Shown here in pieces: positions 1-64,000 of a stretch of 64,000 nucleotides of DNA. How positions within the stretch are numbered: position 1 is the stretch's first letter; every line of letters begins with the position of its first letter. The DNA lies in the IMG/VR virus record IMGVR_UViG_3300027708_000015. One strand, given 5' to 3'. The notes under the pieces are model-generated. The model worked only from the letters and a program-made list of their open reading frames with translations. It had not been told where the DNA came from and made no database searches. The position numbers were made by a program, and so were the translations under genes. Origin of the DNA: a virus. Lineage: Duplodnaviria > Caudoviricetes.

Positions 1-3000
1 TTACAGAAGCTAAATGCAAATAAACCTAATACTGCGCCCTATTATTTTAGTGACATGGTACCGTACGGTGCTAGTACAACTACAAATTTGGAAGTAGTTG
101 ATTATCGAATCAAAACATATCCTCTTACCTCTGTGTTCTCATTGGATGTTTTAAGTAATAAAGCTGTAGGTGTTTATCAAACAAAGATAGCAACCGGTAC
201 CAAATCACAGCTAGTACATGGGCGAGATTATACATTTAGCAATCAAGGATTTGTAGTAATTGATGATAGTGTATCGTTATCCAACGGAGATACAATTACC
301 ACAGTTGAATACGACAGCACAGATGGATGTTATATTCCAGCAACTCCTACCAAGCTAGGCATGTGGCCTGCATATGTTCCGCAAATCTATCTAGACACCA
401 CACTGGTTAATCCACAGAATGTAATACAAGGACACGACGGCAGTATTATTCTAGCTTATAATGACTTTAGAGATGATTTGATATTAGAATTAGAATTACG
501 TATATACAACAACATCAAGGTCAAATATGACCCTACTATTTTTGACAGTACAAATATAGTTCCTGGATATAATAGAACAAATGATTATTCTTTGTCAGAG
601 TTTAATCAAGTATTAGCCCCTGCATTCTATCAATGGTCGGGCTTGGTTGGTATTGATTTTACTTTGCCTTTGAACTACGATAGAGGAAATCAGTTTACAT
701 TCAACTACTCCCAGGATGTTGCTCCAAATCAATCTCCAACTCCTGGCTTCTGGAGAGGAATATATCGTTGGATGTTTGATACTGATCGTCCACATCTGTG
801 TCCGTGGGAAATGTTGGGGTTCAGTACAGAACCAAGTTGGTGGTCTAGTGTTTACGGTCCAGCGCCCTACACCAGCGACAATTTGGTATTATGGGACGAT
901 TTATCTACCGGCACTGTAAGAAAACCAGGCAGTGCGTCTGTAGTACTAAGCAAATATGCTAGACCCATATTAAAAGGGCACATTCCAGTTGACCAGGACG
1001 GACATTTATTAAGTCCTATACGTTGCGGATTAGCTCGGGGATCAGAAACACCAAGCATTGGTAATGATTTTGTGTTTGGTGATGTTAGCCCTGTAGAAGC
1101 AACATGGCGACGTAGTAGCTATTATCCATTTAGTGTAATAGTAGCCTCAATGTTGTTGACTCCCGCCAGCACATTTGGTCTGCTACTAGATCGATCAAGA
1201 ACAGTTCGAAATTTGGCCGGACAACTTGTTTACTCTGAAACAAATTTACGTATCAAACCCGCAGACGTAATGATTCCCAGCGTGTATTCTAGTGCAACTA
1301 GAGTACAAACTGCGGGCATTGTTAATTATATTGTTGACCTTATTTCAAATATTATTTTTAGTAATAATCAAGAATCATACAAGTCTTATCAATCAAACTT
1401 GGCTTTGCTAACTGCTCAGCTAAGTTATAGAGTGGGAGCATTTACTAATCAAGATCAATTTAATTTATTGTTAGAAAGTAAAACACCATCAGCAATTGGC
1501 AATGTTTTCATCCCACAAGAAAGTTATAAAATATTTTTAAATTCCTCTAGCCCCACACAGAAAATTACCTACAGTGGTGTGATAATTACCAAGTTATCTA
1601 CTGGATTTGAAATAAAAGGTTATAGTAAAACCCAACCTTACTTCAACTATTATGAGCATATTGAATCAGGAGTTACTATAAATGTTGGCGGAATAAGCGA
1701 AAGTGTAGTAACTTGGACTCGAGGCCAGCAGTATATTGTTGGACAAGTGGTTCAATACAACAACGTATATTATAGGACCAAAATTAAAAATACAGCAACA
1801 CTTGAATTTGAATCAAAATATTTTGTAGCATTGCCTAGTCTTCCTATAGTAGGCGGAGTAAGTGCAACATTTAGAGACAAGTGGAATCAAACTAGTGTTA
1901 AAGTAGCACCATATGGTAAACAGTTTTCAACAGTGCAGTCAGTGGTGGATTTCTTGTTGGGATATGAGCAGTATCTGATCAGTCAGGGCTTTGTCTTTAA
2001 TGATTTCAATAAAAAATTATCGTCAGTAGCTAATTGGTCTACTAGTGCTAAAGAATTCATGTTCTGGACCCTACAAAACTGGTCAAGCGGTAATACTGTA
2101 TGGACCGAATGGGCGCCAAATCAACCATATAACTACGGCACAATAGTGCGTTACAACGGCAGTTACTATAGTGCTCAATACAATATTCTTGCGTTGGGTC
2201 AGTTTGAATTTGAACAATGGACATTGTTACCTGGATTAAGCAATGTGGGAAGTAGTGTAATAAGTCTGAGTCCTGCAGCCAATGGTATAACTTTCAATAC
2301 TACTCTAGCGGTAGTGGACGATATTAAAAATCCATTCAACCGTTATGAAATATTCAAAGTAGACAGTACACCAATACACCCTAATGAACTAGACAGCTAT
2401 AGAATAGGCAATACAATAACATATTCCCCACGTACTGCTGATGGAATTTACTGTGCAAGTTTTTATCTAATACAAAACGAACATGTGGCGATTGTAGACA
2501 ACATGGATATATTCAACGATGTTATCTATAATCCCCCAAGCGGATATCGTAGAGATCGTATTAAACTTTCAGGATATGTTACAGAAGGTTGGTACGGCGG
2601 ATTAGATATTCCGGGATTTATCTTCGATGGTGCAAAAGTACAGGGTTGGCAGCCGTGGCAAGATTATAACATGGCCGATATTATCGCCTATCAAGGATAC
2701 TACTACAGTGCCAATTCGTTTATTGCAGGGTCTGCAACATTTGTGTCATCACAGTGGAATCGATTATCAAAGCAACCATCAGCACAACTACTGCCAAACT
2801 GGACCAATACAGCTACCCAGTTTACAGATTTTTACGGTCTTGACATTGATAATTTCAATACACAGCAACAGGTATTTGCACAACACCTAATTGGGTATCA
2901 AACTCGACAGTATCTGCATAATATCATACAAGATCCTGTAAGTGAATTTAAATTTTATCAAGGAATGATCCGAGATAAGGGCACTCAGAATGTACTAAAT

Positions 3001-6000
3001 CACTTGTTCGGAGTTCTCAATGCCGACAAAGTAGAGAGTCTGATGTTTTATGAAGAGTGGGCGATCCGTGTTGGACAGTACGGTGCTTCAAGTGCATTTG
3101 AGGATTTTGAAGTAATCATCGATCAAGCACAGTATAAAAATAATCCGCAGGGCTATTATCTAACAAATTCTTCAAAGTCTGATGTCAGCTATGTTATAAA
3201 TCAACTAGTACCTAATGATATCTATCTGAAACCGTTGGGATATAATAGTAAACCGTTTCCAGTTTTAGAAAAATCTAACCAACTACTGCGTAGTGCTGGG
3301 TATGTCAATCCAAAAGATATCACAATTCAGTTAGGCAGTCTTTCAGAGATAGTGAATTATAGTGTAGCCGCCTTGGCCAACGGACAGTATGTGTCTGTAG
3401 CATTTAGTGCCAACACTTGGAATGTTTACAGATTTACAGATTTACAGATTCGAGTACTGAATGTAACTTATGTGTTGGAAACAAAAACACTAACCATTAC
3501 TACACAAAATCTATTACCTCTCATGGCAGGAGATTATATCGGTATTGCGCAAGTTGCTAGCATTACAGGATTTTATCAAGTAGCCAGTGTATCATTGAAT
3601 TCATTCACAGTTGTCAGTGCATCGGCTTTGGTAGTGTCCGCGCCCTTCACACAATCCGGACAAGTTGTAGTCTATGCATTAACACCTCAACGTACCACAT
3701 CTATAGATACTCTAGATACAGTGTCTTTGACACATTTACAACCTGGAACATTGGTATGGACTGACGATTCGGGCAACGGCAAGTGGGCAGTATGGCAGTA
3801 CAATAGCGTGTACTCTACACAGAACATACCAGATGTTTCGCCAGCAACTAATTTTAACTTTGGTTCTAGTTTATCGATCAATAGTCAATCAACAATTTTA
3901 GCAGTCGGCGATAGTCAGGGAAGCCTACTGATGTATGACAAGGCAGGATCATCTGTTCCATGGATACGCCGAGGATCAATATCCGCACCGTTTGTGTCAA
4001 AAAGCGGTCCGATAAGTCTAAATCAACTAGCTACGATATCTGCACTGAGTGCCGACGGTACATGGCTAGTAACAGGAAGTCCTACTGCAGGATATGCATC
4101 AACCACGTATCGAGGTGTCTATAATAGCAGTTCAACCTACGCTATTAATAGTATAGTTTCTGTTGTAAATTCTACAAATAATTATTCTTATTATCAAGCC
4201 ATGAAACCGGTGCCAGCCAGCACTCCGCCCACTGATAGGAGTTATTGGTTTATATCTCCGTATATTCCAGTCAGCCAACTGCTAGGTACAGATTCTACAC
4301 TAGCAGGACAAGGCGTTGTCAGCATATACTTAAAAGACTCAAACAACAACTACAGTCTAGTTGACACTATTATCAGTCCGCTGCCAGCGGCTGGCGAGCA
4401 GTTTGGATCTAACATTGTGTTTGGCAACAACAGTCTTTATATAGGTGCTATTGGATATAATAGCGGCGCTGGCCGAGTATATAAATTATCATATATCACA
4501 ACACCACAAGTTACTACGCAGTACAATCCTGTAGGAAGCTCGGCAAGCACGTTAGCAGTCAGCACAACTAGCGGCATACGTCCTGGAATGATAGTACAAG
4601 GTACAGGATTTACTAAAGGCCAAACAGTACAGGCAGTGCTTACTACAACAACATTGCGGTTAAGCGGAAGCCCTGACACAGGAATTACACCTTCTGGAAT
4701 ACTTAATTTTGTAACCAAAAGTTGGACATATGATTGGAGTGAAAACTACATAGGAACCCCATCAAGTGCTTTGGGTTCTACAATAGCAATCAGTGCCGAT
4801 GCTACAACACTTGCAATTAAATCGATTGGCAAAGTCAACATTTATAAAAATACCGGCAGTGGTATGACCATGTTACCAGCAGTGCTAGGTAGCGATGCAT
4901 ATTTTGGGATGGGACTATCTGTGTCAGCAGACGGATCTTATATTGCTATTTCTAATGATACTGTTGGCCCTGTAAGCCAATCAGGCGGCGTGACGATATA
5001 TTATTATACTAATGGGGCCTATACTCAGTACCAAAGTTTGGTCAATCATCGGCCAGAGACTAATGGACTGTTTGGAAACAAATTAGCGTTCATGTCCGAC
5101 GACACGATTGTGGTATATAGCAAAAACGGTGATAGCCAGATCAGCACACCGTTTGATAATAATACAACAACATTTGATAAACGATCTACAAATTTTGTCA
5201 CACTAGAAGTTAACAGCGGTCGTGTTGATATCTATGACAGATATAAAACCAAATGGGTGTTTGGAGAAAGTCTAATATCGACCAATTTACCAAGTGACGG
5301 ATATGGAACAGGATTCGCAGTCGGAACAAATCAAGTTGTAATAAGTGCGCCAAACGCTACTGATCAAACTCTTGCATCGGGATTGGTATATAGTTACGGT
5401 AAGACAGCTGACGCATATACTTGGTCGCAGTATCAACAACAAGATTTAGTTGCTGATATCAGCAAAATTAAAAAAGCTTTCTTGTATAATAGAAAATTAG
5501 GAACCTTGGTAACTTATCTCGATATAATTGATCCGTTACAAGGAAAAATCGCTGGTCCTGCACAAGAGGAAATATCTTATCAAACTTTTTATGATCCTGC
5601 AAGTTATTCGTATAGTGATGGTACAACAGCCGCAACAGTTGATGTTGATGCGTTCTGGGAAGATCTGCCTATAGGACAGTTGTGGTGGAATTTGGCCACT
5701 ACAAAATTCTTGGAAAATAATTTTGAAGATCCGGCATATAGAACTAGTGCTTGGAATACCCTAGCAAAAGGGGCCAGTGTAGACATATACGAATGGGTAT
5801 CATCAAATTTATTACCAGCCAACTGGGATATTCAAGCAGACACTCCAGCTGGTTTAGCTAAGGGCATAAGTGGAAAGAGTCTATACGGCAATTCTGCATA
5901 TAGTGTAAAACAAAATTATGACAACATTAGCAAAACGTTTTACAGCACATACTATTACTGGGTTAAAAATAAACTAGTTGTTCCATCAAATGTAGCCGGA

Positions 6001-9000
6001 AGACACATGGCATCTCGTGATGTTGCATTATTAATAGCCAATCCGAGAGCTCAAGCATACACTTGTTTAGCTATAACTGGAGCAGACTCGTTTAGTTTAA
6101 TCAATGCTTCCCAATATCTAAAAAATACTGATGTTGTATTGGCCATTGAATACTGGACTATTGATAAAACAGATCAAAATGTACATAGCCAGTGGAAATT
6201 AATCAGTAATGATACATTGGTAAATCTTCCCTTGCATATTGAACGCAAGTGGATCGACAGTTTGTGCGGAGTTGACAGTGAAGGTCGTCTAGTCCCAGAT
6301 CCTCAGTTACCGGCTAAATTACGATACGGTATCGAAAATAGACCTCGTCAGGGTATGTTTGTCAATCGTATAGAAGCATTAAAACAATTTATAGAGCGTG
6401 TTAATCTTCTATTGATAGGATATCAGGTAACTGAATCTAAAGACATTACTCCGTTAGAAGGCTACGATCCTATACCAAATGTGTTGCATGGCCTGTATGA
6501 CAAGGCAGTTGACACTTATGCAGAGCTTGTATATGCTAATATCGGATCTTTTTCGTCTGCATCTGTTACCCCAGTCATTGTGTCCGGCAGTGTGGTAGGT
6601 ATCGTAATTATAAATTCTGGTAAGGGATATGTAAATGCTCCCTACATCACAATAGCAGGATCGGGCAAGGGTGCAGTGGTTCAATCAACAATCAATTCTC
6701 TGGGACAACTCACCGGCGCAAAAATAATCAACGGAGGAGAAGGTTATAATATCAATACACTATGCTCAATCCGTAGCTATTCAGTTCTAGTGGTAAGTGA
6801 TGAAACTGTAAACAACACTTGGAGTATATATTCTTATGACACTGTAACTAGTATCTATTCTAAAGTGTTGACACAGTCTTATGATGTTAGAAACTATTGG
6901 ACCTATGCTGATTGGTATGCCACCGGATACAGTCAATTTACTGCTCCGGATATCACTGTTCAAAATTTTGTAGATCTAAATACTGCTCAAGACACGTTCT
7001 TCAGATTAGCACGTAATGGAATAGAGCAACCTGGGCAATTGATCAAGGTACTCAACGGCAATGCTGGTAAATGGGTTTTATTGTACAGATACTCAACTAA
7101 AATTACAGTAGACTGGACTCAAAGCTATAGAGTGATAGGAATACAAGACGGTACTATACAGTTTAATAGCGATCTATACAAATTTGCCGGAACTGTTATC
7201 GGTTATGATTCTAACATTTTTGACACTGCTGACTTTGACGTGCAGGCCACTAAAGAATTAAGAATTATATTAAACACTATCAAGGACAAAATATTAATTG
7301 ATGATCTGAAACAGCAATATTTAGATTTATTTTTAAGCAGTTTACACTATGCTCACAGTGAACAACCTTTTATTGATTGGGCCTTCAAAACCAGTTTCAT
7401 CCGTGCAACTCACACAGTTGGCGCACTGAACCAACCTGTTAACTATCCTGTAGATAATCTAAGAAATTTCCAAGATTACGTTGCAGAAGTTAAACCTTAC
7501 AGAACTAAAGTTAGAGAGTATATAAGTCAATATACCGGAATAGACATTGATCAAAGTGCTGTTACAGATTTTGATTTGCAACCCAACTACTCGAATAATC
7601 AAATTAAACCAGTTGAGGCAGTGTATTCTAATAACAGTATTAGTGTAGTAGATCCTACAATACAGACTTATCCCTGGAAGTTCTGGTATGACAACGTTGG
7701 ATTCAGTATCACCGAAATATTGATAGTCAACGGCGGTAGTGGATATGCAAATATTCCGCAAGTGATAATCAGTGCACCAACTGGTTCCAATGCTGTACCT
7801 GCCACAGCAGTGGCTTATATTGCCAATGGACAAGTTAATAGAATAGTTTTAACCAATGTTGATCAGTACGGAAGTGCTGGCAAAGGTTACTTATCAGCCC
7901 CAACGATAACAATTGACGGCGGATTGGAAATTGGCGGAGTGCCTGCTACAGCAGTCGCAATCATTGGGAATGGACTAGTTCGTTCAAATCTTACAGAATT
8001 GCGATTTGATCGAGTCAATCAAACGTACTATTTGGCAAATTTACAGCAAATAGACAAATTTACTGGGTCGGGATCCAAGTTGCAGTTTGTGTTGACCTGG
8101 GCTCCGGACATACGTGTAGGACAATCTAGTGTTACGGTTAATAGCATTCCTGTTCTTAGAGAATTATATACTCTAAAAGTAGTTAAATCAACTGTGTCTG
8201 GCTACACACAATATACAGGAACAATCACGTTCGTAACAGCTCCGGCTCTAAATACGGCCATAGTGGTTACGTATAATAAATCTCAATCAGTATTGACAGC
8301 CGCTGATAGAATTCAATATTATTATAATCCCACAACCGGACAGTTAGGCAAAGATCTAACACAATTAATGACCGGTGTTGACTATGGCGGAGTTATAGTC
8401 AGTGGACTGGGATTCAACATTGCAGGCGGGTGGGGTGCTAGTCCGTATCTGACAGATTCGTGGGACAGCCGTCCTGTTACATTTAATGATTATGCAGTCC
8501 AAGTAGCTGGTAACACGCATGTATTCACATTGCCTTACACTCCGGCTACAGGCACATCAATTAATATATATTTTGCAAGACAGAAGAAGGTATCGTACGT
8601 GTCAGACGGTGCCAAATTGCTGTATGCGTATGATTCTGCATTACAGAATATTTCTGTAAATGTAGTGTCAACTAGTACAACATCTGCAGTTACTACGTCA
8701 TATATTACAGCAGAAGTAATCAGCGGAACAACTGTCAAAAGCGGCGGTTATACATTATTGGTTGCCGATACTACTGGAATAGTGTCGGGTATGATTGTCA
8801 AAGGCACAGGTTTTACAAAAAATCAAAAGGTTGTAAATGTAATAAATTCAACAACACTGACTATAGACAATGTGGCCGACGGATTTCCAGTAAACAGTGA
8901 ACCATTAACGTTTTCTAATTTGCCCGGTAGTTTTATATTGACAGTTGCCAGTACTGCTGGCTTAGCAATTGGAGATGTAGTTACAGCCTCTGGCATATAC

Positions 9001-12000
9001 AGCACAGCATTTGCTTACGGCACAACAATTACAAAAATTAATTCATCTAAGTCTGTAACCCTTAATCAGATTCTTTATGCGACACTTGCCGCTGGAACAA
9101 CTGTAACATTTACACAAAATCTTATACAACCTAATGATGTGGTAATCAACGCTTCAGGTACTGTTCAGCTGTTACAAGCCTATCCTGCAGGCAGTGTAAT
9201 CACTGTGGTCGGACAGCAACTTCCTGTAAGATTGGATGACCCCAATTACGGATTAGTAGCTACAAACAATTGGGTACCTGGCACACAATATGCTGTCAAC
9301 AACTTAGTATTGGTAGATGGCATCTCATATGTTTGTCGTAAAGTCAATACCAGCGGCACAAAATTTAATTTAGATTTTGCACTGGGATACTGGAGTTTGA
9401 TAAATTCCAATGCTATTATTCCAACGCCGGTTCTTGGAGTAAGTGTAATCACATCAGTTATAGAAGGCGGAGCTGGCGGTGCTAGTCTTTCTATTACCTT
9501 TGCTGGGTCAGTTGTAGGCGGCGAAGCAGCCACTATTGAAGACACTGTGCTCGATGGCGGCATTATAAATGATTCTCCTACCAATGTGATAGAAATACCT
9601 GCTACATTCACAGTATTAGAGGGAGATGAATTTATTCTAAGAGAAGCATCTAGTGATGGTTCAGTACCAACACCAGATGCAAACTATGACAGTAAAATCG
9701 ATGGTGGAAATTTAGCCTATTCTACTGCTACAGGTATAGCCGCAGATGATATCATTCTCGACGGAGACGGATTCGTAACCCCAACATCTAGTCCGGCCAC
9801 TGAAGAAGTGATGCCGGGACAAGTAGTAGATACTCTGGCAATCAAAGTGTATGACAAATCACCGTCCGGTGCCGCAAGCATTAAGGTTAACTCTTACTTG
9901 ACCGATGGCGTAAATAAAGTGTTTGCTATAGGGCAAACTCCAAACAGTCCTCGAGCTGTCATAGTGAAATTAGGCAGTAATATACAAACATACACGACAG
10001 ACTATACTGTTGATTATTCAAATAAACTAATACGTTTTAAAAATATTCCTACAGTAGGGCAGTCTGTCACTGTGTTTAGTATAGGGTTTAATGGAAAAAA
10101 CATTTTAGATCTTGACTATTTTATCGGCGACGGGACAACAACTGAATTTATAACAAGAGCTCCTTGGTTAACTTCTCTTACCCCGCTGGTTTATGTAAAT
10201 GGGGTAACAGCGGCAGTTGAGTTATTTCAAACTGATACTACTTATGCATTCTCTCATGCAGTCGGACTTAGATTTGTAACTCCACCTGCTATCGGAACAC
10301 TAATAAATTATATCATTGTTAGCGGAAGTCAACAGACTTTTGCAATTACAAAAACTGAAATAGTTAGTACGACTGGCACAAGCACTTACAAATTACAATA
10401 TCCAATAGGTAAATCTTTACCAAACGAAAGTAGTATGATTGTTAGAGTTGATCAATCAATACTGCAAGCACCAACTAACATATATTTCACTATCAGCAAT
10501 CTCAACTACAAATACACTGTTGATCCAGCTAAGGCATTGCCTTATTCAACTTCAATTGGCAATATATATGTGTATGCTGGCGGTAATCAGTTGGTGTTTG
10601 GCAACGATTACACAATAGATCCGTCAGGTATCTCAGTGACAATTACTGCAGATGTTTACACAACTTATGCAGGCAAACAACTAGTTGTAAGTATTATTTC
10701 AAATAATGGATATACATATAATCCTAATTCAAATGAAATAACTTTTGCGAGCGGAGTTATAGTCGGAAGCTCACAAACAGTTGAGGTAGTCAGCAACTAC
10801 TTGCATGAGACGTTGGACATACAACGTACCGATGTGCAGTATTCTGCTTCATATACATTGACTCCGGGAACTGTGGCCTTTTACCAATATAATGCAATCG
10901 GTGGTGGCCTGATTAGGCTTGATAGACCAGTAATTGATGCTGGATATGTATGGGTAATTAAAAATCTAGTTTTGTTATCTCCGGGAGCCGATTATAAACT
11001 CAATGACGATTTACAAAGTATTCGTTTGACGCAGCCAATAAGTCTATCTGATAATTTAGAAATTCTCACATTTAGTAGCAATGTACTTCCGTCGTCGGGA
11101 ATCGCATATATGCAGTTTAAAGACATGCTTAATAGAGTAACCTACAGACGACTAAATGCCAACAAGAAAACAAGTCTTGTGCAAGCATTGAAATGGAACG
11201 ATACACAAATAGTAGTAAGCGATGCGTCTGTACTAGATCAACCAAACGCCGCAAATAATAATCCCGGAGTAATAGAAATTCGAGGCGAACGCATAGAGTA
11301 TTTTCAAATAAACTATGCTACAAATACTCTGAGTCAACTGCGTAGGGGTACACTAGGAACAGGCGTTTATAATATGAATCTTGAAGGATCATTTGTACAG
11401 AATATTAGTTCAAGTGAAGCAATTCCCTACACAGATACTACTATCACTGGAACTATACTGTCTTCAGGACTTGGAGTTCCAAGAGTTACAGGATCTATTA
11501 TATCAACTACGACTAAAGTGGATCAGCCTATATCTAGTTTTTCTATCGAGTCAACAACTGGGTTATTAAAGGTAACAACAGGAAACTATTATGTTGGACA
11601 GGTTATAGCTGTGTCTGGCTTTCCGATCCATGCTAGTCTTACAGGCGTAACAGCTCTAAACTCAACTGGACAGTTTAGTTGTATTGCTTCTCCGACCTCA
11701 TTCTTAGTGGGTCAGTCAATTATTATCAACAGTTCTACAACTAATGCAATACTTTCTAATGTCAGCATAATTGGAACTTCCGGACAGTTTAGTTGTTTGT
11801 CAAGCCCTACTCCAATGATTGTTGGTCAACAAATAACTATGACAGGGCTAGTAGTTGTAACTCAATACCTATCAGGCGTAATTATTACTGATACCAATGG
11901 GGGTTTTAGTTGTACCTCTTCAACAGTGCTATTAGCTCCGGGACAAATTGTTACAATTTCTGGAACTTTTGGTTCAGGGGCCAGTGTTGGCAGCATAATT

Positions 12001-13428
12001 GACTATGCCAGTCCGTCAAGCTATACCATTACTGCTACCAACGGCAGAACTACATTTTCTCTAGCAAAGATTGGAGGCGGTCAGGTAACAACGACAGTGG
12101 GGATTCCGGCCAACCTAACATATGTGTTGACAGCTGGTTCAGGATCTGTTCAAAATTATGTAAATCCAACCACATATGTTATTAGTGAGACCGACGGATC
12201 AACAACATTTACTCTAAAAACTCTATCTGGTAATGCCTTAGTAACTACCCAAGGAATTCCGGCCACAGCCTCTACAATTCCTACCGGATTGAAACTAGTA
12301 TTGGTATCTGGTACTATTGCTGGATACTCAGGAACACAAACTAGGTATTATATTTCAGCTACTAATGGATCGACAAGATTTACATTGTCGTCAACTTATC
12401 CAGCAGTAACTCCTATAGTTACCACTCTAGGCAGTATGTATGGCCAACAGTATAGTCTGAGCGGAGCAGGATTTAACAATTATCTCAATCCCACAAACTA
12501 TTATGTAGTTGACACAAACGGAACAAATCTAATTACTTTGTCCACAGCACCAAATGGATCTCCGATTGCTTCTGCAGTGGGAACACCTTCGGGACTGACA
12601 GCCAATGTGGTTATCAGTATTGTAACTTTGAATAGCAACGATGGCTTATCTACAGGACAAAAATTGGTTGTTACAGGTGAGGGCGGCGGCGGCCTAAAAC
12701 CGGGATCCTATTATATTGTTAACCCATCTGTGGGTCCAAATCAAGTCACACTGGCCAGCAGTCTTGCTCTAGCACAAGCAGACAAACCTATTAACACTCT
12801 AACCAGTTCCACGCTATCAAATACCACATTCAGCTCAGGCGGGCAGGATATTGGTATAGGATTTGTCCCAGACAATGCTGATCAAATTGATGTATTTGTT
12901 GGCGGATACAATACCACAATATGGGAACCCAACACCAAATACAGTATAGGACAGCTTGTTTCAACAGGTCCTTATACCTATCGATGCATAGTAGACCATA
13001 CTAGTTCAACAGCATTTGGTAAAGATCTTGCCAACTGGTATTTCTTTGTAGAAAATACACGATTGAAGAAATCTTCCTACAGTATATTTGATGTAAATAA
13101 AGCTCCTTATAGCCCAGCCGGTGACAGAGATTTCCCAGCAGATTTTATTGTTGACGGTGTTACAGCAACCGTTACACTAACAAATCCGCTAAGTCTTGGC
13201 ACACAGGTTACTGTGATTAAGAAGACAGGTATTGCCTGGGACGGCAATAAAAATGCTCCAGTTAACATACTAAATGATAGTAGTGCTATTGCTAATTTTA
13301 TCAAGGCAGCTCCTGGAATTTGGTACACTGAATACAAACAAATAAGTAATAGTACAATCAAAGGAAATTTTGACAATACTACTGTGTTATTTGACAATAA
13401 TAATACAATAACATTCGATCAAGGATAA
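1..13428 (+). CDS. Giant modular virion structural protein (baseplate/tail-associated), 5'-truncated by the window edge, >4470 aa
   Basis: Frame +1 has no stop from base 1 (LQKLNANKPNTAPYYFSDM...), so the true start lies upstream. Contains FG-GAP-like propeller repeats (FGSSLSIN, FGSNIVFG, LGSTIAIS, FGMGLSVS, FGNKLAFM, YGTGFAVG), aromatic W-x4-5-Y-x2-G repeats resembling CBM5/12 modules, GDGTT..F repeats and many T/S/G-rich beta modules. It sits directly upstream of tail-fibre genes. Confidence 0.8.
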   Translation, partial: LQKLNANKPNTAPYYFSDMVPYGASTTTNLEVVDYRIKTYPLTSVFSLDVLSNKAVGVYQTKIATGTKSQLVHGRDYTFSNQGFVVIDDSVSLSNGDTITTVEYDSTDGCYIPATPTKLGMWPAYVPQIYLDTTLVNPQNVIQGHDGSIILAYNDFRDDLILELELRIYNNIKVKYDPTIFDSTNIVPGYNRTNDYSLSEFNQVLAPAFYQWSGLVGIDFTLPLNYDRGNQFTFNYSQDVAPNQSPTPGFWRGIYRWMFDTDRPHLCPWEMLGFSTEPSWWSSVYGPAPYTSDNLVLWDDLSTGTVRKPGSASVVLSKYARPILKGHIPVDQDGHLLSPIRCGLARGSETPSIGNDFVFGDVSPVEATWRRSSYYPFSVIVASMLLTPASTFGLLLDRSRTVRNLAGQLVYSETNLRIKPADVMIPSVYSSATRVQTAGIVNYIVDLISNIIFSNNQESYKSYQSNLALLTAQLSYRVGAFTNQDQFNLLLESKTPSAIGNVFIPQESYKIFLNSSSPTQKITYSGVIITKLSTGFEIKGYSKTQPYFNYYEHIESGVTINVGGISESVVTWTRGQQYIVGQVVQYNNVYYRTKIKNTATLEFESKYFVALPSLPIVGGVSATFRDKWNQTSVKVAPYGKQFSTVQSVVDFLLGYEQYLISQGFVFNDFNKKLSSVANWSTSAKEFMFWTLQNWSSGNTVWTEWAPNQPYNYGTIVRYNGSYYSAQYNILALGQFEFEQWTLLPGLSNVGSSVISLSPAANGITFNTTLAVVDDIKNPFNRYEIFKVDSTPIHPNELDSYRIGNTITYSPRTADGIYCASFYLIQNEHVAIVDNMDIFNDVIYNPPSGYRRDRIKLSGYVTEGWYGGLDIPGFIFDGAKVQGWQPWQDYNMADIIAYQGYYYSANSFIAGSATFVSSQWNRLSKQPSAQLLPNWTNTATQFTDFYGLDIDNFNTQQQVFAQHLIGYQTRQYLHNIIQDPVSEFKFYQGMIRDKGTQNVLNHLFGVLNADKVESLMFYEEWAIRVGQYGASSAFEDFEVIIDQAQYKNNPQGYYLTNSSKSDVSYVINQLVPNDIYLKPLGYNSKPFPVLEKSNQLLRSAGYVNPKDITIQLGSLSEIVNYSVAALANGQYVSVAFSANTWNVYRFTDLQIRVLNVTYVLETKTLTITTQNLLPLMAGDYIGIAQVASITGFYQVASVSLNSFTVVSASALVVSAPFTQSGQVVVYALTPQRTTSIDTLDTVSLTHLQPGTLVWTDDSGNGKWAVWQYNSVYSTQNIPDVSPATNFNFGSSLSINSQSTILAVGDSQGSLLMYDKAGSSVPWIRRGSISAPFVSKSGPISLNQLATISALSADGTWLVTGSPTAGYASTTYRGVYNSSSTYAINSIVSVVNSTNNYSYYQAMKPVPASTPPTDRSYWFISPYIPVSQLLGTDSTLAGQGVVSIYLKDSNNNYSLVDTIISPLPAAGEQFGSNIVFGNNSLYIGAIGYNSGAGRVYKLSYITTPQVTTQYNPVGSSASTLAVSTTSGIRPGMIVQGTGFTKGQTVQAVLTTTTLRLSGSPDTGITPSGILNFVTKSWTYDWSENYIGTPSSALGSTIAISADATTLAIKSIGKVNIYKNTGSGMTMLPAVLGSDAYFGMGLSVSADGSYIAISNDTVGPVSQSGGVTIYYYTNGAYTQYQSLVNHRPETNGLFGNKLAFMSDDTIVVYSKNGDSQISTPFDNNTTTFDKRSTNFVTLEVNSGRVDIYDRYKTKWVFGESLISTNLPSDGYGTGFAVGTNQVVISAPNATDQTLASGLVYSYGKTADAYTWSQYQQQDLVADISKIKKAFLYNRKLGTLVTYLDIIDPLQGKIAGPAQEEISYQTFYDPASYSYSDGTTAATVDVDAFWEDLPIGQLWWNLATTKFLENNFEDPAYRTSAWNTLAKGASVDIYEWVSSNLLPANWDIQADTPAGLAKGISGKSLYGNSAYSVKQNYDNISKTFYSTYYYWVKNKLVVPSNVAGRHMASRDVALLIANPRAQAYTCLAITGADSFSLINASQYLKNTDVVLAIEYWTIDKTDQNVHSQWKLISNDTLVNLPLHIERKWIDSLCGVDSEGRLVPDPQLPAKLRYGIENRPRQGMFVNRIEALKQFIERVNLLLIGYQVTESKDITPLEGYDPIPNVLHGLYDKAVDTYAELVYANIGSFSSASVTPVIVSGSVVGIVIINSGKGYVNAPYITIAGSGKGAVVQSTINSLGQLTGAKIINGGEGYNINTLCSIRSYSVLVVSDETVNNTWSIYSYDTVTSIYSKVLTQSYDVRNYWTYADWYATGYSQFTAPDITVQNFVDLNTAQDTFFRLARNGIEQPGQLIKVLNGNAGKWVLLYRYSTKITVDWTQSYRVIGIQDGTIQFNSDLYKFAGTVIGYDSNIFDTADFDVQATKELRIILNTIKDKILIDDLKQQYLDLFLSSLHYAHSEQPFIDWAFKTSFIRATHTVGALNQPVNYPVDNLRNFQDYVAEVKPYRTKVREYISQYTGIDIDQSAVTDFDLQPNYSNNQIKPVEAVYSNNSISVVDPTIQTYPWKFWYDNVGFSITEILIVNGGSGYANIPQVIISAPTGSNAVPATAVAYIANGQVNRIVLTNVDQYGSAGKGYLSAPTITIDGGLEIGGVPATAVAIIGNGLVRSNLTELRFDRVNQTYYLANLQQIDKFTGSGSKLQFVLTWAPDIRVGQSSVTVNSIPVLRELYTLKVVKSTVSGYTQYTGTITFVTAPALNTAIVVTYNKSQSVLTAADRIQYYYNPTTGQLGKDLTQLMTGVDYGGVIVSGLGFNIAGGWGASPYLTDSWDSRPVTFNDYAVQVAGNTHVFTLPYTPATGTSINIYFARQKKVSYVSDGAKLLYAYDSALQNISVNVVSTSTTSAVTTSYITAEVISGTTVKSGGYTLLVADTTGIVSGMIVKGTGFTKNQKVVNVINSTTLTIDNVADGFPVNSEPLTFSNLPGSFILTVASTAGLAIGDVVTASGIYSTAFAYGTTITKINSSKSVTLNQILYATLAAGTTVTFTQNLIQPNDVVINASGTVQLLQAYPAGSVITVVGQQLPVRLDDPNYGLVATNNWVPGTQYAVNNLVLVDGISYVCRKVNTSGTKFNLDFALGYWSLINSNAIIPTPVLGVSVITSVIEGGAGGASLSITFAGSVVGGEAATIEDTVLDGGIINDSPTNVIEIPATFTVLEGDEFILREASSDGSVPTPDANYDSKIDGGNLAYSTATGIAADDIILDGDGFVTPTSSPATEEVMPGQVVDTLAIKVYDKSPSGAASIKVNSYLTDGVNKVFAIGQTPNSPRAVIVKLGSNIQTYTTDYTVDYSNKLIRFKNIPTVGQSVTVFSIGFNGKNILDLDYFIGDGTTTEFITRAPWLTSLTPLVYVNGVTAAVELFQTDTTYAFSHAVGLRFVTPPAIGTLINYIIVSGSQQTFAITKTEIVSTTGTSTYKLQYPIGKSLPNESSMIVRVDQSILQAPTNIYFTISNLNYKYTVDPAKALPYSTSIGNIYVYAGGNQLVFGNDYTIDPSGISVTITADVYTTYAGKQLVVSIISNNGYTYNPNSNEITFASGVIVGSSQTVEVVSNYLHETLDIQRTDVQYSASYTLTPGTVAFYQYNAIGGGLIRLDRPVIDAGYVWVIKNLVLLSPGADYKLNDDLQSIRLTQPISLSDNLEILTFSSNVLPSSGIAYMQFKDMLNRVTYRRLNANKKTSLVQALKWNDTQIVVSDASVLDQPNAANNNPGVIEIRGERIEYFQINYATNTLSQLRRGTLGTGVYNMNLEGSFVQNISSSEAIPYTDTTITGTILSSGLGVPRVTGSIISTTTKVDQPISSFSIESTTGLLKVTTGNYYVGQVIAVSGFPIHASLTGVTALNSTGQFSCIASPTSFLVGQSIIINSSTTNAILSNVSIIGTSGQFSCLSSPTPMIVGQQITMTGLVVVTQYLSGVIITDTNGGFSCTSSTVLLAPGQIVTISGTFGSGASVGSIIDYASPSSYTITATNGRTTFSLAKIGGGQVTTTVGIPANLTYVLTAGSGSVQNYVNPTTYVISETDGSTTFTLKTLSGNALVTTQGIPATASTIPTGLKLVLVSGTIAGYSGTQTRYYISATNGSTRFTLSSTYPAVTPIVTTLGSMYGQQYSLSGAGFNNYLNPTNYYVVDTNGTNLITLSTAPNGSPIASAVGTPSGLTANVVISIVTLNSNDGLSTGQKLVVTGEGGGGLKPGSYYIVNPSVGPNQVTLASSLALAQADKPINTLTSSTLSNTTFSSGGQDIGIGFVPDNADQIDVFVGGYNTTIWEPNTKYSIGQLVSTGPYTYRCIVDHTSSTAFGKDLANWYFFVENTRLKKSSYSIFDVNKAPYSPAGDRDFPADFIVDGVTATVTLTNPLSLGTQVTVIKKTGIAWDGNKNAPVNILNDSSAIANFIKAAPGIWYTEYKQISNSTIKGNFDNTTVLFDNNNTITFDQG

Positions 13429-13431
13429 GAT

Positions 13432-15945
13432 ATGACACAACAGATAATTGCCACAGGCTCAGCGGCAAATGACGGTACTGGGGATACACTTCGAAGTGCT
13501 GGTACAAAGATAAACGCTAATTTTTCGGAATTGTATGCTAACATTTATACATTGCCAACTGCACAACCTCCAGCAAACAATTTAGGTATACCGGTTGCAG
13601 GAAGACTAGGCGGAGTAATACCAGACGGTAATACGATTACTATCACAAACGGAGTTATCAGTGCTGTGTCGAGCGCGGCATCAGCTGGTGCATTAACCGG
13701 TACAGCGTTAAAATCAACAGTGGTCAGCTCAAGTCTAACCAGTGTTGGCACGCTGACAAGCCTAACAGTGAGTGGCACAACCACTTTGTCTACATCGCTT
13801 AACGGTTTGTTAAAAAGTACAAATGGTCTAGTATCCTCAGCAGTTGCAGGTACAGATTATCTAGTTCGAGGAAGCCTCAGCGTAGCAGTTGCTAGTAATA
13901 GTGGAGGCGGCAATTTAACTTACAGCAACGGTATCTTTACATTTACACCTCCGCTGATTCCAAATTACTCAGTAACAACTGCCACACCTAGCGGTGATGG
14001 CTCACTAAGCATAAGCGGAACAGTGTTTACATACACACCTTATAGTTTGCAACCAGCTACTACAGCTACACTAGGAGGTGTCAGAGTTGACGGTAGTAGC
14101 GTCACTATCAATAACGGTGTAATCAGTGTTAGTACAGGTCTAAGCGGCAGCATAAGTTTCAAAGGAACATGGAATGCAAGTACCAACACTCCTACCCTCA
14201 GCAGTAACCAAGTGGGCGCAAACGCAGGTTGGATGTACATTGTGGGCACCAGCGGAACCCAAAACTTAGGAGCTGGATCGTTTACCTATCAAGCAAGCGA
14301 TTTGCTAGTGTATGATGGTGTAAACTGGATTGATATTGCATCAAATAATGGTGTGGTATCATTCAATTCTAGAACCGGCGCAGTATTGTTGACCAGCAAT
14401 GACGTTACATCGGCATTGGGATACACTCCATTACGAACCAGCGACCTAAGTTCATATTTAACAGGGATTAGTCAAAGTCAAGTTACATCAGCATTGGGAT
14501 ATACCCCACTCCAGGCAAGTAGCCTAAGCATTGTAACAAATGCAGCCAGCGGATCTGGCAGTTTAAGTTATTCAAGCGGTGTATTTACATTTACACCTTA
14601 TGCTTTGCCAACAGCAAGCACCGCGGTGCTCGGTGGTGTTAAGATTGACAACAGTACAATCACAATCAGCAATGGAGTTATTTCTGTCAGCAGTGCGTTA
14701 ACCAGTGCCACACAATTTAAAGGCAACTGGGATGCAACTAATAACTCTCCGTTATTGGGTGGAAGTTTACCCGCTGGAGTTGTTGCTGGATGGGAATATA
14801 TTGTTAGCGTAGCTGGAACCAGAGATATAGGCAATGGAAGTACAGCATATTCTATTGGAGACTTGGTGATATATGATGGAGCCAAGTGGGTACGCATACC
14901 TGGCGGCAACGCTGTTACATCGTTTAATACACGTCAAGGTGCAATTTCATTGACTAGTAGTGATGTTACTACTGCACTGGGTTTTACACCTAGTGCATTA
15001 ATTGGTTCTTCTAGTATAACTACACTGGGCACCATTGCTACCGGAATTTGGAACGGTAGTGTGATTGCAGGACAGTACGGCGGCACTGGAGTAGCCAATA
15101 CTGGCAAGACAATTACGCTGGGCGGCAACTTAACTACTGCTGGTATTTTTACCACATCCGGCGCATTTACAACCACACTGACTGCCACATCTGATACCAC
15201 ATTGACTTTGCCAACTACTGGCACACTGGTCACACGAGCAGGCACAGAAACATTAACTAATAAAACACTTGGAGCCACCACAATTGCCGGCAGTTTAATT
15301 CCTGATACTGATATTACCTACGATCTCGGTTCCACCTCTTATAGATTCAGAGACCTATATCTAAGTGGAAGCTCAATTAAATTAGGCAGTGCAACTATAA
15401 CTTCTTCTGGTACCACATTGTCCATACCAGCATCAAGCACGTTGACAACGCCGGTAATTGCTAGTAATATTACAACGGCCAGTACAAGTTTTGATCTTGT
15501 TAATACAACTGCTACTACAGTAAACTTTGCTGGTGCGGCAACTGTTGCATTAAAGATTGGTGCCAGCGGTGCACCTATTACAGGATTTGCCGCAACAGCT
15601 ACATCAACAAGTACAGCCGCAAGTTTAGGTTACTTAGGTATGCCACAGCAGAGTAAATCAGGTGCCTACACAACAGTCATTGGTGATGCAGGTAAACACA
15701 TTTATGTAACAGCTACGGCAACTATTACCATTGACTCTAATGCCAACGTGGCTTATCCAATAGGCACAACTATTGCATTTATTGCGGCAGCTGGCGCAAC
15801 AGTGACTATCGCAATTACTTCAGACACAATGTATTTAGGTGGTACTGGCACAACAGGATCACGCACACTGGCTGCATATGGTATGGCCACTGCGGTCAAG
15901 GTTACTAGCACAAGCTGGTTTATCAACGGCACAGGATTAACATAA
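13432..15945 (+). CDS. Tail fibre / baseplate-attached fibre protein with internal tandem repeats
   Basis: N-terminal IATGSAANDGTGDTLRSAGTKINANFSELY resembles the T4 gp9/gp10-type attachment motif. Two FKGxW(N/D)A...YDG..W...VxSFNxRxGA...DVTxALGxTP repeats and a DITYDLGSTSYRFRDLYL motif are present. Confidence 0.75.
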   Translation: MTQQIIATGSAANDGTGDTLRSAGTKINANFSELYANIYTLPTAQPPANNLGIPVAGRLGGVIPDGNTITITNGVISAVSSAASAGALTGTALKSTVVSSSLTSVGTLTSLTVSGTTTLSTSLNGLLKSTNGLVSSAVAGTDYLVRGSLSVAVASNSGGGNLTYSNGIFTFTPPLIPNYSVTTATPSGDGSLSISGTVFTYTPYSLQPATTATLGGVRVDGSSVTINNGVISVSTGLSGSISFKGTWNASTNTPTLSSNQVGANAGWMYIVGTSGTQNLGAGSFTYQASDLLVYDGVNWIDIASNNGVVSFNSRTGAVLLTSNDVTSALGYTPLRTSDLSSYLTGISQSQVTSALGYTPLQASSLSIVTNAASGSGSLSYSSGVFTFTPYALPTASTAVLGGVKIDNSTITISNGVISVSSALTSATQFKGNWDATNNSPLLGGSLPAGVVAGWEYIVSVAGTRDIGNGSTAYSIGDLVIYDGAKWVRIPGGNAVTSFNTRQGAISLTSSDVTTALGFTPSALIGSSSITTLGTIATGIWNGSVIAGQYGGTGVANTGKTITLGGNLTTAGIFTTSGAFTTTLTATSDTTLTLPTTGTLVTRAGTETLTNKTLGATTIAGSLIPDTDITYDLGSTSYRFRDLYLSGSSIKLGSATITSSGTTLSIPASSTLTTPVIASNITTASTSFDLVNTTATTVNFAGAATVALKIGASGAPITGFAATATSTSTAASLGYLGMPQQSKSGAYTTVIGDAGKHIYVTATATITIDSNANVAYPIGTTIAFIAAAGATVTIAITSDTMYLGGTGTTGSRTLAAYGMATAVKVTSTSWFINGTGLT

Positions 15946-16646
15946 TGACTGGTATCATGATGCACAATATGAGCCACAAGGCTGGCCCGGCTCCTGCCAC
16001 AGTGGTTTATAATCTTGATGCGGCTAATTATTCTGCTATGCCTGCGAATGGAGTAACTATAACTGGCAGTTACACATTAACAGTCAGTAACACAAATTCA
16101 AGAATTAGTTGGAACGCGGTCAATGGCGGAGTGTTTAGAAGTGCCTATATTGGAGATGCCATGGGTGATTATATGTCCGGCGGGCCAAACTACAGCAACG
16201 GCAATCAAAGTTTTACAATATTCATAGCTTATAAGTTAGCTACATCAAGCTCAGGACGGTTGCTTAACACAGGCAACGAAGCCAATGGCGATTTTGTCAT
16301 GGGCGCATACAACGGTCGACCAAAAGTTTATTTTACTGCCGCTCAAAATATCAATTTGAGTGGTGCTACCGCAGACACAGTTTGGCATTTGGACTGGGCA
16401 ACATTTAACAAGACCACAGGTGTGGCTAACCTATATTCAGCTACCAGCGTACAGCCCACGACCTATACGTATACAGCAACCAATACTGCCATACGAGGCC
16501 CTAACCAATTGAGATTGTTTAATAGGCAAAGCGGTACTGAGGCACATCCAGCTGACATTGGCGTGATAAAGGTGTGGGATGGTGCCTTAACTTTGGCTCA
16601 GGTTCAGACTGAATATGCGGCCTATAAAACCCGATTTGGATATTAA
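15945..16646 (+). CDS. Concanavalin A/LamG-like lectin domain protein, probable receptor-binding partner of the upstream fibre
   Basis: VVYNLDAANYS start, SFTIFIAY, WHLDWATF and ADIGVIKVWDGALTLAQVQTEY motifs typical of LamG folds; start overlaps the fibre stop (TAATG). Confidence 0.65.
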   Translation: MTGIMMHNMSHKAGPAPATVVYNLDAANYSAMPANGVTITGSYTLTVSNTNSRISWNAVNGGVFRSAYIGDAMGDYMSGGPNYSNGNQSFTIFIAYKLATSSSGRLLNTGNEANGDFVMGAYNGRPKVYFTAAQNINLSGATADTVWHLDWATFNKTTGVANLYSATSVQPTTYTYTATNTAIRGPNQLRLFNRQSGTEAHPADIGVIKVWDGALTLAQVQTEYAAYKTRFGY

Positions 16647-16666
16647 ACTAGCACATTATGAAAACA

Positions 16667-16674
16667 GCTAAATA
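16667..16674 (+). promoter_or_regulatory. T4-like late promoter motif (GCTAAATA)
   Basis: Intergenic TAAATA core 20 nt before the 16695 start. Confidence 0.55.
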
Positions 16675-16694
16675 CAAGATAAAGAGAGTTAACT

Positions 16695-17300
16695 ATGCAT
16701 AAAGATCAAACTGGAGTCCATATTGAAGGTCATATCAAGATATATGATCCTGAATCTAAAGAAGTTTACATCAATAAACGCAATGCAATCCACTACGAAA
16801 ATATGAGTATTGCTTTGGCCAATACCATGATCAACAACGGTCAAGGCTACATATATCAAATGGCCTTTGGCAACGGTGGAACCAGCATTGATCCTACCGG
16901 AATCATTACATATCTAACTCCTAATTCAAGCGGAACTAATGCCAGTCTTTACAATCAAACATATACCAAAGTTGTAGATGGCACAGCCAGTACCAACATG
17001 GACGCAACACGCAATTTCACAGAAGTGCGTCATGTAACTGGAACAAACTACAGCGATATATTTGTGACCTGCTTGTTGGATTATGGCGAGCCTAGCGGTC
17101 AATCTGCTTTCGACACCACAATCAACGGCGAAACAACATTTGTATTTGACGAACTAGGGTTACAAAGTTACAGCCCAACAGGCAATAATTTATTACTAAC
17201 ACATGTGATATTCCATCCTGTGCTAAAGAGTTTAAATCGTTTGATACAGATCGATTACACAGTGCGTATACAAAGCCTTACTGGCTTGGTAAATGTTTAA
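16695..17300 (+). CDS. Conserved virion structural protein (tail/baseplate-associated)
   Basis: 201-aa ORF in the structural operon, preceded by a GCTAAATA late-like motif; FDELGL...THVIFHPVLKSLNRLIQIDYTVRI C-terminus. Confidence 0.55.
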   Translation: MHKDQTGVHIEGHIKIYDPESKEVYINKRNAIHYENMSIALANTMINNGQGYIYQMAFGNGGTSIDPTGIITYLTPNSSGTNASLYNQTYTKVVDGTASTNMDATRNFTEVRHVTGTNYSDIFVTCLLDYGEPSGQSAFDTTINGETTFVFDELGLQSYSPTGNNLLLTHVIFHPVLKSLNRLIQIDYTVRIQSLTGLVNV

Positions 17301-17310
17301 GGGGCTATAG

Positions 17311-19500
17311 ATGACATACACAGTTTCATTTACTGACTCAACAAATCCTGCCAAACCTCCGATTACAGTTGCAGACGGTGCGCTAAACAATCAAACCAGT
17401 TTGTCACTGGTAGGTCAAAATTATTCAGGATATGGGCCTGTAATAGCAGGAAACTTTTTACATCTGTTAGAAAATTTTGCCAGTGGTATTGCTCCTATCA
17501 ATCCTGTTCAAGGACAATTATGGTACGACACCAATGTAAATTCCAACATACTTAGAGTATACAACGGAACTCAATGGATAGAAGCAGGAGCACTGAAAAA
17601 AGCCACAGCAGCCAATCAACCTAGTGTTTCGGCCAGTGTAGCAGGAGACCTATGGGTCGACACTACCAACAGTCAACTTTATCTATTTTCAGGTGCAAGC
17701 TGGTTATTGGTTGGTCCCACATACAGTGCAGGATTGCAAACAGGTCCAATAGTAGAGTCTATAGTTGATACTTCGAACATAAGCCACCCAGTTATTTCGA
17801 TGTATGTAACTAGTACAACAGACAATATATCTTATCGACTTGCAATAATAAGCAAAGACGCATTTACTCCCAAGTCTAGCATCATCGGATATCAAACAAT
17901 CAAAGAAGGTGTAAACTTATATTCAAACAGTTTAACCAAAGATTCCGCCACTATCTGGGGAACTGCTGACGTGGCCAACAATTTACTGGTTGGTTCCAGC
18001 ACAGTGCCAGCGGCAAATTTTTTAAGATCGGATGTAACCAGCACTTCAAACAGTGTTCTAAATATTAGAAATGCAGGCGGCTTGAGTATAGGAAATGATC
18101 TCAGTTTCAATATTTCACAAGGCCCAACGGCCTTTACGCTATTTTCTAAAAATACCACAAGCAGTATTGAATTCAGTGTAAACGGAAGTACGCTGTTACA
18201 TTTAGATCCATCTGGATATGTGGGCGTGGGTGCAGGAAATACATCCCCTGCCACCGCTCTCAGCGTAGCAGGAGTTGTAACTTCGGGTATAGCAGGTGCA
18301 CCTGGCGGACTGATAGTGACTGATGGAGCAAGTCCTATACCAACTACAGTGTTAACTGTCAGCACTACCGGTGGAATCACCACGTCTCTGAACATGACCT
18401 CTACAGGCAATTTGTCAGTGGGCGGTGTAGTCACAGTTGGATCTGGATCAGCTGGCGGCGCAGTAATATTACCGGCACCTTCAGTTTCGGTTCCGCTATT
18501 TGATATAGGTTCGGCCAGTCAGCCTTTTAGAAACATATATGCCAACACATTTACCGGCAGTTTTACCGGAACATTCGTTGGCTCAGTAACAGGTAATGCC
18601 AGCGGCACCGCTACCGCACTACAAAATCCTACACAATTTTCCATTACTGGCGACGTAATTACCACTGCTCCAATCAATTTTACTGGAAATTCAGGACCAG
18701 CTACATTAACTACCTTGGTCAGCAACACAATGATTTCGGGAAAGACGGCAGCTACCGGAGCCAGTGCAACAGATCAAATGTTGGTATTGCAAACAAATGC
18801 CAACACTTCAAATCTAGTCAGCATGACAAGACAGACTTTTCTATCCGGGGTAGGCATTTTTGCAATACCGGCTGGAGTTATGATGCCGTTTGCTGGCCCA
18901 GTGTCTGCAATTCCTGTGGGATGGTTGTTATGTGATGGCAGTGAGATCAGCACAGCTACATACAATCAATTGTTTTTAGCGATAGGGTTTGTGTACAAGG
19001 CACAAATAAATCTATCGGGCGTAAACACGTTTGCTCTTCCGGATATGAGGGGTCGCATGCCGTTGGGATTAACCAACATGAACAACTATGGAAACATTCC
19101 TGGATTTACTCAAGCTGTCAACAGTAGTGGACAAACGGTTAATACAGGCGGCCAGCGCGGCACAGTGACAGGAGTGATAACACAAAGTGCAAATCAAACT
19201 CCAGCATCTATACTAGGAGCGGTTGGTGGATCCGACGGAACAGTACTATCAGTTGGCCAGATTCCCCAGCACAAACATAAACTAAGTACTACCAATGCTC
19301 AATACTATGCTCCGGGTGTAAATGGAGGATCTCCAGACACTAATGCTTCTCAAGGATACAGCATACCGCCAGGCGGAACAGGTTACGGATTGACCAATAC
19401 CGGAGATATGACAACTGGTGGTGCCGGTGATAGTGTAAACTTGATAAATCCTTTTATGGCAGTTAACTATATAATCTTTACTGGTGCAGGACTAAGCTAA
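17311..19500 (+). CDS. Short tail fibre-like protein with phage tail-collar domain
   Basis: IPAGVMMPFAGPVSAIPVGWLLCDGSEIS...YNQLFLAIG...FALPDMRGRMPLG is a clear tail-collar domain; C-terminal HKH and NPFMAVNYII motifs. Confidence 0.85.
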   Translation: MTYTVSFTDSTNPAKPPITVADGALNNQTSLSLVGQNYSGYGPVIAGNFLHLLENFASGIAPINPVQGQLWYDTNVNSNILRVYNGTQWIEAGALKKATAANQPSVSASVAGDLWVDTTNSQLYLFSGASWLLVGPTYSAGLQTGPIVESIVDTSNISHPVISMYVTSTTDNISYRLAIISKDAFTPKSSIIGYQTIKEGVNLYSNSLTKDSATIWGTADVANNLLVGSSTVPAANFLRSDVTSTSNSVLNIRNAGGLSIGNDLSFNISQGPTAFTLFSKNTTSSIEFSVNGSTLLHLDPSGYVGVGAGNTSPATALSVAGVVTSGIAGAPGGLIVTDGASPIPTTVLTVSTTGGITTSLNMTSTGNLSVGGVVTVGSGSAGGAVILPAPSVSVPLFDIGSASQPFRNIYANTFTGSFTGTFVGSVTGNASGTATALQNPTQFSITGDVITTAPINFTGNSGPATLTTLVSNTMISGKTAATGASATDQMLVLQTNANTSNLVSMTRQTFLSGVGIFAIPAGVMMPFAGPVSAIPVGWLLCDGSEISTATYNQLFLAIGFVYKAQINLSGVNTFALPDMRGRMPLGLTNMNNYGNIPGFTQAVNSSGQTVNTGGQRGTVTGVITQSANQTPASILGAVGGSDGTVLSVGQIPQHKHKLSTTNAQYYAPGVNGGSPDTNASQGYSIPPGGTGYGLTNTGDMTTGGAGDSVNLINPFMAVNYIIFTGAGLS

Positions 19501-20840
19501 TGACATATTCAATTCTTTTAACCAATGGTACTACACTAGTACCCGGTGGCTTGGCCAATGCTACTATCAATCAAACCACTACCGATTTGACCTTGATCGG
19601 ACAAAACACCTCGGGCTACGGCACATATATCAATCAGAATTTTGTTAAATTATTAGAAAATTTTGCCAATACAAGTCAGCCAAATCATCCTCTCAAGGGA
19701 CAGTTGTGGTATGATACTAGTCAAAATTTGTTACAAATTTATAATGGCAATCAATTTACTCCAACTGGAAATACTATCGTAGCTGATTCAGCCCCCAGCG
19801 GACTGACCACAGGAGGATTATGGATCAATAGTAAAACCAGTCAACTGTACTTTAACGATGGCACACAAACTACCCTAGCCGGACCAGCTTACACAAGACA
19901 GCAGGGACTATCTGGATTTATTGTCAGTTCAGTGCTTGACACATTGAATGTCAGCCATACCATTGTGTCTCTTTATGTTGCCAATACACTGATGGGTATT
20001 TTTGCCAAGGAATCATTCGTTCCAGCATCAGCCATTACAGGTTTTACTGATACAGTTACAATCAACGCCTACCAAACACGTACAATATTAACAGTAGAAT
20101 CTGCCTCGGCTAATACATTGATAGTAGGTCAAACAATAACTGGTGACGGAGTATTACCAAATACAATTATCACCAGCTTGACAGTCAATGGTGTGACAGC
20201 TAACGGCGGCGTGGGGCAATACCTAGTAAGTACCAATGCCATAGTAACCTCTACAACTATGACCGCAGTGTATGGTACTTTGCAAATCGGGTTTAATGTC
20301 AGCACTTATGGAGGCATCAAATTCAATGTTCCAGTAAGTCAAGCCAACTATTTGTTATCGCCCACTGACGGTTCTTTGAAGAACGCTAATAGTTTTTTAT
20401 CAACTACGTCGGCCTCTCAGACTACTGGCACAATCTCTATAGCTAATTCGGCAGTTGATAGTGTTGGGTCGACACCACAATTGGTGCTAGGCCAATCGGG
20501 ATATACACAAATTAACACTACTTACAGTGCATTTGAAATAAAAAGTAAGATAGCTAATCAGGATTTTCAAGTCACTTTAAACCCTGCCAATAATGCTACC
20601 CAAGCATTTTATATCAACGGCACTGTTTTACGAGTTGGAATCAACGGATTTAATGCCAGTAATCTGCCGCAGGCCACACTGGATGTCAACGGTTCCTTTA
20701 GAGTCGCTCCGGGCAATGTTCCACTGCACTATAATTCAACGGGTGTGCAAGGACAAATTGCATGGGATTCAGGATTTATCTATGTTTGTATTGCAACAAA
20801 TACCTGGGCTCGAGCACCGCTTACAAGCGTTTCTTGGTAA
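19500..20840 (+). CDS. Tail fibre-like protein, paralogue of 17311-19500
   Basis: Shares the LxLIGQNxxGYG...NFxxLLENFA...GQLWYD N-terminal module; ends with GQIAWDSGFIYVCIATNTWAR. Confidence 0.7.
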   Translation: MTYSILLTNGTTLVPGGLANATINQTTTDLTLIGQNTSGYGTYINQNFVKLLENFANTSQPNHPLKGQLWYDTSQNLLQIYNGNQFTPTGNTIVADSAPSGLTTGGLWINSKTSQLYFNDGTQTTLAGPAYTRQQGLSGFIVSSVLDTLNVSHTIVSLYVANTLMGIFAKESFVPASAITGFTDTVTINAYQTRTILTVESASANTLIVGQTITGDGVLPNTIITSLTVNGVTANGGVGQYLVSTNAIVTSTTMTAVYGTLQIGFNVSTYGGIKFNVPVSQANYLLSPTDGSLKNANSFLSTTSASQTTGTISIANSAVDSVGSTPQLVLGQSGYTQINTTYSAFEIKSKIANQDFQVTLNPANNATQAFYINGTVLRVGINGFNASNLPQATLDVNGSFRVAPGNVPLHYNSTGVQGQIAWDSGFIYVCIATNTWARAPLTSVSW

Positions 20841-20853
20841 CAGCTTAAAATAT

Positions 20854-20861
20854 GATAAATA
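20854..20861 (+). promoter_or_regulatory. T4-like late promoter motif (GATAAATA)
   Basis: Intergenic, upstream of 20888. Confidence 0.55.
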
Positions 20862-20887
20862 CACTGAAATAAGGATGAGCGACTACC

Positions 20888-22363
20888 ATGTCATATACAA
20901 TTAATCATTATAACGGCACTTTGTTGGCTACTGTAGCAGATGGCACAGTTGATACAAGTACTAATCTTACGCTAGTAGGCAAAAACTATGCCGGCTATGG
21001 TCAAGCGCAAAACGACAATTTTGTCTGGTTGTTAGAAAATTTTGCCAATACTTCAAGTCCAGCAAATCCACTAGCTGGACAAATTTGGTTTGACAGCGGT
21101 AACAAGAAATTAAAATTTTGGGACGGAGCAAAATTCCGTATTGCTAGCGGAGCAGAAACTGGAACCACGGCACCTTCCGGACTAACGCTGGGCGATTTTT
21201 GGTTCAACACTCAGAGCAATCAGTTGTATGCATGGACTGGCACTACCTTTACTTTAATTGGACCTCAACAAGTGGTAGGTGCTGGGACAACTCAGATGCA
21301 ATCTGTTAGTGTACTTGATGTTAATAATGTAAGTCATGCTATTATACAAGGTGTTGTTAACGGCCAAACAGTTTTTACTATTGCAGGAAGTGATGCACCA
21401 TTCAACTTAAACTCTACTACAAATCCAATTACAGGATTTGATATAATACAGCAAGGGTTAACATTGCAGTATACTATCAACGCCAATAACGGTGTAACAT
21501 CGGGCAGTCAACGGTTCTGGGGAACGGCAACCAATGCAGAAAAACTAGGCGGTCATAGTATTAGCGAGTTCGTGCTGAATACAGGAACCCCGCAGTTTAC
21601 CTCTCTAGTTAATTTTAGCGATACAGGATTTACAATAGGTAGTCCTATTTCCAAGCTGGCTATATATAATGCAGGCCAAACGACTCCTACCATACAAAAT
21701 ATTAATGGCACTACAATACAATTTCAAACACTGGTCAACGGATCGACAGTAACTCCGTTGATATTGAATGGTAATAGTGCTACTCCTGGAAATACAATAG
21801 CTAATTTAGGATCAGCACAGTTACCGTGGGCCAACGTGTACGGTACTTATCATTGGGGTACAGCCCAGCAGGCTGATGCTCTAAACGTAAACAATGTGTA
21901 TGTAACCGCAAGCACATCATCCACTCCCGGAACAATCGTAGCTAGAGATAGCAGTTCAAATATTTACGCTAATTTGTTCAACGGTACTGCAACTTCAGCA
22001 CAGTATGCTGACTTGGCAGAAAAATATTTGCCAGATGCTGAATATCCAACAGGTACAGTTGTAAGTGTTGGTGGTGATCAGGAAATAACTGCTGCCACAG
22101 ATGGTGATAGAGCTATTGGTGTAATTTCTGCTAATCCAGCATATATGATGAACAGCGATCTTGAAGGCGGTGTTTATGTTGCATTGAAAGGACGAGTTCC
22201 GGTATTTGTAGTAGGTCCAATTAGCAAAGGTCAGTATTTGATATCTTGCGGAACTGGTATGGCCACCGCGGCAAATGACAGTTCAACTCCTGGAATTTTT
22301 GCTGTTAGTTTAGAAAACAGTAATCATGACGGAGTCAAACTTGTAGAATGTGTGATTCTGTAA
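20888..22363 (+). CDS. Tail fibre-like protein with C-terminal intramolecular chaperone/autocleavage-like domain
   Basis: Same N-terminal module; C-terminal AQYADLAEKY...GTVVSVGG...IGVISANPAY...VALKGRVPV is typical of a fibre C-terminal chaperone domain. Confidence 0.75.
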   Translation: MSYTINHYNGTLLATVADGTVDTSTNLTLVGKNYAGYGQAQNDNFVWLLENFANTSSPANPLAGQIWFDSGNKKLKFWDGAKFRIASGAETGTTAPSGLTLGDFWFNTQSNQLYAWTGTTFTLIGPQQVVGAGTTQMQSVSVLDVNNVSHAIIQGVVNGQTVFTIAGSDAPFNLNSTTNPITGFDIIQQGLTLQYTINANNGVTSGSQRFWGTATNAEKLGGHSISEFVLNTGTPQFTSLVNFSDTGFTIGSPISKLAIYNAGQTTPTIQNINGTTIQFQTLVNGSTVTPLILNGNSATPGNTIANLGSAQLPWANVYGTYHWGTAQQADALNVNNVYVTASTSSTPGTIVARDSSSNIYANLFNGTATSAQYADLAEKYLPDAEYPTGTVVSVGGDQEITAATDGDRAIGVISANPAYMMNSDLEGGVYVALKGRVPVFVVGPISKGQYLISCGTGMATAANDSSTPGIFAVSLENSNHDGVKLVECVIL

Positions 22364-22364
22364 A

Positions 22365-22372
22365 AATAAATA
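22365..22372 (+). promoter_or_regulatory. T4-like late promoter motif (AATAAATA)
   Basis: Intergenic, upstream of 22392. Confidence 0.5.
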
Positions 22373-22391
22373 ACAAACAAAGGGATATTCA

Positions 22392-23492
22392 ATGCCAAAT
22401 ATAGCCGCTAACGACTATAATGCTATTCAGGGGTTAGTTGCCGGACGATTAGGCACCGGTATTAATACATATGGTCAGACACTTTACAGCGCACAAGTGT
22501 CAACTTCTGGAAACATTACAGCACAACAGTGGCAGGCTCTTCTAACTGATATAGCCGCTCTAAACTATCACCAACTAAATGCCGGTCCGCAGTACAATGG
22601 ATCACCATTAACTGTGCCTTCAAATGGCACTGGTGTATCGATAACGATTGGTACGACTACTTATACCAATGCTCCGCCTGCAGTAAAAATTAAAGAATCA
22701 GATCGTGCGGCATATCTTGCAGTGGCAAATGCGCTGGTGAATATCAATCCATCTACAGTTTCAGCTATAAGTTATCCGGGCGCCTTTACTACTAATATTA
22801 ATGCGGCACAACGAACTACCGTTGCCGCAGGTTCTTTTATTGCACCCAGTATTAGAACAGGCAGTGTTTCTCCTTGGGGAAGCACTATCAACGGAACAGC
22901 TCAAGCTAGTCCGGGAGGTCAACAATTGATTAGTATGATTGTTACACTCACGTTTCCAGATGCACTATCTGCTCAATATTATTTTAATACAGGCGGATCT
23001 ATTCTAGTATCAGGTAATGCCACTGCCGGACAGACAGCAATTTCAAATACCAAAGATTATTCCTGGCAAGTTTTATTGTCCAACATGGGCAATGTTGTTT
23101 TTAATTATACCGGCACTGCTTCGTCAGCTAGCAACGGCGTTGGAACTCCTTATGGCTGGAGTTATTTTAACGCGAATAGAAATACAACCAAAACAATTTA
23201 TACCATAACCACATCGTCATCGTTATATGCTCCTAATCAAGCTGATATACTGTGTAATCTAAATTCTACCGGCACTGTACTTACATTCACACTGGAGCTT
23301 CAAGATTTATCCACAGCAATTACTAAAGTTGCTAGCGGTGCGTCACCGGGTGATACACTGTTATATTCTATTGATACACCTGTAACAGCCACTATCTCTA
23401 CCGGAATGACTATTTCATACGCTTCGGGAAATTATGTGTCAACTAGTGCATACTTGCCAGTGCCTGTGATCACTACGCCTCTCACTGCATAA
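22392..23492 (+). CDS. Virion structural protein (paralogue pair, copy 1)
   Basis: Shares DYNxIQ, WxALxxDI, DRAAYLA, YxFNxG motifs with the next ORF; preceded by AATAAATA. Confidence 0.55.
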   Translation: MPNIAANDYNAIQGLVAGRLGTGINTYGQTLYSAQVSTSGNITAQQWQALLTDIAALNYHQLNAGPQYNGSPLTVPSNGTGVSITIGTTTYTNAPPAVKIKESDRAAYLAVANALVNINPSTVSAISYPGAFTTNINAAQRTTVAAGSFIAPSIRTGSVSPWGSTINGTAQASPGGQQLISMIVTLTFPDALSAQYYFNTGGSILVSGNATAGQTAISNTKDYSWQVLLSNMGNVVFNYTGTASSASNGVGTPYGWSYFNANRNTTKTIYTITTSSSLYAPNQADILCNLNSTGTVLTFTLELQDLSTAITKVASGASPGDTLLYSIDTPVTATISTGMTISYASGNYVSTSAYLPVPVITTPLTA

Positions 23493-23510
23493 GTACAAAA
23501 AGAGGATCAT

Positions 23511-24506
23511 ATGGCAGCTGGACAAGGTTCAAAAATACAAGATACTGACTATAATACTATTCAGGCAATAGTATATAATATTTTATACAATGTATATGGC
23601 CAGAGAGATCTAAATACAGTAACACTCAACGGCGGAACAGGCCAAGTAACAAATTCTACAAATTTTAGATCTGATACTCCTACCACTGTTGCGCGAGCCC
23701 CGCAGTGGAATGCTCTTCAAAACGATATAAATCGAATACAACGACACATATACAATACTGTACCTAGTCTTACCACAGACACTACCACTGTCAGTATTGG
23801 TGAAGCTGACAGAGCCGCATATTTAGCCGCTGCCACAGCACTTAATAGTTCGACCATTTGGTATGGATATCCGGCCGATGCAGTCACCCCAGCCACAGTT
23901 GGCGGCACCAATCGAAGTTTAGTCCCAGCACTAAAAACAGCAGTACACATAGTGAATATTCCGTTTGCCAGCACCACCGCTGCCACATATTTTTTCAATG
24001 CAGGTAGTAAAATTACTATAGCATCGTCATTGACCCCTCAAGCATCAGGTCTACCAGGCGACTTTGGAACTCTGAATACTGACTGGGTAAACCTATTGGC
24101 TATTTCAGGAACCTTGTCATTTACTAGGAATACAACAACATGTGACACTTCTCCCAGTTATGTAACTAATACAAATTTTGGATTTGTCGATGTAACCAGT
24201 TCAGAGACTACCATTTTTACTAGAAACATTGCTGACAATCTGTATACTGGCGGAAGTGCTGACAGGTATTATATAACTGTAAAATATGTGGGATCGACAT
24301 TGACATTTACTAGTTATTTCACCAATACATATACTAGTACAGGTTATGCTACGCCTGGATCAACTCAACCCAGTCCTGCAGTGAACTATCCAATAACTGG
24401 GACGTTGTACAACACTGTTACTGCCTACTATGCAACTGGATCAAATGTATCAGTCAGCGGATATTATCCTGCTGCCAATATTACAGATACATTCAACGTT
24501 GTTTAA
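23511..24506 (+). CDS. Virion structural protein (paralogue pair, copy 2)
   Basis: DTDYNTIQ, WNALQNDI, EADRAAYLA, TYFFNAG match the upstream ORF. Confidence 0.55.
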   Translation: MAAGQGSKIQDTDYNTIQAIVYNILYNVYGQRDLNTVTLNGGTGQVTNSTNFRSDTPTTVARAPQWNALQNDINRIQRHIYNTVPSLTTDTTTVSIGEADRAAYLAAATALNSSTIWYGYPADAVTPATVGGTNRSLVPALKTAVHIVNIPFASTTAATYFFNAGSKITIASSLTPQASGLPGDFGTLNTDWVNLLAISGTLSFTRNTTTCDTSPSYVTNTNFGFVDVTSSETTIFTRNIADNLYTGGSADRYYITVKYVGSTLTFTSYFTNTYTSTGYATPGSTQPSPAVNYPITGTLYNTVTAYYATGSNVSVSGYYPAANITDTFNVV

Positions 24507-24529
24507 TCAAATTAATTAATTCTAATCGC

Positions 24530-24558
24530 TTGACAAGCTAATTACTATAGTGTAACAT
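24530..24558 (+). promoter_or_regulatory. Sigma70-like promoter (TTGACA-N17-TAACAT)
   Basis: TTGACA at 24530-24535, 17-nt spacer, TAACAT at 24553-24558, in the intergenic gap before 24579. Confidence 0.6.
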
Positions 24559-24578
24559 AGTACATTACGGAGTCATTC

Positions 24579-24929
24579 ATGGACGAGAGAATTGAAAAAG
24601 CATTTGCGGTAGCCAACTATTCAGCTACCTTATCAAATCAACGAAGAATTATTTCAGAGGAATATCAGCAAAAACTGGTATACTATGCCAATGGCGCAAC
24701 ATTCAAAGTTTCTCCAGACCTAATTGCATTTATCAAAACAGTTCTAGATTTGGGGCACACATCAGATATACCATTTTTAGATGCTAATAATTTTCCTGTA
24801 GTTATTGAAAACGTTCAGGAATTTTTAGATAATATAGTTTCTGTATACTTTGAAGCTCTAAACGAATACACAGTAAAATATTCAGAGATCAAAAAGAAAA
24901 GAAAGATAGCTGACATAGTTGAACTATGA
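24579..24929 (+). CDS. Hypothetical protein heading the glycosyltransferase block
   Basis: 116-aa ORF with GGAG RBS, overlapping the next start (ATGA). Confidence 0.6.
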   Translation: MDERIEKAFAVANYSATLSNQRRIISEEYQQKLVYYANGATFKVSPDLIAFIKTVLDLGHTSDIPFLDANNFPVVIENVQEFLDNIVSVYFEALNEYTVKYSEIKKKRKIADIVEL

Positions 24930-25774
24930 CCACAGGTGCATTGATATTCGCCCAGAATAACAAAGTTGTTGACTATGTCAAACTGGCAGTATTTGCGGCT
25001 AGTCGTGTTGACCAATACTTGGGCATCCCTGTTAGTCTAGTAACAGATGATAGCATTTGGCTAGAAAAAAATTATCCCGACCACAAATTCAGCTCTGTTA
25101 TTCAACTAGAGCATGCCACTATGGCGCAGAGCAGAAGATTTAATGATGGTACTATAGCAAGTAATTTTGTTGAATGGAAAAATTGGACACGGAGTCAAGT
25201 TTATGATCTTACGCCCTACGATCGCACACTGGTACTAGACAGCGATTATGTTTTAAATTCTAAAGTATTAAAAACTGCACTAGACAATGATCACGATTTT
25301 CAAATATATCGTGACAGTTTCGATCTGGCACTAGAAAGAGATACTAGAGATTTTGTTCGTATCAATCCTTACAGTGTTCCTTTCTATTGGGCCACAGTTT
25401 TTATATTCAATAAAACAGCGTTAACAGAAAGTTTCTTTGTGTTAGTAGAGTATATAAAAAACAATTGGATTTATTTTAGGACCTTGTACAATATCAATGC
25501 GCAGACGTATAGAAACGATTTTGCATTCAGCATTGCAATACACATAATGAATGGAAAAACAGCAGGCGATTTTGCTACAGAACTTCCGGGGAAAATGGTT
25601 TATATCAGTGATCGTGATTTGTTGCTAGATGCCAAAGAAGATAAAATGAATTTTCTAGTACAGAAGCATAAATTTTATGGTGAATATACTGCTGTTAAAA
25701 CTTCAGGCATTGATATTCATGTTATGAATAAATTCAGTCTAAGTAGATATATTTCTGGGGAATCTGGTGTCTAA
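24926..25774 (+). CDS. GT-A fold glycosyltransferase (GT8/mannosyltransferase-like)
   Basis: YDLTPYDRTLVLDSDY DxD motif, WATVFIF and YRNDFAFSIA motifs. Confidence 0.7.
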   Translation: MTTGALIFAQNNKVVDYVKLAVFAASRVDQYLGIPVSLVTDDSIWLEKNYPDHKFSSVIQLEHATMAQSRRFNDGTIASNFVEWKNWTRSQVYDLTPYDRTLVLDSDYVLNSKVLKTALDNDHDFQIYRDSFDLALERDTRDFVRINPYSVPFYWATVFIFNKTALTESFFVLVEYIKNNWIYFRTLYNINAQTYRNDFAFSIAIHIMNGKTAGDFATELPGKMVYISDRDLLLDAKEDKMNFLVQKHKFYGEYTAVKTSGIDIHVMNKFSLSRYISGESGV

Positions 25775-26606
25775 AGGATTTGTCGTATTTGCACAAAACA
25801 CACAAAAGACAGACTATGTCAAACAGGCCTATGCACTGGCATTGAGTATCAAACACAGTCAATCTACAACAACTTTGGTATCAATAGTTACTAATGATCC
25901 TGTTCCTAAAAAATATCACAAAGTATTCGATCAAATAATTCCTATTCCCTGGTTCACAACAGCAGGTGATAGTCCGTTGGCCGCGGAGCATCGTTGGAAA
26001 TTATATCACTGTACTCCGTATGACGAGACAATTGTATTAGACACTGATATGCTGTTGCTAGAAGATATTTCAGAATGGTGGCATTATTGTAGGAATTATG
26101 ATGTTAAATTTTGCTCACGTATAAAGAATCACAAACTTGATTCAGTAGTTGACAACATACACAGAAAAGCATTTGTAGCGAACAAACTTACTAATCCTTA
26201 TTATGCTCTACACTATTTCAAGAAGAATGATAAAGCATTGGAATTTTATCGTGTGCTAGAATTTGTATGCAACAATTGGCAATGGTGTTGGACTACGTTT
26301 GCTCCCGACTTTTACCAAAATTGGTTAAGTATGGATCTAGCTGTGGCTGTGACAATTGAAATCGTAGGAGAGTATAATTACACAGTTGACTCGTGTAGTC
26401 CTTTAGAATTTATACACATGAAAATCCCATTGCAAGATTGGCCTGCTAGTGCAGACAGATGGCAGGATACAGTACCTTGGATTTTAAATAATCAAGGGGA
26501 GCTGATAGTTTCTAATATTAAACAAACTAAATTATTTCACTATGTGGAAAAAGACTTTGTAACAGCGTCTATACTGAAGCAATTGGAAAAACTAAATCAT
26601 GTCTAG
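25767..26606 (+). CDS. GT-A fold glycosyltransferase, paralogue of 24926-25774
   Basis: TPYDETIVLDTDML DxD motif; same IFAQN...DYVKxA N-terminus; FIHMK and FHYVEK motifs. Confidence 0.7.
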   Translation: MSKGFVVFAQNTQKTDYVKQAYALALSIKHSQSTTTLVSIVTNDPVPKKYHKVFDQIIPIPWFTTAGDSPLAAEHRWKLYHCTPYDETIVLDTDMLLLEDISEWWHYCRNYDVKFCSRIKNHKLDSVVDNIHRKAFVANKLTNPYYALHYFKKNDKALEFYRVLEFVCNNWQWCWTTFAPDFYQNWLSMDLAVAVTIEIVGEYNYTVDSCSPLEFIHMKIPLQDWPASADRWQDTVPWILNNQGELIVSNIKQTKLFHYVEKDFVTASILKQLEKLNHV

Positions 26607-27189
26607 CAAATACATAATACCTCCAAAACAACAGTATTGGGCTCACTACAATAAGACAACAGGCGTAATCCGCAGTGCATCAAACGAGCCAACCACCCTG
26701 GATGAAGGTAGTATTGAGATTACCTATGACGAATACAAGTTATTTGCTGAAGGTCAGAAAAAATTACATGAGCATATGATAGGTTATGCTAGAACAGTGG
26801 ATGGTACTACACAAAAAACTATAATACAAATAGCCGAACAACTGTATGGATTTAGGAACAATATATTTGAATGGATCAATGAACCTCCTACTCGAAATAC
26901 CGAACTAACAGTGACTTGGAATAGACAAGCAAAAACATGGAATTTTACACTGAGCAAAAAGGCTAAAAAAAGAATAGCCAATGATCTGTTAACTAAGACA
27001 ATATTTTTCATCATGCTTAACAATGATTTTGATTTTTTGATACGCAATATTGTTATAGATGTATCTGAGTTGGTAGAGAAAGAAAGTATAACAGTGCCGT
27101 TTGAAAGCAAGATAGAAACAAATATTGAAAAGATCTCAGTGTCGTGCCAGATATTATTTCAAGGTTATGGATTAAAAATAAATGGATAA
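26599..27189 (+). CDS. Hypothetical protein within the glycosyltransferase block
   Basis: 196-aa ORF overlapping both neighbours. Confidence 0.6.
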   Translation: MSSKYIIPPKQQYWAHYNKTTGVIRSASNEPTTLDEGSIEITYDEYKLFAEGQKKLHEHMIGYARTVDGTTQKTIIQIAEQLYGFRNNIFEWINEPPTRNTELTVTWNRQAKTWNFTLSKKAKKRIANDLLTKTIFFIMLNNDFDFLIRNIVIDVSELVEKESITVPFESKIETNIEKISVSCQILFQGYGLKING

Positions 27190-28078
27190 AATTAAAATTA
27201 TAGAACAAGATATTATTTTTCTCAGCTATGACGAACCTAATGCTGAAAAAAATTATGCAGATTTATTAGCCAAAGTGCCATGGGCTAAACGTGTACACGG
27301 AGTTAAAGGTAGTGATGCCGCCCACAAAGCCTGCGCCAAACTAAGCGAAACAGAATACTTTGTTACTGTAGACGCAGATAACATTGTAGATCCCAAGTTT
27401 TTAGAAGTAGAAATTGATCTGGATGAATTGGGTCTGACTAAGGAAAATGTTTTCAGTTGGTGCGGCAAGATTCATGTCAATGGACTCATGTATGGTAACG
27501 GTGGCCTTAAACTATGGACACGTAAGTTTGTTAACGAAATGCGCACTCACGAAAATTCTGTAGTAGATGATGTAAAGGGTAGAGTAGAATTTTGTTTTGA
27601 TGATCGTTACTATCAATTCAATGACAATTATTCAGAGAGCTATACCAATGCAACACCATTTCAAGCATGGCGGGCAGGATTCCGTGAAGGTGTTAAGATG
27701 AGTCTTAATCAGGGAATAAAAACAAATGATGTAAAAAAAGTGTGGTGGCAAAATTATCATAGGCTACTTGTTTGGTGCACAGTTGGAGCAGATGTTGAAC
27801 ATGGTGTTTGGTCAATATTGGGAGCAAGAGAAGGGTGTTACATGACCATGTTTACAGATTGGGATTATGCCAATGTTAGAGATTTTGAATGGTTGACAAA
27901 TCATTGGGAAACTACTCATGAGCAAGCAGAGCCAGAAAAAATTACAGAATATATAAATTTTCTAGGCAAGTATCTTATGAAACATAGTGAGTTAGAAATT
28001 GCCAACCTAGATCCAGCCGGTAGTAAGTTCTTCAAGACAGTGTATCAAAACACTCCTAGGATTTTAAGAAGAAGATAA
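27182..28078 (+). CDS. GT2-like glycosyltransferase
   Basis: DIIFLSYDE N-terminal strand, FVTVDADN DxD motif, YGNGGLKLW and AWRAGFREGVK motifs. Confidence 0.7.
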   Translation: MDKIKIIEQDIIFLSYDEPNAEKNYADLLAKVPWAKRVHGVKGSDAAHKACAKLSETEYFVTVDADNIVDPKFLEVEIDLDELGLTKENVFSWCGKIHVNGLMYGNGGLKLWTRKFVNEMRTHENSVVDDVKGRVEFCFDDRYYQFNDNYSESYTNATPFQAWRAGFREGVKMSLNQGIKTNDVKKVWWQNYHRLLVWCTVGADVEHGVWSILGAREGCYMTMFTDWDYANVRDFEWLTNHWETTHEQAEPEKITEYINFLGKYLMKHSELEIANLDPAGSKFFKTVYQNTPRILRRR

Positions 28079-28758
28079 TGTACGACATAGTATTCATATC
28101 TTATAACGAACCTGATGCAGAAGAAAATTTTGCCAGTCTAAAGGCACGATTTCCTAGAGTCAAACGTGTCAGCGGAGTTAAGGGAATTCATCAAGCACAC
28201 ATAGCTGCCGCCAAGAAATGCTTTACTCGTATGTTTTGGGTAGTGGATGGCGATGCTGTTATTCTAAATGATTTTAATTTTGATTATAAAGTACCCGATG
28301 ACGAGTTAGATGTAGTTCATGTTTGGCGCAGTATAAATCCTATTAATAGTTTGAGTTATGGATACGGTGGTGCAAAACTTCTACCAAAACAATTAACCAT
28401 CAATATGGATACAACTACTACTGACATGACCATGAGCATTAGCAGTAAGTTTAAAGCAATGCCAGAGATCAGTAATATCACAGCATTTAATACAGATGCA
28501 TACAGTACCTGGCGTAGCGCCTTTAGAGAGTGTTGTAAACTAGCAGTAATTAACAATGAAGAATCGTTAGCTAGATTAGACGTATGGTGCCAACTAAATG
28601 ACTCTGCTCCTTATGGATTTTATGCCTATTCAGGCGCACTTGTGGGGCAAGCATACGGTGAAAAAAATGCCTCCGATAAAGAGGCATTATCTAAGATAAA
28701 TGATTTTACTTGGCTAGAAGCTCTGTGGCTAGCGGAAAAATCTCAGCTATCACTTTAG
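28078..28758 (+). CDS. GT2-like glycosyltransferase, paralogue of 27182-28078
   Basis: DIVFISYNE, FWVVDGDA, YGYGGAKLL, TWRSAFRECCK. Confidence 0.7.
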   Translation: MYDIVFISYNEPDAEENFASLKARFPRVKRVSGVKGIHQAHIAAAKKCFTRMFWVVDGDAVILNDFNFDYKVPDDELDVVHVWRSINPINSLSYGYGGAKLLPKQLTINMDTTTTDMTMSISSKFKAMPEISNITAFNTDAYSTWRSAFRECCKLAVINNEESLARLDVWCQLNDSAPYGFYAYSGALVGQAYGEKNASDKEALSKINDFTWLEALWLAEKSQLSL

Positions 28759-29374
28759 CACAAGCAATGGCAACTTCTTGATGCTCTTTCTGTGTACCAT
28801 TAGCACTACGCAATTCAATAAAGTGAATCCAACTACGCAGTGTTCCGTTCATATATAACCGACTTTCAATAAGCCCTTCTGGTAAGACAGCACGAGCTTG
28901 TTCCTTTGCTATACCATTAGCGATAGCCCACTCGTACTCTCTTTGTGCGGCATATATAACTCTTTTTTGAGCACGTTCCCATTCGTTCTGTAGCAGTTGA
29001 TCTTCGACTGGGATACTGTTTTGTCTATTGGCAGTGTCTTGGAGTCGTGCTTCTCGCAATACAAACGACAGGTCTTTAGTAGGATCAGCATATCGCTGAC
29101 TGAATTCTTGAAAGCTGAAGCTACGATGTCTGAGGATCTGTCGTGCAATATCTCTGGTGGTGGTAATTTCGATACAGGCGGAGACCATTTCGAGTGGGCT
29201 CCAGTGTTGGTGTTTGACCAAGTATCTGATGAGTTTGTCGGATGTTTCTGTGTTAAGTTGATTGCTTGGATTGGACACACGGGCGCAATACGCAATGAGT
29301 TCCTGTGCATCTTCAATGCCAATATCTGCGAATTCCTGTGTGGGTTGGGAGTAACTGAGTAATCGAACATGCAT
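28706..29374 (-). CDS. thyX: FAD-dependent thymidylate synthase
   Basis: AYCARVS, HWSPLEM, RQILRHRSFSFQEFSQRY signature, ARAVLP, NGTLRSWIHFIELR. Confidence 0.95.
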   Translation of the reverse strand: MHVRLLSYSQPTQEFADIGIEDAQELIAYCARVSNPSNQLNTETSDKLIRYLVKHQHWSPLEMVSACIEITTTRDIARQILRHRSFSFQEFSQRYADPTKDLSFVLREARLQDTANRQNSIPVEDQLLQNEWERAQKRVIYAAQREYEWAIANGIAKEQARAVLPEGLIESRLYMNGTLRSWIHFIELRSANGTQKEHQEVAIACAKVIAEIFPLATELLAK

Positions 29375-29377
29375 TAT

Positions 29378-29701
29378 TTATAACTTCTTTTTCTTTAAAA
29401 ATTGTTGAGTTAGTTTTTCCATATCCTTACGAATACGATCTGTATCTAACTTGAAGTCAACATTATGTATATTGTCTTCATAGTTTTGACACACTTCGGC
29501 TAGATTTTTTTCAAAAGACCCCCATCCCTCACGGCGTGTCTTAGCTGTTATTTTTATTTCCCAAGTTTTACCATCTTTAAAATTGACCAAAACGGTATGG
29601 AGATACCTAAGAGGCATTACATTCAAATATACCTCACCAAATACTTCTGGCCAATGTGCGATAACATCCTTGGGAAGATTTCGTCTTCCCGATTTTGTCA
29701 C
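29378..29701 (-). CDS. Hypothetical protein
   Basis: 107-aa ORF tightly packed in the minus-strand operon. Confidence 0.6.
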   Translation of the reverse strand: MTKSGRRNLPKDVIAHWPEVFGEVYLNVMPLRYLHTVLVNFKDGKTWEIKITAKTRREGWGSFEKNLAEVCQNYEDNIHNVDFKLDTDRIRKDMEKLTQQFLKKKKL

Positions 29702-30315
29702 GCAGTATCTTTAACCGTTTTCTTTACTGTAGGAGCAAGTTCTTCAGCTTTACGACGCATTGCCGCCGCCTGTTTAGCTAGAGCATCTGCTTGACTACGA
29801 TAGTGTTTGGCTTCAGCTTCTGGACTATCAAATGTCAACGGAGCACTGGCTGTGACTGTAGGTGCTACTGAAGCTTCCAATACTGGTGCTTTGGTTACAT
29901 CAGCATCTTTGCTAGGAATATTGGAATCTTTCATAGCTAGATCATCTACTGCTACACCACGTTGTTCAGCAATAATTTGATTCAATTCGGATAGTGCAAT
30001 AGCAACACCCGGAGTCGGAGTCATCTCAATATTGCTAGTGGGAGCCTTGATCAAACGACCCGATGCGTGTAACGCTGGCAACATAGTCGATCCATCTGGG
30101 AACTGTGTGCGAGCCAATGCGTCTGCAAATTCAGTTGCATCCTGACCGGTTCCACTTTCGACCAAATTAATAATGGCGTCATGATAAATGTCAGGTAAAT
30201 TCTCTGTTGGGATAATCAAGCAACTATACGCATCACCTGGTAATGTACGATACGCCACTATACATTTTTTATTAGTGGCTTTGACACGTGCCACGTGTTT
30301 GAGTTCTTTAGCCAT
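29698..30315 (-). CDS. Hypothetical protein with C-terminal coiled coil
   Basis: 205-aa ORF; C-terminal AKHYRSQADALAKQAAAMRRKAEEL heptads. Confidence 0.6.
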   Translation of the reverse strand: MAKELKHVARVKATNKKCIVAYRTLPGDAYSCLIIPTENLPDIYHDAIINLVESGTGQDATEFADALARTQFPDGSTMLPALHASGRLIKAPTSNIEMTPTPGVAIALSELNQIIAEQRGVAVDDLAMKDSNIPSKDADVTKAPVLEASVAPTVTASAPLTFDSPEAEAKHYRSQADALAKQAAAMRRKAEELAPTVKKTVKDTA

Positions 30316-30316
30316 A

Positions 30317-30574
30317 TTATGCTCCGGTAGCAGGTGCTGTAGCAGGTGCTGGTTGTTGTGTTCCGTCGGCGGGTTGTTGTTTAGCGACCAGTTCTAAGAA
30401 TGCTGTCAACTTGTTGTAAGTTTGGCCAACTGCAACCATTTCATTGGGTTTGAATGCGCCACGTGAGCTAGCAATATCAATAATAACTTTCATGGCGTTA
30501 AGATCGTTAATAGTTAGATCTGTGCCAGAAGCTGTTGGATCTGCTTGCTGTGGTGTTTGTGCTGTATCAGTCAT
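30317..30574 (-). CDS. Hypothetical protein
   Basis: 85-aa ORF with GGAG RBS; core DLTINDL...IIDIASSRGAFKPNEM. Confidence 0.65.
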   Translation of the reverse strand: MTDTAQTPQQADPTASGTDLTINDLNAMKVIIDIASSRGAFKPNEMVAVGQTYNKLTAFLELVAKQQPADGTQQPAPATAPATGA

Positions 30575-30607
30575 GGTATCTCCTTAATATAATCTGTACG
30601 TATATAA

Positions 30608-30895
30608 TTATCTCTGTGATAAATGTGGACAGGCAATCGTGAAAAAACTTAATTCTTTTTCACTTTCAAAACCTATCTGTGTATTGTATACAATAGTGTT
30701 GGTGTTGTCTAAAGCAATTCCTTGCCCTATATAGTACCTATTATTTAAATGATGTCGTATCCATAGATCTATGGATTTGAGCATTGTTGGATTGTATCGA
30801 TCCAAGTATGTGTACTTGAAATGCGGACAGGCAAATTCAACCCTCCGTAGACCAAAATAGTTTAGAGGATTTGGTTTGCCTGTCTTCAGTGCCAT
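30608..30895 (-). CDS. Hypothetical protein
   Basis: 95-aa ORF coupled to the upstream stop (TAATG). Confidence 0.6.
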   Translation of the reverse strand: MALKTGKPNPLNYFGLRRVEFACPHFKYTYLDRYNPTMLKSIDLWIRHHLNNRYYIGQGIALDNTNTIVYNTQIGFESEKELSFFTIACPHLSQR

Positions 30896-32079
30896 TACAC
30901 TGATACCTTAGCTTGTTCGTAATAAGCATATTCTCCAAAAGGTGGAACAATCTTATCATTGCCGTGGATGATGAATACTGTGTCGCAGTAATTTTCATCA
31001 CCCCAACTGCCCCAGGGGTAACCGTCTGTGAACATGATAAACTTCTTAGGCTGAATGTCGTGTTCTTTCATGTAGTCCCAGTTGACATCAAATTCAGTAC
31101 CACCACCGCCCATTGGTTCGTAGTGATCGAACTCGTCCATGGAGTATCCGTCAAAATCTGCTTCGTTGTATACACTAGTATCAAAGCACCATACTTTAAT
31201 TTTAAAGTCTTGGTACTCCTGCATAATACCTTTGATCTCACTCAAGAAATCTTTGGCTTGCTCGTCACCGATTGATCCTGACATGTCAATACTTACACAG
31301 ATGTCAATAGTCTCTTGGAATTGTGTGCCGGGTAATACTGCACCAATGTGCCAACCTTTACGGTTAGGGCGCATAAAAGAATAATCGTTCTTGATAATAC
31401 TTTGTATTTGTTGACGAAGAATTTCACGCCAATTCATCTTTGGCTCTGTTAATTCTTTGATCATACGTTGTATACTAGCAGGAGTGTTACCAGCGCCTGC
31501 GGCCTGTGCGGCCTGAATAGTAGCTTCACGCATTTCGTCACGGATTTCTTTTAATTCTTCTTTAGTATAGCTGGGACGACCGTCCTTGCCTTCTGAACCC
31601 CAGTCGATATGTTCATCAAGCAGTTGACCCAATGCTTCAAGTTGTTTCTTATCCATTTCATCAAAAATACGATCATACACTTCTTCTGCACCCATACCGT
31701 AGTATTTGGCATCGTGAAAGATTTTGATATCTGGAATTTGATGATCACCAATATGATCTCGGACCAATTGTCCATTTACACAGTAGTCAGCGGCAATGTT
31801 AAAAATCTGGGGATCACGGCCTTCGCGACGCCCCATGTGATCAAACACATTGTGTAGGATTTCATGTGCAATTACAAACTCTACTTGTTTGACAGTAAGT
31901 TTTTCGAAAAACTCACGACAGAAGAAGATATGGCGTCCGTCAGTTGCGGCAGTAGGTAACCATTTTTCTGCTTCTTGTATTTTTAGGCGTGTAGCCATAT
32001 TGCCAAAAAACGGATGTTTCAAAAGCAAACTAACACGAGCTACAATAATTTTGTCTATGACCGGATCTGTATGCGACAT
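30895..32079 (-). CDS. Putative metallopeptidase plus VWA domain protein (DUF2201-like)
   Basis: TAATDG, AHEILH (HExxH), FNIAADYCVN in the N-terminal half; MIDAS-like IDMSGSI and GGGGTEF...FTDGY in the C-terminal half. Confidence 0.85.
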   Translation of the reverse strand: MSHTDPVIDKIIVARVSLLLKHPFFGNMATRLKIQEAEKWLPTAATDGRHIFFCREFFEKLTVKQVEFVIAHEILHNVFDHMGRREGRDPQIFNIAADYCVNGQLVRDHIGDHQIPDIKIFHDAKYYGMGAEEVYDRIFDEMDKKQLEALGQLLDEHIDWGSEGKDGRPSYTKEELKEIRDEMREATIQAAQAAGAGNTPASIQRMIKELTEPKMNWREILRQQIQSIIKNDYSFMRPNRKGWHIGAVLPGTQFQETIDICVSIDMSGSIGDEQAKDFLSEIKGIMQEYQDFKIKVWCFDTSVYNEADFDGYSMDEFDHYEPMGGGGTEFDVNWDYMKEHDIQPKKFIMFTDGYPWGSWGDENYCDTVFIIHGNDKIVPPFGEYAYYEQAKVSV

Positions 32080-32108
32080 TTCTGCTCCTAATTTTTTACT
32101 ATAAGTAT

Positions 32109-32137
32109 ATTATAACACCTCCCGAAGGAGGTGTCAA
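32109..32137 (-). promoter_or_regulatory. Perfect sigma70 consensus promoter (TTGACA-N17-TATAAT)
   Basis: Minus strand reads TTGACA cctccttcgggaggtgt TATAAT. Confidence 0.85.
32115..32134 (-). terminator. cUUCGg hairpin (8-bp stem) after the AAA gene, embedded in the promoter spacer
   Basis: ACACCTCC-TTCG-GGAGGTGT, 10 nt downstream of the AAA ATPase stop; the U-tract is weak. Confidence 0.6.
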
Positions 32138-32143
32138 CCAATC

Positions 32144-33235
32144 TTATTTCTCTGTGGCTTGTGCAATATACTTACCAAACTTTTGGTGGAAAGCGTCAAA
32201 ACATTTAATTTCATCCGGATCTAATGGCAACTTATAAGTGCTTAGTGCCAATTTAGTGCCCATAATAACCAACTCAGTTTCGAAATTGTTCATCAAGAAT
32301 TCGAAAAAGTTGTTAGTCATGTCGTTCCAATTTTTGGCTTTCTTGTCACATGCGTCTTTGAGCTCGTAGCACAATGATACAGTCAATGAATACATTGCTG
32401 AAATTTCTTTCGAGTCCATTTTCTTAACCTTGCCTGACAAGATATCTTGCGGGTTAGGCATTTTGCTGGCATGTTTGCGGTGTGCCATAAACTTCACAGC
32501 CAGACCTTCACCTACAGAACCTGACACTAAATCGGTTAGTGTGTCATTGTCGCAGTCGTCATCTGTAAGCAATTCGCTAACGAACGACCAAGAGCGTGGA
32601 GTAGCAAATGAGCGTGAGCTAGATTTTGGATCAAAATCATACAAGTCTTTCTTGCTAAAGGTCAAGTATCCAATAACATCTGGATGGATATTGTTGTCTA
32701 CGGCCCAGTCAAAGTAGTCATCCCAATCTACAGCCATTTCCAAGTGAACAAAACGGTTTGCCAACGGACTTGGCATACGATATGATACACCTTTGTCTGT
32801 TTCACGGTTGCCTGCGGCAACCATCACTACATTGTCTGGCAGTTCATAAGTACCGCATTTACGATTAAGAACCAGTTGATAAGCCGCGGCTTGTACGCTG
32901 GGAGCGGCGCTGTTCAATTCATCCATGAACAAGATGATAGTTTTGTGATTTTTAGCAAACTCTTTGCTAGGCAATTCTGAAGGAGGAGCCCATTTCATTG
33001 TGCCATCGATTGAGTCAAAGTATGGAATACCTTTGATGTCTGTTGGTTCCCATAGACTCAAACGGATATCGATAACATGGGCATCAAGTTCTGTACCCAA
33101 TTGTTTGATAATATCTGACTTGCCAATACCCGGAGGACCCCAGATAAAGATAGGACGTTTTGTATTAAACGCCTTACGAAGACTTTTCTTTGCACCCTTT
33201 GGGCCTACTGTACGGGTTACTAGTTCTGATGCCAT
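32144..33235 (-). CDS. MoxR/dynein-related AAA+ ATPase
   Basis: Walker A GPPGIGKS, Walker B ILFMDELN, sensor AAGNR, LANRFVH, ATPRSW. Confidence 0.9.
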   Translation of the reverse strand: MASELVTRTVGPKGAKKSLRKAFNTKRPIFIWGPPGIGKSDIIKQLGTELDAHVIDIRLSLWEPTDIKGIPYFDSIDGTMKWAPPSELPSKEFAKNHKTIILFMDELNSAAPSVQAAAYQLVLNRKCGTYELPDNVVMVAAGNRETDKGVSYRMPSPLANRFVHLEMAVDWDDYFDWAVDNNIHPDVIGYLTFSKKDLYDFDPKSSSRSFATPRSWSFVSELLTDDDCDNDTLTDLVSGSVGEGLAVKFMAHRKHASKMPNPQDILSGKVKKMDSKEISAMYSLTVSLCYELKDACDKKAKNWNDMTNNFFEFLMNNFETELVIMGTKLALSTYKLPLDPDEIKCFDAFHQKFGKYIAQATEK

Positions 33236-33283
33236 TTTGTTTCCTATCTTAAGTTGGGATTAAATTTGTTACGCTATGTAAGT

Positions 33284-33312
33284 ATTATAGCACCAACTAG
33301 ACCTTATGTCAA
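33284..33312 (-). promoter_or_regulatory. Perfect sigma70 consensus promoter for the AAA ATPase
   Basis: Minus strand TTGACA taaggtctagttggtgc TATAAT (17-nt spacer). Confidence 0.85.
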
Positions 33313-33707
33313 TTAGAATTTAGATCTTTTTCACGCTCTTTCATGGCTTTTATTAGTCCAAATTTTCTAATGTCGTCACTAAACAACATAAGCTCAAAAT
33401 TCTTGCGCTCTGTGAACACAGTGATTGAAAGGGGAGTTAGATAGTAAGGACAGTCCAAATATCTTTCCAAAAATATAATAGTTTGGGGGCTCAGCTCAAT
33501 TGGTTCGGTAAATGGCACTTCGTAAGCTCTAAGTTCCAAATCGTTAACCAAAAAGGCATATCCGTCGTCACTTAATCTAAATGCGGTTTGTTTGCCTGCA
33601 CGATTACTTTGCCACCAGTTGCGTGAGTACAACTTTACATTTACATCGTCTGTTGTTTTGCCCCACTGCTGTAAAAATATCTTAGTGTAGGCATCCTGTG
33701 TCATCAT
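33309..33707 (-). CDS. Hypothetical protein
   Basis: 132-aa ORF in the operon. Confidence 0.6.
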   Translation of the reverse strand: MMTQDAYTKIFLQQWGKTTDDVNVKLYSRNWWQSNRAGKQTAFRLSDDGYAFLVNDLELRAYEVPFTEPIELSPQTIIFLERYLDCPYYLTPLSITVFTERKNFELMLFSDDIRKFGLIKAMKEREKDLNSN

Positions 33708-33988
33708 TTTAGTATAGTGCCCTGAGTAAGGGTAATCACTTGAAAATCTTCACAGCCAAACATGAGATTTAATTTTTTGGCTAGATTAAGAGCATGCCCT
33801 GGATTAGAGAATGAAACTTTTTTGTATTTTGGTCCAGGATAGGAGGTAAGACTATTGAAACTTTTCAAATTGAATGGCTCGTTCTTGTAGAACACAGCCC
33901 AAATGGCTTCAGCTTCTAAAATCTGTTCAGATTTGTAAGTTTTTTTATTTGTGTACTCTAACAGTACTTTTGGCTTAGGTCTAGACAT
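33704..33988 (-). CDS. Hypothetical protein with its own late-type promoter
   Basis: 94-aa ORF (MSRPKP...YPGPKYKKVSFSNPGHA); upstream GATAAATA plus a hairpin over the RBS. Confidence 0.65.
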   Translation of the reverse strand: MSRPKPKVLLEYTNKKTYKSEQILEAEAIWAVFYKNEPFNLKSFNSLTSYPGPKYKKVSFSNPGHALNLAKKLNLMFGCEDFQVITLTQGTILK

Positions 33989-33990
33989 AG

Positions 33991-34023
33991 TGCGTATCCT
34001 AGTAATATACGCATATATTTATC
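33991..34023 (-). promoter_or_regulatory. Late-type promoter plus RBS-occluding hairpin
   Basis: Minus strand GATAAATA-ta-TGCGTAT-attactagg-ATACGCA-ct-ATG; 7-bp stem with the AGGA RBS at the loop/3' arm. Confidence 0.55.
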
Positions 34024-34025
34024 TT

Positions 34026-34598
34026 CTATTCAGTGTATAAACCAGGCTTTAATTCAGTATCCATGTTCCATGAAATAATGGTTTTACGCTTTGTACTGCT
34101 GTTAATAGGTGCTCTATGTATAACATAACTTGGGAATGTTAAAATGTCGCCTTCTTTAACATCAAACTCTCCGATAGTAGTTTGATTGTATGGATCTATG
34201 AATTGTGTTTTAGGACAATCATACGGAAGTTCTAAGAAGTATACATTAGTCCAGTTGCTTCCGTGTACATGCCAACCGTGTAATGAATTTTGTTCATACT
34301 GCTGAAACCAAATTTCTCTAAGTTTAAATTCAGCATACCCTAACATATCGGTTACTTGCTGAAGATGTGCCAATAGTGATGGCTTAATAACTTGCAACCA
34401 GGGTCGATTGTAATCCCATCGACTAGTATTCCAGTCGCATCGGGTAATATCAACGGCGTCTTCAGTTTCAACTAATCGATCAAATTCTTTTTGATTGTTA
34501 ATCTCATTAAGGATTTGATTTTTAAGTTCTAAGTGGTCTTTGAATTCGCCAATAACATATGGGCTATTAAGATTTATTTTCTTCAAAGCCACCGCCAT
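34026..34598 (-). CDS. Putative 2OG-Fe(II) oxygenase
   Basis: HGWHVH, NVYFLE, EGDILTFPSYVIHRA, RKTIISWN: HxH...H...R pattern of a double-stranded beta-helix oxygenase. Confidence 0.7.
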   Translation of the reverse strand: MAVALKKINLNSPYVIGEFKDHLELKNQILNEINNQKEFDRLVETEDAVDITRCDWNTSRWDYNRPWLQVIKPSLLAHLQQVTDMLGYAEFKLREIWFQQYEQNSLHGWHVHGSNWTNVYFLELPYDCPKTQFIDPYNQTTIGEFDVKEGDILTFPSYVIHRAPINSSTKRKTIISWNMDTELKPGLYTE

Positions 34599-34818
34599 CT
34601 ATTTCAATTTGCACTTCTTCTTGCTGTACATGACTCTTCAAAGCATTAAACATGCTTTCATAGTCTTGTCGTACCTGTTCCATCAGTTCAACAAGGGCCA
34701 AATTCATTAGTCTAGCCTGTTGAATGGGAATCTTTACTTCTTTGCTTTGTGAAAGTTCTGCGGCACGTAAGAGATGTGCAAACTGTGTAATAGGTGTTAA
34801 ATTAATCTGATTTTGCAT
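34567..34818 (-). CDS. Hypothetical protein
   Basis: 83-aa ORF ending EIDGGGF, overlapping its neighbours. Confidence 0.55.
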   Translation of the reverse strand: MQNQINLTPITQFAHLLRAAELSQSKEVKIPIQQARLMNLALVELMEQVRQDYESMFNALKSHVQQEEVQIEIDGGGFEENKS

Positions 34819-35281
34819 TGGCTAGCACCTGTTTCATCTCAAGTTCATCTTTGAAAGGACCACGATAGTCATTTCGTTCCAATGTTATTAGTTTTGGACA
34901 GAATGATTTTACCCAACCTTTATTGAATCTAATAGTGTAATAGCCTGCACAATACAAGCTCTTGCTAGCATTGCTCTTGGTAAACAGGGGTAGTTTGTTG
35001 CGTACATCATACATGGCATTGAATGGTTTACCGCTGGTTGGAAATCCATGGCATTCATGTACGTCTGGCGCAGTAACTTTGATTTTGGTGCTGGTCAAAA
35101 AGAACCCTTCACCAAAATGTTTAGTTATGTCTTGTTTTTTATTAAACATAACTTCACCTGTAGTACTGCTCAGTACAAATTTGTTATTTTCTTTTTTGTG
35201 TAATGTTGCGACCTTAGAGCCGTCTTGCTCCACGATCCAAAATTTACCATCCACAATAGGCTTGGCGTGTAATTCGGTCAT
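34802..35281 (-). CDS. Hypothetical protein
   Basis: 159-aa ORF with AGGAG RBS and upstream GATAAATA. Confidence 0.65.
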   Translation of the reverse strand: MTELHAKPIVDGKFWIVEQDGSKVATLHKKENNKFVLSSTTGEVMFNKKQDITKHFGEGFFLTSTKIKVTAPDVHECHGFPTSGKPFNAMYDVRNKLPLFTKSNASKSLYCAGYYTIRFNKGWVKSFCPKLITLERNDYRGPFKDELEMKQVLANAKSD

Positions 35282-35329
35282 TTGTTTCTCCTTATATACT
35301 CAGCCCCGGAGGCACTTGAGTAATGTATG

Positions 35330-35337
35330 TATTTATC
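35330..35337 (-). promoter_or_regulatory. T4-like late promoter motif (GATAAATA)
   Basis: Immediately after the rnh stop, upstream of 35281. Confidence 0.5.
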
Positions 35338-35339
35338 TC

Positions 35340-36326
35340 TCATTGTTGTGGATATTTGGCCTGGAATGGCTCTGCATACTGCTGAATGTTGTCTGAAATT
35401 TTCTTCATATCCCACGCATTACAGAACTTCAGCAAGCGAATTCCTACCTGATCTACCGCCTTGGGCACAGCATTAGACTGTACAGTTTCACGTATTTTAG
35501 CCTTGATCTCATCAGGTTGTGCTGTGAGATCGCATAGTTGTACATTGCGTTGATAGTCTTCCAACACACGATGTTCTAAACCGTTGTGGTCGACCCAACG
35601 TTGGAGCATGAGATTGTTCCAATTATATCCGCGAGTCTTACGATCGGAAAATGCCTCTTGGAGACCAACTTTATTCTTTGTGCCTTTCGTTCGTACACCT
35701 GGATAAGCCGAAAAGACATTGTCACTTGTGTCACCCCGCATGCATTTCTCGAACAGCATCCATTCTGGATCTTGTGCAGGCTTAGGCTCGCCAGTCTTTT
35801 TGTCTTTAACGGGTTTACCTTTAGCATCAAAGATTCCTTCGTGTGTAATATGCAAATCGCCAACACCATTATATTGGCTTACAGTAGGACTTACCAGCTG
35901 TGCAAAGTCTCCGTCTGTTGAGATAATAACATGTTTAGCATCTGGGTGTGCTTGGACCCAACCAGCAATTAGATCATCTGCTTCTAGATTAGGATGTTGC
36001 ATCACAGTAGCATTGGTCTTCTCTGACACGAACTTTTTAAATTCGTCAAATGCTTCCCAGAACAATTTGTCTTCTTCTTGCTGTCGCTCAGTCAGCGCAT
36101 CTCTTGCTTCTTGTCTATTGGCCTTGTAGGGCTTGTAATGATCTTTACGCCATGATCGACCTTCAAGGCAGAATACCACGTGAGTACCACCAAAGTCTTG
36201 CCATGCTTTCTTGATACTGTTAAAGGTAATATGAAAGGCCATACCCAGTTTGATGTCGCTGGAACCTTGCACCACATGTCTAGCACGAAAAAACGTGTTA
36301 GCAGTATCAACTATGATGTGTGTCAT
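35340..36326 (-). CDS. rnh: T4-type RNase H / 5'-3' flap exonuclease
   Basis: IIVDTAN, SWRK...YKANR, LEADDLIA, ISTDGDF, GDTSDNV motifs of the FEN/PIN 5' nuclease family. Confidence 0.9.
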   Translation of the reverse strand: MTHIIVDTANTFFRARHVVQGSSDIKLGMAFHITFNSIKKAWQDFGGTHVVFCLEGRSWRKDHYKPYKANRQEARDALTERQQEEDKLFWEAFDEFKKFVSEKTNATVMQHPNLEADDLIAGWVQAHPDAKHVIISTDGDFAQLVSPTVSQYNGVGDLHITHEGIFDAKGKPVKDKKTGEPKPAQDPEWMLFEKCMRGDTSDNVFSAYPGVRTKGTKNKVGLQEAFSDRKTRGYNWNNLMLQRWVDHNGLEHRVLEDYQRNVQLCDLTAQPDEIKAKIRETVQSNAVPKAVDQVGIRLLKFCNAWDMKKISDNIQQYAEPFQAKYPQQ

Positions 36327-36736
36327 TCTATTTGTGCCCTACCATTTGGTAATCTACTTACATTAATATAACCACCGATTGTACGACTTGGGTTAGTCTG
36401 TCCAGCTTCGGCTAGCATATTGCCTGCCAAATCTCTAAACCAACGATCTACAATCTCTTCTTCTGGATCACCTTCAAATCCGTATCCAGCTTCCCTTAAT
36501 TGTACTATAAACTCTGGGTTCCAGTCAAGTTCAAAAAAGCCATTCCGTACATTATCCTTGTTGACATGTGTGTCCAGCACAGCAACCCACGGCTCGCCTC
36601 GCTGTGTGGCACGTTCTTTCGGACCCATTTTAGCATTTTCTTCTGCTTTCTTTGCTTCAGCGGCTCCGGCCAGTGCCACTTCTTTTTCTTTTAGAATATC
36701 ATCGATACCTAGCCATTTTCTTAATAATTGTTTCAT
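36323..36736 (-). CDS. Hypothetical protein
   Basis: 137-aa ORF (GEPWVAVL...NGFFELDWN...DRWF). Confidence 0.6.
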   Translation of the reverse strand: MKQLLRKWLGIDDILKEKEVALAGAAEAKKAEENAKMGPKERATQRGEPWVAVLDTHVNKDNVRNGFFELDWNPEFIVQLREAGYGFEGDPEEEIVDRWFRDLAGNMLAEAGQTNPSRTIGGYINVSRLPNGRAQIE

Positions 36737-36870
36737 TTGGTGTCCTTACAATCACAATCTCTACCTTGTCTACAATTCCCAGTACAGGCACTGTTGATAT
36801 TTTTTGGCCATCTTAGGCATAATGCTATCAATATAGCCCAACCAACTATAAAGCAAAATAGAAAAAACAT
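36733..36870 (-). CDS. Small membrane protein with Cys-rich tail (45 aa, not in the ORF track)
   Basis: Hand-translated MFFLFCFIVGWAILIALCLRWPKNINSACTGNCRQGRDCDCKDTK; GGAG RBS 6 nt upstream; stop overlaps the next ATG. Confidence 0.65.
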   Translation of the reverse strand: MFFLFCFIVGWAILIALCLRWPKNINSACTGNCRQGRDCDCKDTK

Positions 36871-36880
36871 TTTCATCTCC

Positions 36881-37048
36881 TTATATGCCCAATCGGCCTA
36901 TAAACCATTTTTTGGCAAATTTACTATAGCGAACTAGATAAATTTTTTTATTCCATTTTAGTCTTAAACCAATACTGCTCATACTAGACAAAGGATAAAA
37001 ATTTATGCCGTTATCTAATTTATCACCCTCATGTCTAAAGTATATCAT
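36881..37048 (-). CDS. Small hypothetical protein (55 aa, not in the ORF track)
   Basis: MIYFRHEGDKLDNGINFYP...; ATG overlaps the queE stop (TAATG). Confidence 0.55.
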   Translation of the reverse strand: MIYFRHEGDKLDNGINFYPLSSMSSIGLRLKWNKKIYLVRYSKFAKKWFIGRLGI

Positions 37049-37902
37049 TAGGTTCCCCATTCGTTCTTGAATAACGGCACTTGTAAACGGTCGCTGTAAC
37101 GCAGTCCGTGTTTCATAGCCGCCACTGCTACTGCACGATTGTTCAATGCGTATACGCTTTCAACTCCGCCAATGGGCATTAGATAACAATGTCCTGTAAA
37201 GCCGTTTTCTCGATAGATATCCAATGTTTCAATTGCTTCTTCAATATCGTCTTCGGTAGCAACTACAAATTTGAGATAAGTGTGTCCTATATCTTGATAT
37301 TGCAACAGTACTTCTGGTTTGATAGCTTCATCTCTACTTTCGCCTGAACAACTTAATTTGGCACTGACACTAAATGTAACTTCACGAACTTTAAAATCTT
37401 CAGGAAATTGCCACTTCATTAAGTAGTCTTCAAATTCTTTAGTCAAAGATTGAGTGCCATTTGTTTCAAATGTAATTTCTTGTAAGTCTGCCATGCGAGG
37501 ATGATCTAATAAATCTGGATAAGCCTTTTGCCAACCCAGCAACGGTTCACCGCCAGTTATAACAAGATGTGCATCTTGCCATTTGTTTTCGGGAAGTATC
37601 TCCATTGTGCGTTCTACAATAGCATCAGTAGTCAGCATTGGGCTAAGATTCTTAAAGCGTGGATCCCAACTGGCATAGCTGTCACATCCTGTACTAACAA
37701 GCGGTAGTTCTTTGTAGTCATTGAACATGTGTACAACTTCAGCAATATCTTCAACTTCTTTGCTTAGTTCACCTTTGGGCATACCAAAGCCTGCACATTT
37801 AAAATTACAACCAAATGTACGCAAGAAAACAGACGGTACACCCATGTAACGTCCTTCACCTTGGATACTATAAAATAATTCTGCTATTTTAATTTTACTC
37901 AT
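37048..37902 (-). CDS. queE: 7-carboxy-7-deazaguanine synthase (radical SAM)
   Basis: IAELFYSIQGEG...PSVFLRTFGCNFKC...CDS (CX3CX36C), VITGGEP, ITFETNGT, SVSAK, RYSDRLQ. Confidence 0.92.
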   Translation of the reverse strand: MSKIKIAELFYSIQGEGRYMGVPSVFLRTFGCNFKCAGFGMPKGELSKEVEDIAEVVHMFNDYKELPLVSTGCDSYASWDPRFKNLSPMLTTDAIVERTMEILPENKWQDAHLVITGGEPLLGWQKAYPDLLDHPRMADLQEITFETNGTQSLTKEFEDYLMKWQFPEDFKVREVTFSVSAKLSCSGESRDEAIKPEVLLQYQDIGHTYLKFVVATEDDIEEAIETLDIYRENGFTGHCYLMPIGGVESVYALNNRAVAVAAMKHGLRYSDRLQVPLFKNEWGT

Positions 37903-38297
37903 TCACAATCACCTTGTTCTGCTAATTTTGTTACTTTAGCACGTTCTGCCTTGTTTTGTCTAGTATTACGAAAAGATTCTACATCTTCCACTGCACTTAG
38001 TAATGTATTAGCATAATTGAATGCCTGTTGTCGACTCATTATCACAGTGGATTCTGTGTCAATATAGCCTTTGGTCAACAATGTCCAAACAGCATGCCAG
38101 CGAGTTTTACTCCACCAGTTGCTTTTTACAGTTGTATAGATAGTAACACTAACTTCGTGATCATCAGCTTCTACCCATACATGATGATCGTGATCCGATG
38201 CACCGCAGTTACATGTAACACGATAAACTTTTGAGTCTCCCCAATCGTTTGTTTGCATTATGCCTTCGGCAGGTACTTGTATTTCTAATGATTTCAT
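37899..38297 (-). CDS. Hypothetical protein between folE and queE
   Basis: 132-aa ORF with CxCxxxxH motif (CNCGASDH). Confidence 0.6.
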   Translation of the reverse strand: MKSLEIQVPAEGIMQTNDWGDSKVYRVTCNCGASDHDHHVWVEADDHEVSVTIYTTVKSNWWSKTRWHAVWTLLTKGYIDTESTVIMSRQQAFNYANTLLSAVEDVESFRNTRQNKAERAKVTKLAEQGDCE

Positions 38298-39049
38298 CTC
38301 GGAGCAAACTCCTGTTGCATTTTGATATTGTCAAAAAATTCTTTCTTTGTTCCTGGATCGGTATTAAAAGCACCTTTGAGTACTGTAGTCTGTGTTAGAC
38401 TAGAGTGCGCCATAATGCCACGATTCTCACAGCATCCGTGTACAGCTTGAATGTACACACCTAGGTCTGTGGCTCCTGTGGCTTTAGCAATTTCTCTTGC
38501 GATGTCGTTGCACAGTTCTTCCTGTAAAGTACCACGCCGAGCACACCACTGAGCAATGCGAGTATACTTAGACAAACCAATGAGCTTCTCGGCAGCGATG
38601 ATTCCAATATATGCAACTCCGCTAACTGGTTGATGATGATGAGAACACATACTGCGGAGTTCACTGCGAACAACGAGCATGCCTTCATAACGGTCTGCCG
38701 AATCATTTGGAAATGCTGTTGCGTCTGGTGCTGATTCATATCTTCCTGCCATTATTTCATTAAAGTACATCTTGGCCAAGCGTCGGGCTGTGCCTTTGCT
38801 GTTAGGATCGTTTTCACGATCAATTAACAAGCAATCTAACACTTTTTCAAATGCTAGAGTTGTTTCATTAATTAAATCTTCTTTCATTTTATCATCAATA
38901 TATTCACTGATGTTATCTCCAGCCCAGAACCTTTTACCATTACGTTTCATTACAAAACCTAAATAGTTGTGTGCAGTGCCTTCTTGATATCCGCTATCGC
39001 CGTACATGGCGTCAAGTGCTGTTTCGTTGTATGTTCTTGATTCTGTCAA
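38294..39049 (-). CDS. folE: GTP cyclohydrolase I
   Basis: GTARRLAKMY, SMCSHHHQP, GLSKYTR, LQEEL, HGCCENRG; annotated start is TTG with GGAG RBS. Confidence 0.95.
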   Translation of the reverse strand: MTESRTYNETALDAMYGDSGYQEGTAHNYLGFVMKRNGKRFWAGDNISEYIDDKMKEDLINETTLAFEKVLDCLLIDRENDPNSKGTARRLAKMYFNEIMAGRYESAPDATAFPNDSADRYEGMLVVRSELRSMCSHHHQPVSGVAYIGIIAAEKLIGLSKYTRIAQWCARRGTLQEELCNDIAREIAKATGATDLGVYIQAVHGCCENRGIMAHSSLTQTTVLKGAFNTDPGTKKEFFDNIKMQQEFAPR

Positions 39050-39088
39050 TTTTATTCTCCGAGTTAGTGACGTGGATGTCTTAGTACT

Positions 39089-39117
39089 ACTATATAGGTT
39101 TATTTAGGTTTTTGCAA
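39089..39117 (-). promoter_or_regulatory. Sigma70-like promoter (TTGCAA-N17-TATAGT) with a late-type CCTAAATA inside the spacer
   Basis: Minus strand TTGCAA aaacctaaataaaccta TATAGT upstream of folE. Confidence 0.55.
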
Positions 39118-39128
39118 ATATTTTGTGT

Positions 39129-39386
39129 TCAAATTTTTTCTGATATCAGTACTTTGCATAAAGTAGCATCTATCTCTGACTTGAAGTAAAAATCCATTTT
39201 GTCATGACTGGGGTGACTGGTGTATCTATTTCCAGGTAATCCAAAGACGTCTAATACATCTGCGCAGGTATCGTTCCACCAGTATTCTTTCTGTCCACGC
39301 CATGGGATACTTACAACATGTGTGTATCCTGCATCACGTGCAGGAATACGACTGTCCCAATTGCGATGTTTTTTACTGCCCTTCAT
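39129..39386 (-). CDS. Hypothetical protein (likely start MKGSKK at 39386)
   Basis: ORF track 39129-39425; the upstream 52-aa gene overlaps, which favours the second ATG. Confidence 0.5.
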   Translation of the reverse strand: MKGSKKHRNWDSRIPARDAGYTHVVSIPWRGQKEYWWNDTCADVLDVFGLPGNRYTSHPSHDKMDFYFKSEIDATLCKVLISEKI

Positions 39387-39531
39387 GCTTCTTGGCCTCT
39401 GCAATTTCGTACTGCAGATATTCAATGTAGGACATCAATGCTTCGCGCCCTCTTTCAGTAGGCATTTTTAAAGTGTCTTCAGTAGCTTGTTTGAGTTTAT
39501 CTTCAAGCTCTTGTACAGATAAACTTTTCAT
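39373..39531 (-). CDS. Small helical hypothetical protein (52 aa, not in the ORF track)
   Basis: MKSLSVQELEDKLKQ...YIEYLQYEIAEAKKHEGQ; ATGA overlap with the upstream gene. Confidence 0.55.
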   Translation of the reverse strand: MKSLSVQELEDKLKQATEDTLKMPTERGREALMSYIEYLQYEIAEAKKHEGQ

Positions 39532-39773
39532 TTTCTAGTTCCAAGTTTAATAATACTGCTACCGCCAAACAAGATATTAAAAGCCAACCAAGTTTGCCAA
39601 GTCAACTGTATATTTAGGTACTGCGGAAACAAAGTGTTCAACGCCCAAATACCTATGATAGGTCCAAAAGCAACGGCAACTACAATTAATGCAATACCAA
39701 AGCCAAGTTTAATTAGTGATCCAGTTAATGATGTCATTTCCAAAATTCCTCCCAAGGATAAACGAGCCAGCAA
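39528..39773 (-). CDS. Small two-helix membrane protein
   Basis: Two hydrophobic stretches (FGIALIVVAVAFGPIIGIWALNTLF; WLAFNILFGG). Confidence 0.55.
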   Translation of the reverse strand: MLARLSLGGILEMTSLTGSLIKLGFGIALIVVAVAFGPIIGIWALNTLFPQYLNIQLTWQTWLAFNILFGGSSIIKLGTRK

Positions 39774-40222
39774 TCTTCTTCTGCTTTATTGACTTCCCAA
39801 TAGGTATAATCAACATCCTGGTTGCTAGATAGATTGTTGGTCAATGTAGCAAACCGAACATTTTGTCCCCAGATATTGTTCCATTTGGGATCATCGGGAA
39901 GCGCACTGGATTGCCAATCGTGCTTGATCCATTCAATTGTGCTGCCTTGGTCATTGATATCGTCAACAACCAAAATGTTTACACCATTGAATGCATCTTC
40001 TGCCATTCCACAATCACTTACACAAATGCCGCCGTCTCTCAGGCTGACCATAAGTGTGGCCATGGGAATATCTAAATATTGACTGATCAAGTTAGCGGGT
40101 ACTAGCCCACCTCGATTAAGACCAACTATGTATTTTGGTAACCAATTATCTTGAACCATTTGACGAGAAAGGTCTAAACAACCACCTTCTACTTGTTGCC
40201 AAGTGTAGTATATTTTCTTCAT
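39734..40222 (-). CDS. gpt: Type I phosphoribosyltransferase (xanthine/guanine PRTase-like)
   Basis: IVGLNRGGLVPA, PRPP-binding loop ILVVDDINDQGST, WLVYPWE C-terminus. Confidence 0.8.
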   Translation of the reverse strand: MKKIYYTWQQVEGGCLDLSRQMVQDNWLPKYIVGLNRGGLVPANLISQYLDIPMATLMVSLRDGGICVSDCGMAEDAFNGVNILVVDDINDQGSTIEWIKHDWQSSALPDDPKWNNIWGQNVRFATLTNNLSSNQDVDYTYWEVNKAEEDCWLVYPWEEFWK

Positions 40223-40437
40223 TGCAGTATCGCTGGTGTAAATTTTTTAACTTGTGTTCTACTAGCTGAAATATTGTCAACCATTGCATTGTAGTCAATT
40301 TCGTCTAGCCCTGATTTGTATATGCTTAAAGAAATAGCCATCATAACAGCGGCAACTTCCATAGCACCGTATTTCTCAACCATACCGTCGGCAATACCCA
40401 AATATAAATCGTATAATTCTTGTAAATTATCGCTCAT
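40219..40437 (-). CDS. Hypothetical protein (likely start MSDNLQ)
   Basis: ATGA overlap with the upstream stop. Confidence 0.5.
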   Translation of the reverse strand: MSDNLQELYDLYLGIADGMVEKYGAMEVAAVMMAISLSIYKSGLDEIDYNAMVDNISASRTQVKKFTPAILQ

Positions 40438-40664
40438 GCTGTCAATGCCTGTGCAAGAGTTGCCATTTCTTCTTTGGTCATAAAGAAATTGTATACAGCA
40501 GTATCTGTGATTTTGCCGTCTTTCAAACATTGCTGTTCCATATCAACACTGAACAAGCCTTTAGGCATGAGTACTTCATGTTTTTTCAACACAAGGCGGA
40601 ACCCTTCGTGTTCTTTAATAATTGTTTCTGTGTAGGTATCTTTGATCGATTCATGTAGTTTCAT
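40434..40664 (-). CDS. Hypothetical protein (likely start MKLHES)
   Basis: Part of the track ORF 40434-40706. Confidence 0.5.
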   Translation of the reverse strand: MKLHESIKDTYTETIIKEHEGFRLVLKKHEVLMPKGLFSVDMEQQCLKDGKITDTAVYNFFMTKEEMATLAQALTA

Positions 40665-41076
40665 TGTCAGTTCCTTTAATTGCATGCCACATTCTGTATT
40701 TGGCAAGTTCGTTTATATAATCGTAGTACATTTTTTGTAGCTTGGGATGCTTCTTTTCAAGTATAACATCTCGTTCTGGAATTTGCAATACCTTTTCGAT
40801 TGTGTTTAACCGTTCTTCTAAATTTCGTCCGTTAATTACTAGATCACCTTTGACGTCAAGTGTAGGCTGACTTTTGCCTGCATTAACAGTCAACACTTGG
40901 TCGTAGTTGTTGAGTGTCGCCCAATTGACAGTACCGGTTCCTGTAGTTGTGTAAACTTGTCCGCTCAACTGCGGAGGTACGGCTCCGTATCCAGATAAAG
41001 TAGTGGCAACGGTATTAACCGTTTTGTTTACGGGAAGCGAGATAGTTGTCATTGTGTATCCATTTATTATCGACAA
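40651..41076 (-). CDS. Hypothetical protein with T/G-rich N-terminus
   Basis: 141-aa ORF; C-terminal LDVKGD...LEERL...LEKKHPKL. Confidence 0.55.
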   Translation of the reverse strand: MSIINGYTMTTISLPVNKTVNTVATTLSGYGAVPPQLSGQVYTTTGTGTVNWATLNNYDQVLTVNAGKSQPTLDVKGDLVINGRNLEERLNTIEKVLQIPERDVILEKKHPKLQKMYYDYINELAKYRMWHAIKGTDNETT

Positions 41077-41494
41077 GGAATCCCCATTGTCGTTTGTGTG
41101 GGCCCGGCATAAACAATGTCCATGCTGTAACGCCTGGTTTTAATTCTACTCGATGATAGCTGTTGGGCCTGCATATACGGAAATGCCCAGGACCACGCCA
41201 TTTACGAATTTCACAACTTTTAGTTCCATCTGGATTGAATTGGGGGATCCATTCATAATAACCGCCAGCTAAAATAAATGTAGCATATGACCATGGGTGA
41301 TCATGCACATCGTCTGGATCGCCTTTTAGAAACTTGTGAATGTAGATATTGAATCCAGTGTGGTATCTGGTATTGAATAATGGATAGTAACGTTCCAAGT
41401 ATGGCTCGTTATCCACACGATCCATGATCACACGTTTACGGCCTTTGCTATCAAGCCAATTAAGGAAGCGGTCTCTGATCTTCTGGAGTATCAT
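41015..41494 (-). CDS. RmlC-like cupin domain protein
   Basis: HDHPWSYATFILAGGYYE and HRVEL cupin motifs 1 and 2. Confidence 0.75.
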   Translation of the reverse strand: MILQKIRDRFLNWLDSKGRKRVIMDRVDNEPYLERYYPLFNTRYHTGFNIYIHKFLKGDPDDVHDHPWSYATFILAGGYYEWIPQFNPDGTKSCEIRKWRGPGHFRICRPNSYHRVELKPGVTAWTLFMPGPHKRQWGFLVDNKWIHNDNYLASRKQNG

Positions 41495-41831
41495 AATGGT
41501 CTTTTACTAGTTTATATGTTGTCTTAAATTTATCAAATGCTATTTTTAATGCTGGGTATTCTTTACACATTGTCTGGATTCTATTCCAGTCGGGAAAACA
41601 GCCATCCCATTCTTCAGGTGCACTCCAACTGAATCCACTACCGGCACCACCAATAGTGAATCCTGTACTAGAACTGCTAGTACCGCCACTACTGATAGTT
41701 ATTGTACCACTGTTGGACCCACCCATACCTGCACCTGTAGTATAATAGTAGCTGTCACTGGTACTATTACTAATGGTGATAGTATCAGTTGATGTGATCG
41801 AGTAATTTGTTAGCACTGAAGAAGTTGTCAT
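41460..41831 (-). CDS. Hypothetical protein with S/T/G-rich N-terminus
   Basis: 123-aa ORF; C-terminal MCKEYPALKIAFDKFK. Confidence 0.55.
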   Translation of the reverse strand: MTTSSVLTNYSITSTDTITISNSTSDSYYYTTGAGMGGSNSGTITISSGGTSSSSTGFTIGGAGSGFSWSAPEEWDGCFPDWNRIQTMCKEYPALKIAFDKFKTTYKLVKDHYDTPEDQRPLP

Positions 41832-42885
41832 GCAGATCCCTTGTCTGTTTACGTATGGCAGGTATCCTTGTAGAATAATTGTCCATATGTTCTATAATCT
41901 TACGGCACAAATCTGGGCGATACACAGTGTATGTATCATAATCATTTGTCCATACGCTGGGATATTTGAATGTGTCGTAATACATTTCACTGTAACTAAG
42001 TCTATCTGGAACCATTGGTATAGCATCTACTACTGCACCTTCGTAACAACTGATGCCCAGCGTTTCTTGCAGATTGGCACTGAATACCATTTTTGCTTCG
42101 CCTAACAAGTTGTGATATTCATTTTTTGTTAACTGTTGATCCTGACACACTACAAATTCATACTGAGGCAAATGATGTGCTAAGTCTCTAAAAATCTCAA
42201 CTTGTTTTTCTGGGGCAATACGATGTGGAAAAAGAATAAGGTCACGTTTGGGCATATTCTTGTACATGGTCAAGGTATCGTCCATATACTCCATGGGCCA
42301 ACCTGTGCGTACAAATTTATCACTAAATGTGCCAGCACGTAGTTCTGCTAGATCGTCCTCAAACCAAGGATTCTCTGTTGGATAATCATTTAATAGATTG
42401 GTAAAGAATAATTCAATGTGAAACTGTGTAGCAAAGTAATTATAATCAAATGCGTAGAAGAAACTCTTCTCTGCATGACGTACCCAGGGTTTAGCACCAA
42501 CCAGTCGACCCAAGAAGTCTTGAGGATCATAACTACCAGCATGCCATAGGCCATGCGTAGTTACTGGTATATTCAGCAACTCACTCATGTACTTTAAGTT
42601 TATGATGCCAGGGTGCCAAGCATCAGTAAAGATGAAGTGATCATTAGGATTAATTGATCCGGAGCAAAATAAGCGGCCAATCTTCTCAACTTGACTAGCC
42701 TTGTAAATATTGGTGCCGCCAAAATTAAGAAAAGCACCAGGAGTAGTGGCTTTAGGAATATCCTCAGGGCCAGAGATAATTTGAACATTGTGTCCTGCCT
42801 TGCGTAAGAGATTAGGTACATGGCGTTTCCATTCGCCAGTGTACCGTGTGTCAACAGCTTCTAGATCAACTAGGAATACGGTCAT
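41785..42885 (-). CDS. GT-B fold (GT4-like) glycosyltransferase (likely start MTVFLVD at 42885)
   Basis: FTDAWHPG, HAGSYDP, ILFPHRIAPEK donor-binding motif, QETLGISCYEGA (E-x7-E), PMVPDRLSY. Confidence 0.85.
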   Translation of the reverse strand: MTVFLVDLEAVDTRYTGEWKRHVPNLLRKAGHNVQIISGPEDIPKATTPGAFLNFGGTNIYKASQVEKIGRLFCSGSINPNDHFIFTDAWHPGIINLKYMSELLNIPVTTHGLWHAGSYDPQDFLGRLVGAKPWVRHAEKSFFYAFDYNYFATQFHIELFFTNLLNDYPTENPWFEDDLAELRAGTFSDKFVRTGWPMEYMDDTLTMYKNMPKRDLILFPHRIAPEKQVEIFRDLAHHLPQYEFVVCQDQQLTKNEYHNLLGEAKMVFSANLQETLGISCYEGAVVDAIPMVPDRLSYSEMYYDTFKYPSVWTNDYDTYTVYRPDLCRKIIEHMDNYSTRIPAIRKQTRDLHDNFFSANKLLDHIN

Positions 42886-43126
42886 TGCTATTGTACCGTG
42901 GATTCTTACCGAGGTAAGGTTTACGTTCGCCTGTGAACGGCTTTTTAGGACGACGACTCTTGTCGAAGTTGCGCCACTGCCAGCTTTCTCTATTGTAGAG
43001 ATGACCTTCGTTAAACTCACAAAGTTCTGAACGGCACCAGTTATGGAATGCCTCTAGATCTTCGAACAGTTTTACAATGTCCGGACGAGTTGAAAAGTAA
43101 CTGACTTCTTTGTAATTCTTAGCCAT
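42866..43126 (-). CDS. Small basic hypothetical protein (likely start MAKNYK)
   Basis: R/K-rich C-terminus; overlaps the GT start. Confidence 0.55.
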   Translation of the reverse strand: MAKNYKEVSYFSTRPDIVKLFEDLEAFHNWCRSELCEFNEGHLYNRESWQWRNFDKSRRPKKPFTGERKPYLGKNPRYNSNDRIPS

Positions 43127-43139
43127 AATAGCCTCTATT

Positions 43140-43535
43140 TTAATATTTGATAAATGAACCATTTTCTCCATCTTCGGAGACCTCAATCCAAACCTCACGG
43201 CCTGGATACTTTGCTGAGATAGCGTCAAACAAATCGCCTGACATCATCTCACAACTTTTGTAGTCTAACGCCAGTATACTATCTTTATAAAGATTTAGCA
43301 ACCATCGTTTGAACTGAATAAACTCAATATCACGATCGTCATGTGTAACACTTATCCATACTTTGAAATGGAATATATGACGATGCGGAGAAGCCAAAAA
43401 CGACACATCATATTCATCCCCTGTTGCTAGGGTAGGATCGGTAGCTGCCGCTGGATATGCATGGATTCCTTCTTTGCTAAATGTGACCCAAATCATTTTG
43501 TTAGGTCTAATGTCTTGTCGTATTGTAATGTTCAT
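43140..43535 (-). CDS. QueD-like T-fold protein with LxxxHRHxF motif (QueD substitute or DpdL-like CDG decarboxylase)
   Basis: EGIHAYP, FLASPHRHIFHF, RDIEFIQFK, SCEMM, VSEDGENG pattern of a tunnel-fold enzyme; sits in the deazaguanine cluster. Confidence 0.7.
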   Translation of the reverse strand: MNITIRQDIRPNKMIWVTFSKEGIHAYPAAATDPTLATGDEYDVSFLASPHRHIFHFKVWISVTHDDRDIEFIQFKRWLLNLYKDSILALDYKSCEMMSGDLFDAISAKYPGREVWIEVSEDGENGSFIKY

Positions 43536-43951
43536 TGTGCAGGTTCCCATAGTGAGCCAGGTAGTTCAATTTCGTAAGAATATCTGTTTAGATGATGTTT
43601 ACTTTGTATTGTAACATGAGCATGACAGTTTTTGCAAAGTATTTCTTTATTGGCTGGATCATTGTTATGACGATTTCCGTCTATATGATTTATGTCCAAC
43701 TGTTCAGGATACATGATGGTTGCTGTACACTTGAATCCGTGATGTGCATCTACGTTTGAACACCCTTGTTTTAATTTCCAATTATCCACTTCTGATTTCC
43801 TTTCATTTCTATGAGACTCACAACAGTTTTTCCATTTGATATTTGCAGACCCATCTTTTCCTTTATCTAAGTTATGATAACTTACTTTTGATGCACAGTC
43901 TGGTGCCGAGCATACTGGTGCATAGTTGTTGTATGGAGACCGTTTTCTCAT
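43532..43951 (-). CDS. HNH endonuclease-like protein with Cys-rich N-terminus
   Basis: LDINHIDGNRHNNDPANKEILCKNCH is an HNH motif; CxxxxC and CC upstream. Confidence 0.75.
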   Translation of the reverse strand: MRKRSPYNNYAPVCSAPDCASKVSYHNLDKGKDGSANIKWKNCCESHRNERKSEVDNWKLKQGCSNVDAHHGFKCTATIMYPEQLDINHIDGNRHNNDPANKEILCKNCHAHVTIQSKHHLNRYSYEIELPGSLWEPAQ

Positions 43952-44499
43952 TTTATAATCTCGTCTTTCGTATATTCATCCCAATTGGTAAAATACTTGC
44001 GTTGTGTGACAGCACCAATTGGTACACACCACACCCCTGGATTAGTTGCATCAAAGTCTTTGTCATCGATCTTGATTGTAGCATTATATCCTAGCTGATT
44101 TAGATAAGGCAATTTTACACTAATTTGTGGAATAAATCTACGATGTTCGGTTAAACCACTTTCTAAAAGACCTTCATGTTCACGTATATCAAAGTCCAAG
44201 GTACACCAATATCCAGCTTCTAAACAGTCCTGGATCATGTATTCCCATGGGCGCCAAGTGTCTACATCATTCACGCCATTAGTTTTGAAACTTTGATTAG
44301 CACCAAAATAGATATGTTTGATACGTTTGCTCTCGTCTAACAGTGCTTGGGTATCGTTAACAATATGTAACACAGTCTTAGGATCATGTACACCTACTAC
44401 AAACAGAGTTTTCATTCCGTATGCAGGAGTGCGTTCAATTTCAGTACCAACAAAGAATGTTACATCTTCGCTAGTACCACTAGTATATTCACGTTTCAT
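43948..44499 (-). CDS. Conserved deazaguanine-cluster protein, possibly DpdM-like
   Basis: FFVGTEIERTPAYGMKTLFVVG...HIYFGANQSF; lies two genes downstream of the TGT-like gene. The DpdM resemblance is from recall only. Confidence 0.4.
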   Translation of the reverse strand: MKREYTSGTSEDVTFFVGTEIERTPAYGMKTLFVVGVHDPKTVLHIVNDTQALLDESKRIKHIYFGANQSFKTNGVNDVDTWRPWEYMIQDCLEAGYWCTLDFDIREHEGLLESGLTEHRRFIPQISVKLPYLNQLGYNATIKIDDKDFDATNPGVWCVPIGAVTQRKYFTNWDEYTKDEIIK

Positions 44500-44749
44500 T
44501 TGTAAATTTTTTCCCTTCTTCCCAGTATTTGATCATACGTTGTACATCTTCCATGCGTTCTGTTACAACCTCTGGAGCGGCACGTTCCAATTCTTTCATG
44601 TTGTGATAACTGGGATAGTGACGTAAACACCAACGTGCTCGTTCACGGATTTCTTTAGGCAGACGCGGGGTTTTTTGAGGATTCATTAGATCCTGTAAAA
44701 ACTCTTCTGTTTTTTGTATGCTTCGAAATCTTTCATCTGGTAATGTCAT
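44489..44749 (-). CDS. Small conserved protein (BPSL0761-like)
   Basis: MTLPDER...TPRLPKEIRERARWCLRHYP pattern. Confidence 0.6.
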   Translation of the reverse strand: MTLPDERFRSIQKTEEFLQDLMNPQKTPRLPKEIRERARWCLRHYPSYHNMKELERAAPEVVTERMEDVQRMIKYWEEGKKFTNET

Positions 44750-46456
44750 TTAAACCTCAAATAGTGATTCGTTTAAGATTGGTTTTGTAGGTTCTTTGAC
44801 AACTTTTTCCATAGTCAAGTCTCCTTCAAATTCGATATGCACATTGGCCATGGTGGTTGCATTAGTGATACGATCACCAGTATTGCCTCTAGTACCGATA
44901 ATACGATCAAAATAGCCTTCGTAGTGTTCTACTACATCCATTGCATCTTTTCTATTATCCATGCTAAAGATCAAATCAACAATGTCTTTGAACTTGTTGG
45001 GTAATGGACTATAGTCCATAGTTCTACCTTCTGCTGTGGTAGCACTCATCATTGCTGGAATACAACCTAGGTCGCTTTGACGATTGGCTTCTTGTACAGC
45101 ATTAATATGCATCCAAACATTATGCCCCATCATGATAGCATAAGTGAAGCTATCCCAACTGGTACGTCCTTCTTTACCAACTTTGTTTACATCGCCTGGT
45201 GCGTAGATACAAATTTCCTTCATTTGTATTTGATCCATGATAGGACTAGATTCAAACTTGTCAAATATGCCATCTTGTACCACTGCATCTTTGAACAGTC
45301 TAGTATCCGACGAATACTTTTTATCATCAGCTGATGCTTGCATACGATACACCCATTTGTCTGCTGGCGGCGTTTCTGTAGCCATATAAATCTGTCCATT
45401 GGCAGTTGCTAAGAATGGACTAGCACAGTCGAAACTGATAGTAAAGTCTGGATTATGATACTTGCGTACAGCACGTTGGATATCTGTTAGTAGCACTGCC
45501 CATTCTAATTTACTGGTACCTAAAAAGTGCATCCAATCTTGGTGTCCTTGTTCCAACAATCCATCAAAGCGCAGTGCTACTAATCGTTTGAGAATCAAGT
45601 GAACATCACACATGTTTTGTCCACCCATACCCCAACCGTTGAATGGCTTGTCGTATTTGGTTGGATCGCAAAAGTCTTTCATTTGCTGATACCAATCTTC
45701 TGCTTGTGTGTGACTCTCACCTTGTAGCACGTTCAAAAACTTACATGCACCTGTACGATTTTTAATAAAGTATTCATTATTGTACTTGGTAGCATCTGCG
45801 GCCTGCTGATATGTTTCTATGCCTGTGGCCTTGCGTCCTTCTGGACTGCGTTCTACCCAAGCTGGAATATCAAGAACCATTCCGTATTCCATGTAAGCAT
45901 CCATCCATGCCAGCACTTGTTCACGTTTTTTCTGTGCGGCATCGAGTCTGGCTTGATACAGTTTAGGATGATCTACTTTGGTAAATTTAGGATTACCATT
46001 TTTATCAGTCTTTGGATGGCCTGTAGGATGTAATTGCGGAACCAGTTCAACACCTAAGGCATTAACTTCGGCCCACTTAGCGGCAACTTCGGGTCCAGTA
46101 GGGTCTCGCCATTCGCCTTCCCACACACCTTTACCAATCTGGAATCCGCCTGAATCTCCAACTACCCAACTAGTGGAGCGATCTCGATTACGGAACATAT
46201 CTTCACTGTCGTCCTTCTTAGTCATGTCTAAGTTAGCATGACCTGCTGAGTACAAGCAATGATCATAGTAGAATATCGCATTGGGATTGAGATAGTTCAT
46301 AGCTTCAATTCCTAACGGTCCAAAACTTGCCGGAATACGAGCTGGATCTACATACGGTCCAAAACGTTGTTTGCCTATGAACGTACTATAAAACCCAGAC
46401 GTAGCTGGCAAAAAGTACGCATAGTCCGATTGAGTTGCTGTTAAATTTTTATTCAT
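44750..46456 (-). CDS. dpdA: TGT-family guanine transglycosylase, DpdA(2)-like DNA 7-deazaguanine insertase
   Basis: VGDSGGFQIG (catalytic Asp motif), MVLDIP, LNVLQG, GWGMGG, MHFLGTS, ISFDCASPF; co-located with folE, queE and a T-fold gene. Confidence 0.85.
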   Translation of the reverse strand: MNKNLTATQSDYAYFLPATSGFYSTFIGKQRFGPYVDPARIPASFGPLGIEAMNYLNPNAIFYYDHCLYSAGHANLDMTKKDDSEDMFRNRDRSTSWVVGDSGGFQIGKGVWEGEWRDPTGPEVAAKWAEVNALGVELVPQLHPTGHPKTDKNGNPKFTKVDHPKLYQARLDAAQKKREQVLAWMDAYMEYGMVLDIPAWVERSPEGRKATGIETYQQAADATKYNNEYFIKNRTGACKFLNVLQGESHTQAEDWYQQMKDFCDPTKYDKPFNGWGMGGQNMCDVHLILKRLVALRFDGLLEQGHQDWMHFLGTSKLEWAVLLTDIQRAVRKYHNPDFTISFDCASPFLATANGQIYMATETPPADKWVYRMQASADDKKYSSDTRLFKDAVVQDGIFDKFESSPIMDQIQMKEICIYAPGDVNKVGKEGRTSWDSFTYAIMMGHNVWMHINAVQEANRQSDLGCIPAMMSATTAEGRTMDYSPLPNKFKDIVDLIFSMDNRKDAMDVVEHYEGYFDRIIGTRGNTGDRITNATTMANVHIEFEGDLTMEKVVKEPTKPILNESLFEV

Positions 46457-46694
46457 CTTTTGTCTTTACCCACATTTCGTAGTATGGATCATATCTCCAC
46501 CCTTCTGGCGGTTCACACGGATCATAGTTTTGTGGATGTGTAAATGGCGTTTTCGCAGGTGAGTGTCGTTTTTTATATCCTGTTCGAATATAGTCACGCA
46601 CTAACTCGTCTGCGTATTGATCCGCCCAAGTGCTTTCCTGTATAATCATTTGATCCAGTGCTGTGCTAGAACCATTAAGCTCAACCATGCCCAC
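46449..46694 (-). CDS. Hypothetical protein
   Basis: 81-aa ORF ending PPEGWRYDPYYEMWV; the true start is probably internal. Confidence 0.45.
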   Translation of the reverse strand: MGMVELNGSSTALDQMIIQESTWADQYADELVRDYIRTGYKKRHSPAKTPFTHPQNYDPCEPPEGWRYDPYYEMWVKTKDE

Positions 46695-46999
46695 ATGGTA
46701 TTAAATCCTACCAGCGTGGGCAATGCTTTTTTACGGCTTGCCCAAATAAGTGTTACGCTGGTTAGCAGTGTTAGGTAATACAATTCCCATATTTGAATAC
46801 CAAAGATTAAACCTGGGATAATGATGATGGCTTTGGCCAACCAACTGACAAATTCTACAGTATTATATCCTGTCCAGTATTCTCGTGTAAACCACATACC
46901 GTAACATTCTCTCATATTGCGCCATCCAGTATGCGTATAGCAAATAGCCATCAATACTAACCATACACCTACTGCTAAAAAAATTTGATCTTGTGTCAT
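46646..46999 (-). CDS. Multi-pass membrane protein
   Basis: Four hydrophobic segments in 117 aa. Confidence 0.65.
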   Translation of the reverse strand: MTQDQIFLAVGVWLVLMAICYTHTGWRNMRECYGMWFTREYWTGYNTVEFVSWLAKAIIIIPGLIFGIQIWELYYLTLLTSVTLIWASRKKALPTLVGFNTMWAWLSLMVLAQHWIK

Positions 47000-47199
47000 T
47001 CTATTTTACCCCATTTAATTTTAAGCCAGATTCTTTCATGTATATAATAATCTATACTTAGGAGAATATGTAGCACAGTGGCAAATCCTGTAGCACTTCC
47101 TAAGTCTCCTGTGAACAAGTATGTCCACAGGATTGTGAATACCCATGCTGTTAAGCGATAGGTAATCATTCTCACAACTGTTCGTTTACGTGTTTCCAT
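46996..47199 (-). CDS. DUF2061-like small membrane protein
   Basis: ETRKRTVVRMITYR...YYIHERIWLKIKWG pattern. Confidence 0.7.
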   Translation of the reverse strand: METRKRTVVRMITYRLTAWVFTILWTYLFTGDLGSATGFATVLHILLSIDYYIHERIWLKIKWGKIE

Positions 47200-47930
47200 T
47201 ATTTGCTTTGCGCTGGCAGGATATATTCGTATACAGCAACTCCACTGTCAATAGTGATAGCCAATGCACCTGCATCTGCAATCTTCATAGTGATATCGCC
47301 TGACAGTGCCAAAATTGCTTGCACAGCATTAACTGGCCATGACCATGTTTGCTTTAGCTTGCCTGTAATCCCACTTTGGAAAGTAAATGATCCTGCGTGT
47401 GTGCTGGCGTCGCCGAAACTAAACACTAGATTGCTACCATTCGTGGACACTTGGAACACCTGTTCTTCAGTATGTGCCGCCGCCTGATACTTCAAGCGTT
47501 GGATACTTGATACAGTAGGCTCAAATTCAACTTCCCAACTTGTTCCTTTGAACTTGACAGTCTTGAGTTTTTCATTGATCACATCTTGATTCATAAAACG
47601 ATAGTCGTTTTCAAAGTCACCAGTTGCATTTTGAAAATGCAAACCTGTTGGAATATCTTCACCATTGCGTTGTTGTTTTACAACCTTGATGCCGGCACCT
47701 TCTTTGTATTCTGGACATTTCAAATGCAAGTCTAGCTTGTTCAAATTAGGCATACCAAATGTGCCTTCAAGTCCGTCGATTGGATTGTGTGATTTGGCAT
47801 TAAGGATAACTGAACGGTCTTCAGCAAGCGATTCTATAGTGGTTGCTTTTGAGCTGGATGTTACCTTGACCAAAGGTAAGAAGCCCAAACTGTGTGTATG
47901 TGCTACTAGGTCTTGTAAAAAGTCTTTCAT
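47199..47930 (-). CDS. DNA polymerase sliding clamp (gp45/PCNA-like)
   Basis: 243 aa with a two-fold alternating alpha/beta pattern, FGMPNLNKL, C-terminal YEYILPA; lies next to the DNA polymerase. Confidence 0.7.
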   Translation of the reverse strand: MKDFLQDLVAHTHSLGFLPLVKVTSSSKATTIESLAEDRSVILNAKSHNPIDGLEGTFGMPNLNKLDLHLKCPEYKEGAGIKVVKQQRNGEDIPTGLHFQNATGDFENDYRFMNQDVINEKLKTVKFKGTSWEVEFEPTVSSIQRLKYQAAAHTEEQVFQVSTNGSNLVFSFGDASTHAGSFTFQSGITGKLKQTWSWPVNAVQAILALSGDITMKIADAGALAITIDSGVAVYEYILPAQSK

Positions 47931-47950
47931 ATGATTCTCCGTGTTTAATG

Positions 47951-47979
47951 ATTATATAGGGTTTGTGTGACTATGTCAA
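47951..47979 (-). promoter_or_regulatory. Perfect sigma70 consensus promoter for the clamp/dpdA operon
   Basis: Minus strand TTGACA tagtcacacaaacccta TATAAT. Confidence 0.85.
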
Positions 47980-48747
47980 TGTTTTTCTTATCTTCTTGTT
48001 GTATTTTATTGCCGATTCTACCAGGGTATTTGATACAGATAGCTTATCGGCGTACTGTATAAATGCGTTTATGTCTTTGGGAAAGCAAGCACCCCCAAAT
48101 CCTCGAGCTCCGTCTGGTCCCGGAACTTGCATATGACTACGTCCAATTCGATCGTCTAATTGTAGTAGACCAACAACAGTGGCATAATCTATATTGTCTG
48201 CTTGACACATATCATATAGTTGATTAAAAAATGTAACTTTGATACTGAGAAACGCATTAATGGTATATTTCATCATGGCCGCTTCACCCAATGTGCAATA
48301 GAACGCTGTTTTCAACTTTGGCAGAGACTGTCTGAATAGGCTGTGCCAAAATCCATTAGGATCATCACCGCCTAGAATCATATTTTGTTGATTAGCAAAG
48401 TCTTGATCGGCAGTGGCCGCACGTAGAAATTCTGGACTGTAACATATTTTATGATTGGGGTAGTCTTTGACCAGTTTATTTAGGTAATCCGGCCTCACAG
48501 TGGATTTAATCAGTACAGGTATATGACTGGGTGTTTGATCCATTACATCATAAATTTGGCTAGTATCACAATCACCCAGTACTGTACTGGGTGTGCTGAC
48601 ACAAATTATAACGCCATCGGCATCTGGATAATCTTTTACTGTTTGCGTACTTATTTTTGGATCAACAACATATACTGTGTTTGTTTTATCTATAGCAGTA
48701 GCAACTGCTTTGCCCACAAATCCATAACCTGCAATTATAATTTTCAT
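47971..48747 (-). CDS. UDP-glucose/GDP-mannose 6-dehydrogenase family (lacking the C-terminal domain)
   Basis: GYGFVGKA Rossmann motif, ICVSTP, IKSTV, SPEFLR, KYTINAFLS, GFGGACFPKD catalytic Cys; start MKIIIAG at 48747. Confidence 0.88.
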   Translation of the reverse strand: MKIIIAGYGFVGKAVATAIDKTNTVYVVDPKISTQTVKDYPDADGVIICVSTPSTVLGDCDTSQIYDVMDQTPSHIPVLIKSTVRPDYLNKLVKDYPNHKICYSPEFLRAATADQDFANQQNMILGGDDPNGFWHSLFRQSLPKLKTAFYCTLGEAAMMKYTINAFLSIKVTFFNQLYDMCQADNIDYATVVGLLQLDDRIGRSHMQVPGPDGARGFGGACFPKDINAFIQYADKLSVSNTLVESAIKYNKKIRKTLT

Positions 48748-48748
48748 A

Positions 48749-51418
48749 TTAGAACTCAAATAATGAATTAAAAGTATTCTTTTCTTCTGTACTGGCAACA
48801 TCCCATTTGAGAACACCAATCAAGTTATCTAGTTTATTATCAATAATGGTCTGTTCCATTTCTGCATGATCAAACGGCAAGTCTTTGAACCATTGTGGCA
48901 GTCGTAGTTCATCTACAGGATATGCAACTGATGTAAAGCCCAGGGGGTTGGGTTTGAGTTTACACACAATAACCTTGGCACCGTCGGTAATGGCCATTGA
49001 ATACTTGTCATCATACATGCGCTTGAGTGTGTTCCAGTTGATACTGGCACGAACATGTCCAGGCATGTTGGCTTTGCCCTGTTTCTTTTCCTTGGCCTGA
49101 TACTCTGTGATGTTGTTGGCACGTTTAGGACTACCTTTTTCCCAACCTGGTCGAGCTTTGAATTTGATACGGAATTCGCTGATATGGTCAAGCACTTCCT
49201 GTTCAGGCTTGCCCATCAATACCATTTCAAGAACATCGCTTAAAAAGTTTTGAATAAATTCCGGAGTGTCACTGCGCTTCAAATCCAAGCCCATGGCTTT
49301 GATCTTGCCAGGCTTGCCATCTATATCCTGACGTTTACCTTCTTTGTCATATGACAGCACTGCATAACGCTTCTTGGTAATAAACAAGCCTTTGAGAGCA
49401 ACAATCTCGCGACCAGCTTTGATAACATCACCACGCGATTTAGGCACATGAAATGCGTCCAGCATAAACTGCGGGAATGTTTGATTGACTTCGTCACCTA
49501 TTTGATCATACAGTTGGATCACAGTTTCTTTTGTCCAAGGAATCAGTCCAGCTTCGATGTCTTTTTGTAGTGTTTTGTAAGCTGAGAAGTAACAGGAGTC
49601 AGTGTCACCATAGATAACTGCCTTACCTATGTGATTGTATTCGCCTGTTACAATTTCATTTACTTTACTCGCCATATGTTTTGCGATTTGGCGCCCGACC
49701 AGCGTTGTTGATTGTCCGATTCGTTTATCAAAGAATCTGCAACCGCTGTTAAGAATAGCACCGTACAGGCTATTAAGATTAATTTTCTTAACAAGCTGTC
49801 GCTTATCCCAGTATTCTTCTTCGACTTTGTTTCCTGCATTGATAGACTCCTTTAGTTTGGCCTGCATCTCTTTACGTTCTGCATACCAGCGTTTAAGTAG
49901 CCCCGGAATGATACCTTCATTTTCGTGACTGAAGATAGTGCCATTACTTGAAAGCATCCAGGGCTGATTGCTTTCAAATATCAATCTATATACTTCTGCG
50001 GCACTGATCACATCGACATCACCGTTTTCCCAATCAATAGTGATGTCAGTGCCAATTTCTTGATTCATCACTGATTCGTATTCATGTGTGCCGAACTTGC
50101 CTTCCCACGCGGCCGCAAAACTCTTGTTCTGCGCCATCTTGAGTTCAATGTATTCGTCAGTGCGTGTTTGACGTAGCTGTCCAATAATGGTTTCTGGACC
50201 CATGTTGAGTGCTCTAATGGCGCTGGGATAAAGACTGTTGATGTCTAGTGAGCCGATCCAATCTTGCAATCCTTCTTTGGGATGTGCCACATAAGCACCA
50301 GCTGCCGCTGTGTTCTCATCTCTATCGTCTTTCTTGATACGATTGGGAACAACAAATCCTCTGCGGTGAGCTTCATTGATAATGGCCTGCTCGGTCACAG
50401 CCACAGCACCCATTGTGGTTTGTAGCAACACAGTATTTTCATGTGCCAATGTATTGGCTAGATCCATGAACTTGAGTTTCTTATCTAATTTTTCAAGAAG
50501 CATACAGTCGTTGATGTTGTATTCAACGAACGTTTTAAAATCGTTGTTGTACAGTTGATCCAGTGTGCCTTCGTACTGTGTTTTGCGCTCACCCAGTTCA
50601 TATTCTGCGATAGCATCTAGCCTGTAGGTGTGACGTTCTTCATAGGTGTACTTGCGATACAGTTCAAGGTAGTCTAGATGTACACGACCAATGTAGTCAT
50701 AGGTCACACTGTCACGACCGTATTTTTCATATTCTCTGCGTTTGGGAAATTGATCGAATAAACAAAACCTACGTGTGTCTTCTTTGCTCAGTGCTTTGAC
50801 TACACGGTTAGTGGTATAGGGAATATCAAAGCCTTCCGAGTTCCAGCCACTGATAACATCTGCATCTTTGATCAGATCCAAAAACATGTCCAGCAAGTCA
50901 GCTTCTTTTTCAAACAGGTACGTGTTGGGAAAGTCTTTGACCATCTCCTTGGCATCTTCCATCTTGAGACCCTTGGGCGGAATAGCTAGACAAACCATAG
51001 TTTCCATCCATTGTAGGTAAACCGCAATGGCAGTAATGGGCATAAATGCATCATCTGGCGATGCATAGCCACGCTCGGGATCAAAGTCTACCTCAATATC
51101 GAAAAATGCCACATTGAGTTTGGGAGGATCTGCGTTGAGATAATTTTCTGACAGGGTAACAAATATGGGATTGATGTCTGCTTCATACAGAGTCTTGCCA
51201 CTGTTGATGGCTTGTTCTTTACGAAGTTCTTTGGTATTTTTACAAACGATCCGTTGTACAGGATCTCCGTATATGGAGGTGTGTTTGCCTCTAGGATCTT
51301 TTACATAGAAAGTGTGACGAACAGGAATATCACGGAACTCCCTTTCACCTTTCTTGTTGCGTTCAACGATCTTGATGATGTCGTTGTCGCGGTCAAACCA
51401 TGCGTCTACGTAAGACAT
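48749..51418 (-). CDS. polB: Family B DNA polymerase (T4 gp43-like)
   Basis: Exo motifs FFDIEVD, GWNSEGFDIPY, YNINDC; polymerase motifs LDINSLYPS, KINLNSLYG, YGDTDS, KKRY. Confidence 0.97.
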   Translation of the reverse strand: MSYVDAWFDRDNDIIKIVERNKKGEREFRDIPVRHTFYVKDPRGKHTSIYGDPVQRIVCKNTKELRKEQAINSGKTLYEADINPIFVTLSENYLNADPPKLNVAFFDIEVDFDPERGYASPDDAFMPITAIAVYLQWMETMVCLAIPPKGLKMEDAKEMVKDFPNTYLFEKEADLLDMFLDLIKDADVISGWNSEGFDIPYTTNRVVKALSKEDTRRFCLFDQFPKRREYEKYGRDSVTYDYIGRVHLDYLELYRKYTYEERHTYRLDAIAEYELGERKTQYEGTLDQLYNNDFKTFVEYNINDCMLLEKLDKKLKFMDLANTLAHENTVLLQTTMGAVAVTEQAIINEAHRRGFVVPNRIKKDDRDENTAAAGAYVAHPKEGLQDWIGSLDINSLYPSAIRALNMGPETIIGQLRQTRTDEYIELKMAQNKSFAAAWEGKFGTHEYESVMNQEIGTDITIDWENGDVDVISAAEVYRLIFESNQPWMLSSNGTIFSHENEGIIPGLLKRWYAERKEMQAKLKESINAGNKVEEEYWDKRQLVKKINLNSLYGAILNSGCRFFDKRIGQSTTLVGRQIAKHMASKVNEIVTGEYNHIGKAVIYGDTDSCYFSAYKTLQKDIEAGLIPWTKETVIQLYDQIGDEVNQTFPQFMLDAFHVPKSRGDVIKAGREIVALKGLFITKKRYAVLSYDKEGKRQDIDGKPGKIKAMGLDLKRSDTPEFIQNFLSDVLEMVLMGKPEQEVLDHISEFRIKFKARPGWEKGSPKRANNITEYQAKEKKQGKANMPGHVRASINWNTLKRMYDDKYSMAITDGAKVIVCKLKPNPLGFTSVAYPVDELRLPQWFKDLPFDHAEMEQTIIDNKLDNLIGVLKWDVASTEEKNTFNSLFEF

Positions 51419-51433
51419 ATACTTTCTTCTCCA

Positions 51434-51451
51434 TGCAATTTACGGCTTGCA
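51434..51451 (-). promoter_or_regulatory. Candidate translational operator hairpin abutting the polymerase RBS
   Basis: Minus strand TGCAA-GCCGTAAA-TTGCA (5-bp stem, 8-nt loop), then T-GGAG and the ATG 10 nt later. Confidence 0.35.
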
Positions 51452-51494
51452 AACACCATCTTTGCTGTTTATGGCCAGCGGGCCTTACATTTAT

Positions 51495-52079
51495 TTACTC
51501 TGCAAATCCAGCAGTGAATTTTTCTGGCAATGTGTTGAATGAAATAGTAATTCTAGTAGCATTGCCGTAATGTCCGTCTGTATAGTGTTGTACATAACTT
51601 GGAAAAATCACCATTAACCCCTGCTTTGGTGTTATAGTAAGTCTATCAAAATTATTGACAATTGGAATCTCTATACTTGACAAGCTTCTAGCGTACACTG
51701 GGTCTAGGAATTTAGTATCTGCACCTTCACTGATGTAAATTATTCCACTCCACAACGAGTTAGGATGTCTGTGTACTGAATGCCCACCACCACTTCCGGC
51801 TAGTGAAATATTTGCCCACATTCTAGAAATTTTAATTTTTCCAAAATTTTGATCATGTATTTCATAATCTTGAATCTCTTGCAAACATAAATTCACCCAA
51901 TCGACCAAAAACTTCCAACTAGGATCTTTGTGCAATTCTTGATTATATGTTTGATTCAAACTGGGGTAGTTATGACTAATGCCGTTAGGCTCCGAAGCCA
52001 GTTTAATGTTAACTGCCTCGGAAATTTCAGGATTAGTGAAAGAATAAAATGATACAGGAAAACAGTTACTAACTTCCAT
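51495..52079 (-). CDS. Putative 2OG-Fe(II) oxygenase (TIGR02466-like)
   Basis: HRHPNSLWSGIIYI, PKQGLMVIFPSYVQH, RITISFN. Confidence 0.8.
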   Translation of the reverse strand: MEVSNCFPVSFYSFTNPEISEAVNIKLASEPNGISHNYPSLNQTYNQELHKDPSWKFLVDWVNLCLQEIQDYEIHDQNFGKIKISRMWANISLAGSGGGHSVHRHPNSLWSGIIYISEGADTKFLDPVYARSLSSIEIPIVNNFDRLTITPKQGLMVIFPSYVQHYTDGHYGNATRITISFNTLPEKFTAGFAE

Positions 52080-52336
52080 TAGATTTTTTTGGTAATATCT
52101 AAAATAGCTTCAATTTCTGCCCAGTCTTCATTGTGACTGGTCCAATCGCCTTTGTGTGCAATCTTGATAGCACGGTTGATAACTGATGGCTTGATTTGTA
52201 ATTCTTCTGCCACTGCCTTGACTGTTTCTTTTAGGCCTTCTGATAGGTCTTCTACTTCACGAAGTACTGTAGATCCTTCGTTGATCAATCGTTCTAGTTT
52301 TGCCTTTTCTTCTGGCCCGTAATTGCGTCCTGACAT
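52079..52336 (-). CDS. T4 DsbA-like double-stranded DNA-binding protein
   Basis: 85-aa helical protein, LKETVKAVAEELQIKPSVINRAIKIAHK pattern; follows a perfect sigma70 promoter. Confidence 0.65.
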   Translation of the reverse strand: MSGRNYGPEEKAKLERLINEGSTVLREVEDLSEGLKETVKAVAEELQIKPSVINRAIKIAHKGDWTSHNEDWAEIEAILDITKKI

Positions 52337-52357
52337 GAATTATCTCCTATATTGCCT

Positions 52358-52386
52358 ATTATATACTAATTATCTGTACTTGTCAA
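52358..52386 (-). promoter_or_regulatory. Perfect sigma70 consensus promoter for the DsbA-like/oxygenase/polymerase operon
   Basis: Minus strand TTGACA agtacagataattagta TATAAT. Confidence 0.85.
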
Positions 52387-52399
52387 ATTTTAGAGGTGG

Positions 52400-52425
52400 A
52401 AATGGCAGAAATTAATCTGCCATTT
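52400..52425. terminator. 10-bp inverted repeat ending the late internal-protein block
   Basis: AAATGGCAGA-aattaa-TCTGCCATTT, immediately downstream of the 52430 stop codon. Confidence 0.7.
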
Positions 52426-52429
52426 GACT

Positions 52430-54964
52430 TTAACCGCGAGCTATTTTGAGCCAGCGATTTAGTTCTGCATCAGCTGATTCGGCTTGTTGCATGTAATTGC
52501 CCGACGGACCACCGTCCATTCTCATACCTGATTTTACGTTGCCCGGTAAACTTACAGTACCACTCATATTGACACCTGCTGGTGCTGGATTAGCATTTTG
52601 TTCACTACCTGTTGGTTGAGTACAACCGGCCAACGCCGCGTCCATAACTTCTTGTGCTCGGGCAAGAGCTTGCGCAACTGCCGCATCTTGTACCTCACCG
52701 CCCATCGGCCCACCGCCATTTTCTTTGTTCAATGCAGTCATTTCGTCTTTGATCTGTCTAATTAGATCCATTTGTTCTAGACTACACATAGGTTTAGCAT
52801 CAGGTGCTGGATTAGGATTCACAACTGTGCTGTCTGGTACACAGCTCTTGCCATCTGTGCCTAGTTTGTATCCTGGCGGACATTTGCCATCCGGACCTGG
52901 GGGAATTGTTGTTGTAGTTGTAGTTGTTGTGTTATCGTTTTCGTGTCCACCAGCTAGTAGACCACCTATTCCGATTAAACCTAGCAGTCCGAGAAGGCCT
53001 GTTGACCATTTTGCTCGACCTTTGTTACGTTCCCACCATGTACCAATGGCTTTCTTGTCACCAGTTTTTACAGCGGCATCTAATTCTTTAGCAACAACTG
53101 GACTTACTTCTTTTTCCACTTGAGCAATCACTTTTGGCGCAGCCGTTTTTTCTGCGGCTGTTATTGGGCCAGCACCATTGACATGTATGTTAATTACCGG
53201 ATTGGCATTTTGTGTTATGTTTCCGCCGTTGACTGAAGAACTGCTGTTATTGCTGACGTTATTTCTTACTGTTGGTTCTTTTGGCGCAGGAATCCTTTTC
53301 TCTACTTTAGATATGTTCTTATTCAGCGCCGCCGAAAATGCCGCATCAAACTCTTTCTGGGTCATTTTCATTACATCGGCGGCACCTATGCCTAGCATTT
53401 TTTCGATGAATTTGGCACTAGCGTCACTTCCTGGTACACGTGACGCTTCGTCTAATCTACTCAGACGTTTTTTCAGCTCAGACATCTTTTCAGATTCAGT
53501 TAATGGAACTTGTTTAGCATTATCGAATGCTTCATTGATCTCCATAATTTTACCCATAAAATCTAGTGTTGCTGGATCCAGCTTGCCGGTTTGCGGTAGC
53601 CCTGCTTTGGCCTGACTTTGTTTTATGATGGCTGGATTCATGTTAATAAGTTTATCTACCAATGGCTGTGTAACACCGGTAGTGGCTTTATCGTGAATGG
53701 CCTTGGTTATATCTGCAACCACCGCAGTACCAAAGTTGACTCCAGCGTCGATACCTAAACGAGCCATACCTTTTAGTAAACCGCCGCCCCTTACTAATCC
53801 GTTAGCGACCAGTCCTCCGGGGATAGGTGCGCCAATGGTTCCTGCAATATCACCTACGTCGTAGGCGTTGACTTTGAATGTTTTGTCAGCACCCAGCTTG
53901 TCACCTAACCATGTTTGATATAATGGGTTATTAAATTCAGCGGAGCTTGATTGTGATTTGGCTCTAGCAGTATTGGCCATCTCTTTGCCCAATGCTGTTT
54001 TATAATCTTTCTCAATACCCAATCCTGCTTTGGCACCAGCAAGTATGTTGTCGCCATAACCGAATGTCAACCCGTTGCCAAGCCCTCGAGCGCCTGCTCC
54101 CACATCAGTGGTAAATTGATTCATGCTGTATTCATCTAGATCAGTTTCGTATCCGAAACTTTCTACCAGTGCGTTACCTAGTCCTAAGCTGAATGACTCT
54201 GCCTGTGTTGAGCTGTTGGCATTATTTTGAACATTCGCATTTGCCTGTGTAGCGGATTTTCCAACATTGGGGAACTGTTTGGCAATGTCGGGATATTTTT
54301 GCATTGCGCCAATAGTTTCTGGCCCTAGCTTACCATCTGCATGATATTTGGGCAATGCATTGGGATCCTTTTGTAGGATAGCGTTTTGCATCTTTTGTAC
54401 TTCGGCATCAAATTTCAAGTTGGGTTGTGGCACAGTACCAGTATTAGTACCAGCATTAGGGTCAGCTTGACCAGTTGTACTAGTTGGAGGTGGTTTTACA
54501 ACATCTGGTTGTTTGACCGGATCTGGTTTGGCTACCTTCAGTTTTGATAACAGCTCACCCAGTTTTGCGATATGCTCTTGATTGAATTCACGATGATCTT
54601 CAGCTGTATTGTATTGCGCACTTTGATCACGGATTTGCTTGTCATACGTGTCGCCACTTACGCCACTTATTCTTCCTAGGAAAGATGAACTGTGTGAATT
54701 AGGAGGAATAAGTCCTTTTGATTGAAGTTTCATGTCAACGTCTTTGCTAGGAACACTGCCACGACTACCTGAGCTGGTGACAAATTCACCGTCGACCGGA
54801 TCATACAATCCTGGCAACTGATTCTTAACTGCTAGGTCAGCAATAATTTTTGCTCGAGCATTGGGATCAGTATTTTGCCCAACTGCGGCCTGAACATCTT
54901 TTAGACGAAATTCGTCCAACTGCTCAATACTTTCTAATCTTGTCATTAGGTCTCTAATATTCAT
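52430..54964 (-). CDS. Probable internal virion/ejection protein with two peptidoglycan-binding-like modules and a TM helix
   Basis: EVQKMQNAI...ADGKLGPETIGAM and QSQAKAGLPQTGKLDPATL (PG_binding_1-like); GLGNGLTFGYGD; TM WSTGLLGLLGLIGIGGLLAG; CPPGYKLGTDGKSC; upstream AATAAATA. Confidence 0.6.
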   Translation of the reverse strand: MNIRDLMTRLESIEQLDEFRLKDVQAAVGQNTDPNARAKIIADLAVKNQLPGLYDPVDGEFVTSSGSRGSVPSKDVDMKLQSKGLIPPNSHSSSFLGRISGVSGDTYDKQIRDQSAQYNTAEDHREFNQEHIAKLGELLSKLKVAKPDPVKQPDVVKPPPTSTTGQADPNAGTNTGTVPQPNLKFDAEVQKMQNAILQKDPNALPKYHADGKLGPETIGAMQKYPDIAKQFPNVGKSATQANANVQNNANSSTQAESFSLGLGNALVESFGYETDLDEYSMNQFTTDVGAGARGLGNGLTFGYGDNILAGAKAGLGIEKDYKTALGKEMANTARAKSQSSSAEFNNPLYQTWLGDKLGADKTFKVNAYDVGDIAGTIGAPIPGGLVANGLVRGGGLLKGMARLGIDAGVNFGTAVVADITKAIHDKATTGVTQPLVDKLINMNPAIIKQSQAKAGLPQTGKLDPATLDFMGKIMEINEAFDNAKQVPLTESEKMSELKKRLSRLDEASRVPGSDASAKFIEKMLGIGAADVMKMTQKEFDAAFSAALNKNISKVEKRIPAPKEPTVRNNVSNNSSSSVNGGNITQNANPVINIHVNGAGPITAAEKTAAPKVIAQVEKEVSPVVAKELDAAVKTGDKKAIGTWWERNKGRAKWSTGLLGLLGLIGIGGLLAGGHENDNTTTTTTTTIPPGPDGKCPPGYKLGTDGKSCVPDSTVVNPNPAPDAKPMCSLEQMDLIRQIKDEMTALNKENGGGPMGGEVQDAAVAQALARAQEVMDAALAGCTQPTGSEQNANPAPAGVNMSGTVSLPGNVKSGMRMDGGPSGNYMQQAESADAELNRWLKIARG

Positions 54965-54992
54965 GTCTTTTTCCTATATCGTACAATGTACT

Positions 54993-55000
54993 TATTTATT
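54993..55000 (-). promoter_or_regulatory. T4-like late promoter motif (AATAAATA)
   Basis: Overlaps the upstream stop, ahead of the 844-aa gene. Confidence 0.5.
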
Positions 55001-57065
55001 CTAAGTGTTTACTGATTTGAGAGCGACGCTTGGGAGCTACACCCTTGCCGGTTTGCCTAGCTTGCTTTAGCTGTTCTATCCCGTGTGCTATCTGTGCCGC
55101 ACGTCCGGCCAGTGTTTGCATAACTCCGCCAGTGGTAAATTCCTGCGCGATACGTTGCCATAACAGCAGTTTGCTGGACAAGTCCATGTTCTGCATACTT
55201 TTAACGTCATCAGCCAGTCTAATTATGTCATGGTTGGCCATGTTGATCACAGTTTCCAACGGATGTGTATTGGCTTTGCCGTGGCTAACGTCGGGATTAT
55301 GTACATCTCTATCAGGTTGATCGAACATAGGACTTTCTGTTAATCCATGTTGTTTGTACAAGTGATGCAGTTCGTCATCTGTTGCATGCTCTAGATCGCT
55401 GAGATCTATACCTGCTCGTTTGCTTATACGACGCATCATACGATATCGTTTCATTGGCTCCATAGTGCTTGGCGCTTCCTCTAATCCCAGCTGATCACGA
55501 CCGTCATGATCTAGCACATTGTCCTGTGGACCAGGGCCTGTACTTAATATTTTGGCATGTGATAATTCACGTGTGGTGTATTCGTTGAATGGCATTTCAC
55601 CCTGCAGAGGTAGACTTTGTTGTGATGTAGGCACTGGTGCTTTGAGAAATCCCCTTAATGATCCGGGATCATGTATGATGTCGTTTTCAATAGCGGTGCG
55701 CATTTCGGGAGTACCATGCATGTGATGTGTTATCAGTTTGCCTATTTCGTTTCTCGGGATAGTCAGTTCGTATCCTGTGGGATATTGAACTATTGCTGCC
55801 TGCGATCCTTTTGAATAGGATGCTACTAGATCTTTCCACAAGGCAGAACCAGCTTTGATAACTGCTCCTGCAATAGCACTGCGAGCATCTTCAGCTACGG
55901 TATCTGCTGTATTAGGCACGCCTTTTTTGATATTGTTGAGATGGTTACTGGTTTTTTCATGCCCGGCCAATAGACTTTGAATGTATGCAGATGCAGGATT
56001 ATCAGGATGGTGCAGATTAGCTAGATCATTGTTGGGTGAAGATGCTACTCGAGACCTTGTCGGTAATCCTTTGATATTGGGAATAGCATGCTGTCCAGTC
56101 ATTTGTGCAACAGTTTGTGCAAACGGATTCACAGCTGGCGTCTCGGGCTGACTAGTAGTAGGTGTTGGAACTGTTGCTTTCACAGCACGTGGTGCCGTCG
56201 CCGGTTGAGAGCTAGCAGTAGTTTGTGTTACTGCTCTAGGTTGTGCTGTTGCTGTGGTCTTTGGTTTGGCTTTGGGTTGTGCGGCTACTGCGGCTACTGC
56301 GGGTGATTGGGTTGATGATTGGGTCGGCTCAGCATGTCGCATCTTTTCAGGCTCAACATCGTGTTTATGTTGTTTAGCTATCTCACCTTTTTCAGTGTCA
56401 TGGTGTCGCTCTATCTCTTGTGCCGCTACTGCCGCATCTTGCTGTGTAACTTCGCCACTGGCAACCTTGGCATTTAGATCACGGAATCTTTCCTCAGTAT
56501 TGGCCAGCAGGTCCTGTAGCTGGGTATACATATCCATCTGGCGATCTATAGTTACCTGTTGCTGTTTAGCAGTATCTGCCAGTTCGCTGGCAGCGGCAGC
56601 CATTGCTTCTATATCTCCTTCGTCTCCGGGACTCATCTGATGAGCCTGTTGTAGGAAACGATTTGCCTTAACACTTAATTTATTTGTATTGAGTTTGTGT
56701 CCGTGTTCTTTATCGTCATGGTCACGTTCTTTGAACTCGCGCATCAGTACACGTTCAGCTATAGTTTGACTATACTGTCTTAATAGCTGTTGTTTGTTGG
56801 TTTTTTCTTCTGCAACTTCTTGTTCAACCTCGTGGAAAAACTTACGAATACCGGTATTTGTAAACTTTTTCTTTTCTATTTGGGGAGTTTGCTGATAGTG
56901 TTGCATTGCCATTTGTACTGGCAAAGACACTTTGTGAGGATTAGTTGCTTCGTTGAGAATCTCGACATCGTTTTTATCAATCACTGATAGAAACTTGGCC
57001 ATGCTGTCAGCACCTACTACAGGCTTTGTAGCAACTCCATCCATCGCCTGTAGTATGCGCTTCAT
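54996..57065 (-). CDS. Probable internal head protein with coiled coil and P/T/A/Q-rich linker
   Basis: MKRILQAMDG start (ATG at 57065; the track uses GTG 57071); repeated [ILVMF]xE sites. Confidence 0.55.
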   Translation of the reverse strand: MKRILQAMDGVATKPVVGADSMAKFLSVIDKNDVEILNEATNPHKVSLPVQMAMQHYQQTPQIEKKKFTNTGIRKFFHEVEQEVAEEKTNKQQLLRQYSQTIAERVLMREFKERDHDDKEHGHKLNTNKLSVKANRFLQQAHQMSPGDEGDIEAMAAAASELADTAKQQQVTIDRQMDMYTQLQDLLANTEERFRDLNAKVASGEVTQQDAAVAAQEIERHHDTEKGEIAKQHKHDVEPEKMRHAEPTQSSTQSPAVAAVAAQPKAKPKTTATAQPRAVTQTTASSQPATAPRAVKATVPTPTTSQPETPAVNPFAQTVAQMTGQHAIPNIKGLPTRSRVASSPNNDLANLHHPDNPASAYIQSLLAGHEKTSNHLNNIKKGVPNTADTVAEDARSAIAGAVIKAGSALWKDLVASYSKGSQAAIVQYPTGYELTIPRNEIGKLITHHMHGTPEMRTAIENDIIHDPGSLRGFLKAPVPTSQQSLPLQGEMPFNEYTTRELSHAKILSTGPGPQDNVLDHDGRDQLGLEEAPSTMEPMKRYRMMRRISKRAGIDLSDLEHATDDELHHLYKQHGLTESPMFDQPDRDVHNPDVSHGKANTHPLETVINMANHDIIRLADDVKSMQNMDLSSKLLLWQRIAQEFTTGGVMQTLAGRAAQIAHGIEQLKQARQTGKGVAPKRRSQISKHLE

Positions 57066-57077
57066 GTCCACGGAGGA

Positions 57078-58724
57078 TTACCCCAATAGACGTTGTGTCA
57101 ATGCACGGATTTGATCAACTTCGCGGTTTTCAACTAGAGCTGGAGTTTCATTACGATTTAAACGAGCCAGTTGTTCTTGCATGCGAGTAAAATCTGTTGA
57201 CTCTGGAATTGGCTTTCCTGGTTTAACTGGTAGGGTTTTACCGCCTACATTCATTGTGGTGTCGCCATTTTCACGAGCGGCTTTCAACTTACCGGTCAAC
57301 TCATTGCCGCCTTCGTCGGCCATCTTGTCGCCTTTGGACAACTTGTCTTTCTTTTCAATAGCTTTCTTCTCGGCCATGTAAGCTGTAGTTTCTTTGATAT
57401 TCTTCCACATAGCGGCAGCGGCAATCTTCTTGCCTTTTTCACCACCGCCTGCACTCTTGGCCACTTTGTCAAAACTCTTACCTGGTTTGCCGATGTCACC
57501 ACCTGCTTTAGCTTTTTTAACTACTGCTGATTTCTTAGCGGCACTTAGACCTGCACTTGGCTTACCTTCTGCCATTGGTGCTGGCATCATTGATGGACTG
57601 CACTCATACATCTGTCCACCTTGGATAGCTGGGTGGCTGTGATAGCATTCACCCATTGCACCGTGACTAATCTTTCCACCACACTTTTGGCACTCATCTT
57701 TGTGATGTTTCATCAAATCAATATTGCCTGCTTTATGATGTTTGGAATATTCACTAGCATGATGATGAGCCAGTTCAGCTGGACTCATGTCTTCCTTTAG
57801 CTTCTTTTTGGTCAAATCATTTTTGCCCTTGCCATCTGCCGCAAATGCTGGCACACTTTTGCCATTGACTTTCTTCATTGGCATGCTGCCTTCTGGGATC
57901 AATTCATCATCACTGCTTTTGTTCATGCGTTTGATGGCGGCTTGCGTGGCCTTCATCTTGGTATGGTATGCTTCTGCTTTGGCAACTGCCGATGGGTGCG
58001 CACGATCTCTTGCAGGAGCTTTGGCCACATGACCTTCTCCACCGCAATGTGGGCATGGCTCTGACATGCCTTCACCTAGATCTTTGTCTTTGCTGGCACC
58101 GTGACCTTTGAAGCTGTCTGAATATTGTTTTTCGTGACGTTTGCTGTCGTCTTTGTTGTTGAGTTTGGTCACTTTGCCGCCTTTGGCAGTTTTATAAGTG
58201 TCACCTTCTTTGGCACGATTGTCAAAATCATCTTTGTTATCGTGTTCTTTGCCTTCTTTCATATCGTCACATGTGCATTTCTTAGCTGGTTTATGACAGC
58301 CTGAACATGTACTTTCCATCTTCATTTTTTCAGCTTGAGTCTTTTTAAGGTCTTTCATTTTATCTTTGGCTTCACTCAATAGATTGATAAGATGATTTCG
58401 TTGGCCTTCACTTAGAGTGTGCATGGTTTCAGCATCGCTTAGATGTTTGCTGTAGTCATTGAATTTCATTTCGTACTCAAGATAGTGATATACTGATGCA
58501 ATATAGTCAGCTGCCTTGGTTACCTTAGCTTGAACCCATGATTCTAATTGATCATCATCATGAAGCTGTTCGAACAACTTTTTACTGTAGCTCGCTAGTT
58601 TGTATAGATCTGCTTTAGCCATTTTACCCTGTTGCTCCTTTTCTTCTGGTGATAATTCTAAATGATGATTTGCAACATCATCTTGACCGCCCATTGCTGG
58701 GTCCATATTATCTAAATCTGCCAT
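57078..58724 (-). CDS. Probable internal head polyprotein (Lys/His-rich, many [ILM]xE sites)
   Basis: GKMAKADL...WVQAKVTKAADYIASVYHYLEYE module, K-rich peptides, CxxC knuckles; upstream GCTAAATA. Confidence 0.6.
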   Translation of the reverse strand: MADLDNMDPAMGGQDDVANHHLELSPEEKEQQGKMAKADLYKLASYSKKLFEQLHDDDQLESWVQAKVTKAADYIASVYHYLEYEMKFNDYSKHLSDAETMHTLSEGQRNHLINLLSEAKDKMKDLKKTQAEKMKMESTCSGCHKPAKKCTCDDMKEGKEHDNKDDFDNRAKEGDTYKTAKGGKVTKLNNKDDSKRHEKQYSDSFKGHGASKDKDLGEGMSEPCPHCGGEGHVAKAPARDRAHPSAVAKAEAYHTKMKATQAAIKRMNKSSDDELIPEGSMPMKKVNGKSVPAFAADGKGKNDLTKKKLKEDMSPAELAHHHASEYSKHHKAGNIDLMKHHKDECQKCGGKISHGAMGECYHSHPAIQGGQMYECSPSMMPAPMAEGKPSAGLSAAKKSAVVKKAKAGGDIGKPGKSFDKVAKSAGGGEKGKKIAAAAMWKNIKETTAYMAEKKAIEKKDKLSKGDKMADEGGNELTGKLKAARENGDTTMNVGGKTLPVKPGKPIPESTDFTRMQEQLARLNRNETPALVENREVDQIRALTQRLLG

Positions 58725-58749
58725 GTTAAACTCCGTGTTTATCTTTATG

Positions 58750-58757
58750 TATTTAGC
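58750..58757 (-). promoter_or_regulatory. T4-like late promoter motif (GCTAAATA)
   Basis: Overlaps the upstream stop, ahead of the 548-aa gene. Confidence 0.55.
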
Positions 58758-58974
58758 GTCGTTTGATGATCGCTGCCTTCTTACCGGGCTTGCTCTTTAT
58801 GTTTTCCATAGGTGCGCCAAACAAACTTACTTCGTCTTGATCCAATGCGTTAACGCTTTTTACCGGCTTATTATTGGCATTGTTAGCATAATCTGGGTTG
58901 ACCACGGTGGCTATGTTGGCACTACTGGTAGCACCCATACTGGCTGATTCATCTATTATTTCTTTGAATCTCAT
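58753..58974 (-). CDS. Small probable internal head protein
   Basis: MRFKEIIDE N-terminus followed by SASMGATSSANIAT. Confidence 0.6.
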   Translation of the reverse strand: MRFKEIIDESASMGATSSANIATVVNPDYANNANNKPVKSVNALDQDEVSLFGAPMENIKSKPGKKAAIIKRR

Positions 58975-59201
58975 CGCTTTCTTCCTCTAAACCCAGGACC
59001 TATTGCTGTTTCGCCGCCCATGAATTTGGGCAAACTGAACCATAGTTTAAACCATTCTTCTGTACCGGGTTGTATGTTTTGTTCACGTTCGATAATCTTT
59101 TTTTCTGTACCAGTTATGCTGATGTTACTGCCGCCATAAGGTTTCAAACCTGCATATTCTGTTATGCCTGCCAGTTTCCTAAGACGTGCTAGGTCATCCA
59201 T
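58971..59201 (-). CDS. Small probable internal head protein (start MDDLARL)
   Basis: ATG overlaps the dps stop (TAATG); LARLRKLAGITE motif. Confidence 0.6.
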   Translation of the reverse strand: MDDLARLRKLAGITEYAGLKPYGGSNISITGTEKKIIEREQNIQPGTEEWFKLWFSLPKFMGGETAIGPGFRGRKR

Positions 59202-59644
59202 TACTTCAAACTCGAGCGTAGCATCCAACTGTGCTTCTTGTGTGCATCTTGTCGATCAGCTAGAAAATTACTCAGTCCGTGATCTCCGTGTGCTTCAGCC
59301 ATATCAAATGTTATACGGAATATCTCCGCCATTTTTTCGCTGTCTGTTAGCAATTCTTGTAGCATACCCGTCCAGTCTGGCACATGATTTTCATCTTCCA
59401 CTGCTGTAAGCAGACTAAATCTTTGTAGGCTAGCAGGTGTGTAAACTTGCAGTGCTCGTAGATGCTCGGCAAATGGATCTATAGCACCGTATACTTCTTC
59501 ATATATGGTCTGAAACAATTCATGCAGTTGGCCAAACAACGGTCCTTCCACATTCCAGTGGAAGTTGTGTGCTTTTAGATAGAAACTAAATTCACTGGCA
59601 AATGCTGTTTTCAAACTCAAATGATATTTGTTATCGTCTTCCAT
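59201..59644 (-). CDS. dps: Dps / ferritin-like DNA protection protein
   Basis: YLKAHNFHWNVEG..F..LHELFQTIYEE...DPFAEHLRAL ferroxidase signature; HKKHSWML C-terminus. Confidence 0.93.
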   Translation of the reverse strand: MEDDNKYHLSLKTAFASEFSFYLKAHNFHWNVEGPLFGQLHELFQTIYEEVYGAIDPFAEHLRALQVYTPASLQRFSLLTAVEDENHVPDWTGMLQELLTDSEKMAEIFRITFDMAEAHGDHGLSNFLADRQDAHKKHSWMLRSSLK

Positions 59645-60060
59645 TATACACCGTATCTATTCTTTTTCTTTTGGGCCACAATGCTAGTAGTATTTGTTTC
59701 TTTTGGCTCTTGGCTACCTTTTTTAGTAATAGCTTTCAATTTAACACCCAGTGCTTTGGCACTGTGATTGATCATATCAGTGTCTACTTCGGTAAATTGC
59801 GTTAGAACCATTTCGTTAGAGGCATAGCCTTGATGCTCTGATTGATTGTGCGGACTGCCGGCCATGTGTACACCCAAACGATACATGTCATAGTAGTGAC
59901 CAGGCCAATCTGGTATTGATACCATACCGGGTATAGCGGCTTCGTGGTGATCGTGTATTTTATTGCGTTTGCCGTTGTGAACATGTCCGGGGTGAGTACC
60001 GCTTCCGTCTGTTACACCGCCGTCATCCTCTTTGAGTATTATAAATTCTTTTGCTCGCAT
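59644..60060 (-). CDS. Small probable internal head protein, paralogue of the C-terminal module of 60060-63377
   Basis: MRAKEFI...GSQEPKETNTTS...KKNRYGV versus MRAKEFL...KSQEPKDTNKTS...KRNRYGV. Confidence 0.65.
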   Translation of the reverse strand: MRAKEFIILKEDDGGVTDGSGTHPGHVHNGKRNKIHDHHEAAIPGMVSIPDWPGHYYDMYRLGVHMAGSPHNQSEHQGYASNEMVLTQFTEVDTDMINHSAKALGVKLKAITKKGSQEPKETNTTSIVAQKKKNRYGV

Positions 60061-63000
60061 TATACACCATACCTATTGCGCTTGGGCTTGTTTACAGGAC
60101 TAGTTTTATTCGTATCCTTGGGTTCTTGACTCTTGCCGCGTTTATCTAATTCTCCAGCATCACTTGGAATCGTAGCAAGAGCTTGGTACATCATCATCTG
60201 CTCTTCATCTGTGTATGGAAAAGCCACATTGTATTTTTCAACAAAACTACTGGCCGGCATATCTACAGCTTTTTTGCTCTTGCCATCGGCCATAGCAGCC
60301 GCCATCATAATACGATTTAGATGATATGTGCGATCATACCCGCCCACATCTCGCATCAAAACGCCACCGCCCTGCCCAGCATCAACTGCATGGTCGTGAC
60401 GGTTATCGGTAGGCTTTGTACTTAATTCTGCTAAAAACTCTTTTGCTCGCATTTTTCTAATCCAGCTGTTGGCTTCTTTTATATTTAGCGGATCTGCAGG
60501 CGGCTGTTCTTGTTTGTCGTGTAGTCCCATACCTTGTCTGGTTAGATTCATCAAGTGCTCAATCCATTCTTTACCTAATTTTGCCTCATCAAATCCGTGT
60601 TTCCAAATTTGATATTGTTGTTCGGGAGTACCTGATTTCAATGCGTTTCTTAAATTACTAAAACTTATACCAGTTCCCCCTGCAGCCTCGTCACGCTCTG
60701 TGATATACGGAGTTACTTTCACATGTTCATAGCCTTGGAATTTATTAACAGCCTTCATCAGGGCCGCAGCCATATTTGTTGCCATTTTAGCGCGATCTTT
60801 GCCCACTGCGATAACAATATTATCATAACGCGGGGATTTTCCTGGCAAAGGATTAATTAGTTCATGTTTGATTTTTTGTATTAATGCACCACCCTGTATC
60901 ACTGTACCTATGTTGTTTGCATATTCTGGATACAGTTTATGCCATGTTTGTACTTTTACTGCTGGGGGAATAGGATCATCTTTGCCTTCAGCATTGCCAA
61001 TAAACAAATAAGGATCCCCTCCCAATGATTTAGCCAAGGTAACAGTGTGATTCCATAATTGTTCATGCCCTTTATGCCCAACAAAACTGCCAACAGCAAC
61101 TACCGCAGTTTTGACATTGCCTCTCGGACGTTCTGTACGAGCGCTGGCCTTGGCAGCATTTTTACCTGCAATGACTGCACGTTGCTCAGCACTGGTAACT
61201 TTGATAGGGCCTAATCTGCTGTTGATAACTATACCTTCGTAGTCTTGCCCTAATAGGTCTTTGCCTAAAATGTTGGGATCGTTAATGATAGCCTTTTCTA
61301 ATTCCAATGCAATCGGCTGTAGAATTTCTTTGGCTTCACGTTTTAGTGCCAGTTTGCCGCTGGACAGCATCGCTTTGATCTGTTCAATGTTTTCCATCGG
61401 CGGAACAATAGCAGTAACATCCAATGCTTGGCTTTGTGTTAAACTGTTGTTAATAAACATCACACTGCCTTGTTGTCCAAGCCCTGTTAATTTCTTAACC
61501 ACTTGGTTGCTATCGGGCAGTGCTTCCCCGGTTGATGCATCGCTGACATGGAAAGGAACAAGCGCCAGCTGTATACCGTCTGGCAATCGATCATATTCGA
61601 TACCTACAAATCTCAATTTACCTTCTGGAGTTTCTGTAGCAAATGGCAGAAATAATACTTCGCAGGTCACTTGCTTGTTGACTAAAAAATCTTGCCCTAA
61701 TTTACTGTCAACTAGCTCAACTGCTTTCATCATTTCGTTAAACAAATCATCAAACATTTTTGCACGGCCCAGTATGTCCGTATCTTGTGTGCCTTTTTCT
61801 TGATGATACTTTAAGAATGTTGCTTCATAGCGCGGAGGAGTTCGACTAGTACCCATAAAAGGTTTGCCATCTGAATTTTTACCAAATCGACCACCGAAGC
61901 CGTCTACTTTTACATTCAATGGAATATTTTGCAATTTAAAGTTTCCGTTGCCGTCGTGAATCTCATCTAGGAGATCTAACAAATCCATTGGTTTTAAATC
62001 ACGAAGATGTGGCATGCCTTTACGCAGTTGTGCCTGTACTTCTGCTTCGTTCAACTGTTGCCCACCGTGCCAATCTGGCCAAGTACCATTGGCTACAGCA
62101 ATCTTTCTTTCACGACCATACTGTATCTTTTTACCTGCTTGATCTGGTCTAGGTTTATATTGGCGTTTAAAGTTTTCTAAGTCTAAATAATCTCCCTCGT
62201 ATTCTCTAGCCATTTCAACAGCCATGGGCCTTAGATTTGTTAGTTTTAGTTTTTCTAACATCTGATCAATAGCGGCGAATTTGATATCCCCATCAGCCTT
62301 AGGATCGTCGCGTTCGATCATTTGACTACCGGGCTCGAAACATATTTCAAAGAAACGTTGCATGGTTTCTTGTTTTTGTCTTTCAGTTAGGTATTTGCCT
62401 ACTAGATCAACAGTGCCTAAAAAAGTCCATTGTAGTTTGCTATCTTCCGGAGTAGGCTCGTGACCAAATAGTTTTGCAAACTGACTTTGCAAATTTTGAT
62501 CGTATGGTCTATCTTTAACTTCAACAGGCTTTACTACCGGCAGTTCCTCTTTGGAATTATCTGGATGCGGCAAATGTCGTTGTTCACCAGTCTTTTCATC
62601 GTTAACTGGCCCATATGGCTCACTTAGTCCGCCGCCTTGTTTACCCGATACACCGAATGAATATTTTTGAACCCAGTCCGGAGCTACAACGTCGACCTTG
62701 TTCTTGCCTCTTCCGGTACCAGTTTGCACTTGAGCATGTATTTTTATAGCACCAGCTAGGGCTCTATAGAGATATTTGTGGAACACACCTTTGATACCAG
62801 CTGTCAAGTCACTCCACTCTGAGCTGTGACTAAATCTAAACCAATCAGTGGGTTTACCATCTTGGTACTCGCCGAACTCAAAATCTATCTGTATTTTTAT
62901 TGGAGGATTACTAAACTGAAATAGACCATTATACTGTTCGTTACCACTACCAAACCCTAAAAATACAGTATCACCAATTTGTTTATTTGTGTGGCTTGTT

Positions 63001-63377
63001 AAGAAATCTCTAACTTGCGGTTCTAAATCTCTATCTACTTGTGTATCAATATCACCGACCTTGGGTTTATACTGTGTAAATTCCTCATCACTAACACCTT
63101 CTGTATTAAAAAAGTGTAAACTGCTACCACTTAGGAATTCTCTGCTGGTCAATAAGTCAGGTTCCCATAAGTTCTTTCTTGTCTGTTTATGAAATGCTAG
63201 ATTGATATCGTGCAGTAACTTATTTAAAAGTCCAACCATAAAGGTGCGGTTATGCACTTTTAAATCTATCTTGTCAGCATAATGTACTGGTTCGCCTTTC
63301 TCAGCATCTCCGATACTTAGGTTACCACCTTCGATAATAATTCGTCTGGGACTGATAAACAGCTCGCGTAGTAGCAT
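60060..63377 (-). CDS. Multidomain protein: Pol-beta-type nucleotidyltransferase + KxDG ligase-like domain + HIGH-family nucleotidyltransferase + C-terminal module
   Basis: FLSGSS...GDIDTQVD...IQIDFEF; PHLRDL...NVKVDG...TCEVLF...YEGIVI...IKVT; VAVGSFVGHKGH...ISFSNLRNAL. Confidence 0.75.
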   Translation of the reverse strand: MLLRELFISPRRIIIEGGNLSIGDAEKGEPVHYADKIDLKVHNRTFMVGLLNKLLHDINLAFHKQTRKNLWEPDLLTSREFLSGSSLHFFNTEGVSDEEFTQYKPKVGDIDTQVDRDLEPQVRDFLTSHTNKQIGDTVFLGFGSGNEQYNGLFQFSNPPIKIQIDFEFGEYQDGKPTDWFRFSHSSEWSDLTAGIKGVFHKYLYRALAGAIKIHAQVQTGTGRGKNKVDVVAPDWVQKYSFGVSGKQGGGLSEPYGPVNDEKTGEQRHLPHPDNSKEELPVVKPVEVKDRPYDQNLQSQFAKLFGHEPTPEDSKLQWTFLGTVDLVGKYLTERQKQETMQRFFEICFEPGSQMIERDDPKADGDIKFAAIDQMLEKLKLTNLRPMAVEMAREYEGDYLDLENFKRQYKPRPDQAGKKIQYGRERKIAVANGTWPDWHGGQQLNEAEVQAQLRKGMPHLRDLKPMDLLDLLDEIHDGNGNFKLQNIPLNVKVDGFGGRFGKNSDGKPFMGTSRTPPRYEATFLKYHQEKGTQDTDILGRAKMFDDLFNEMMKAVELVDSKLGQDFLVNKQVTCEVLFLPFATETPEGKLRFVGIEYDRLPDGIQLALVPFHVSDASTGEALPDSNQVVKKLTGLGQQGSVMFINNSLTQSQALDVTAIVPPMENIEQIKAMLSSGKLALKREAKEILQPIALELEKAIINDPNILGKDLLGQDYEGIVINSRLGPIKVTSAEQRAVIAGKNAAKASARTERPRGNVKTAVVAVGSFVGHKGHEQLWNHTVTLAKSLGGDPYLFIGNAEGKDDPIPPAVKVQTWHKLYPEYANNIGTVIQGGALIQKIKHELINPLPGKSPRYDNIVIAVGKDRAKMATNMAAALMKAVNKFQGYEHVKVTPYITERDEAAGGTGISFSNLRNALKSGTPEQQYQIWKHGFDEAKLGKEWIEHLMNLTRQGMGLHDKQEQPPADPLNIKEANSWIRKMRAKEFLAELSTKPTDNRHDHAVDAGQGGGVLMRDVGGYDRTYHLNRIMMAAAMADGKSKKAVDMPASSFVEKYNVAFPYTDEEQMMMYQALATIPSDAGELDKRGKSQEPKDTNKTSPVNKPKRNRYGV

Positions 63378-63379
63378 GT

Positions 63380-63754
63380 TTAGTCCTTGTACTTGCCTTC
63401 GGCGTGGTGTTGATCGTGCTCGTCGTATAACAGTTCACATACTTGCTTAACAGTATCTTCGTCCAGTTCGTCTGGTAATTCACGGATAGGAAATTTTCTG
63501 ACATACACTCTGTATGCATCTTTTACTGCTTCGCTGAAAATTGCAGGTTTAGGATGACCTTTGCCTTCCTTCATATCGAGGAATTTAGCCAGGGCCGGAT
63601 ATGTGTAACGACGATAGCAATGATCATCGTGGTCCATGTAATGTGCTATGTCTTCGGCTAGATCGTAATCGATAACTCGTTGTCCATCGTCTTCGTGTTT
63701 TACGAAGTCTGTATCTTTGAAGAAATTACCTTCTAATAGTTCTCTTAAGCGCAT
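63380..63754 (-). CDS. Small probable internal head protein
   Basis: MRLRELLE N-terminus; upstream GATAAATA. Confidence 0.6.
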   Translation of the reverse strand: MRLRELLEGNFFKDTDFVKHEDDGQRVIDYDLAEDIAHYMDHDDHCYRRYTYPALAKFLDMKEGKGHPKPAIFSEAVKDAYRVYVRKFPIRELPDELDEDTVKQVCELLYDEHDQHHAEGKYKD

Positions 63755-63800
63755 TTTTAAGCCCGTTTAAATAAATCAGCAGAAGACTCTGCAGTTAGAG

Positions 63801-63808
63801 TATTTATC
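63801..63808 (-). promoter_or_regulatory. T4-like late promoter motif (GATAAATA)
   Basis: Intergenic, upstream of the 63754 operon. Confidence 0.55.
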
Positions 63809-63811
63809 GCT

Positions 63812-64000
63812 TTAGCTTTTAACAATGCGTTCTATTTTGGAGATACTTTCGCCTAGATGCATCTTGACTATCAAAAGATTGTTATCACCTGTGACATAGC
63901 AGTGTGTGCCACCCCAACTGCGCTGTTTTCCTAGATCTCTTATACAGCTTTTGGTCAGTTTGCACTTGGGACTAGTTTCAGCCCACTCAACAAACGCAGG
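63812..64000 (-). CDS. 3' end of a hypothetical protein, truncated by the window edge
   Basis: Open frame PAFVEWAETSPKCKLTKSC...ISKIERIVKS* from base 64000 to the stop at 63812. Confidence 0.55.
   Translation of the reverse strand, partial: PAFVEWAETSPKCKLTKSCIRDLGKQRSWGGTHCYVTGDNNLLIVKMHLGESISKIERIVKS

Follow-up and report, generated by a model that had tools for sequence, protein, structure and literature searches.

How can a protein chain build complete domains when the N-terminal halves of four of them follow one another and the four C-terminal halves come only afterwards? The question is raised by a giant gene on a 64-kb stretch of viral DNA, the whole of which was analyzed and is referred to here as the window. 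Frame 1 of its plus strand is open from position 1 to 13428 (1..13428), giving a 13.4-kb ORF with an open 5' end. This ORF represents the C-terminal 4,475 codons of a giant virion structural protein with a full length of 5,323 amino acids, of which an identical full-length copy (P0003) is present on a 93-kb contig. The giant protein matches phrog_10938, annotated as "virion structural protein", with an E-value of 6e-211 across its N-terminal two thirds, and its N-terminus matches a baseplate wedge/tail-fibre connector PHROG. Downstream of the ORF lie tail-fibre-like and baseplate-like genes, and the window also encodes a T4-type DNA polymerase. Judged from sequence, these family matches agree with a T4-like myovirus as the source of the window.

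The region in question, hereafter the nest, spans positions 11530–12624 on the plus strand, corresponding to residues 3844–4208 of the ORF part in the window, and falls outside the phrog_10938 profile match. It consists of four N-terminal half-modules (A) followed by four C-terminal half-modules (B), which we number by the level of the barrel to which they are assigned, from the outermost (1) to the innermost (4). The series begins with the putative N-terminal half of the outermost barrel, A1 (11530..11637, aa 3844–3879, HMM iE 6e-5), which is the most diverged A copy and contributes three strands, located at E18–25, E31–34 and E44–49 in the four-level model described below. It is followed by A2 (11638..11751, aa 3880–3917, iE 8e-8), A3 (11752..11868, aa 3918–3956, iE 9e-13) and A4 (11869..11988, aa 3957–3996, iE 4e-13), assigned to the second, third and innermost levels. 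Contiguous with A4 is B4 (11989..12141, aa 3997–4047, iE 6e-15), the assigned C-terminal half of the innermost barrel. B3 (12142..12309, aa 4048–4103, iE 6e-15), B2 (12310..12468, aa 4104–4156, iE 2e-14) and B1 (12469..12624, aa 4157–4208, iE 2e-14) then complete the series back to the outermost level. All of these features lie on the plus strand. The eight peptides that a first-pass annotation of this DNA had quoted as four A halves and four B halves arranged back to back are all found in frame 1 between 11530 and 12612. Its start coordinate holds, whereas the end at 12612 was set too early, as B1 reaches nucleotide 12624 (aa 4208), 12 nt further.

The composition and order of the nest were determined using HMMs of the half-modules, refined with the halves of about 150 different proteins (254 A and 271 B). 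Against the six-frame translation of the 64-kb window they found exactly four A and four B matches, all in this ORF and in the order AAAABBBB, with the A matches starting at aa 3844, 3880, 3918 and 3957 and the B matches at aa 3997, 4048, 4104 and 4159. A BLOSUM62 self dot-plot showed strong diagonals for A against A and for B against B, and no similarity between A and B. Successive A halves are separated by linkers of 3–9 aa, gaps too short to hide a B half between them. The sole contiguous junction, A4|B4, resembles the common single AB unit, and the insertion point is constant: strand 3 (GQ..t.sG) precedes it, strand 4 (G.i.gY) follows it, and the linkers are short. The HMMs, the dot-plot that the annotation had proposed as a check and the short linkers all bear out its reading of the order as A1A2A3A4-B4B3B2B1, in which the innermost pair alone is contiguous. 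Within the nest the copies share 20–48% mutual identity and no DNA-level repeats of note were found, so that the copies are old rather than recent.

In order to see how the two halves are distributed in other proteins, we scanned 1.84 billion representative proteins and found 167 database clusters matching at E<=1e-3. In most of these the match is confined to contiguous A4B4, aligned as one domain. The succession of A and B matches in each homologue was then spelled out as a string, for about 140 non-redundant proteins, and the strings read as balanced brackets in 129 of the 140. By far the commonest form is the contiguous AB unit; tandem ABAB, AABB, AAABBB, ABAAABBB, AAAABBBB, A5B5, AABABB and AAABABBB also occur. 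Nesting reaches a depth of two in seven proteins, three in four, four in two, five in one and six in one. AAAABBBB is seen in the giant-protein family and in P0013, A5B5 in P0026, and the depth of six in P0010 (A6B5ABB). Most exceptions to the grammar are truncated ORFs, split B matches or A halves slightly below threshold. One N-terminally truncated ORF is without exactly its upstream A halves, and counting sub-threshold A halves turns P0011 into 8+8 and balances P0028. The deepest candidate relatives are P0010, P0011 (about 8+8) and the giant proteins P0009 and P0028. Nesting depth compared across homologues, as had been suggested from the letters alone, thus ranged from one to at least six, with mostly balanced strings. 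On this sequence record, recursive self-insertion proves to be common among relatives of the nest unit.

Taken alone, the order AAAA followed by BBBB would also be expected if the protein carried tandem arrays of two unrelated kinds, one of four short A repeats and one of four B repeats, each array folding by itself, for example as a β-solenoid or trimeric fibre, with A and B pairing at the junction only; short repeats rich in Thr, Ser and Gly are common in phage fibres. The homologues argue otherwise. Their commonest form is the contiguous AB unit, which is one barrel in the models, and no full-length protein among them has A halves alone or B halves alone. Some strings are interleaved, as in AABABB and AAABABBB. 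If a protein is counted as nested once two A or two B halves adjoin, the set comprises 24 proteins, and 15 of these have as many A as B halves. This agreement lies far beyond chance: with the B counts shuffled the expectation is 4.0, and none of 200,000 shuffles reached 15. Two independent tandem arrays would not produce this bracket grammar together with matched counts. As the outer halves, too, come together as this barrel fold in the models described below, we regard two arrays as largely refuted and as a very improbable explanation of the nest.

Five to six orthologues with 46–70% identity keep the 4+4 order position by position, hence the nest is conserved. Three of them, P0006–P0008, have a further domain of about 80 aa inserted within the B4 half, inside the innermost barrel, for which Pfam returned no family. 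This extra domain should lie at the tip of the putative arm considered below, a position that fits a host-facing surface role. P0013, which carries a four-level nest of the same unit, is a T4 gp18-like tail sheath protein with the nest in its protruding part, a location that fits such a role as well.

The biased composition of the giant protein, rich in Thr, Ser and Gly, might also suggest that chance or low complexity produced the pattern and that it has no structural meaning. In keeping with this, tblastn of two queries against the INPHARED cultured phages gave no match, possibly an effect of its low-complexity filter. Yet the family HMM matches of 1e-5 to 1e-15 are restricted to the nest within the six-frame translation of 64 kb, the protein scan returned 167 clusters at its E<=1e-3 threshold, the orthologues are conserved position by position and the fold is predicted with confidence (pLDDT 92.9 in the two-level model). 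These results refute an origin by chance or low complexity, to which we give practically no probability.

If the A and B halves complete each other, as the matched counts indicate, the remaining question is which A pairs with which B. Besides nesting, in which the last A to start is the first to be completed, the halves may pair in parallel order, the first A with the first B, or be swapped between neighboring baseplate subunits. Equal numbers of A and B halves are expected in these cases too. The sequences offer several points on which nested and parallel order differ. The most similar A pair is A3-A4 with 48% identity and the most similar B pair is B4-B3 with 44%, which are the same two levels if the halves are nested, and divergence is greatest in A1 and B1. 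Similarity peaks at the inner levels in A and B halves alike, which fits nested, unlike parallel, pairing. Furthermore, the A4|B4 junction has a linker of 0–8 aa as in single units, from which it follows that the innermost pair must be intramolecular. That pair would then join the end of the next A to the start of the next B, and so onward, shell by shell.

Tests of partner choice by sequence alone are weak. In a mirror-tree comparison of nested with parallel order based on BLOSUM scores, P0011 alone favored nesting (r 0.60, p~0.03) and most proteins gave no clear preference. Covariation partner matching, trained on 185 contiguous units, gave combined Z values of 0.46, 2.35 and 2.77 that vary with the number of column pairs used. 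For P0011, which has six outer levels, the nested matching ranked 1–2 of 720 at two of three covariation settings. Mapping levels by eye between a three-level and a five-level relative (P0047 and P0026) ended in a tie. Overall, the sequence evidence on nested versus parallel order points to nesting, and does so more weakly.

Structure prediction bears on the pairing as well. A four-level AlphaFold2 run covered aa 3825–4290 with an alignment of seven natural sequences, the orthologues, its residues being numbered from aa 3825. It produced one good model (mean pLDDT 73.4, pTM 0.59, local pLDDT 76–90 over the nest), the other four of the five being poor with mean pLDDT 39–51. A two-level run used aa 3914–4106 together with 18 more AABB segments that occur naturally in different proteins, 19 in total, an alignment free of artificial gaps that might bias the outer pairing. 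Here, all five models reached pLDDT 91.5–92.9 (best 92.9, pTM 0.77) with six strands per unit.

We deduced the pairing from where structural matches begin and end along each model. For the four-level model, in an exhaustive search of 48,161 PDB chains, contiguous PDB barrels of 80–95 residues align over about 70–78 residues with an rmsd of 2.5–3.6 Å, and they do so over four ranges: 128..222, corresponding to A4+B4; 91..279, corresponding to A3+B3; 52..330-332, corresponding to A2+B2; and 13-22..383-385, corresponding to A1+B1. Exceptions to these four classes were two stray rows, 52..375 and 62..279. On the two-level model, the same PDB barrels cover either 40..132 (A4B4) or 1..190, and since the latter range aligns 67–81 residues only, it can only be A3+B3 around the insert. 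Range classes such as A3+B4 or A4+B3 were absent from the structural matches to either model. The models therefore predict three discontinuous outer domains, A3+B3, A2+B2 and A1+B1, each with about 70–80 aligned residues. Host and insert belong to the same family, as all A and all B halves match the same HMMs and the same PDB barrels fit inner and outer units.

These alignment ranges, in both models, reproduce as predicted barrels the four pairs A4/B4, A3/B3, A2/B2 and A1/B1 that the first-pass annotation had expected from AlphaFold. Its underlying proposal, that a β domain was inserted repeatedly into one loop of its own copies, gains support from the models, the bracket grammar and the constant junction across four levels. 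The protein is probably an oligomer in the virion and the models are of monomers, a point in favor of a swap between subunits. Against parallel order or swapping stand the short innermost linker, which makes that pair intramolecular with the next shells following, the nested model ranges free of A3+B4 or A4+B3 types, the inner levels being most alike in both halves and the rank of the nested matching in P0011. We consider parallel pairing or a swap unlikely and, on the strength of the models, the nested pairing A1(A2(A3(A4B4)B3)B2)B1 highly probable.

The nest unit is predicted to be a six-stranded β-barrel of about 85–95 residues. Pfam searches with eight units from six proteins returned no family, including PF16190, even at E<=10, and searches of the PDB by sequence, with a single sequence and with a profile of 100 units, gave no significant match. 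Foldseek against the PDB yielded no match at E<=0.001, as expected given the discontinuous order of the domains. In the exhaustive structural comparison, the modeled fold resembles the barrels of EF-Tu domain 2, E1 FCCH and FNR-type FAD domains. The PDB barrels match the models with Z 5–6.7, values that are middling and thus name a common barrel fold, not a homologue. Against the two-level model, EF-Tu domain 2 in 5i4q_C reached Z 6.6 with an rmsd of 2.5 Å over 72 residues, and the UBA1 FCCH 4p22_B reached Z 6.4 with 2.9 Å over 80 residues. FCCH-like matches to both models (4p22_B, Z 6.4–6.5; 9mc4_A, Z 5.5–5.8) lie in the common-fold range. Neighbors in the ESM Atlas were unnamed Uroviricota clusters and one cluster labeled E1_FCCH; the neighbors with this label, some of which are phage proteins, are likewise in the common-fold range (TM 0.34, feature score 0.89). 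Lipoyl-type BSH domains of efflux adaptors scored below the EF-Tu, FCCH and FNR barrels (4tko_B, 3lnn_B and 8zar_A, Z 4.8–5.3). E1 FCCH (PF16190) and EF-Tu domain 2 are the best structural matches to both contiguous and split phage barrels, but a Pfam match is absent and the Z-scores stay at the level of a common fold. FCCH is itself an inserted domain; self-nesting is not known in the FCCH and EF-Tu domain 2 families.

Barrels from phage tails were also among the matches, with Z 5.2–6.6 for lambda gpJ (residues 490–564), the phi92 endosialidase (255–338), the Chi and JBD30 tail-tip/baseplate proteins and the Mystique tail tube (103–180); the N4 tail carries a similar barrel too. These decoration barrels are of equal size and barrel shape and are likewise surface modules inserted in or appended to tail parts, the phi92 endosialidase barrel being an insertion as well. 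A related endosialidase barrel has been described as sugar-binding. The tail barrels differ from the nest in occurring as single copies, and searches of the PDB by sequence found no similarity to its unit; the likeness is one of fold. Successive insertion also shapes the contractile sheath protein gp18 of T4, in which domain I lies within domain II and domain II within domain III. In both cases it would yield a protruding surface part, but the nested domains of gp18 have different folds, whereas those of the phage nest are copies of one domain.

Directly 3' of the nest lies a small conserved module (12625..12855, plus strand, aa 4209–4285) that is outside the nest and below detection by the A and B models. 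It has a GQ..V.G / YY.V motif reminiscent of the nest unit and only a weak B-like match, is modeled with pLDDT 43–67 in the four-level AlphaFold2 model and shares 65% identity between two orthologue clades. Many other database proteins match the module part of the query only (query 337–460). Further along the chain, Pfam on the whole giant protein identified CBM5/12-type carbohydrate-binding stretches (PF02839) as the sole family, with four stretches in the protein. The best of them lies at 12922..13014 on the plus strand (aa 4308–4338, E 4e-14). None falls inside the nest (aa 3844–4208), all matches lying elsewhere in the giant protein. The presence of CBM5/12 modules in the giant protein fits a host-facing surface role.

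From the predicted topology, a picture of how the nest may be built emerges. The chain would start barrel 1 with three strands (A1) and then begin barrels 2, 3 and 4 in turn, after which it would finish barrel 4 (B4) and, on the way back, barrels 3, 2 and 1 with B3, B2 and B1, so that the last half in is the first to be paired. Each copy would occupy the central loop of the preceding copy, which connects strand 3 to strand 4. An odd number of strands per half, here three, would place this insertion loop at the pole opposite both termini, and with the loop opposite the termini the barrels should stack end to end. The stack would then be an out-and-back arm about 10 nm long, both chain ends leaving at its base and two covalent linkers holding every joint. 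From this topology of three strands per half, together with analogy to known nested appendages, we infer a straight and stiff geometry for the telescoping arm that the first-pass annotation had envisaged. Such an arm could be attached at one spot on the surface of a large virion protein, here a giant protein of the baseplate region and in a relative the tail sheath, and would grow or shrink by whole units. It likely reaches or binds the host-cell surface or acts as a spacer.

The first-pass annotation had called this mode of repeat growth unusual. Unusual it is, but it has a precedent in cyanobacterial RNA polymerase, whose Si3 insertion is, by analogy, the closest to the phage nest (PMC10895346, PMC13114784). 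Si3 is located in the trigger loop of the β' subunit (RpoC2) of cyanobacterial and plastid RNA polymerase and is made of nested SBHM domains. In the crystal structure from T. elongatus, SBHM-2 to -5 are discontinuous around inner SBHMs, and the elongated appendage measures 150 x 50 Å for seven SBHMs (PMC10895346). An ECOD-wide survey from 2026 found the six-level nest of Si3 to be the extreme among 48,551 insertion events in 2.7 million domains (PMC13114784). As in Si3, a small β domain is inserted into its own copies and the outer copies are composed of distant chain segments, which in the phage protein is a prediction from the models. The two appear to differ in domain family, and a sequence relation of Si3 to the phage unit was not found: no SBHM sequence matched the nest unit, and no RNA polymerase chain was among the best 50 structural matches to the two-level model. 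They also differ in their hosts, an RNA polymerase in one case and a phage virion protein in the other, and in the range of relatives, which for the phage unit vary widely from a depth of one to at least six and include branching strings. In the literature, we found no paper on nested barrels in phage fibres or sheaths.

Detailed documentation of recursive self-insertion has come from essentially one system, the Si3 of cyanobacterial RNA polymerase. The models suggest that phage virion proteins now show the same wiring in a barrel family that is unnamed and apparently unrelated, and its relatives at depths of one to at least six form a natural series for the folding and evolution of nested proteins. 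The nests account for part of the "dark" sequence in giant phage structural proteins. For annotators and domain-calling programs they are a caution, in that runs of half-domains need not be two repeat families. As a principle for design, the build points to a stiff surface arm of adjustable length, with both chain ends together at its base. It is, in our estimation, an even question whether the barrel of about 85 aa serves phage virions generally as a module for building arms, inserting into itself at one loop, with trees of six to perhaps eight levels in its relatives. If so, phage nests would equal or exceed in depth the six-level extreme of Si3 (PMC13114784), and evolution could tune the length of the arm in baseplate, fibre and sheath proteins.

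Nesting goes one level further in three orthologues of the giant protein (P0006, P0007 and P0008; 5,390-5,430 aa), which carry an additional domain of ~80 residues inside the innermost barrel. In the alignment of orthologues this domain (P0006:4880-4985) falls at window ~12070, within the C-terminal half of that barrel (11989..12141), and is inserted between strands five and six. It abounds in G.G.GA and G.GY motifs and matched no Pfam family. The additional domain is a fifth nesting level, differing from the barrel unit in domain type and also in the loop that receives it.

Directly 3' of the nest lies a conserved module (window 12625-12855, aa 4209-4285) whose motif GQ..V.G...YY.V resembles the barrel unit. 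The family HMMs of the barrel halves did not detect it, and its structure prediction is poor. About a dozen proteins of unrelated length match solely this module and the residues after it. Further repeat families occur elsewhere in the giant protein (window 1-13428), at aa ~1530-1580, ~2890-3060 and ~2170-2260. One consists of G.MIV.GTGF..GQ.V modules, another of NSG.GY/NGG.GY modules with matches to PHROGs for the baseplate wedge and for 'head closure Hc2'. The protein contains four CBM5/12 stretches as well. The giant gene is followed on the + strand by a run of tail-fibre/baseplate-like genes (13432-23492), with products of 837, 729, 446 and 491 aa. All have the same N-terminal module (phrog_14394/15511) but differ in their C-termini, an arrangement that resembles a cassette encoding alternative fibres.

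The same barrel unit forms a four-level AAAABBBB nest at aa 246-589 of P0013 (1,438 aa), within the N-terminal, outward-facing part of that protein. P0013 is a tail sheath protein resembling T4 gp18, with matches to Phage_sheath_1C, to phrog_10581 (E 1e-208) and to PDB gp18 (446-649). Two giant relatives, P0009 (3,607 aa) and P0028 (2,806 aa), also carry barrel units; for P0009 the precomputed table additionally lists a match to Pfam Mtd_N (tropism determinant). Written as half-barrel matches, their sequences suggest five or six outer shells around several tandem and nested inner units, the strings being balanced, with every N-terminal half closed by a C-terminal one, only if weak N-terminal matches are included. 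Such strings suggest that the domain layout of both proteins is a branched tree of depth ~7-8.

Follow-up and report, generated by a model that had tools for sequence, protein, structure and literature searches.

In Cellulophaga phage phiST, which encodes FolE, QueD, QueE, DpdL and DpdA3, all G is replaced by dDG (PMC10516641). DpdL is the proposed CDG decarboxylase of this system; HHpred connects the phiST protein to the T-fold/PTPS group at 99.9%, and a LxxxHRHxF motif replaces the CxxxHGH of QueD (PMC10516641). The phiST DpdA3 and DpdL pair yielded no dDG in E. coli, and neither did the corresponding pair from Acidovorax phage ACP17 (PMC10516641). The ACP17 cluster comprises QueD, FolE, ASD50402, DpdA3, ASD50404, DpdL and QueE. 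A third point of comparison is the Pseudomonas jumbo phage PA5oct (Wroclawvirus), whose DNA is reported to carry a modified G and whose genes EST35_0314-0322 match the locus described here.

A DpdA3/DpdL-type module among replication genes

The window (the whole 64,000-nucleotide stretch that we analysed) comes from a T4-related jumbo phage of freshwater (lakes). Positions 37048-46456 encode, all on the minus strand, QueE, FolE, a phosphoribosyltransferase (PRTase), a cupin, a GT4-like glycosyltransferase (GT), a T-fold protein, an HNH nuclease and a 568-aa protein (Table 1); these are the genes that the preliminary description had located, with the 568-aa protein as a TGT-family member. The module is flanked by PolB, a sliding clamp and a 5'-3' exonuclease. 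Its gene order is preserved in all 19 IMG/VR relatives with enough flanking sequence, so the arrangement is not due to chance.

The same description reported no canonical QueD, QueC or QueF in the window, and indeed none of these families (PTPS/QueD, QueC, QueF) was matched in about 60 ORFs covering it, that is, all ORFs of at least 60 aa other than the one of 4457 aa at 55-13428 and a handful between 67 and 85 aa long. The gene set is less non-standard than that description held: the published dDG-type system likewise combines FolE and QueE with a T-fold protein of DpdL type and an enzyme of DpdA3 type, without QueC (PMC10516641). On the strength of the DpdL signature and of profile-level homology to DpdA3, we interpret the module as a QueC-less DpdA3/DpdL-type 7-deazaguanine DNA-modification system of the kind that gives dDG in phiST. 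Both clusters have FolE, QueE, a DpdL with LxxxHRHxF and a TGT-derived DpdA3-type enzyme, lack QueC and adjoin replication genes. They differ in that the phiST transglycosylase has 259 aa as opposed to 568 aa here, with similarity at the profile level only, in the location of QueD, which lies outside the cluster in the present phage, and in the GT4-like, 183-aa, PRTase and dehydrogenase-like genes, which phiST lacks.

Table 1. Genes of the module and the nearby dehydrogenase-like gene
Product	Position	Strand	Evidence or occurrence
QueE-like radical SAM enzyme (CDG synthase), 284 aa	37048..37902	-	phrog_2076, E 2.9e-51
132-aa Cys/His-rich protein, between QueE and FolE	37899..38297	-	13/19 long relatives, same position
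FolE, GTP cyclohydrolase I, domain at residues 52-243	38294..39049	-	PF01227, E 2e-37
Xanthine/guanine-type PRTase, 162 aa	39734..40222	-	PF00156, E 5e-11
141-aa conserved protein, Thr/Gly-rich N-terminus	40651..41076	-	19/19 relatives
Cupin-like protein, 159 aa	41015..41494	-	phrog_4786 'cysteine dioxygenase', E 1.2e-37
123-aa conserved protein, Ser/Thr/Gly-rich N-terminus	41460..41831	-	16/19 relatives
GT4-like (GT-B type) glycosyltransferase, 366 aa	41785..42885	-	motifs, profile matches
Small basic protein, ~100 aa, between DpdL and GT	42866..43228	-	19/19 relatives, 67% median identity
DpdL homologue, QueD-paralogous T-fold protein	43140..43550	-	motif, homology, phrog_17812
HNH endonuclease	43532..43951	-	weak HNH_3 and HNH PHROG matches
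183-aa conserved alpha/beta protein	43948..44499	-	19/19 relatives
86-aa conserved protein	44489..44749	-	19/19 relatives
DpdA3-related 7-deazaguanine DNA transglycosylase candidate, 568 aa	44750..46456	-	TGT fold (model), DpdA3 profile match
Short NDP-sugar-dehydrogenase-like protein, ~258 aa	47971..48747	-	TIGR03026, PF00984, PF03721

The 568-aa protein has a predicted TGT fold

No Pfam (including the TGT family PF01702), PHROG or NCBIfam entry matched the 568-aa protein. Its AF2 model (pLDDT 89.7, pTM 0.88) points to a TGT-type TIM-barrel catalytic domain: the best 50 Foldseek matches were all TGT (E 4e-8 to 5e-7, probability 1.00), and VIA comparison with bacterial, archaeal and human TGT gave Z 18.5-19.9 over about 300 residues at rmsd 4.2-5.0, the top match being 2ash_B (Z 19.9, rmsd 4.2, 304 residues aligned). 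Across 55 diverse homologues (27-58% identity) D101, S102, G104, D196, H310, G313 and D343 are invariant, and in alignments they coincide with the DSGG, D, HxLG and DS blocks in the DpdA3-type proteins of phiST, ACP17, BUDD and BCSR5. We take the conserved Asp residues to be the counterparts of D102, D156 and D280 of the Z. mobilis TGT, an assumed equivalence and not a residue-level superposition. The tRNA TGTs carry a Zn-binding Cys/His cluster; no Cys is invariant or nearly so among the 55 homologues, and the Zn site of the tRNA enzymes is thus not kept in this family. The protein shares with bacterial TGT and with DpdA/DpdB the TIM-barrel fold and the conserved acidic catalytic residues, and departs from them in carrying about 200 residues of insertions. 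PF01702 matched only 2 of the 55 homologues (best E 0.043, below significance) and nothing in the 96%-complete relative G001 or in PA5oct, Phosso or ACP17. The module differs from DpdA/DpdB in that we saw no DpdB-like ATPase in it.

A profile of the 568-aa family aligned by hhalign with the ACP17/BUDD/BCSR5/phiST DpdA3 set at a probability of 97.8% (E 1.3e-12, 175 columns). Pairwise BLAST against the 424-aa ACP17 DpdA was not significant, and the protein is therefore at best a distant, long branch of DpdA3. It occurs together with FolE, QueE and DpdL and without QueC, with QueD elsewhere in the near-complete relative.

The T-fold protein is a DpdL homologue

Residues 52-60 of the T-fold protein read L-A-S-P-H-R-H-I-F, which is the DpdL signature; two of its histidines, H56 and H58, do not vary among six DpdL homologues. 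The protein is 53% identical to ACP17 DpdL (ASD50405, E 8e-44), and a tblastn search of all phage records reached phiST CGPG_00067 (30% identity, E 2e-6). Pfam gave no match, PTPS PF01242 included; hhalign of DpdL against QueD alignments gave 50.7% (E 1.6e-4), restricted to the C-terminal 40 columns. We consider it somewhat probable that a DG-type scaffold is made via DpdL.

QueE, FolE and the location of QueD

In addition to the PHROG match, QueE matched PF04055 (E 1.5e-6); NCBIfam contributed five models for QueE, with E 1e-9 to 1e-13 and all below their cut-offs. Its C32, C36 and C73 are invariant across six phage QueEs. FolE also matched NF006824 (E 5e-38). The 132-aa protein between them matched no family and is not similar to ACP17 QueD. 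The preliminary description had proposed a search beyond the window for queC and queD; in G001 this returned a canonical QueD, about 50 kb from the module, and no QueC. The same combination, QueD present and QueC absent, was found in PA5oct (with two QueD copies), Phosso and ACP17.

A conserved glycosyltransferase and its companions

A 366-aa database entry that matches 98% of a 375-aa query at 100% identity places the start of the GT at 42885. In nine sequences from six phage lineages R222, E226, K227, E274, G277 and E282, which belong to the donor-binding RxxxEK and Ex7E motifs, are invariant. The single sequence gave no significant Pfam (including Glycos_transf_1) or NCBIfam match; its profile matched only GT4-type chains in the PDB, and these weakly (WlaC E 2e-4, others 0.1 or weaker), its Atlas neighbours carry PF00534, and its homologues are annotated as GT family 4. 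In four cultured lineages (ACP17, PA5oct, BUDD and BCSR5) the gene directly adjoins the DpdA3-type gene; in the present phage and in 19 metagenomic relatives it is three genes away, and in Phosso it lies inside the FolE/QueE cluster. Its position next to the base-swapping enzyme in cultured relatives hints at a sugar-decorated base. This GT is missing from other DpdL phages, for example RHph_I1_18 and probably Ahp1. In Xanthomonas phage PhiXhv-15 the surroundings of a distant relative of the GT are those of amino-sugar genes, and no deazaguanine gene is annotated within 6 kb of it.

The 183-aa protein is 31% identical (E 8e-12) to ACP17 ASD50402, encoded directly upstream of DpdA3 in that phage. 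A structure search with its AF2 model (pLDDT 70.7) gave no clear match. We considered DpdM (the DUF3109 preQ1 methyltransferase, DUF3109/YkgJ-type metal-binding) and rejected it, since there was no Pfam match even at E 1 and the pathway is without preQ1. Of the 413 positions of TIGR03026 the dehydrogenase-like protein matched 66-298 (E 1.2e-42), and it does not have the usual C-terminal NDP-sugar-binding domain. Similar ORFs of 262-294 codons occur in 62 relatives, and in four relatives the gene adjoins FolE within the module. The combination of DpdA3/DpdL genes with the GT4-like, 183-aa and dehydrogenase-like genes is an undescribed part of the system.

The closest parallels are in ACP17 and PA5oct. 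In ACP17, likewise T4-related, the DpdA3-type gene is surrounded by homologues of the GT (34% identity), of DpdL and of the 183-aa protein; the ACP17 DpdA is not detectable by BLAST from the 568-aa protein, and the cluster has no PRTase, cupin or dehydrogenase-like gene. PA5oct has PolB, clamp, DpdA-like protein (32.5% identity), GT (43%), DpdL (53%), PRTase, QueE and RNaseH-like exonuclease in this order; it differs in having HFH instead of HRH in DpdL and an SDR-like gene in place of the cupin, and in having no FolE in the stretch that we compared. The T4 alpha- and beta-glucosyltransferases, which act on 5-hydroxymethylcytosine, are also phage GT-B-type enzymes encoded next to base-modification genes, and would resemble the present GT in mode of action only, namely a predicted post-replicative sugar transfer that shields DNA from restriction. 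No sequence similarity to them was detected, and the acceptor here would be a deazapurine derivative, not hmC.

Proposed pathway and alternatives

From the gene identities, the TGT fold, the homology and the conserved linkage established above we propose a pathway whose chemical steps, DNA substrate and sugar are all predictions. FolE would convert GTP to H2NTP, the canonical QueD encoded outside the window would make CPH4 and QueE would make 7-carboxy-7-deazaguanine (CDG). The DpdL homologue would then convert CDG, most likely by decarboxylation to 7-deazaguanine, and the 568-aa enzyme would swap guanine in phage DNA for the 7-deazaguanine base after replication, while the guanine that is released would most likely be fed back into the GTP pool by the Gpt-like PRTase. 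We would place the GT4-like enzyme in the same pathway, and probably the 183-aa protein as well; in the reading that we prefer, the GT attaches a sugar either to the base once inserted or to its precursor, and the dehydrogenase-like protein may shape the sugar donor. The DNA would become resistant to restriction enzymes. That G in the phage DNA is replaced by a 7-deazaguanine, as the preliminary description had proposed, is very probable from homology and fold. We give an even chance to a role of the GT in the deazaguanine pathway; that the final base carries a sugar is plausible, though we hold it tentatively. The explanation as a whole may equally well prove right or wrong. A sugar-bearing 7-deazaguanine, if real, would be a base that nobody has described yet.

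The preliminary description had also suggested that the accessory genes produce a new derivative. This idea retains support from the GT4-like gene, a conserved neighbour of the DpdA clade in several unrelated phages; the cupin, HNH and PRTase genes lend it little. A plain dDG system as in phiST, with the GT, dehydrogenase-like protein, cupin and 183-aa protein as mere neighbours serving, for example, modification of the host envelope or of phage proteins, is a serious possibility, if short of probable. It would account for the complete dDG replacement that phiST attains without this GT, for the cupin family being common in phages without deazaguanine genes and for the distant GT relative in a non-deazaguanine context; moreover, as judged from its chemistry, 7-deazaguanine offers no obvious hydroxyl as sugar acceptor for a GT4 enzyme. 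It does not explain why the GT adjoins the DpdA3-type gene in four cultured lineages with very divergent DpdA proteins, or why it stays three genes away, with order kept, here and in the metagenomic relatives. The failure of DpdA3 and DpdL alone to give dDG in the case of ACP17, which has the GT, also speaks against it.

Two further alternatives concern the transglycosylase itself. The PRTase might turn the free deazaguanine base into a nucleotide that is reduced, phosphorylated and incorporated by the phage PolB, leaving the TGT-like protein a minor or proofreading role. Retention of a purine PRTase within the module here and in PA5oct, the embedding of the module among replication genes and the complete replacement reached by DpdA3 phages would fit such a pre-replicative route, but we think it improbable: the transglycosylase has invariant catalytic Asp residues, we found neither a kinase nor a dGTPase specific to the module, 4 of 19 relatives lack the PRTase while retaining all the rest, the ACP17 cluster has none annotated, and in published work every deazaguanine phage has a DpdA and insertion is proposed to follow replication. 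Guanine salvage explains the PRTase more simply. Action of the TGT-like protein on host or phage tRNA would agree with a fold that is that of tRNA-guanine transglycosylases; its homology to the DpdA3 group linked to fully modified phage DNA, the Zn site that is not kept, the modification of PA5oct DNA itself and the location of the gene among replication genes make a tRNA target highly improbable.

Other genes of the module

The PRTase comes closest to the xanthine PRTase family PRK09177, with a match (E 4e-12) that stays below cut-off; the gene is present in 15 of 19 relatives, and a PRTase-like gene occupies the equivalent place in PA5oct. The HNH gene is a mobile insert outside the pathway: only 6 of 80 related loci have it, and all 19 long ones are without it. 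No family matched the 141-aa, small basic or 86-aa proteins. The cupin occurs in all 19 close relatives, and in the match table members of its family are common among phages of Mycobacterium, Burkholderia and Gordonia without deazaguanine context. The C-terminal motif of the 123-aa protein resembles that of PA5oct EST35_0319.

Organization of the modification region

The window belongs to the genome of a T4-related jumbo phage. Its genes include those for a baseplate protein resembling gp9/10, a tail-collar domain, a family-B DNA polymerase (PolB), a 5'-3' exonuclease and ThyX. Between 36.3 and 51.4 kb every gene lies on the minus strand. Family and profile searches confirmed as real each element named in the preliminary description of the 9.4-kb region (queE, folE, a T-fold gene, a TGT-family gene, a glycosyltransferase (GT), a PRTase, a cupin, an HNH gene and small ORFs), and megablast of this region against phage records gave no match. 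The 243-aa protein is read as a sliding clamp because the phages PA5oct (Pseudomonas) and Phosso have a clamp at the same position. Of 80 related loci, 6 carry the HNH gene, and the 19 long IMG/VR relatives, which have enough flank for gene order to be read, all lack it; on this comparison it looks like a mobile, homing-type insert.

Genes of the replication/modification block in transcription order, followed by other features of the window
Feature	Coordinates	Strand	Position or remark
PolB	48749-51418	-	first in transcription order
Short NDP-sugar-dehydrogenase-like gene	47971-48747	-	follows PolB
243-aa protein	47199-47930	-	follows dehydrogenase-like gene
Small membrane proteins		-	between 243-aa and 568-aa genes
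568-aa protein	44750-46456	-	DpdA3-type transglycosylase
86-aa ORF		-
183-aa ORF		-
HNH	43532-43951	-	between 183-aa gene and DpdL
136-aa T-fold protein		-	DpdL
Small basic ORF		-
GT	41785-42885	-	GT4-like
123-aa ORF, cupin		-	follow GT
141-, 90- and 103-aa ORFs		-	follow cupin
PRTase		-	follows 103-aa ORF
Small ORFs, FolE, 132-aa ORF		-	follow PRTase
QueE	37048-37902	-	follows 132-aa ORF
5'-3' exonuclease		-	follows QueE
ORF of 4457 codons	55-13428	+	upstream of T4 gp9/10-like and tail-collar genes
MoxR-type AAA ATPase, DUF2201 metallopeptidase/VWA protein	30895-33235	-	adjoining genes
2OG-Fe(II) oxygenase (PF13759)	34026-34598	-	flanks the block
2OG-Fe(II) oxygenase (PF13759)	51495-52079	-	flanks the block
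Ferritin-like protein (PF00210, E 3e-22)	59201-59644	-	in late-gene block

The 4457-codon ORF presumably codes for a very large structural or fibre protein. The pairing of an ATPase with a VWA protein is typical of MoxR-VWA systems.

Near-identical DNA was found in freshwater and lake metagenomes over several years. Short contigs identical to window 36000-49000 were present in two lake metatranscriptome libraries and covered 25-26 of 30 module bins. This is suggestive of expression; since DNA carry-over is possible, we do not count these contigs as proof of transcription.

The transglycosylase is a long, divergent relative of DpdA3

The 568-aa protein had no match in Pfam, PHROGs or NCBIfam. 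Against PDB sequences, the single sequence found nothing and a 55-sequence profile gave three chance matches (E 0.38 or weaker). Its homologues exceed 6900 database proteins and fall into 875 clusters at 50% identity; metagenomes from lakes and other waters are their main source. When 55 diverse homologues (27-58% identity) are aligned, only ten columns are invariant, seven of which are D101, S102, G104, D196, H310, G313 and D343. No cysteine is conserved in this alignment, so the zinc site of the tRNA transglycosylases is not kept. The AlphaFold model calculated from it is confident (pLDDT 89.7, pTM 0.88); it returned tRNA-guanine transglycosylases as all 50 of its best Foldseek matches, and VIA-align superposed about 300 residues on the bacterial, archaeal and human enzymes with Z 18.5-19.9. 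Profile-profile comparison with a DpdA3-type set (ACP17 of Acidovorax, BUDD of Xanthomonas, BCSR5 and CGPG_00065 of the Cellulophaga phage phiST) gave 97.8% probability, with coincident conserved blocks; we therefore read the protein as a long, divergent relative of the DpdA3 group. At the locus of one distant representative (L091), the DpdA-like gene lies together with a 243-aa ORF and a truncated ORF of 355 aa.

DpdL and the proposed route from CDG

The QueD-like gene of the preliminary description is indeed present, and it encodes DpdL instead of QueD. DpdL is defined by LxxxHRHxF in place of the CxxxHGH of QueD (Cui et al., PMC10516641). The 136-aa protein carries this exact motif, is 53% identical to an ACP17 protein with the same motif, and matches the founding DpdL, CGPG_00067 of phiST. 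Its T-fold is probable mainly from the HHpred result in Cui et al., our own direct evidence being weak. Searched against the PDB as single sequences, the 132-aa, 136-aa and 183-aa proteins and the GT gave chance-level matches only.

Family searches of about 60 ORFs found no QueD, QueC or QueF in the 64-kb window. For the rest of the genome we used a stand-in, the 356-kb IMG/VR contig G001, which is rated 96% complete and whose transglycosylase is 75% identical to that of the window. It carries a canonical QueD (CxxxHGY) about 50 kb away from the module and no QueC. PA5oct, Phosso and ACP17 likewise have a canonical QueD and lack QueC. The predicted pathway therefore stops at 7-carboxy-7-deazaguanine (CDG), the QueE product, from which DpdL would carry it on in the manner of phiST, in whose DNA all G is replaced by dDG, the deoxynucleoside of 7-deazaguanine (Cui et al., PMC10516641). 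We conclude with high confidence that the core of the module is a DpdA3/DpdL-type deazaguanine DNA modification, a fresh instance of a known system.

The QueE of the window and five phage QueEs share three invariant cysteines (CxxxC, about 36 residues, C) and lack the usual compact radical-SAM motif. They may represent a distinct QueE cluster-binding variant.

A GT4-like gene accompanies the transglycosylase

Homologues of the GT4-like gene turned up in 24 phage records. It directly adjoins the DpdA3-type gene in ACP17, PA5oct, BUDD and BCSR5, and in Phosso it sits between DpdL and FolE. In the window and in all 19 long IMG/VR relatives it lies three genes from the transglycosylase, with the 86-aa ORF, the 183-aa ORF, DpdL and the small basic ORF in between, to which the window, unlike those relatives, adds the HNH gene. 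The donor-site motifs RxxxEK and Ex7E are invariant across these phage lineages, and a GT profile matched GT4 enzymes alone in the PDB, weakly. What is new here is that a long DpdA3 relative, invisible to Pfam, keeps a GT4-like enzyme nearby across unrelated phages.

The GT may decorate the base. Our tentative proposal, in which we place rather limited confidence, is that the GT accompanying the long DpdA3-type transglycosylase attaches a sugar to a 7-deazaguanine derived from CDG in the DNA of the phage, with either the base itself or a product made from it by DpdL and the 183-aa protein as the possible acceptor. That the phage DNA contains a sugar-bearing base seems to us plausible, yet less likely than not. 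Perhaps the 183-aa and dehydrogenase-like proteins take part in the decoration too. To our knowledge, eight 7-deazaguanine bases occur in phage DNA and none bears a sugar. Of the branches that we know, DpdA3/DpdL is understood least, its decarboxylase being predicted only. A literature search found no report of a sugar-bearing deazaguanine, nor the identity of the modified base of PA5oct. Five restriction enzymes fail to cut the DNA of PA5oct, a pattern indicative of modified G, and the phage is restricted by nucleases that sense modified G (PMC12191111).

The GT may instead be needed for base exchange in another way, or it may be unrelated to deazaguanine modification. It is not shared by all DpdL systems, being absent from phiST and RHph_I1_18 (Rhizobium), and probably from Ahp1. 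DpdA3 and DpdL of phiST or ACP17 did not yield dDG in E. coli, and Cui et al. raised the possibility that its formation requires further enzymes (PMC10516641). Glycosylation of the base by the GT, if true, would explain why reconstitution from DpdA3 and DpdL alone failed. It would also be the first case of a deazapurine with a sugar in any genome, and one shared by a lake lineage of jumbo phages that is very abundant and by the cultured PA5oct, ACP17, BUDD and BCSR5. The linkage offers a specific candidate for what the DpdA3/DpdL branch still lacks, and possibly a new base. The trio of DpdA-type, GT and DpdL genes also occurs in cultured ACP17 and PA5oct, the latter a therapy candidate, which makes the proposal directly testable. 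Because the transglycosylase family is abundant, the modification would affect sequencing, cloning and restriction-based methods applied to such genomes.

A distant GT relative in Xanthomonas phage PhiXhv-15 (locus L093, 3669-6903) adjoins genes for a GlmS-like aminotransferase and a LmbE/BshB-like deacetylase; the annotation shows no deazaguanine gene in the surrounding 6 kb. This GT relative may serve another kind of modification based on sugars.

Other accessory genes

In ACP17, a homologue of the 183-aa protein is encoded directly upstream of DpdA3. The model of the 183-aa protein is of moderate quality (pLDDT 70.7), with the conserved C-terminal third poorly modelled. The best structural matches were STAS-like and QueE chains (Z 5.6-7.1) and a QueE cluster of the Atlas (TM 0.55), all within background, and no fold was assigned. 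We dropped a cluster-less QueE-like protein as a reading (hhalign against phage QueEs, 0.3%), and rejected DpdM for want of a Pfam match. The dehydrogenase-like protein retains its NAD and central domains but not the C-terminal NDP-sugar domain, and the same holds for each of 62 relatives, whose ORFs span 262-294 codons. Four relatives (L016, L017, L021, L073) have the gene inside the module beside FolE, in the usual place of the PRTase. The latter is best read as guanine salvage that returns GTP to FolE. The cupin was rejected as a deazaguanine-specific tailoring enzyme, since phages of Mycobacterium, Gordonia and Burkholderia widely share its family, and its role is probably not module-specific.

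The accessory sets of DpdL systems differ from phage to phage. BUDD (L089, 5401-5895) has a gene annotated as PAPS-reductase family, with FolE on one side and the GT and DpdA3-type genes on the other, and may make a different 7-substituent. In RHph_I1_18, whose DpdL is 60% identical to that of the window, a macro-domain (Appr-1-p processing) protein directly follows DpdL (L094, 6408-7232).

Follow-up and report, generated by a model that had tools for sequence, protein, structure and literature searches.

Where do the products of a putatively late gene block go when the block lies far from a phage's head module and several of its proteins begin with peptides like those of the clade's own head-assembly proteins? 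The question is posed by positions 52430-63754 of the window, a 64,000-nt stretch of DNA from an uncultured, T4-related freshwater jumbo phage, in which nine co-oriented genes occupy the minus strand. A sequence-only reading had taken their products to be a capsid-packaged, protease-matured arsenal injected with the DNA and likely to include new anti-defence or host-takeover factors. Our analysis gives this partial support, through modular tags, their match to head proteins and one tagged homologue that is a published virion protein. The genes, promoter, promoter-like boxes and end-of-block hairpin given below all lie on the minus strand.

A putative late locus of variable content

The nine genes are flanked by a clpA operon on one side and an early dsbA-DNA-polymerase unit on the other. 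The dnaJ-def-clpA operon (DnaJ, deformylase, ClpA) lies directly upstream of the block in every relative, and the block itself adjoins the DNA polymerase, far from the head module. Across relatives, synteny at the locus is kept and gene content is variable, even between close relatives. The DNA polymerase shares 50% identity with that of the Sinorhizobium jumbo phage Phosso and 44-45% with those of Atu_ph07 and the 121Q group. Head-protein motifs (protease, scaffold and capsid context) were taken from relatives rather than from the window's phage: a Peptidase_S77 (gp21) protease is encoded in Phosso, CP220 and Va1, and 80 related metagenomic head modules with an S77 protease were recovered, while the head module was absent from the five related fragments that we examined.

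The TAAATA motifs previously quoted are present, with hexamers ending at 63801, 58750 and 54993. The 7-mer ATAAATA occurs just seven times in the 64 kb, and each copy has a gene starting on its own strand 8-56 nt downstream; one of these genes is tail-fibre-like. Read from sequence alone, late-promoter-like boxes of this type stand ahead of three block units: GATAAATA (63801..63808), 47 nt upstream of the gene for a 124-aa protein, with a weak hairpin (63779-63792) between box and ATG; GCTAAATA (58750..58757), 26-33 nt upstream of the gene for a 548-aa protein; and AATAAATA (54993..55000), 36 nt upstream of the gene for an 844-aa protein. Only past the end of the block is there a sigma-70 promoter, which starts the next unit: a perfect TTGACA-17-TATAAT (52358-52386), the sole 12/12 match within 52000-64000, precedes the dsbA-like gene and the DNA polymerase. 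The same end-of-block region (52358..52423) holds an 8-bp hairpin (52402-52423) that was not called as a terminator in our scan.

An N-terminal tag on unrelated proteins

All six N-termini that had drawn attention to the block were confirmed at its genes. Five of them form one motif, with the ends ELLE/G, IIIE/G, ILKE/D, IIDE/S and QLDE/F (a slash marks the boundary). We scored N-termini with a matrix trained on a small protein whose gene lies between those for the portal and the protease in 43 related loci; the tag heads this protein in 42 of them, and it also heads Phosso gp328, the product of the gene directly after the protease. Among 61 window proteins, five block proteins took ranks 1-5, an outcome with a chance probability, by our own arithmetic, of about 2e-5; four scored 2.5 to 14.5 and the fifth (MRAKEF...) -1.6, with every non-block protein at or below -2.0. 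The motif is thus far beyond chance. The bodies behind the five tags are unrelated, and the two that were modelled with AlphaFold2 are a Pol-beta fold and a four-helix domain. Two unrelated families, the nucleotidyltransferase and the 124-aa family, each hold tagged and untagged members, and tag codons differ between genes, which points to selection on the peptide rather than on the DNA. Tagging covers most of the block, with a Dps/ferritin-like protein and the 548-aa protein left untagged.

The description of these N-termini as T4-like capsid-targeting sequences holds in part. They are modular, precede unrelated folds, stop at an (L/I)-x-E boundary and agree with motifs of the clade's head-assembly proteins, but they are nearer to the T4 gp24 propeptide and the portal-adjacent small protein than to MKTYQEFIAE, the T4 internal-protein sequence found twice in the T4 genome. 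Specifically, the gp24 propeptide scored +2.9 and MKTYQEFIAE -5 to -9, and the gp24 propeptide, Phosso gp328 and the tag of a Campylobacter phage protein (IBB_35, below) each outscored every non-block N-terminus.

The boundary rule was counted in relatives of the 1105-aa multidomain protein (60060..63377; PHROG matches), whose MLLRELF...IIIE N-terminus forms the tag MLLRELFISPRRIIIE (63330-63377). The tag is followed by a Pol-beta-fold nucleotidyltransferase, a cytidylyltransferase-like segment (residues about 740-959) and, at the C-terminus, a '...NRYGV' module. The nucleotidyltransferase family offered 104 distinct N-extensions, 8-24 aa long and ending just before the fold: P1 is E in 102, P3 is L, I or V in all 104, and P2 takes 17 different residues; some distant members start MIKTYQQFLLE or MFRFKEFIAE. 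Three homologues have no extension and start at MGGN, among them that of Va1, where a stop codon lies upstream of this start. Va1 has the protease and yet an untagged homologue, so the nucleotidyltransferase need not be packaged. In the AlphaFold2 model of the first domain (pLDDT 92.9), only residues 1-16 fall below 50. DNA polymerase beta was the top Foldseek match and nearly all of the top 50 were family-X polymerases, with probability up to 1.0, yet with E about 2e-3 and TM 0.2-0.35. The model has a Pol-beta palm fold with the G-S...D-x-D signature, in which G84-S85 and D109-x-D111 are invariant. Within the same protein, a second tag, MRAKEFLAE (residues 976-984; 60426..60452), is preceded by NIKE/A and heads the fused '...NRYGV' module; it is kept in all four orthologues with that module (the window, L011, L013 and L007).

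The 124-aa protein (63380..63754) carries the tag MRLRELLE, with the second-best score in the window, ahead of a predicted four-helix domain. Its family comprises 173 representative clusters, most of them tagged and about eight untagged; among distant members, some tags lack an (L/I)-x-E site after them. The AlphaFold2 model (pLDDT 85.6) has residues 1-13 as coil, with a mean pLDDT of 53 over the first ten, and had no fold match in the PDB.

In the 138-aa protein (59644..60060), the tag MRAKEFIILKE and the C-terminal ...N-T-T-S-I-V-A...NRYGV tail, which is conserved, enclose a body that varies. The protein is paralogous to the C-terminal part of the 1105-aa protein, with three further paralogues in relative L011, and the '...NRYGV' motif occurs just twice in the six-frame window. 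A prohead-core-protein HMM had its best window matches in the 138-aa and 691-aa proteins, the former leading at E 0.002 against a small database. The untagged Dps/ferritin-like protein (147 aa; 59201..59644) is translationally coupled on both sides, matches PF00210 (E 3.4e-22, 79.3 bits against a cut-off of 24.5) and phrog_3636, and is encoded in L011 and L013 and absent from L007 and L009.

Copies of scaffold and capsid motifs

The sixth quoted N-terminus, MDDLARLRKLAGITE, starts at an ATG at 59201 inside the ORF 58971-59228 and belongs to a 76-aa basic protein (58971..59201). We rejected its listing as a T4-type capsid-targeting sequence, as its DLARLRKLAGI reproduces the C-terminus that is conserved among the clade's scaffold proteins. 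Clade scaffolds carry LAG within their last 12 residues in 61 of 62 cases, and 60 loosely fit [RK][RK]LAG[LI]; on a scaffold C-terminus matrix, the 76-aa motif was the top match of the window proteome, scoring 15.2 bits where the 95th percentile of shuffles was 9.4. The motif is missing from the orthologues in L007 and L009.

Behind its tag MRFKEIIDE, the 73-aa basic protein (58753..58974) repeats the N-terminus of the mature capsid protein. Residues 4-24 match residues 36-56 of the clade's major capsid protein (MCP; BLASTP E 1e-4), at a site that aligns with the T4 gp23 cleavage site, and the three orthologues of the 73-aa protein were the top three matches of an MCP HMM, although the E-values of these mimic-motif HMMs are marginal and the database held 79 sequences only. 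With a tag and an MCP segment across the cleavage site, the protein appears to mimic the capsid maturation site.

Large proteins and internal protease-type sites

Three large proteins complete the block. The 844-aa protein (52430..54964) begins with the leader MNIRDLMTRLESIEQLDE (MNIRDLM...QLDE), the third-best tag score, which is conserved in L007. It has a peptidoglycan-binding-like module (PG_binding_1, E 1e-5, barely above cut-off), Gly-rich helices and one hydrophobic helix (residues 653-673), and it lacks a signal peptide; peptidoglycan-binding modules without signal peptides would fit delivery from the virion. The 691-aa protein (54996..57071) has a conserved leader, MDMKRILQAMD..., and then a junction, [IL]-x-E/[GA]-x-NPHKVSLPVQMAMQHYQ, found in five of five aligned orthologues; in that of L013, an insertion of about 290 aa separates the two. 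The 548-aa protein (57078..58724), untagged and Lys/Glu-rich, matched no Pfam or PHROG family; its helical N-terminal domain and its C-terminal peptide are conserved, whereas the part between them is hypervariable.

The claim of repeated internal [ILMVF]-x-E sites was examined by comparing observed counts with shuffle expectation in the nine block proteins and the other 52 window proteins. [LI]xE was in excess in both sets (43 vs 29.5 expected in the block; 131 vs 99.7 elsewhere), and its excess is a general property of window proteins. When followed by G/A/S/D, the motif was enriched in the block (28 vs 16.7, p 0.004) and not elsewhere (58 vs 48.8, p 0.12), an excess due to two proteins: the 548-aa protein (16 vs 7.3; for [LIVMF]xE, p 0.001, with 4-5 sites kept in all five orthologues) and the 124-aa protein (8 vs 3.0). 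The claim therefore survives for these two, while the other seven of the nine were at background in the shuffle test. As a separate observation, several xxE sites of the 124-aa protein fall within conserved fold motifs.

Relation to known capsid-packaged proteins

A close parallel is offered by the T4 internal proteins IPI, IPII, IPIII and Alt, which carry a capsid-targeting sequence and are processed by gp21 (Mullaney and Black 1996, as cited in PMC9026906, PMC3012670). Shared with them are a short N-terminal propeptide with an (L/I)-x-E end on otherwise unrelated proteins, a variable locus, and candidate cargo that pairs an enzyme (Alt in T4, the nucleotidyltransferase here) with small basic proteins; the phage is a member of the T4 superfamily and its relatives carry the S77 protease. 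Unlike the T4 proteins, those of the block have a tag that differs from MKTYQEFIAE and is not recognizably like it on our matrix, show motifs besides the N-terminal tag, and, as predicted from their sequences, can be much larger (up to 122 kDa) and multidomain, with internal tags retained. The nearest T4 sequence to the block tags MRLRELLE and MLLRELF is the gp24 propeptide MAKINELLRE/S, which is removed by gp21 (PMC9026906) and is also resembled by the relatives' tags MKINELLGE and MKIIELLGE. In T4 this propeptide belongs to a shell protein, whereas here a similar peptide heads unrelated, non-capsid folds.

The 73-aa protein has a counterpart in T4 gp61.1 (54 aa, phrog_1823), which likewise joins a targeting-like tag to a copy of its own capsid protein's maturation cut (alignment of gp61.1 residues 2-38 to residues 57-93 of gp23, E 6e-9). 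The two have no detectable homology, the 73-aa protein weakly matching phrog_17311 rather than phrog_1823, and its gene lies in the putative cargo block whereas T4 gene 61.1 lies beside the primase gene.

Beyond T4, the first domain of the 1105-aa protein has a homologue in Campylobacter phage vB_CcoM-IBB_35 gene 1-56 (CP220 gp100), at 29% identity and E 6e-27, with the same tag architecture, MKLSELMFILE/GGN. The gene 1-56 product was among 38 virion proteins identified by ESI-MS/MS, with 17% coverage (PMC3322345 Table S2), although virion mass spectrometry may pick up contaminants. It differs from the 1105-aa protein as a single-domain, 388-aa protein of a 170-180 kb phage. In the giant phages phiKZ, 201phi2-1 and SPN3US, ejection proteins are processed by gp21-like proteases, and no shared N-terminal address label is described for the phiKZ lineage in these sources (PMC9026906, PMC7411985, PMC10052503). 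The block resembles their systems, where numerous head proteins, large enzymes among them, enter the capsid, are cleaved behind the Glu of a short motif and reach the host with the DNA, but these phages are of another lineage with the cleavage motif (S/A/G)-x-E.

Probable packaging and its alternatives

We consider it probable that the block is a variable late locus, most of whose products co-assemble with the prohead core, undergo gp21-type trimming and end inside the capsid. Targeting would depend on short linear motifs that reproduce parts of the head-assembly proteins encoded by the phage itself: an N-terminal M-[RKL]-x-[RK]-[ED]-[LFI]-[LFI] ending in (L/I)-x-E, in common with the portal-adjacent protein; the capsid maturation-site copy of the 73-aa protein; the scaffold C-terminal LRKLAGI copy of the 76-aa protein; and, possibly, a tail motif that the '...NRYGV' family has in common with an acidic core protein. 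The cargo would comprise the nucleotidyltransferase multidomain protein of 122 kDa, the small basic proteins and, among the large ones, those with peptidoglycan-binding and membrane-helix modules. The motifs, their modularity and their match to head proteins of the clade are shown, as is the virion presence of one tagged homologue in another phage; for the window's phage, we infer that the proteins would be packaged and cut after the boundary Glu, and that they may be ejected into the host and have an anti-defence or takeover role there.

A rather unlikely alternative is that the tagged proteins are auxiliary core or scaffold components, comparable to T4 gp22, gp67 and gp68, which are chopped and expelled before DNA packaging, with little or nothing delivered. 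The best fit is with the 548-aa, 691-aa and small basic proteins, given the Lys/Glu-rich, low-complexity 548-aa protein with twice the expected and partly conserved xxE sites, the core-protein HMM matches of the 138-aa and 691-aa proteins, and the origin of the copied motifs in scaffold, core and capsid proteins. Yet the distance from the head module and the variable content are unlike essential scaffold genes, the block encodes large folded enzymes, peptidoglycan-binding and membrane modules make sense only outside the capsid, and the IBB_35 homologue was detected in mature virions. An assignment of block proteins to the gp22, gp67 or gp68 type by homology was rejected, as only short tail or terminal motifs match and the genes lie outside the head module.

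Less probable still is that the N-terminal motif is the address of another machine or compartment, such as the products of the upstream DnaJ-deformylase-ClpA operon or a membrane site, in which case these late proteins would belong to the cytoplasm or envelope and stay outside the capsid. The constant position of that operon immediately before the block is in its favor, but the same tag heads the portal-protease small protein and the Phosso post-protease gene product, its boundary obeys the gp21 rule (P3 L/I, P1 E), the mimics of the capsid site and the scaffold tail indicate the head in particular, and one tagged homologue is a virion protein. That the N-termini reflect chance or a general phage bias (Lys/Arg at position 2, amphipathic helices) is very improbable and already contradicted by the matrix ranking and boundary counts: many proteins start with Met-Lys or Met-Arg and [LI]xE exceeds expectation throughout the window, but five block proteins outrank every non-block protein on an independent matrix, two unrelated families include tagged and untagged members, and variation in P2 and in extension length goes with invariance of P3 and P1.

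Packaging in the capsid is thus the reading that we prefer. Most block proteins bear address labels copied from the phage's own head-building proteins and, hence, are probably loaded into the capsid and trimmed by the head protease, much like the internal proteins of T4.

The phage and its variable locus

The window derives from a contig of an uncultured freshwater phage (JGI 3300027749, Ga0209084_1000010, 204,578 bp), a jumbo phage of the T4 superfamily. The family-B DNA polymerase encoded at 48749-51418 (minus strand) shares 50% identity with the polymerase of the Sinorhizobium jumbo phage Phosso, the nearest cultured relative, versus 44-45% with its counterparts in Atu_ph07 and the E. coli 121Q group. 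At the DNA level, the block had no megablast match among cultured phages, and a 40-mer taken from the window had no exact match in a set of viral contigs. The Phosso genes upstream of the polymerase were considered as an equivalent of the block and rejected, as they are fibre-like and without homology to it, and the 'moraphage' (PMC12619734) was rejected as a match because it belongs to a different lineage. At the other end of the window, 1-13428 (plus strand) holds a single ORF of more than 4457 codons, truncated by the window start; the genes after it are tail-fibre and baseplate-like, with matches to PHROG tail families.

The block (52430-63754, minus strand) encodes, in order, proteins of 124, 1105, 138, 147, 76, 73, 548, 691 and 844 aa, of which the 147-aa protein is a Dps/ferritin (PF00210, E 3.4e-22); the first six genes are translationally coupled. 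Each of the 124-, 548- and 844-aa genes has an ATAAATA-type box 26-54 nt upstream, and the 7-mer ATAAATA occurs only 7 times in 64 kb, always preceding a same-strand start by 8-56 nt, in one case that of a tail-fibre-like gene. The 844-aa gene is followed 3' by a hairpin and then by the region's only perfect TTGACA-17-TATAAT match (52358-52386, minus strand), a predicted promoter serving a dsbA-like gene, a 194-aa gene and the DNA polymerase. The first of these encodes an 85-aa homologue of T4 DsbA (52079-52336, minus strand; PF11126 in relatives). Thus, a predicted early unit directly abuts a late-looking cargo block, and the boxes and downstream promoter together make the late assignment proposed in the sequence-only reading a reasonable, if purely motif-based, one. 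Between the late-type box and the 124-aa gene start, a G+C hairpin of 5 bp is followed by a T-rich tail (63779-63792, minus strand); it may terminate the clpA operon that lies upstream, or it may be where the late transcript has its 5' end.

In relatives, the locus is always flanked by the dnaJ-def-clpA operon and dsbA-polymerase, and its gene content varies. Specifically, one syntenic relative (L011) carries three additional MRAKEF...NRYGV paralogues, two (L007 and L009) are missing the Dps gene, and another (L013) is missing the 844-aa gene. Protease and capsid genes were absent from the five IMG/VR relatives searched (7-33% complete). The capsid protein of a relative, used as a query, has 8000 or more close matches among database proteins.

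A modular N-terminal tag

Taken together, the block probably encodes capsid-targeted, protease-trimmed proteins. Every N-terminus quoted in the sequence-only reading was found in the block. For a non-circular test of the tag, a profile of gp21-type proteases was used to gather 80 head-module loci of the clade; 43 of these encode a protein of ~80 aa between the portal and an acidic core protein, starting with M-x-[LIFV]-x-[EDQ]-[LIFMV] in all but one case (42/43; typical form MILRELF). When a score matrix built from the N-termini of this portal-adjacent protein was applied to 61 window proteins, ranks 1-5 all fell to the block: the 1105-aa (14.5 bits), 124-aa (7.1), 844-aa (2.9), 73-aa (2.5) and 138-aa (-1.6) proteins. 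The best score outside the block was -2.0, and the median, as given for the ranking, was -13.9. Every non-block N-terminus was also outscored by the T4 gp24 propeptide MAKINELLRE (sequence verified), by the tag of the Campylobacter phages IBB_35/CP220 and by Phosso gp328; the T4 internal-protein sequence MKTYQEFIAE, whose coding sequence was verified twice in the T4 genome, did not outscore all of them. Tag codons vary from gene to gene, which shows that the peptide, not the DNA, is conserved. The N-terminal tag is real and modular.

Tag-like starts also occur near head genes elsewhere. In Phosso, two genes annotated as hypothetical start with MRASELFE (gp328, L021:13145-13660, directly after the prohead protease) and MRYNEF (L021:9361-9603, directly after the portal). 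In two head-module loci (L063:733-1167 and the following gap; L045:1697-2125), the order runs from a gp46-like gene through a small GIY-YIG nuclease, a stretch free of genes and a tagged protein (MKLYEVLLE) to the tape measure and then the portal. The 80 head-module loci are those of relatives, the window phage not being among them; an ORF starting with MKVTEII was not found in any.

Where the tag ends was examined in 104 distinct N-extensions of 8-24 residues from homologues of the first, nucleotidyltransferase domain of the 1105-aa protein. The residue directly before the conserved GGN (P1) is Glu in 102 of them; two positions earlier (P3) stand Leu (65), Ile (38) or Val (1), and the P2 position between them admits 17 different residues. 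As a predicted cleavage boundary, this follows the (L/I)-x-E rule of T4 gp21 (PMC9026906). Three homologues begin at MGGN, without an extension, and in Vibrio phage Va1, the reading frame is closed by a stop codon seven codons before this start. Va1 encodes a gp21-type protease alongside this extension-free homologue (L002:3998-5152), a natural untagged control. Virion evidence comes from Campylobacter phage vB_CcoM-IBB_35, in which the homologue, gene 1-56, has the N-terminus MKLSELMFILE/GGN (slashes mark cleavage boundaries, predicted unless stated otherwise) and was among 38 virion proteins detected by ESI-MS/MS, with 17% coverage (PMC3322345, Table S2).

In the AlphaFold2 model of the 1105-aa protein's first domain (pLDDT 92.9), values below 50 occur only at residues 1-16, the extension, and the rest adopts a Pol-beta-type fold, with DNA polymerase beta as the best, although weak (E ~2e-3), Foldseek matches. 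The 124-aa family comprises 173 representative clusters, most of which begin with MKIFELF, MRIxELLE or similar and ~8 of which are untagged; residues 1-13 of the modelled 124-aa protein are coil (mean pLDDT of the first ten residues, 53), and Foldseek found no PDB match for its fold. The four orthologues examined in which the '...NRYGV' module is fused to the enzyme, the 1105-aa protein among them, all retain the module's tag as an internal sequence (such as NIKE/ANSWIRKMRAKEFLAE/L). The 124-, 138-, 76-, 548- and 691-aa proteins belong to no family in Pfam or PHROGs, and the 138-aa protein had only sub-threshold matches in the ESM Atlas. The 844-aa protein lacks a signal peptide but contains a single hydrophobic helix and a module of the peptidoglycan-binding type; two distant relatives (P0219, P0226) combine a tag-like start with a strong PG_binding_1 match (E 1e-20) and a 124-like domain. 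Delivery with the virion would explain how peptidoglycan-binding proteins without a signal peptide reach the cell wall.

Predicted internal protease sites

The many internal protease sites claimed for the block exceeded shuffled expectation in the 548- and 124-aa proteins, but not in the block as a whole, and several of those in the 124-aa protein fall inside conserved fold motifs. The 548-aa family keeps four or five sites in 5/5 orthologues, and its Lys/Glu-rich middle is hypervariable. Members of the 691-aa family share a leader and, after it, an [IL]-x-E/[GA]xNPHKV junction, both conserved. As protease sites, these conserved positions are suggestive, nothing more. The 691-aa orthologue of one relative (L013:16690-18399) carries an insertion of ~290 aa between leader and junction, holding a stretch that resembles a peptidoglycan-binding motif, with no Pfam call. 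Cargo proteins appear to exchange modules with one another.

Copies of other head-protein motifs

Two small block proteins resemble other parts of the head. First, in the 73-aa protein (MRFKEIIDE/SASMGATSSANIATV), residues 4-24 align with residues 36-56 of the clade capsid protein (RKYLSE/SATAGATSAGNVATL; E 1e-4), and the top three matches of a capsid-protein HMM were three orthologues of the 73-aa protein. The capsid site takes the form [RK][KR]YL[SAQ]E/[ST]A[ST][AS]GATSAG in 82 of 120 close capsid proteins listed (strict pattern) and falls, by BLASTP, opposite FLTE/AEIGG of T4 gp23, a known cut after residue 65 (PMC9026906). In T4, gp61.1 residues 2-38 align with gp23 residues 57-93 (E 6e-9), so that, as in the 73-aa protein, a segment of the phage's own capsid protein is copied in a small protein.

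Second, the 76-aa protein (ATG at 59201) starts with MDDLARLRKLAGITE, which had been read as a T4-type capsid-targeting sequence and instead copies the scaffold tail. Clade scaffold proteins have LAG within their last 12 residues in 61/62 cases, with a loose [RK][RK]LAG[LI] fit in 60, and a matrix of the scaffold C-terminus found its best match in the window proteome in DLARLRKLAGI of this protein (15.2 bits, vs 2.2 for the next and 9.4 for the 95th percentile of shuffles). The L007 and L009 orthologues keep the C-terminal domain and are missing the scaffold-tail motif. Weaker 'L.R...LA' motifs at the C-termini of the 548- and 844-aa proteins, considered as further copies, were rejected, as they do not score on this matrix, and HMMs of the whole scaffold and small proteins had no significant match in the window.

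More weakly, the '...NRYGV' family and the acidic core protein have in common an N-K-T-S-P-V-type tail, which in the former may be a further prohead-binding motif. A six-frame search of the window found [ND]-[TK]-[KT]-S-[PI]-V-[NA], with a basic run and NRYGV after it, at just two places (59687-59707 and 60103-60123, minus strand), both of them in this family. At five head-module loci (L024, L028, L032, L045 and L048), the acidic gp67-like core protein has a similar sequence (..NKTSPVAK) at its extreme C-terminus.

Implications for the proposed capsid cargo

The block can be viewed as a variation on the internal-protein system of T4, in which several motifs mimicking head proteins are used. 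A broader and distinctly tentative proposal is that an abundant freshwater jumbo-phage clade loads arbitrary cargo into its capsid by a combinatorial 'head-assembly mimicry' code. Such a code would comprise at least three short motifs, copied by the phage from its portal-adjacent protein, from its capsid maturation site and from the C-terminus of its scaffold, with the core-protein tail perhaps a fourth. Among the proteins loaded would be three nucleotidyl-transfer enzymes joined in one 122-kDa chain, along with envelope-active proteins that enter together with 7-deazaguanine-modified DNA.

Phage proteins that are injected along with the DNA act ahead of any phage gene expression; examples from T4 are an anti-restriction factor and an enzyme by which host RNA polymerase is reprogrammed. 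If the labels work as proposed, the capsid cargo of very common uncultured giant freshwater phages could be listed from sequence alone, and foreign proteins could be loaded into these capsids by rule. Further, T4 gene 61.1, still unexplained, would have functional look-alikes far outside the T-even phages, and the scaffold-tail motif may be a second, undescribed route into the prohead.
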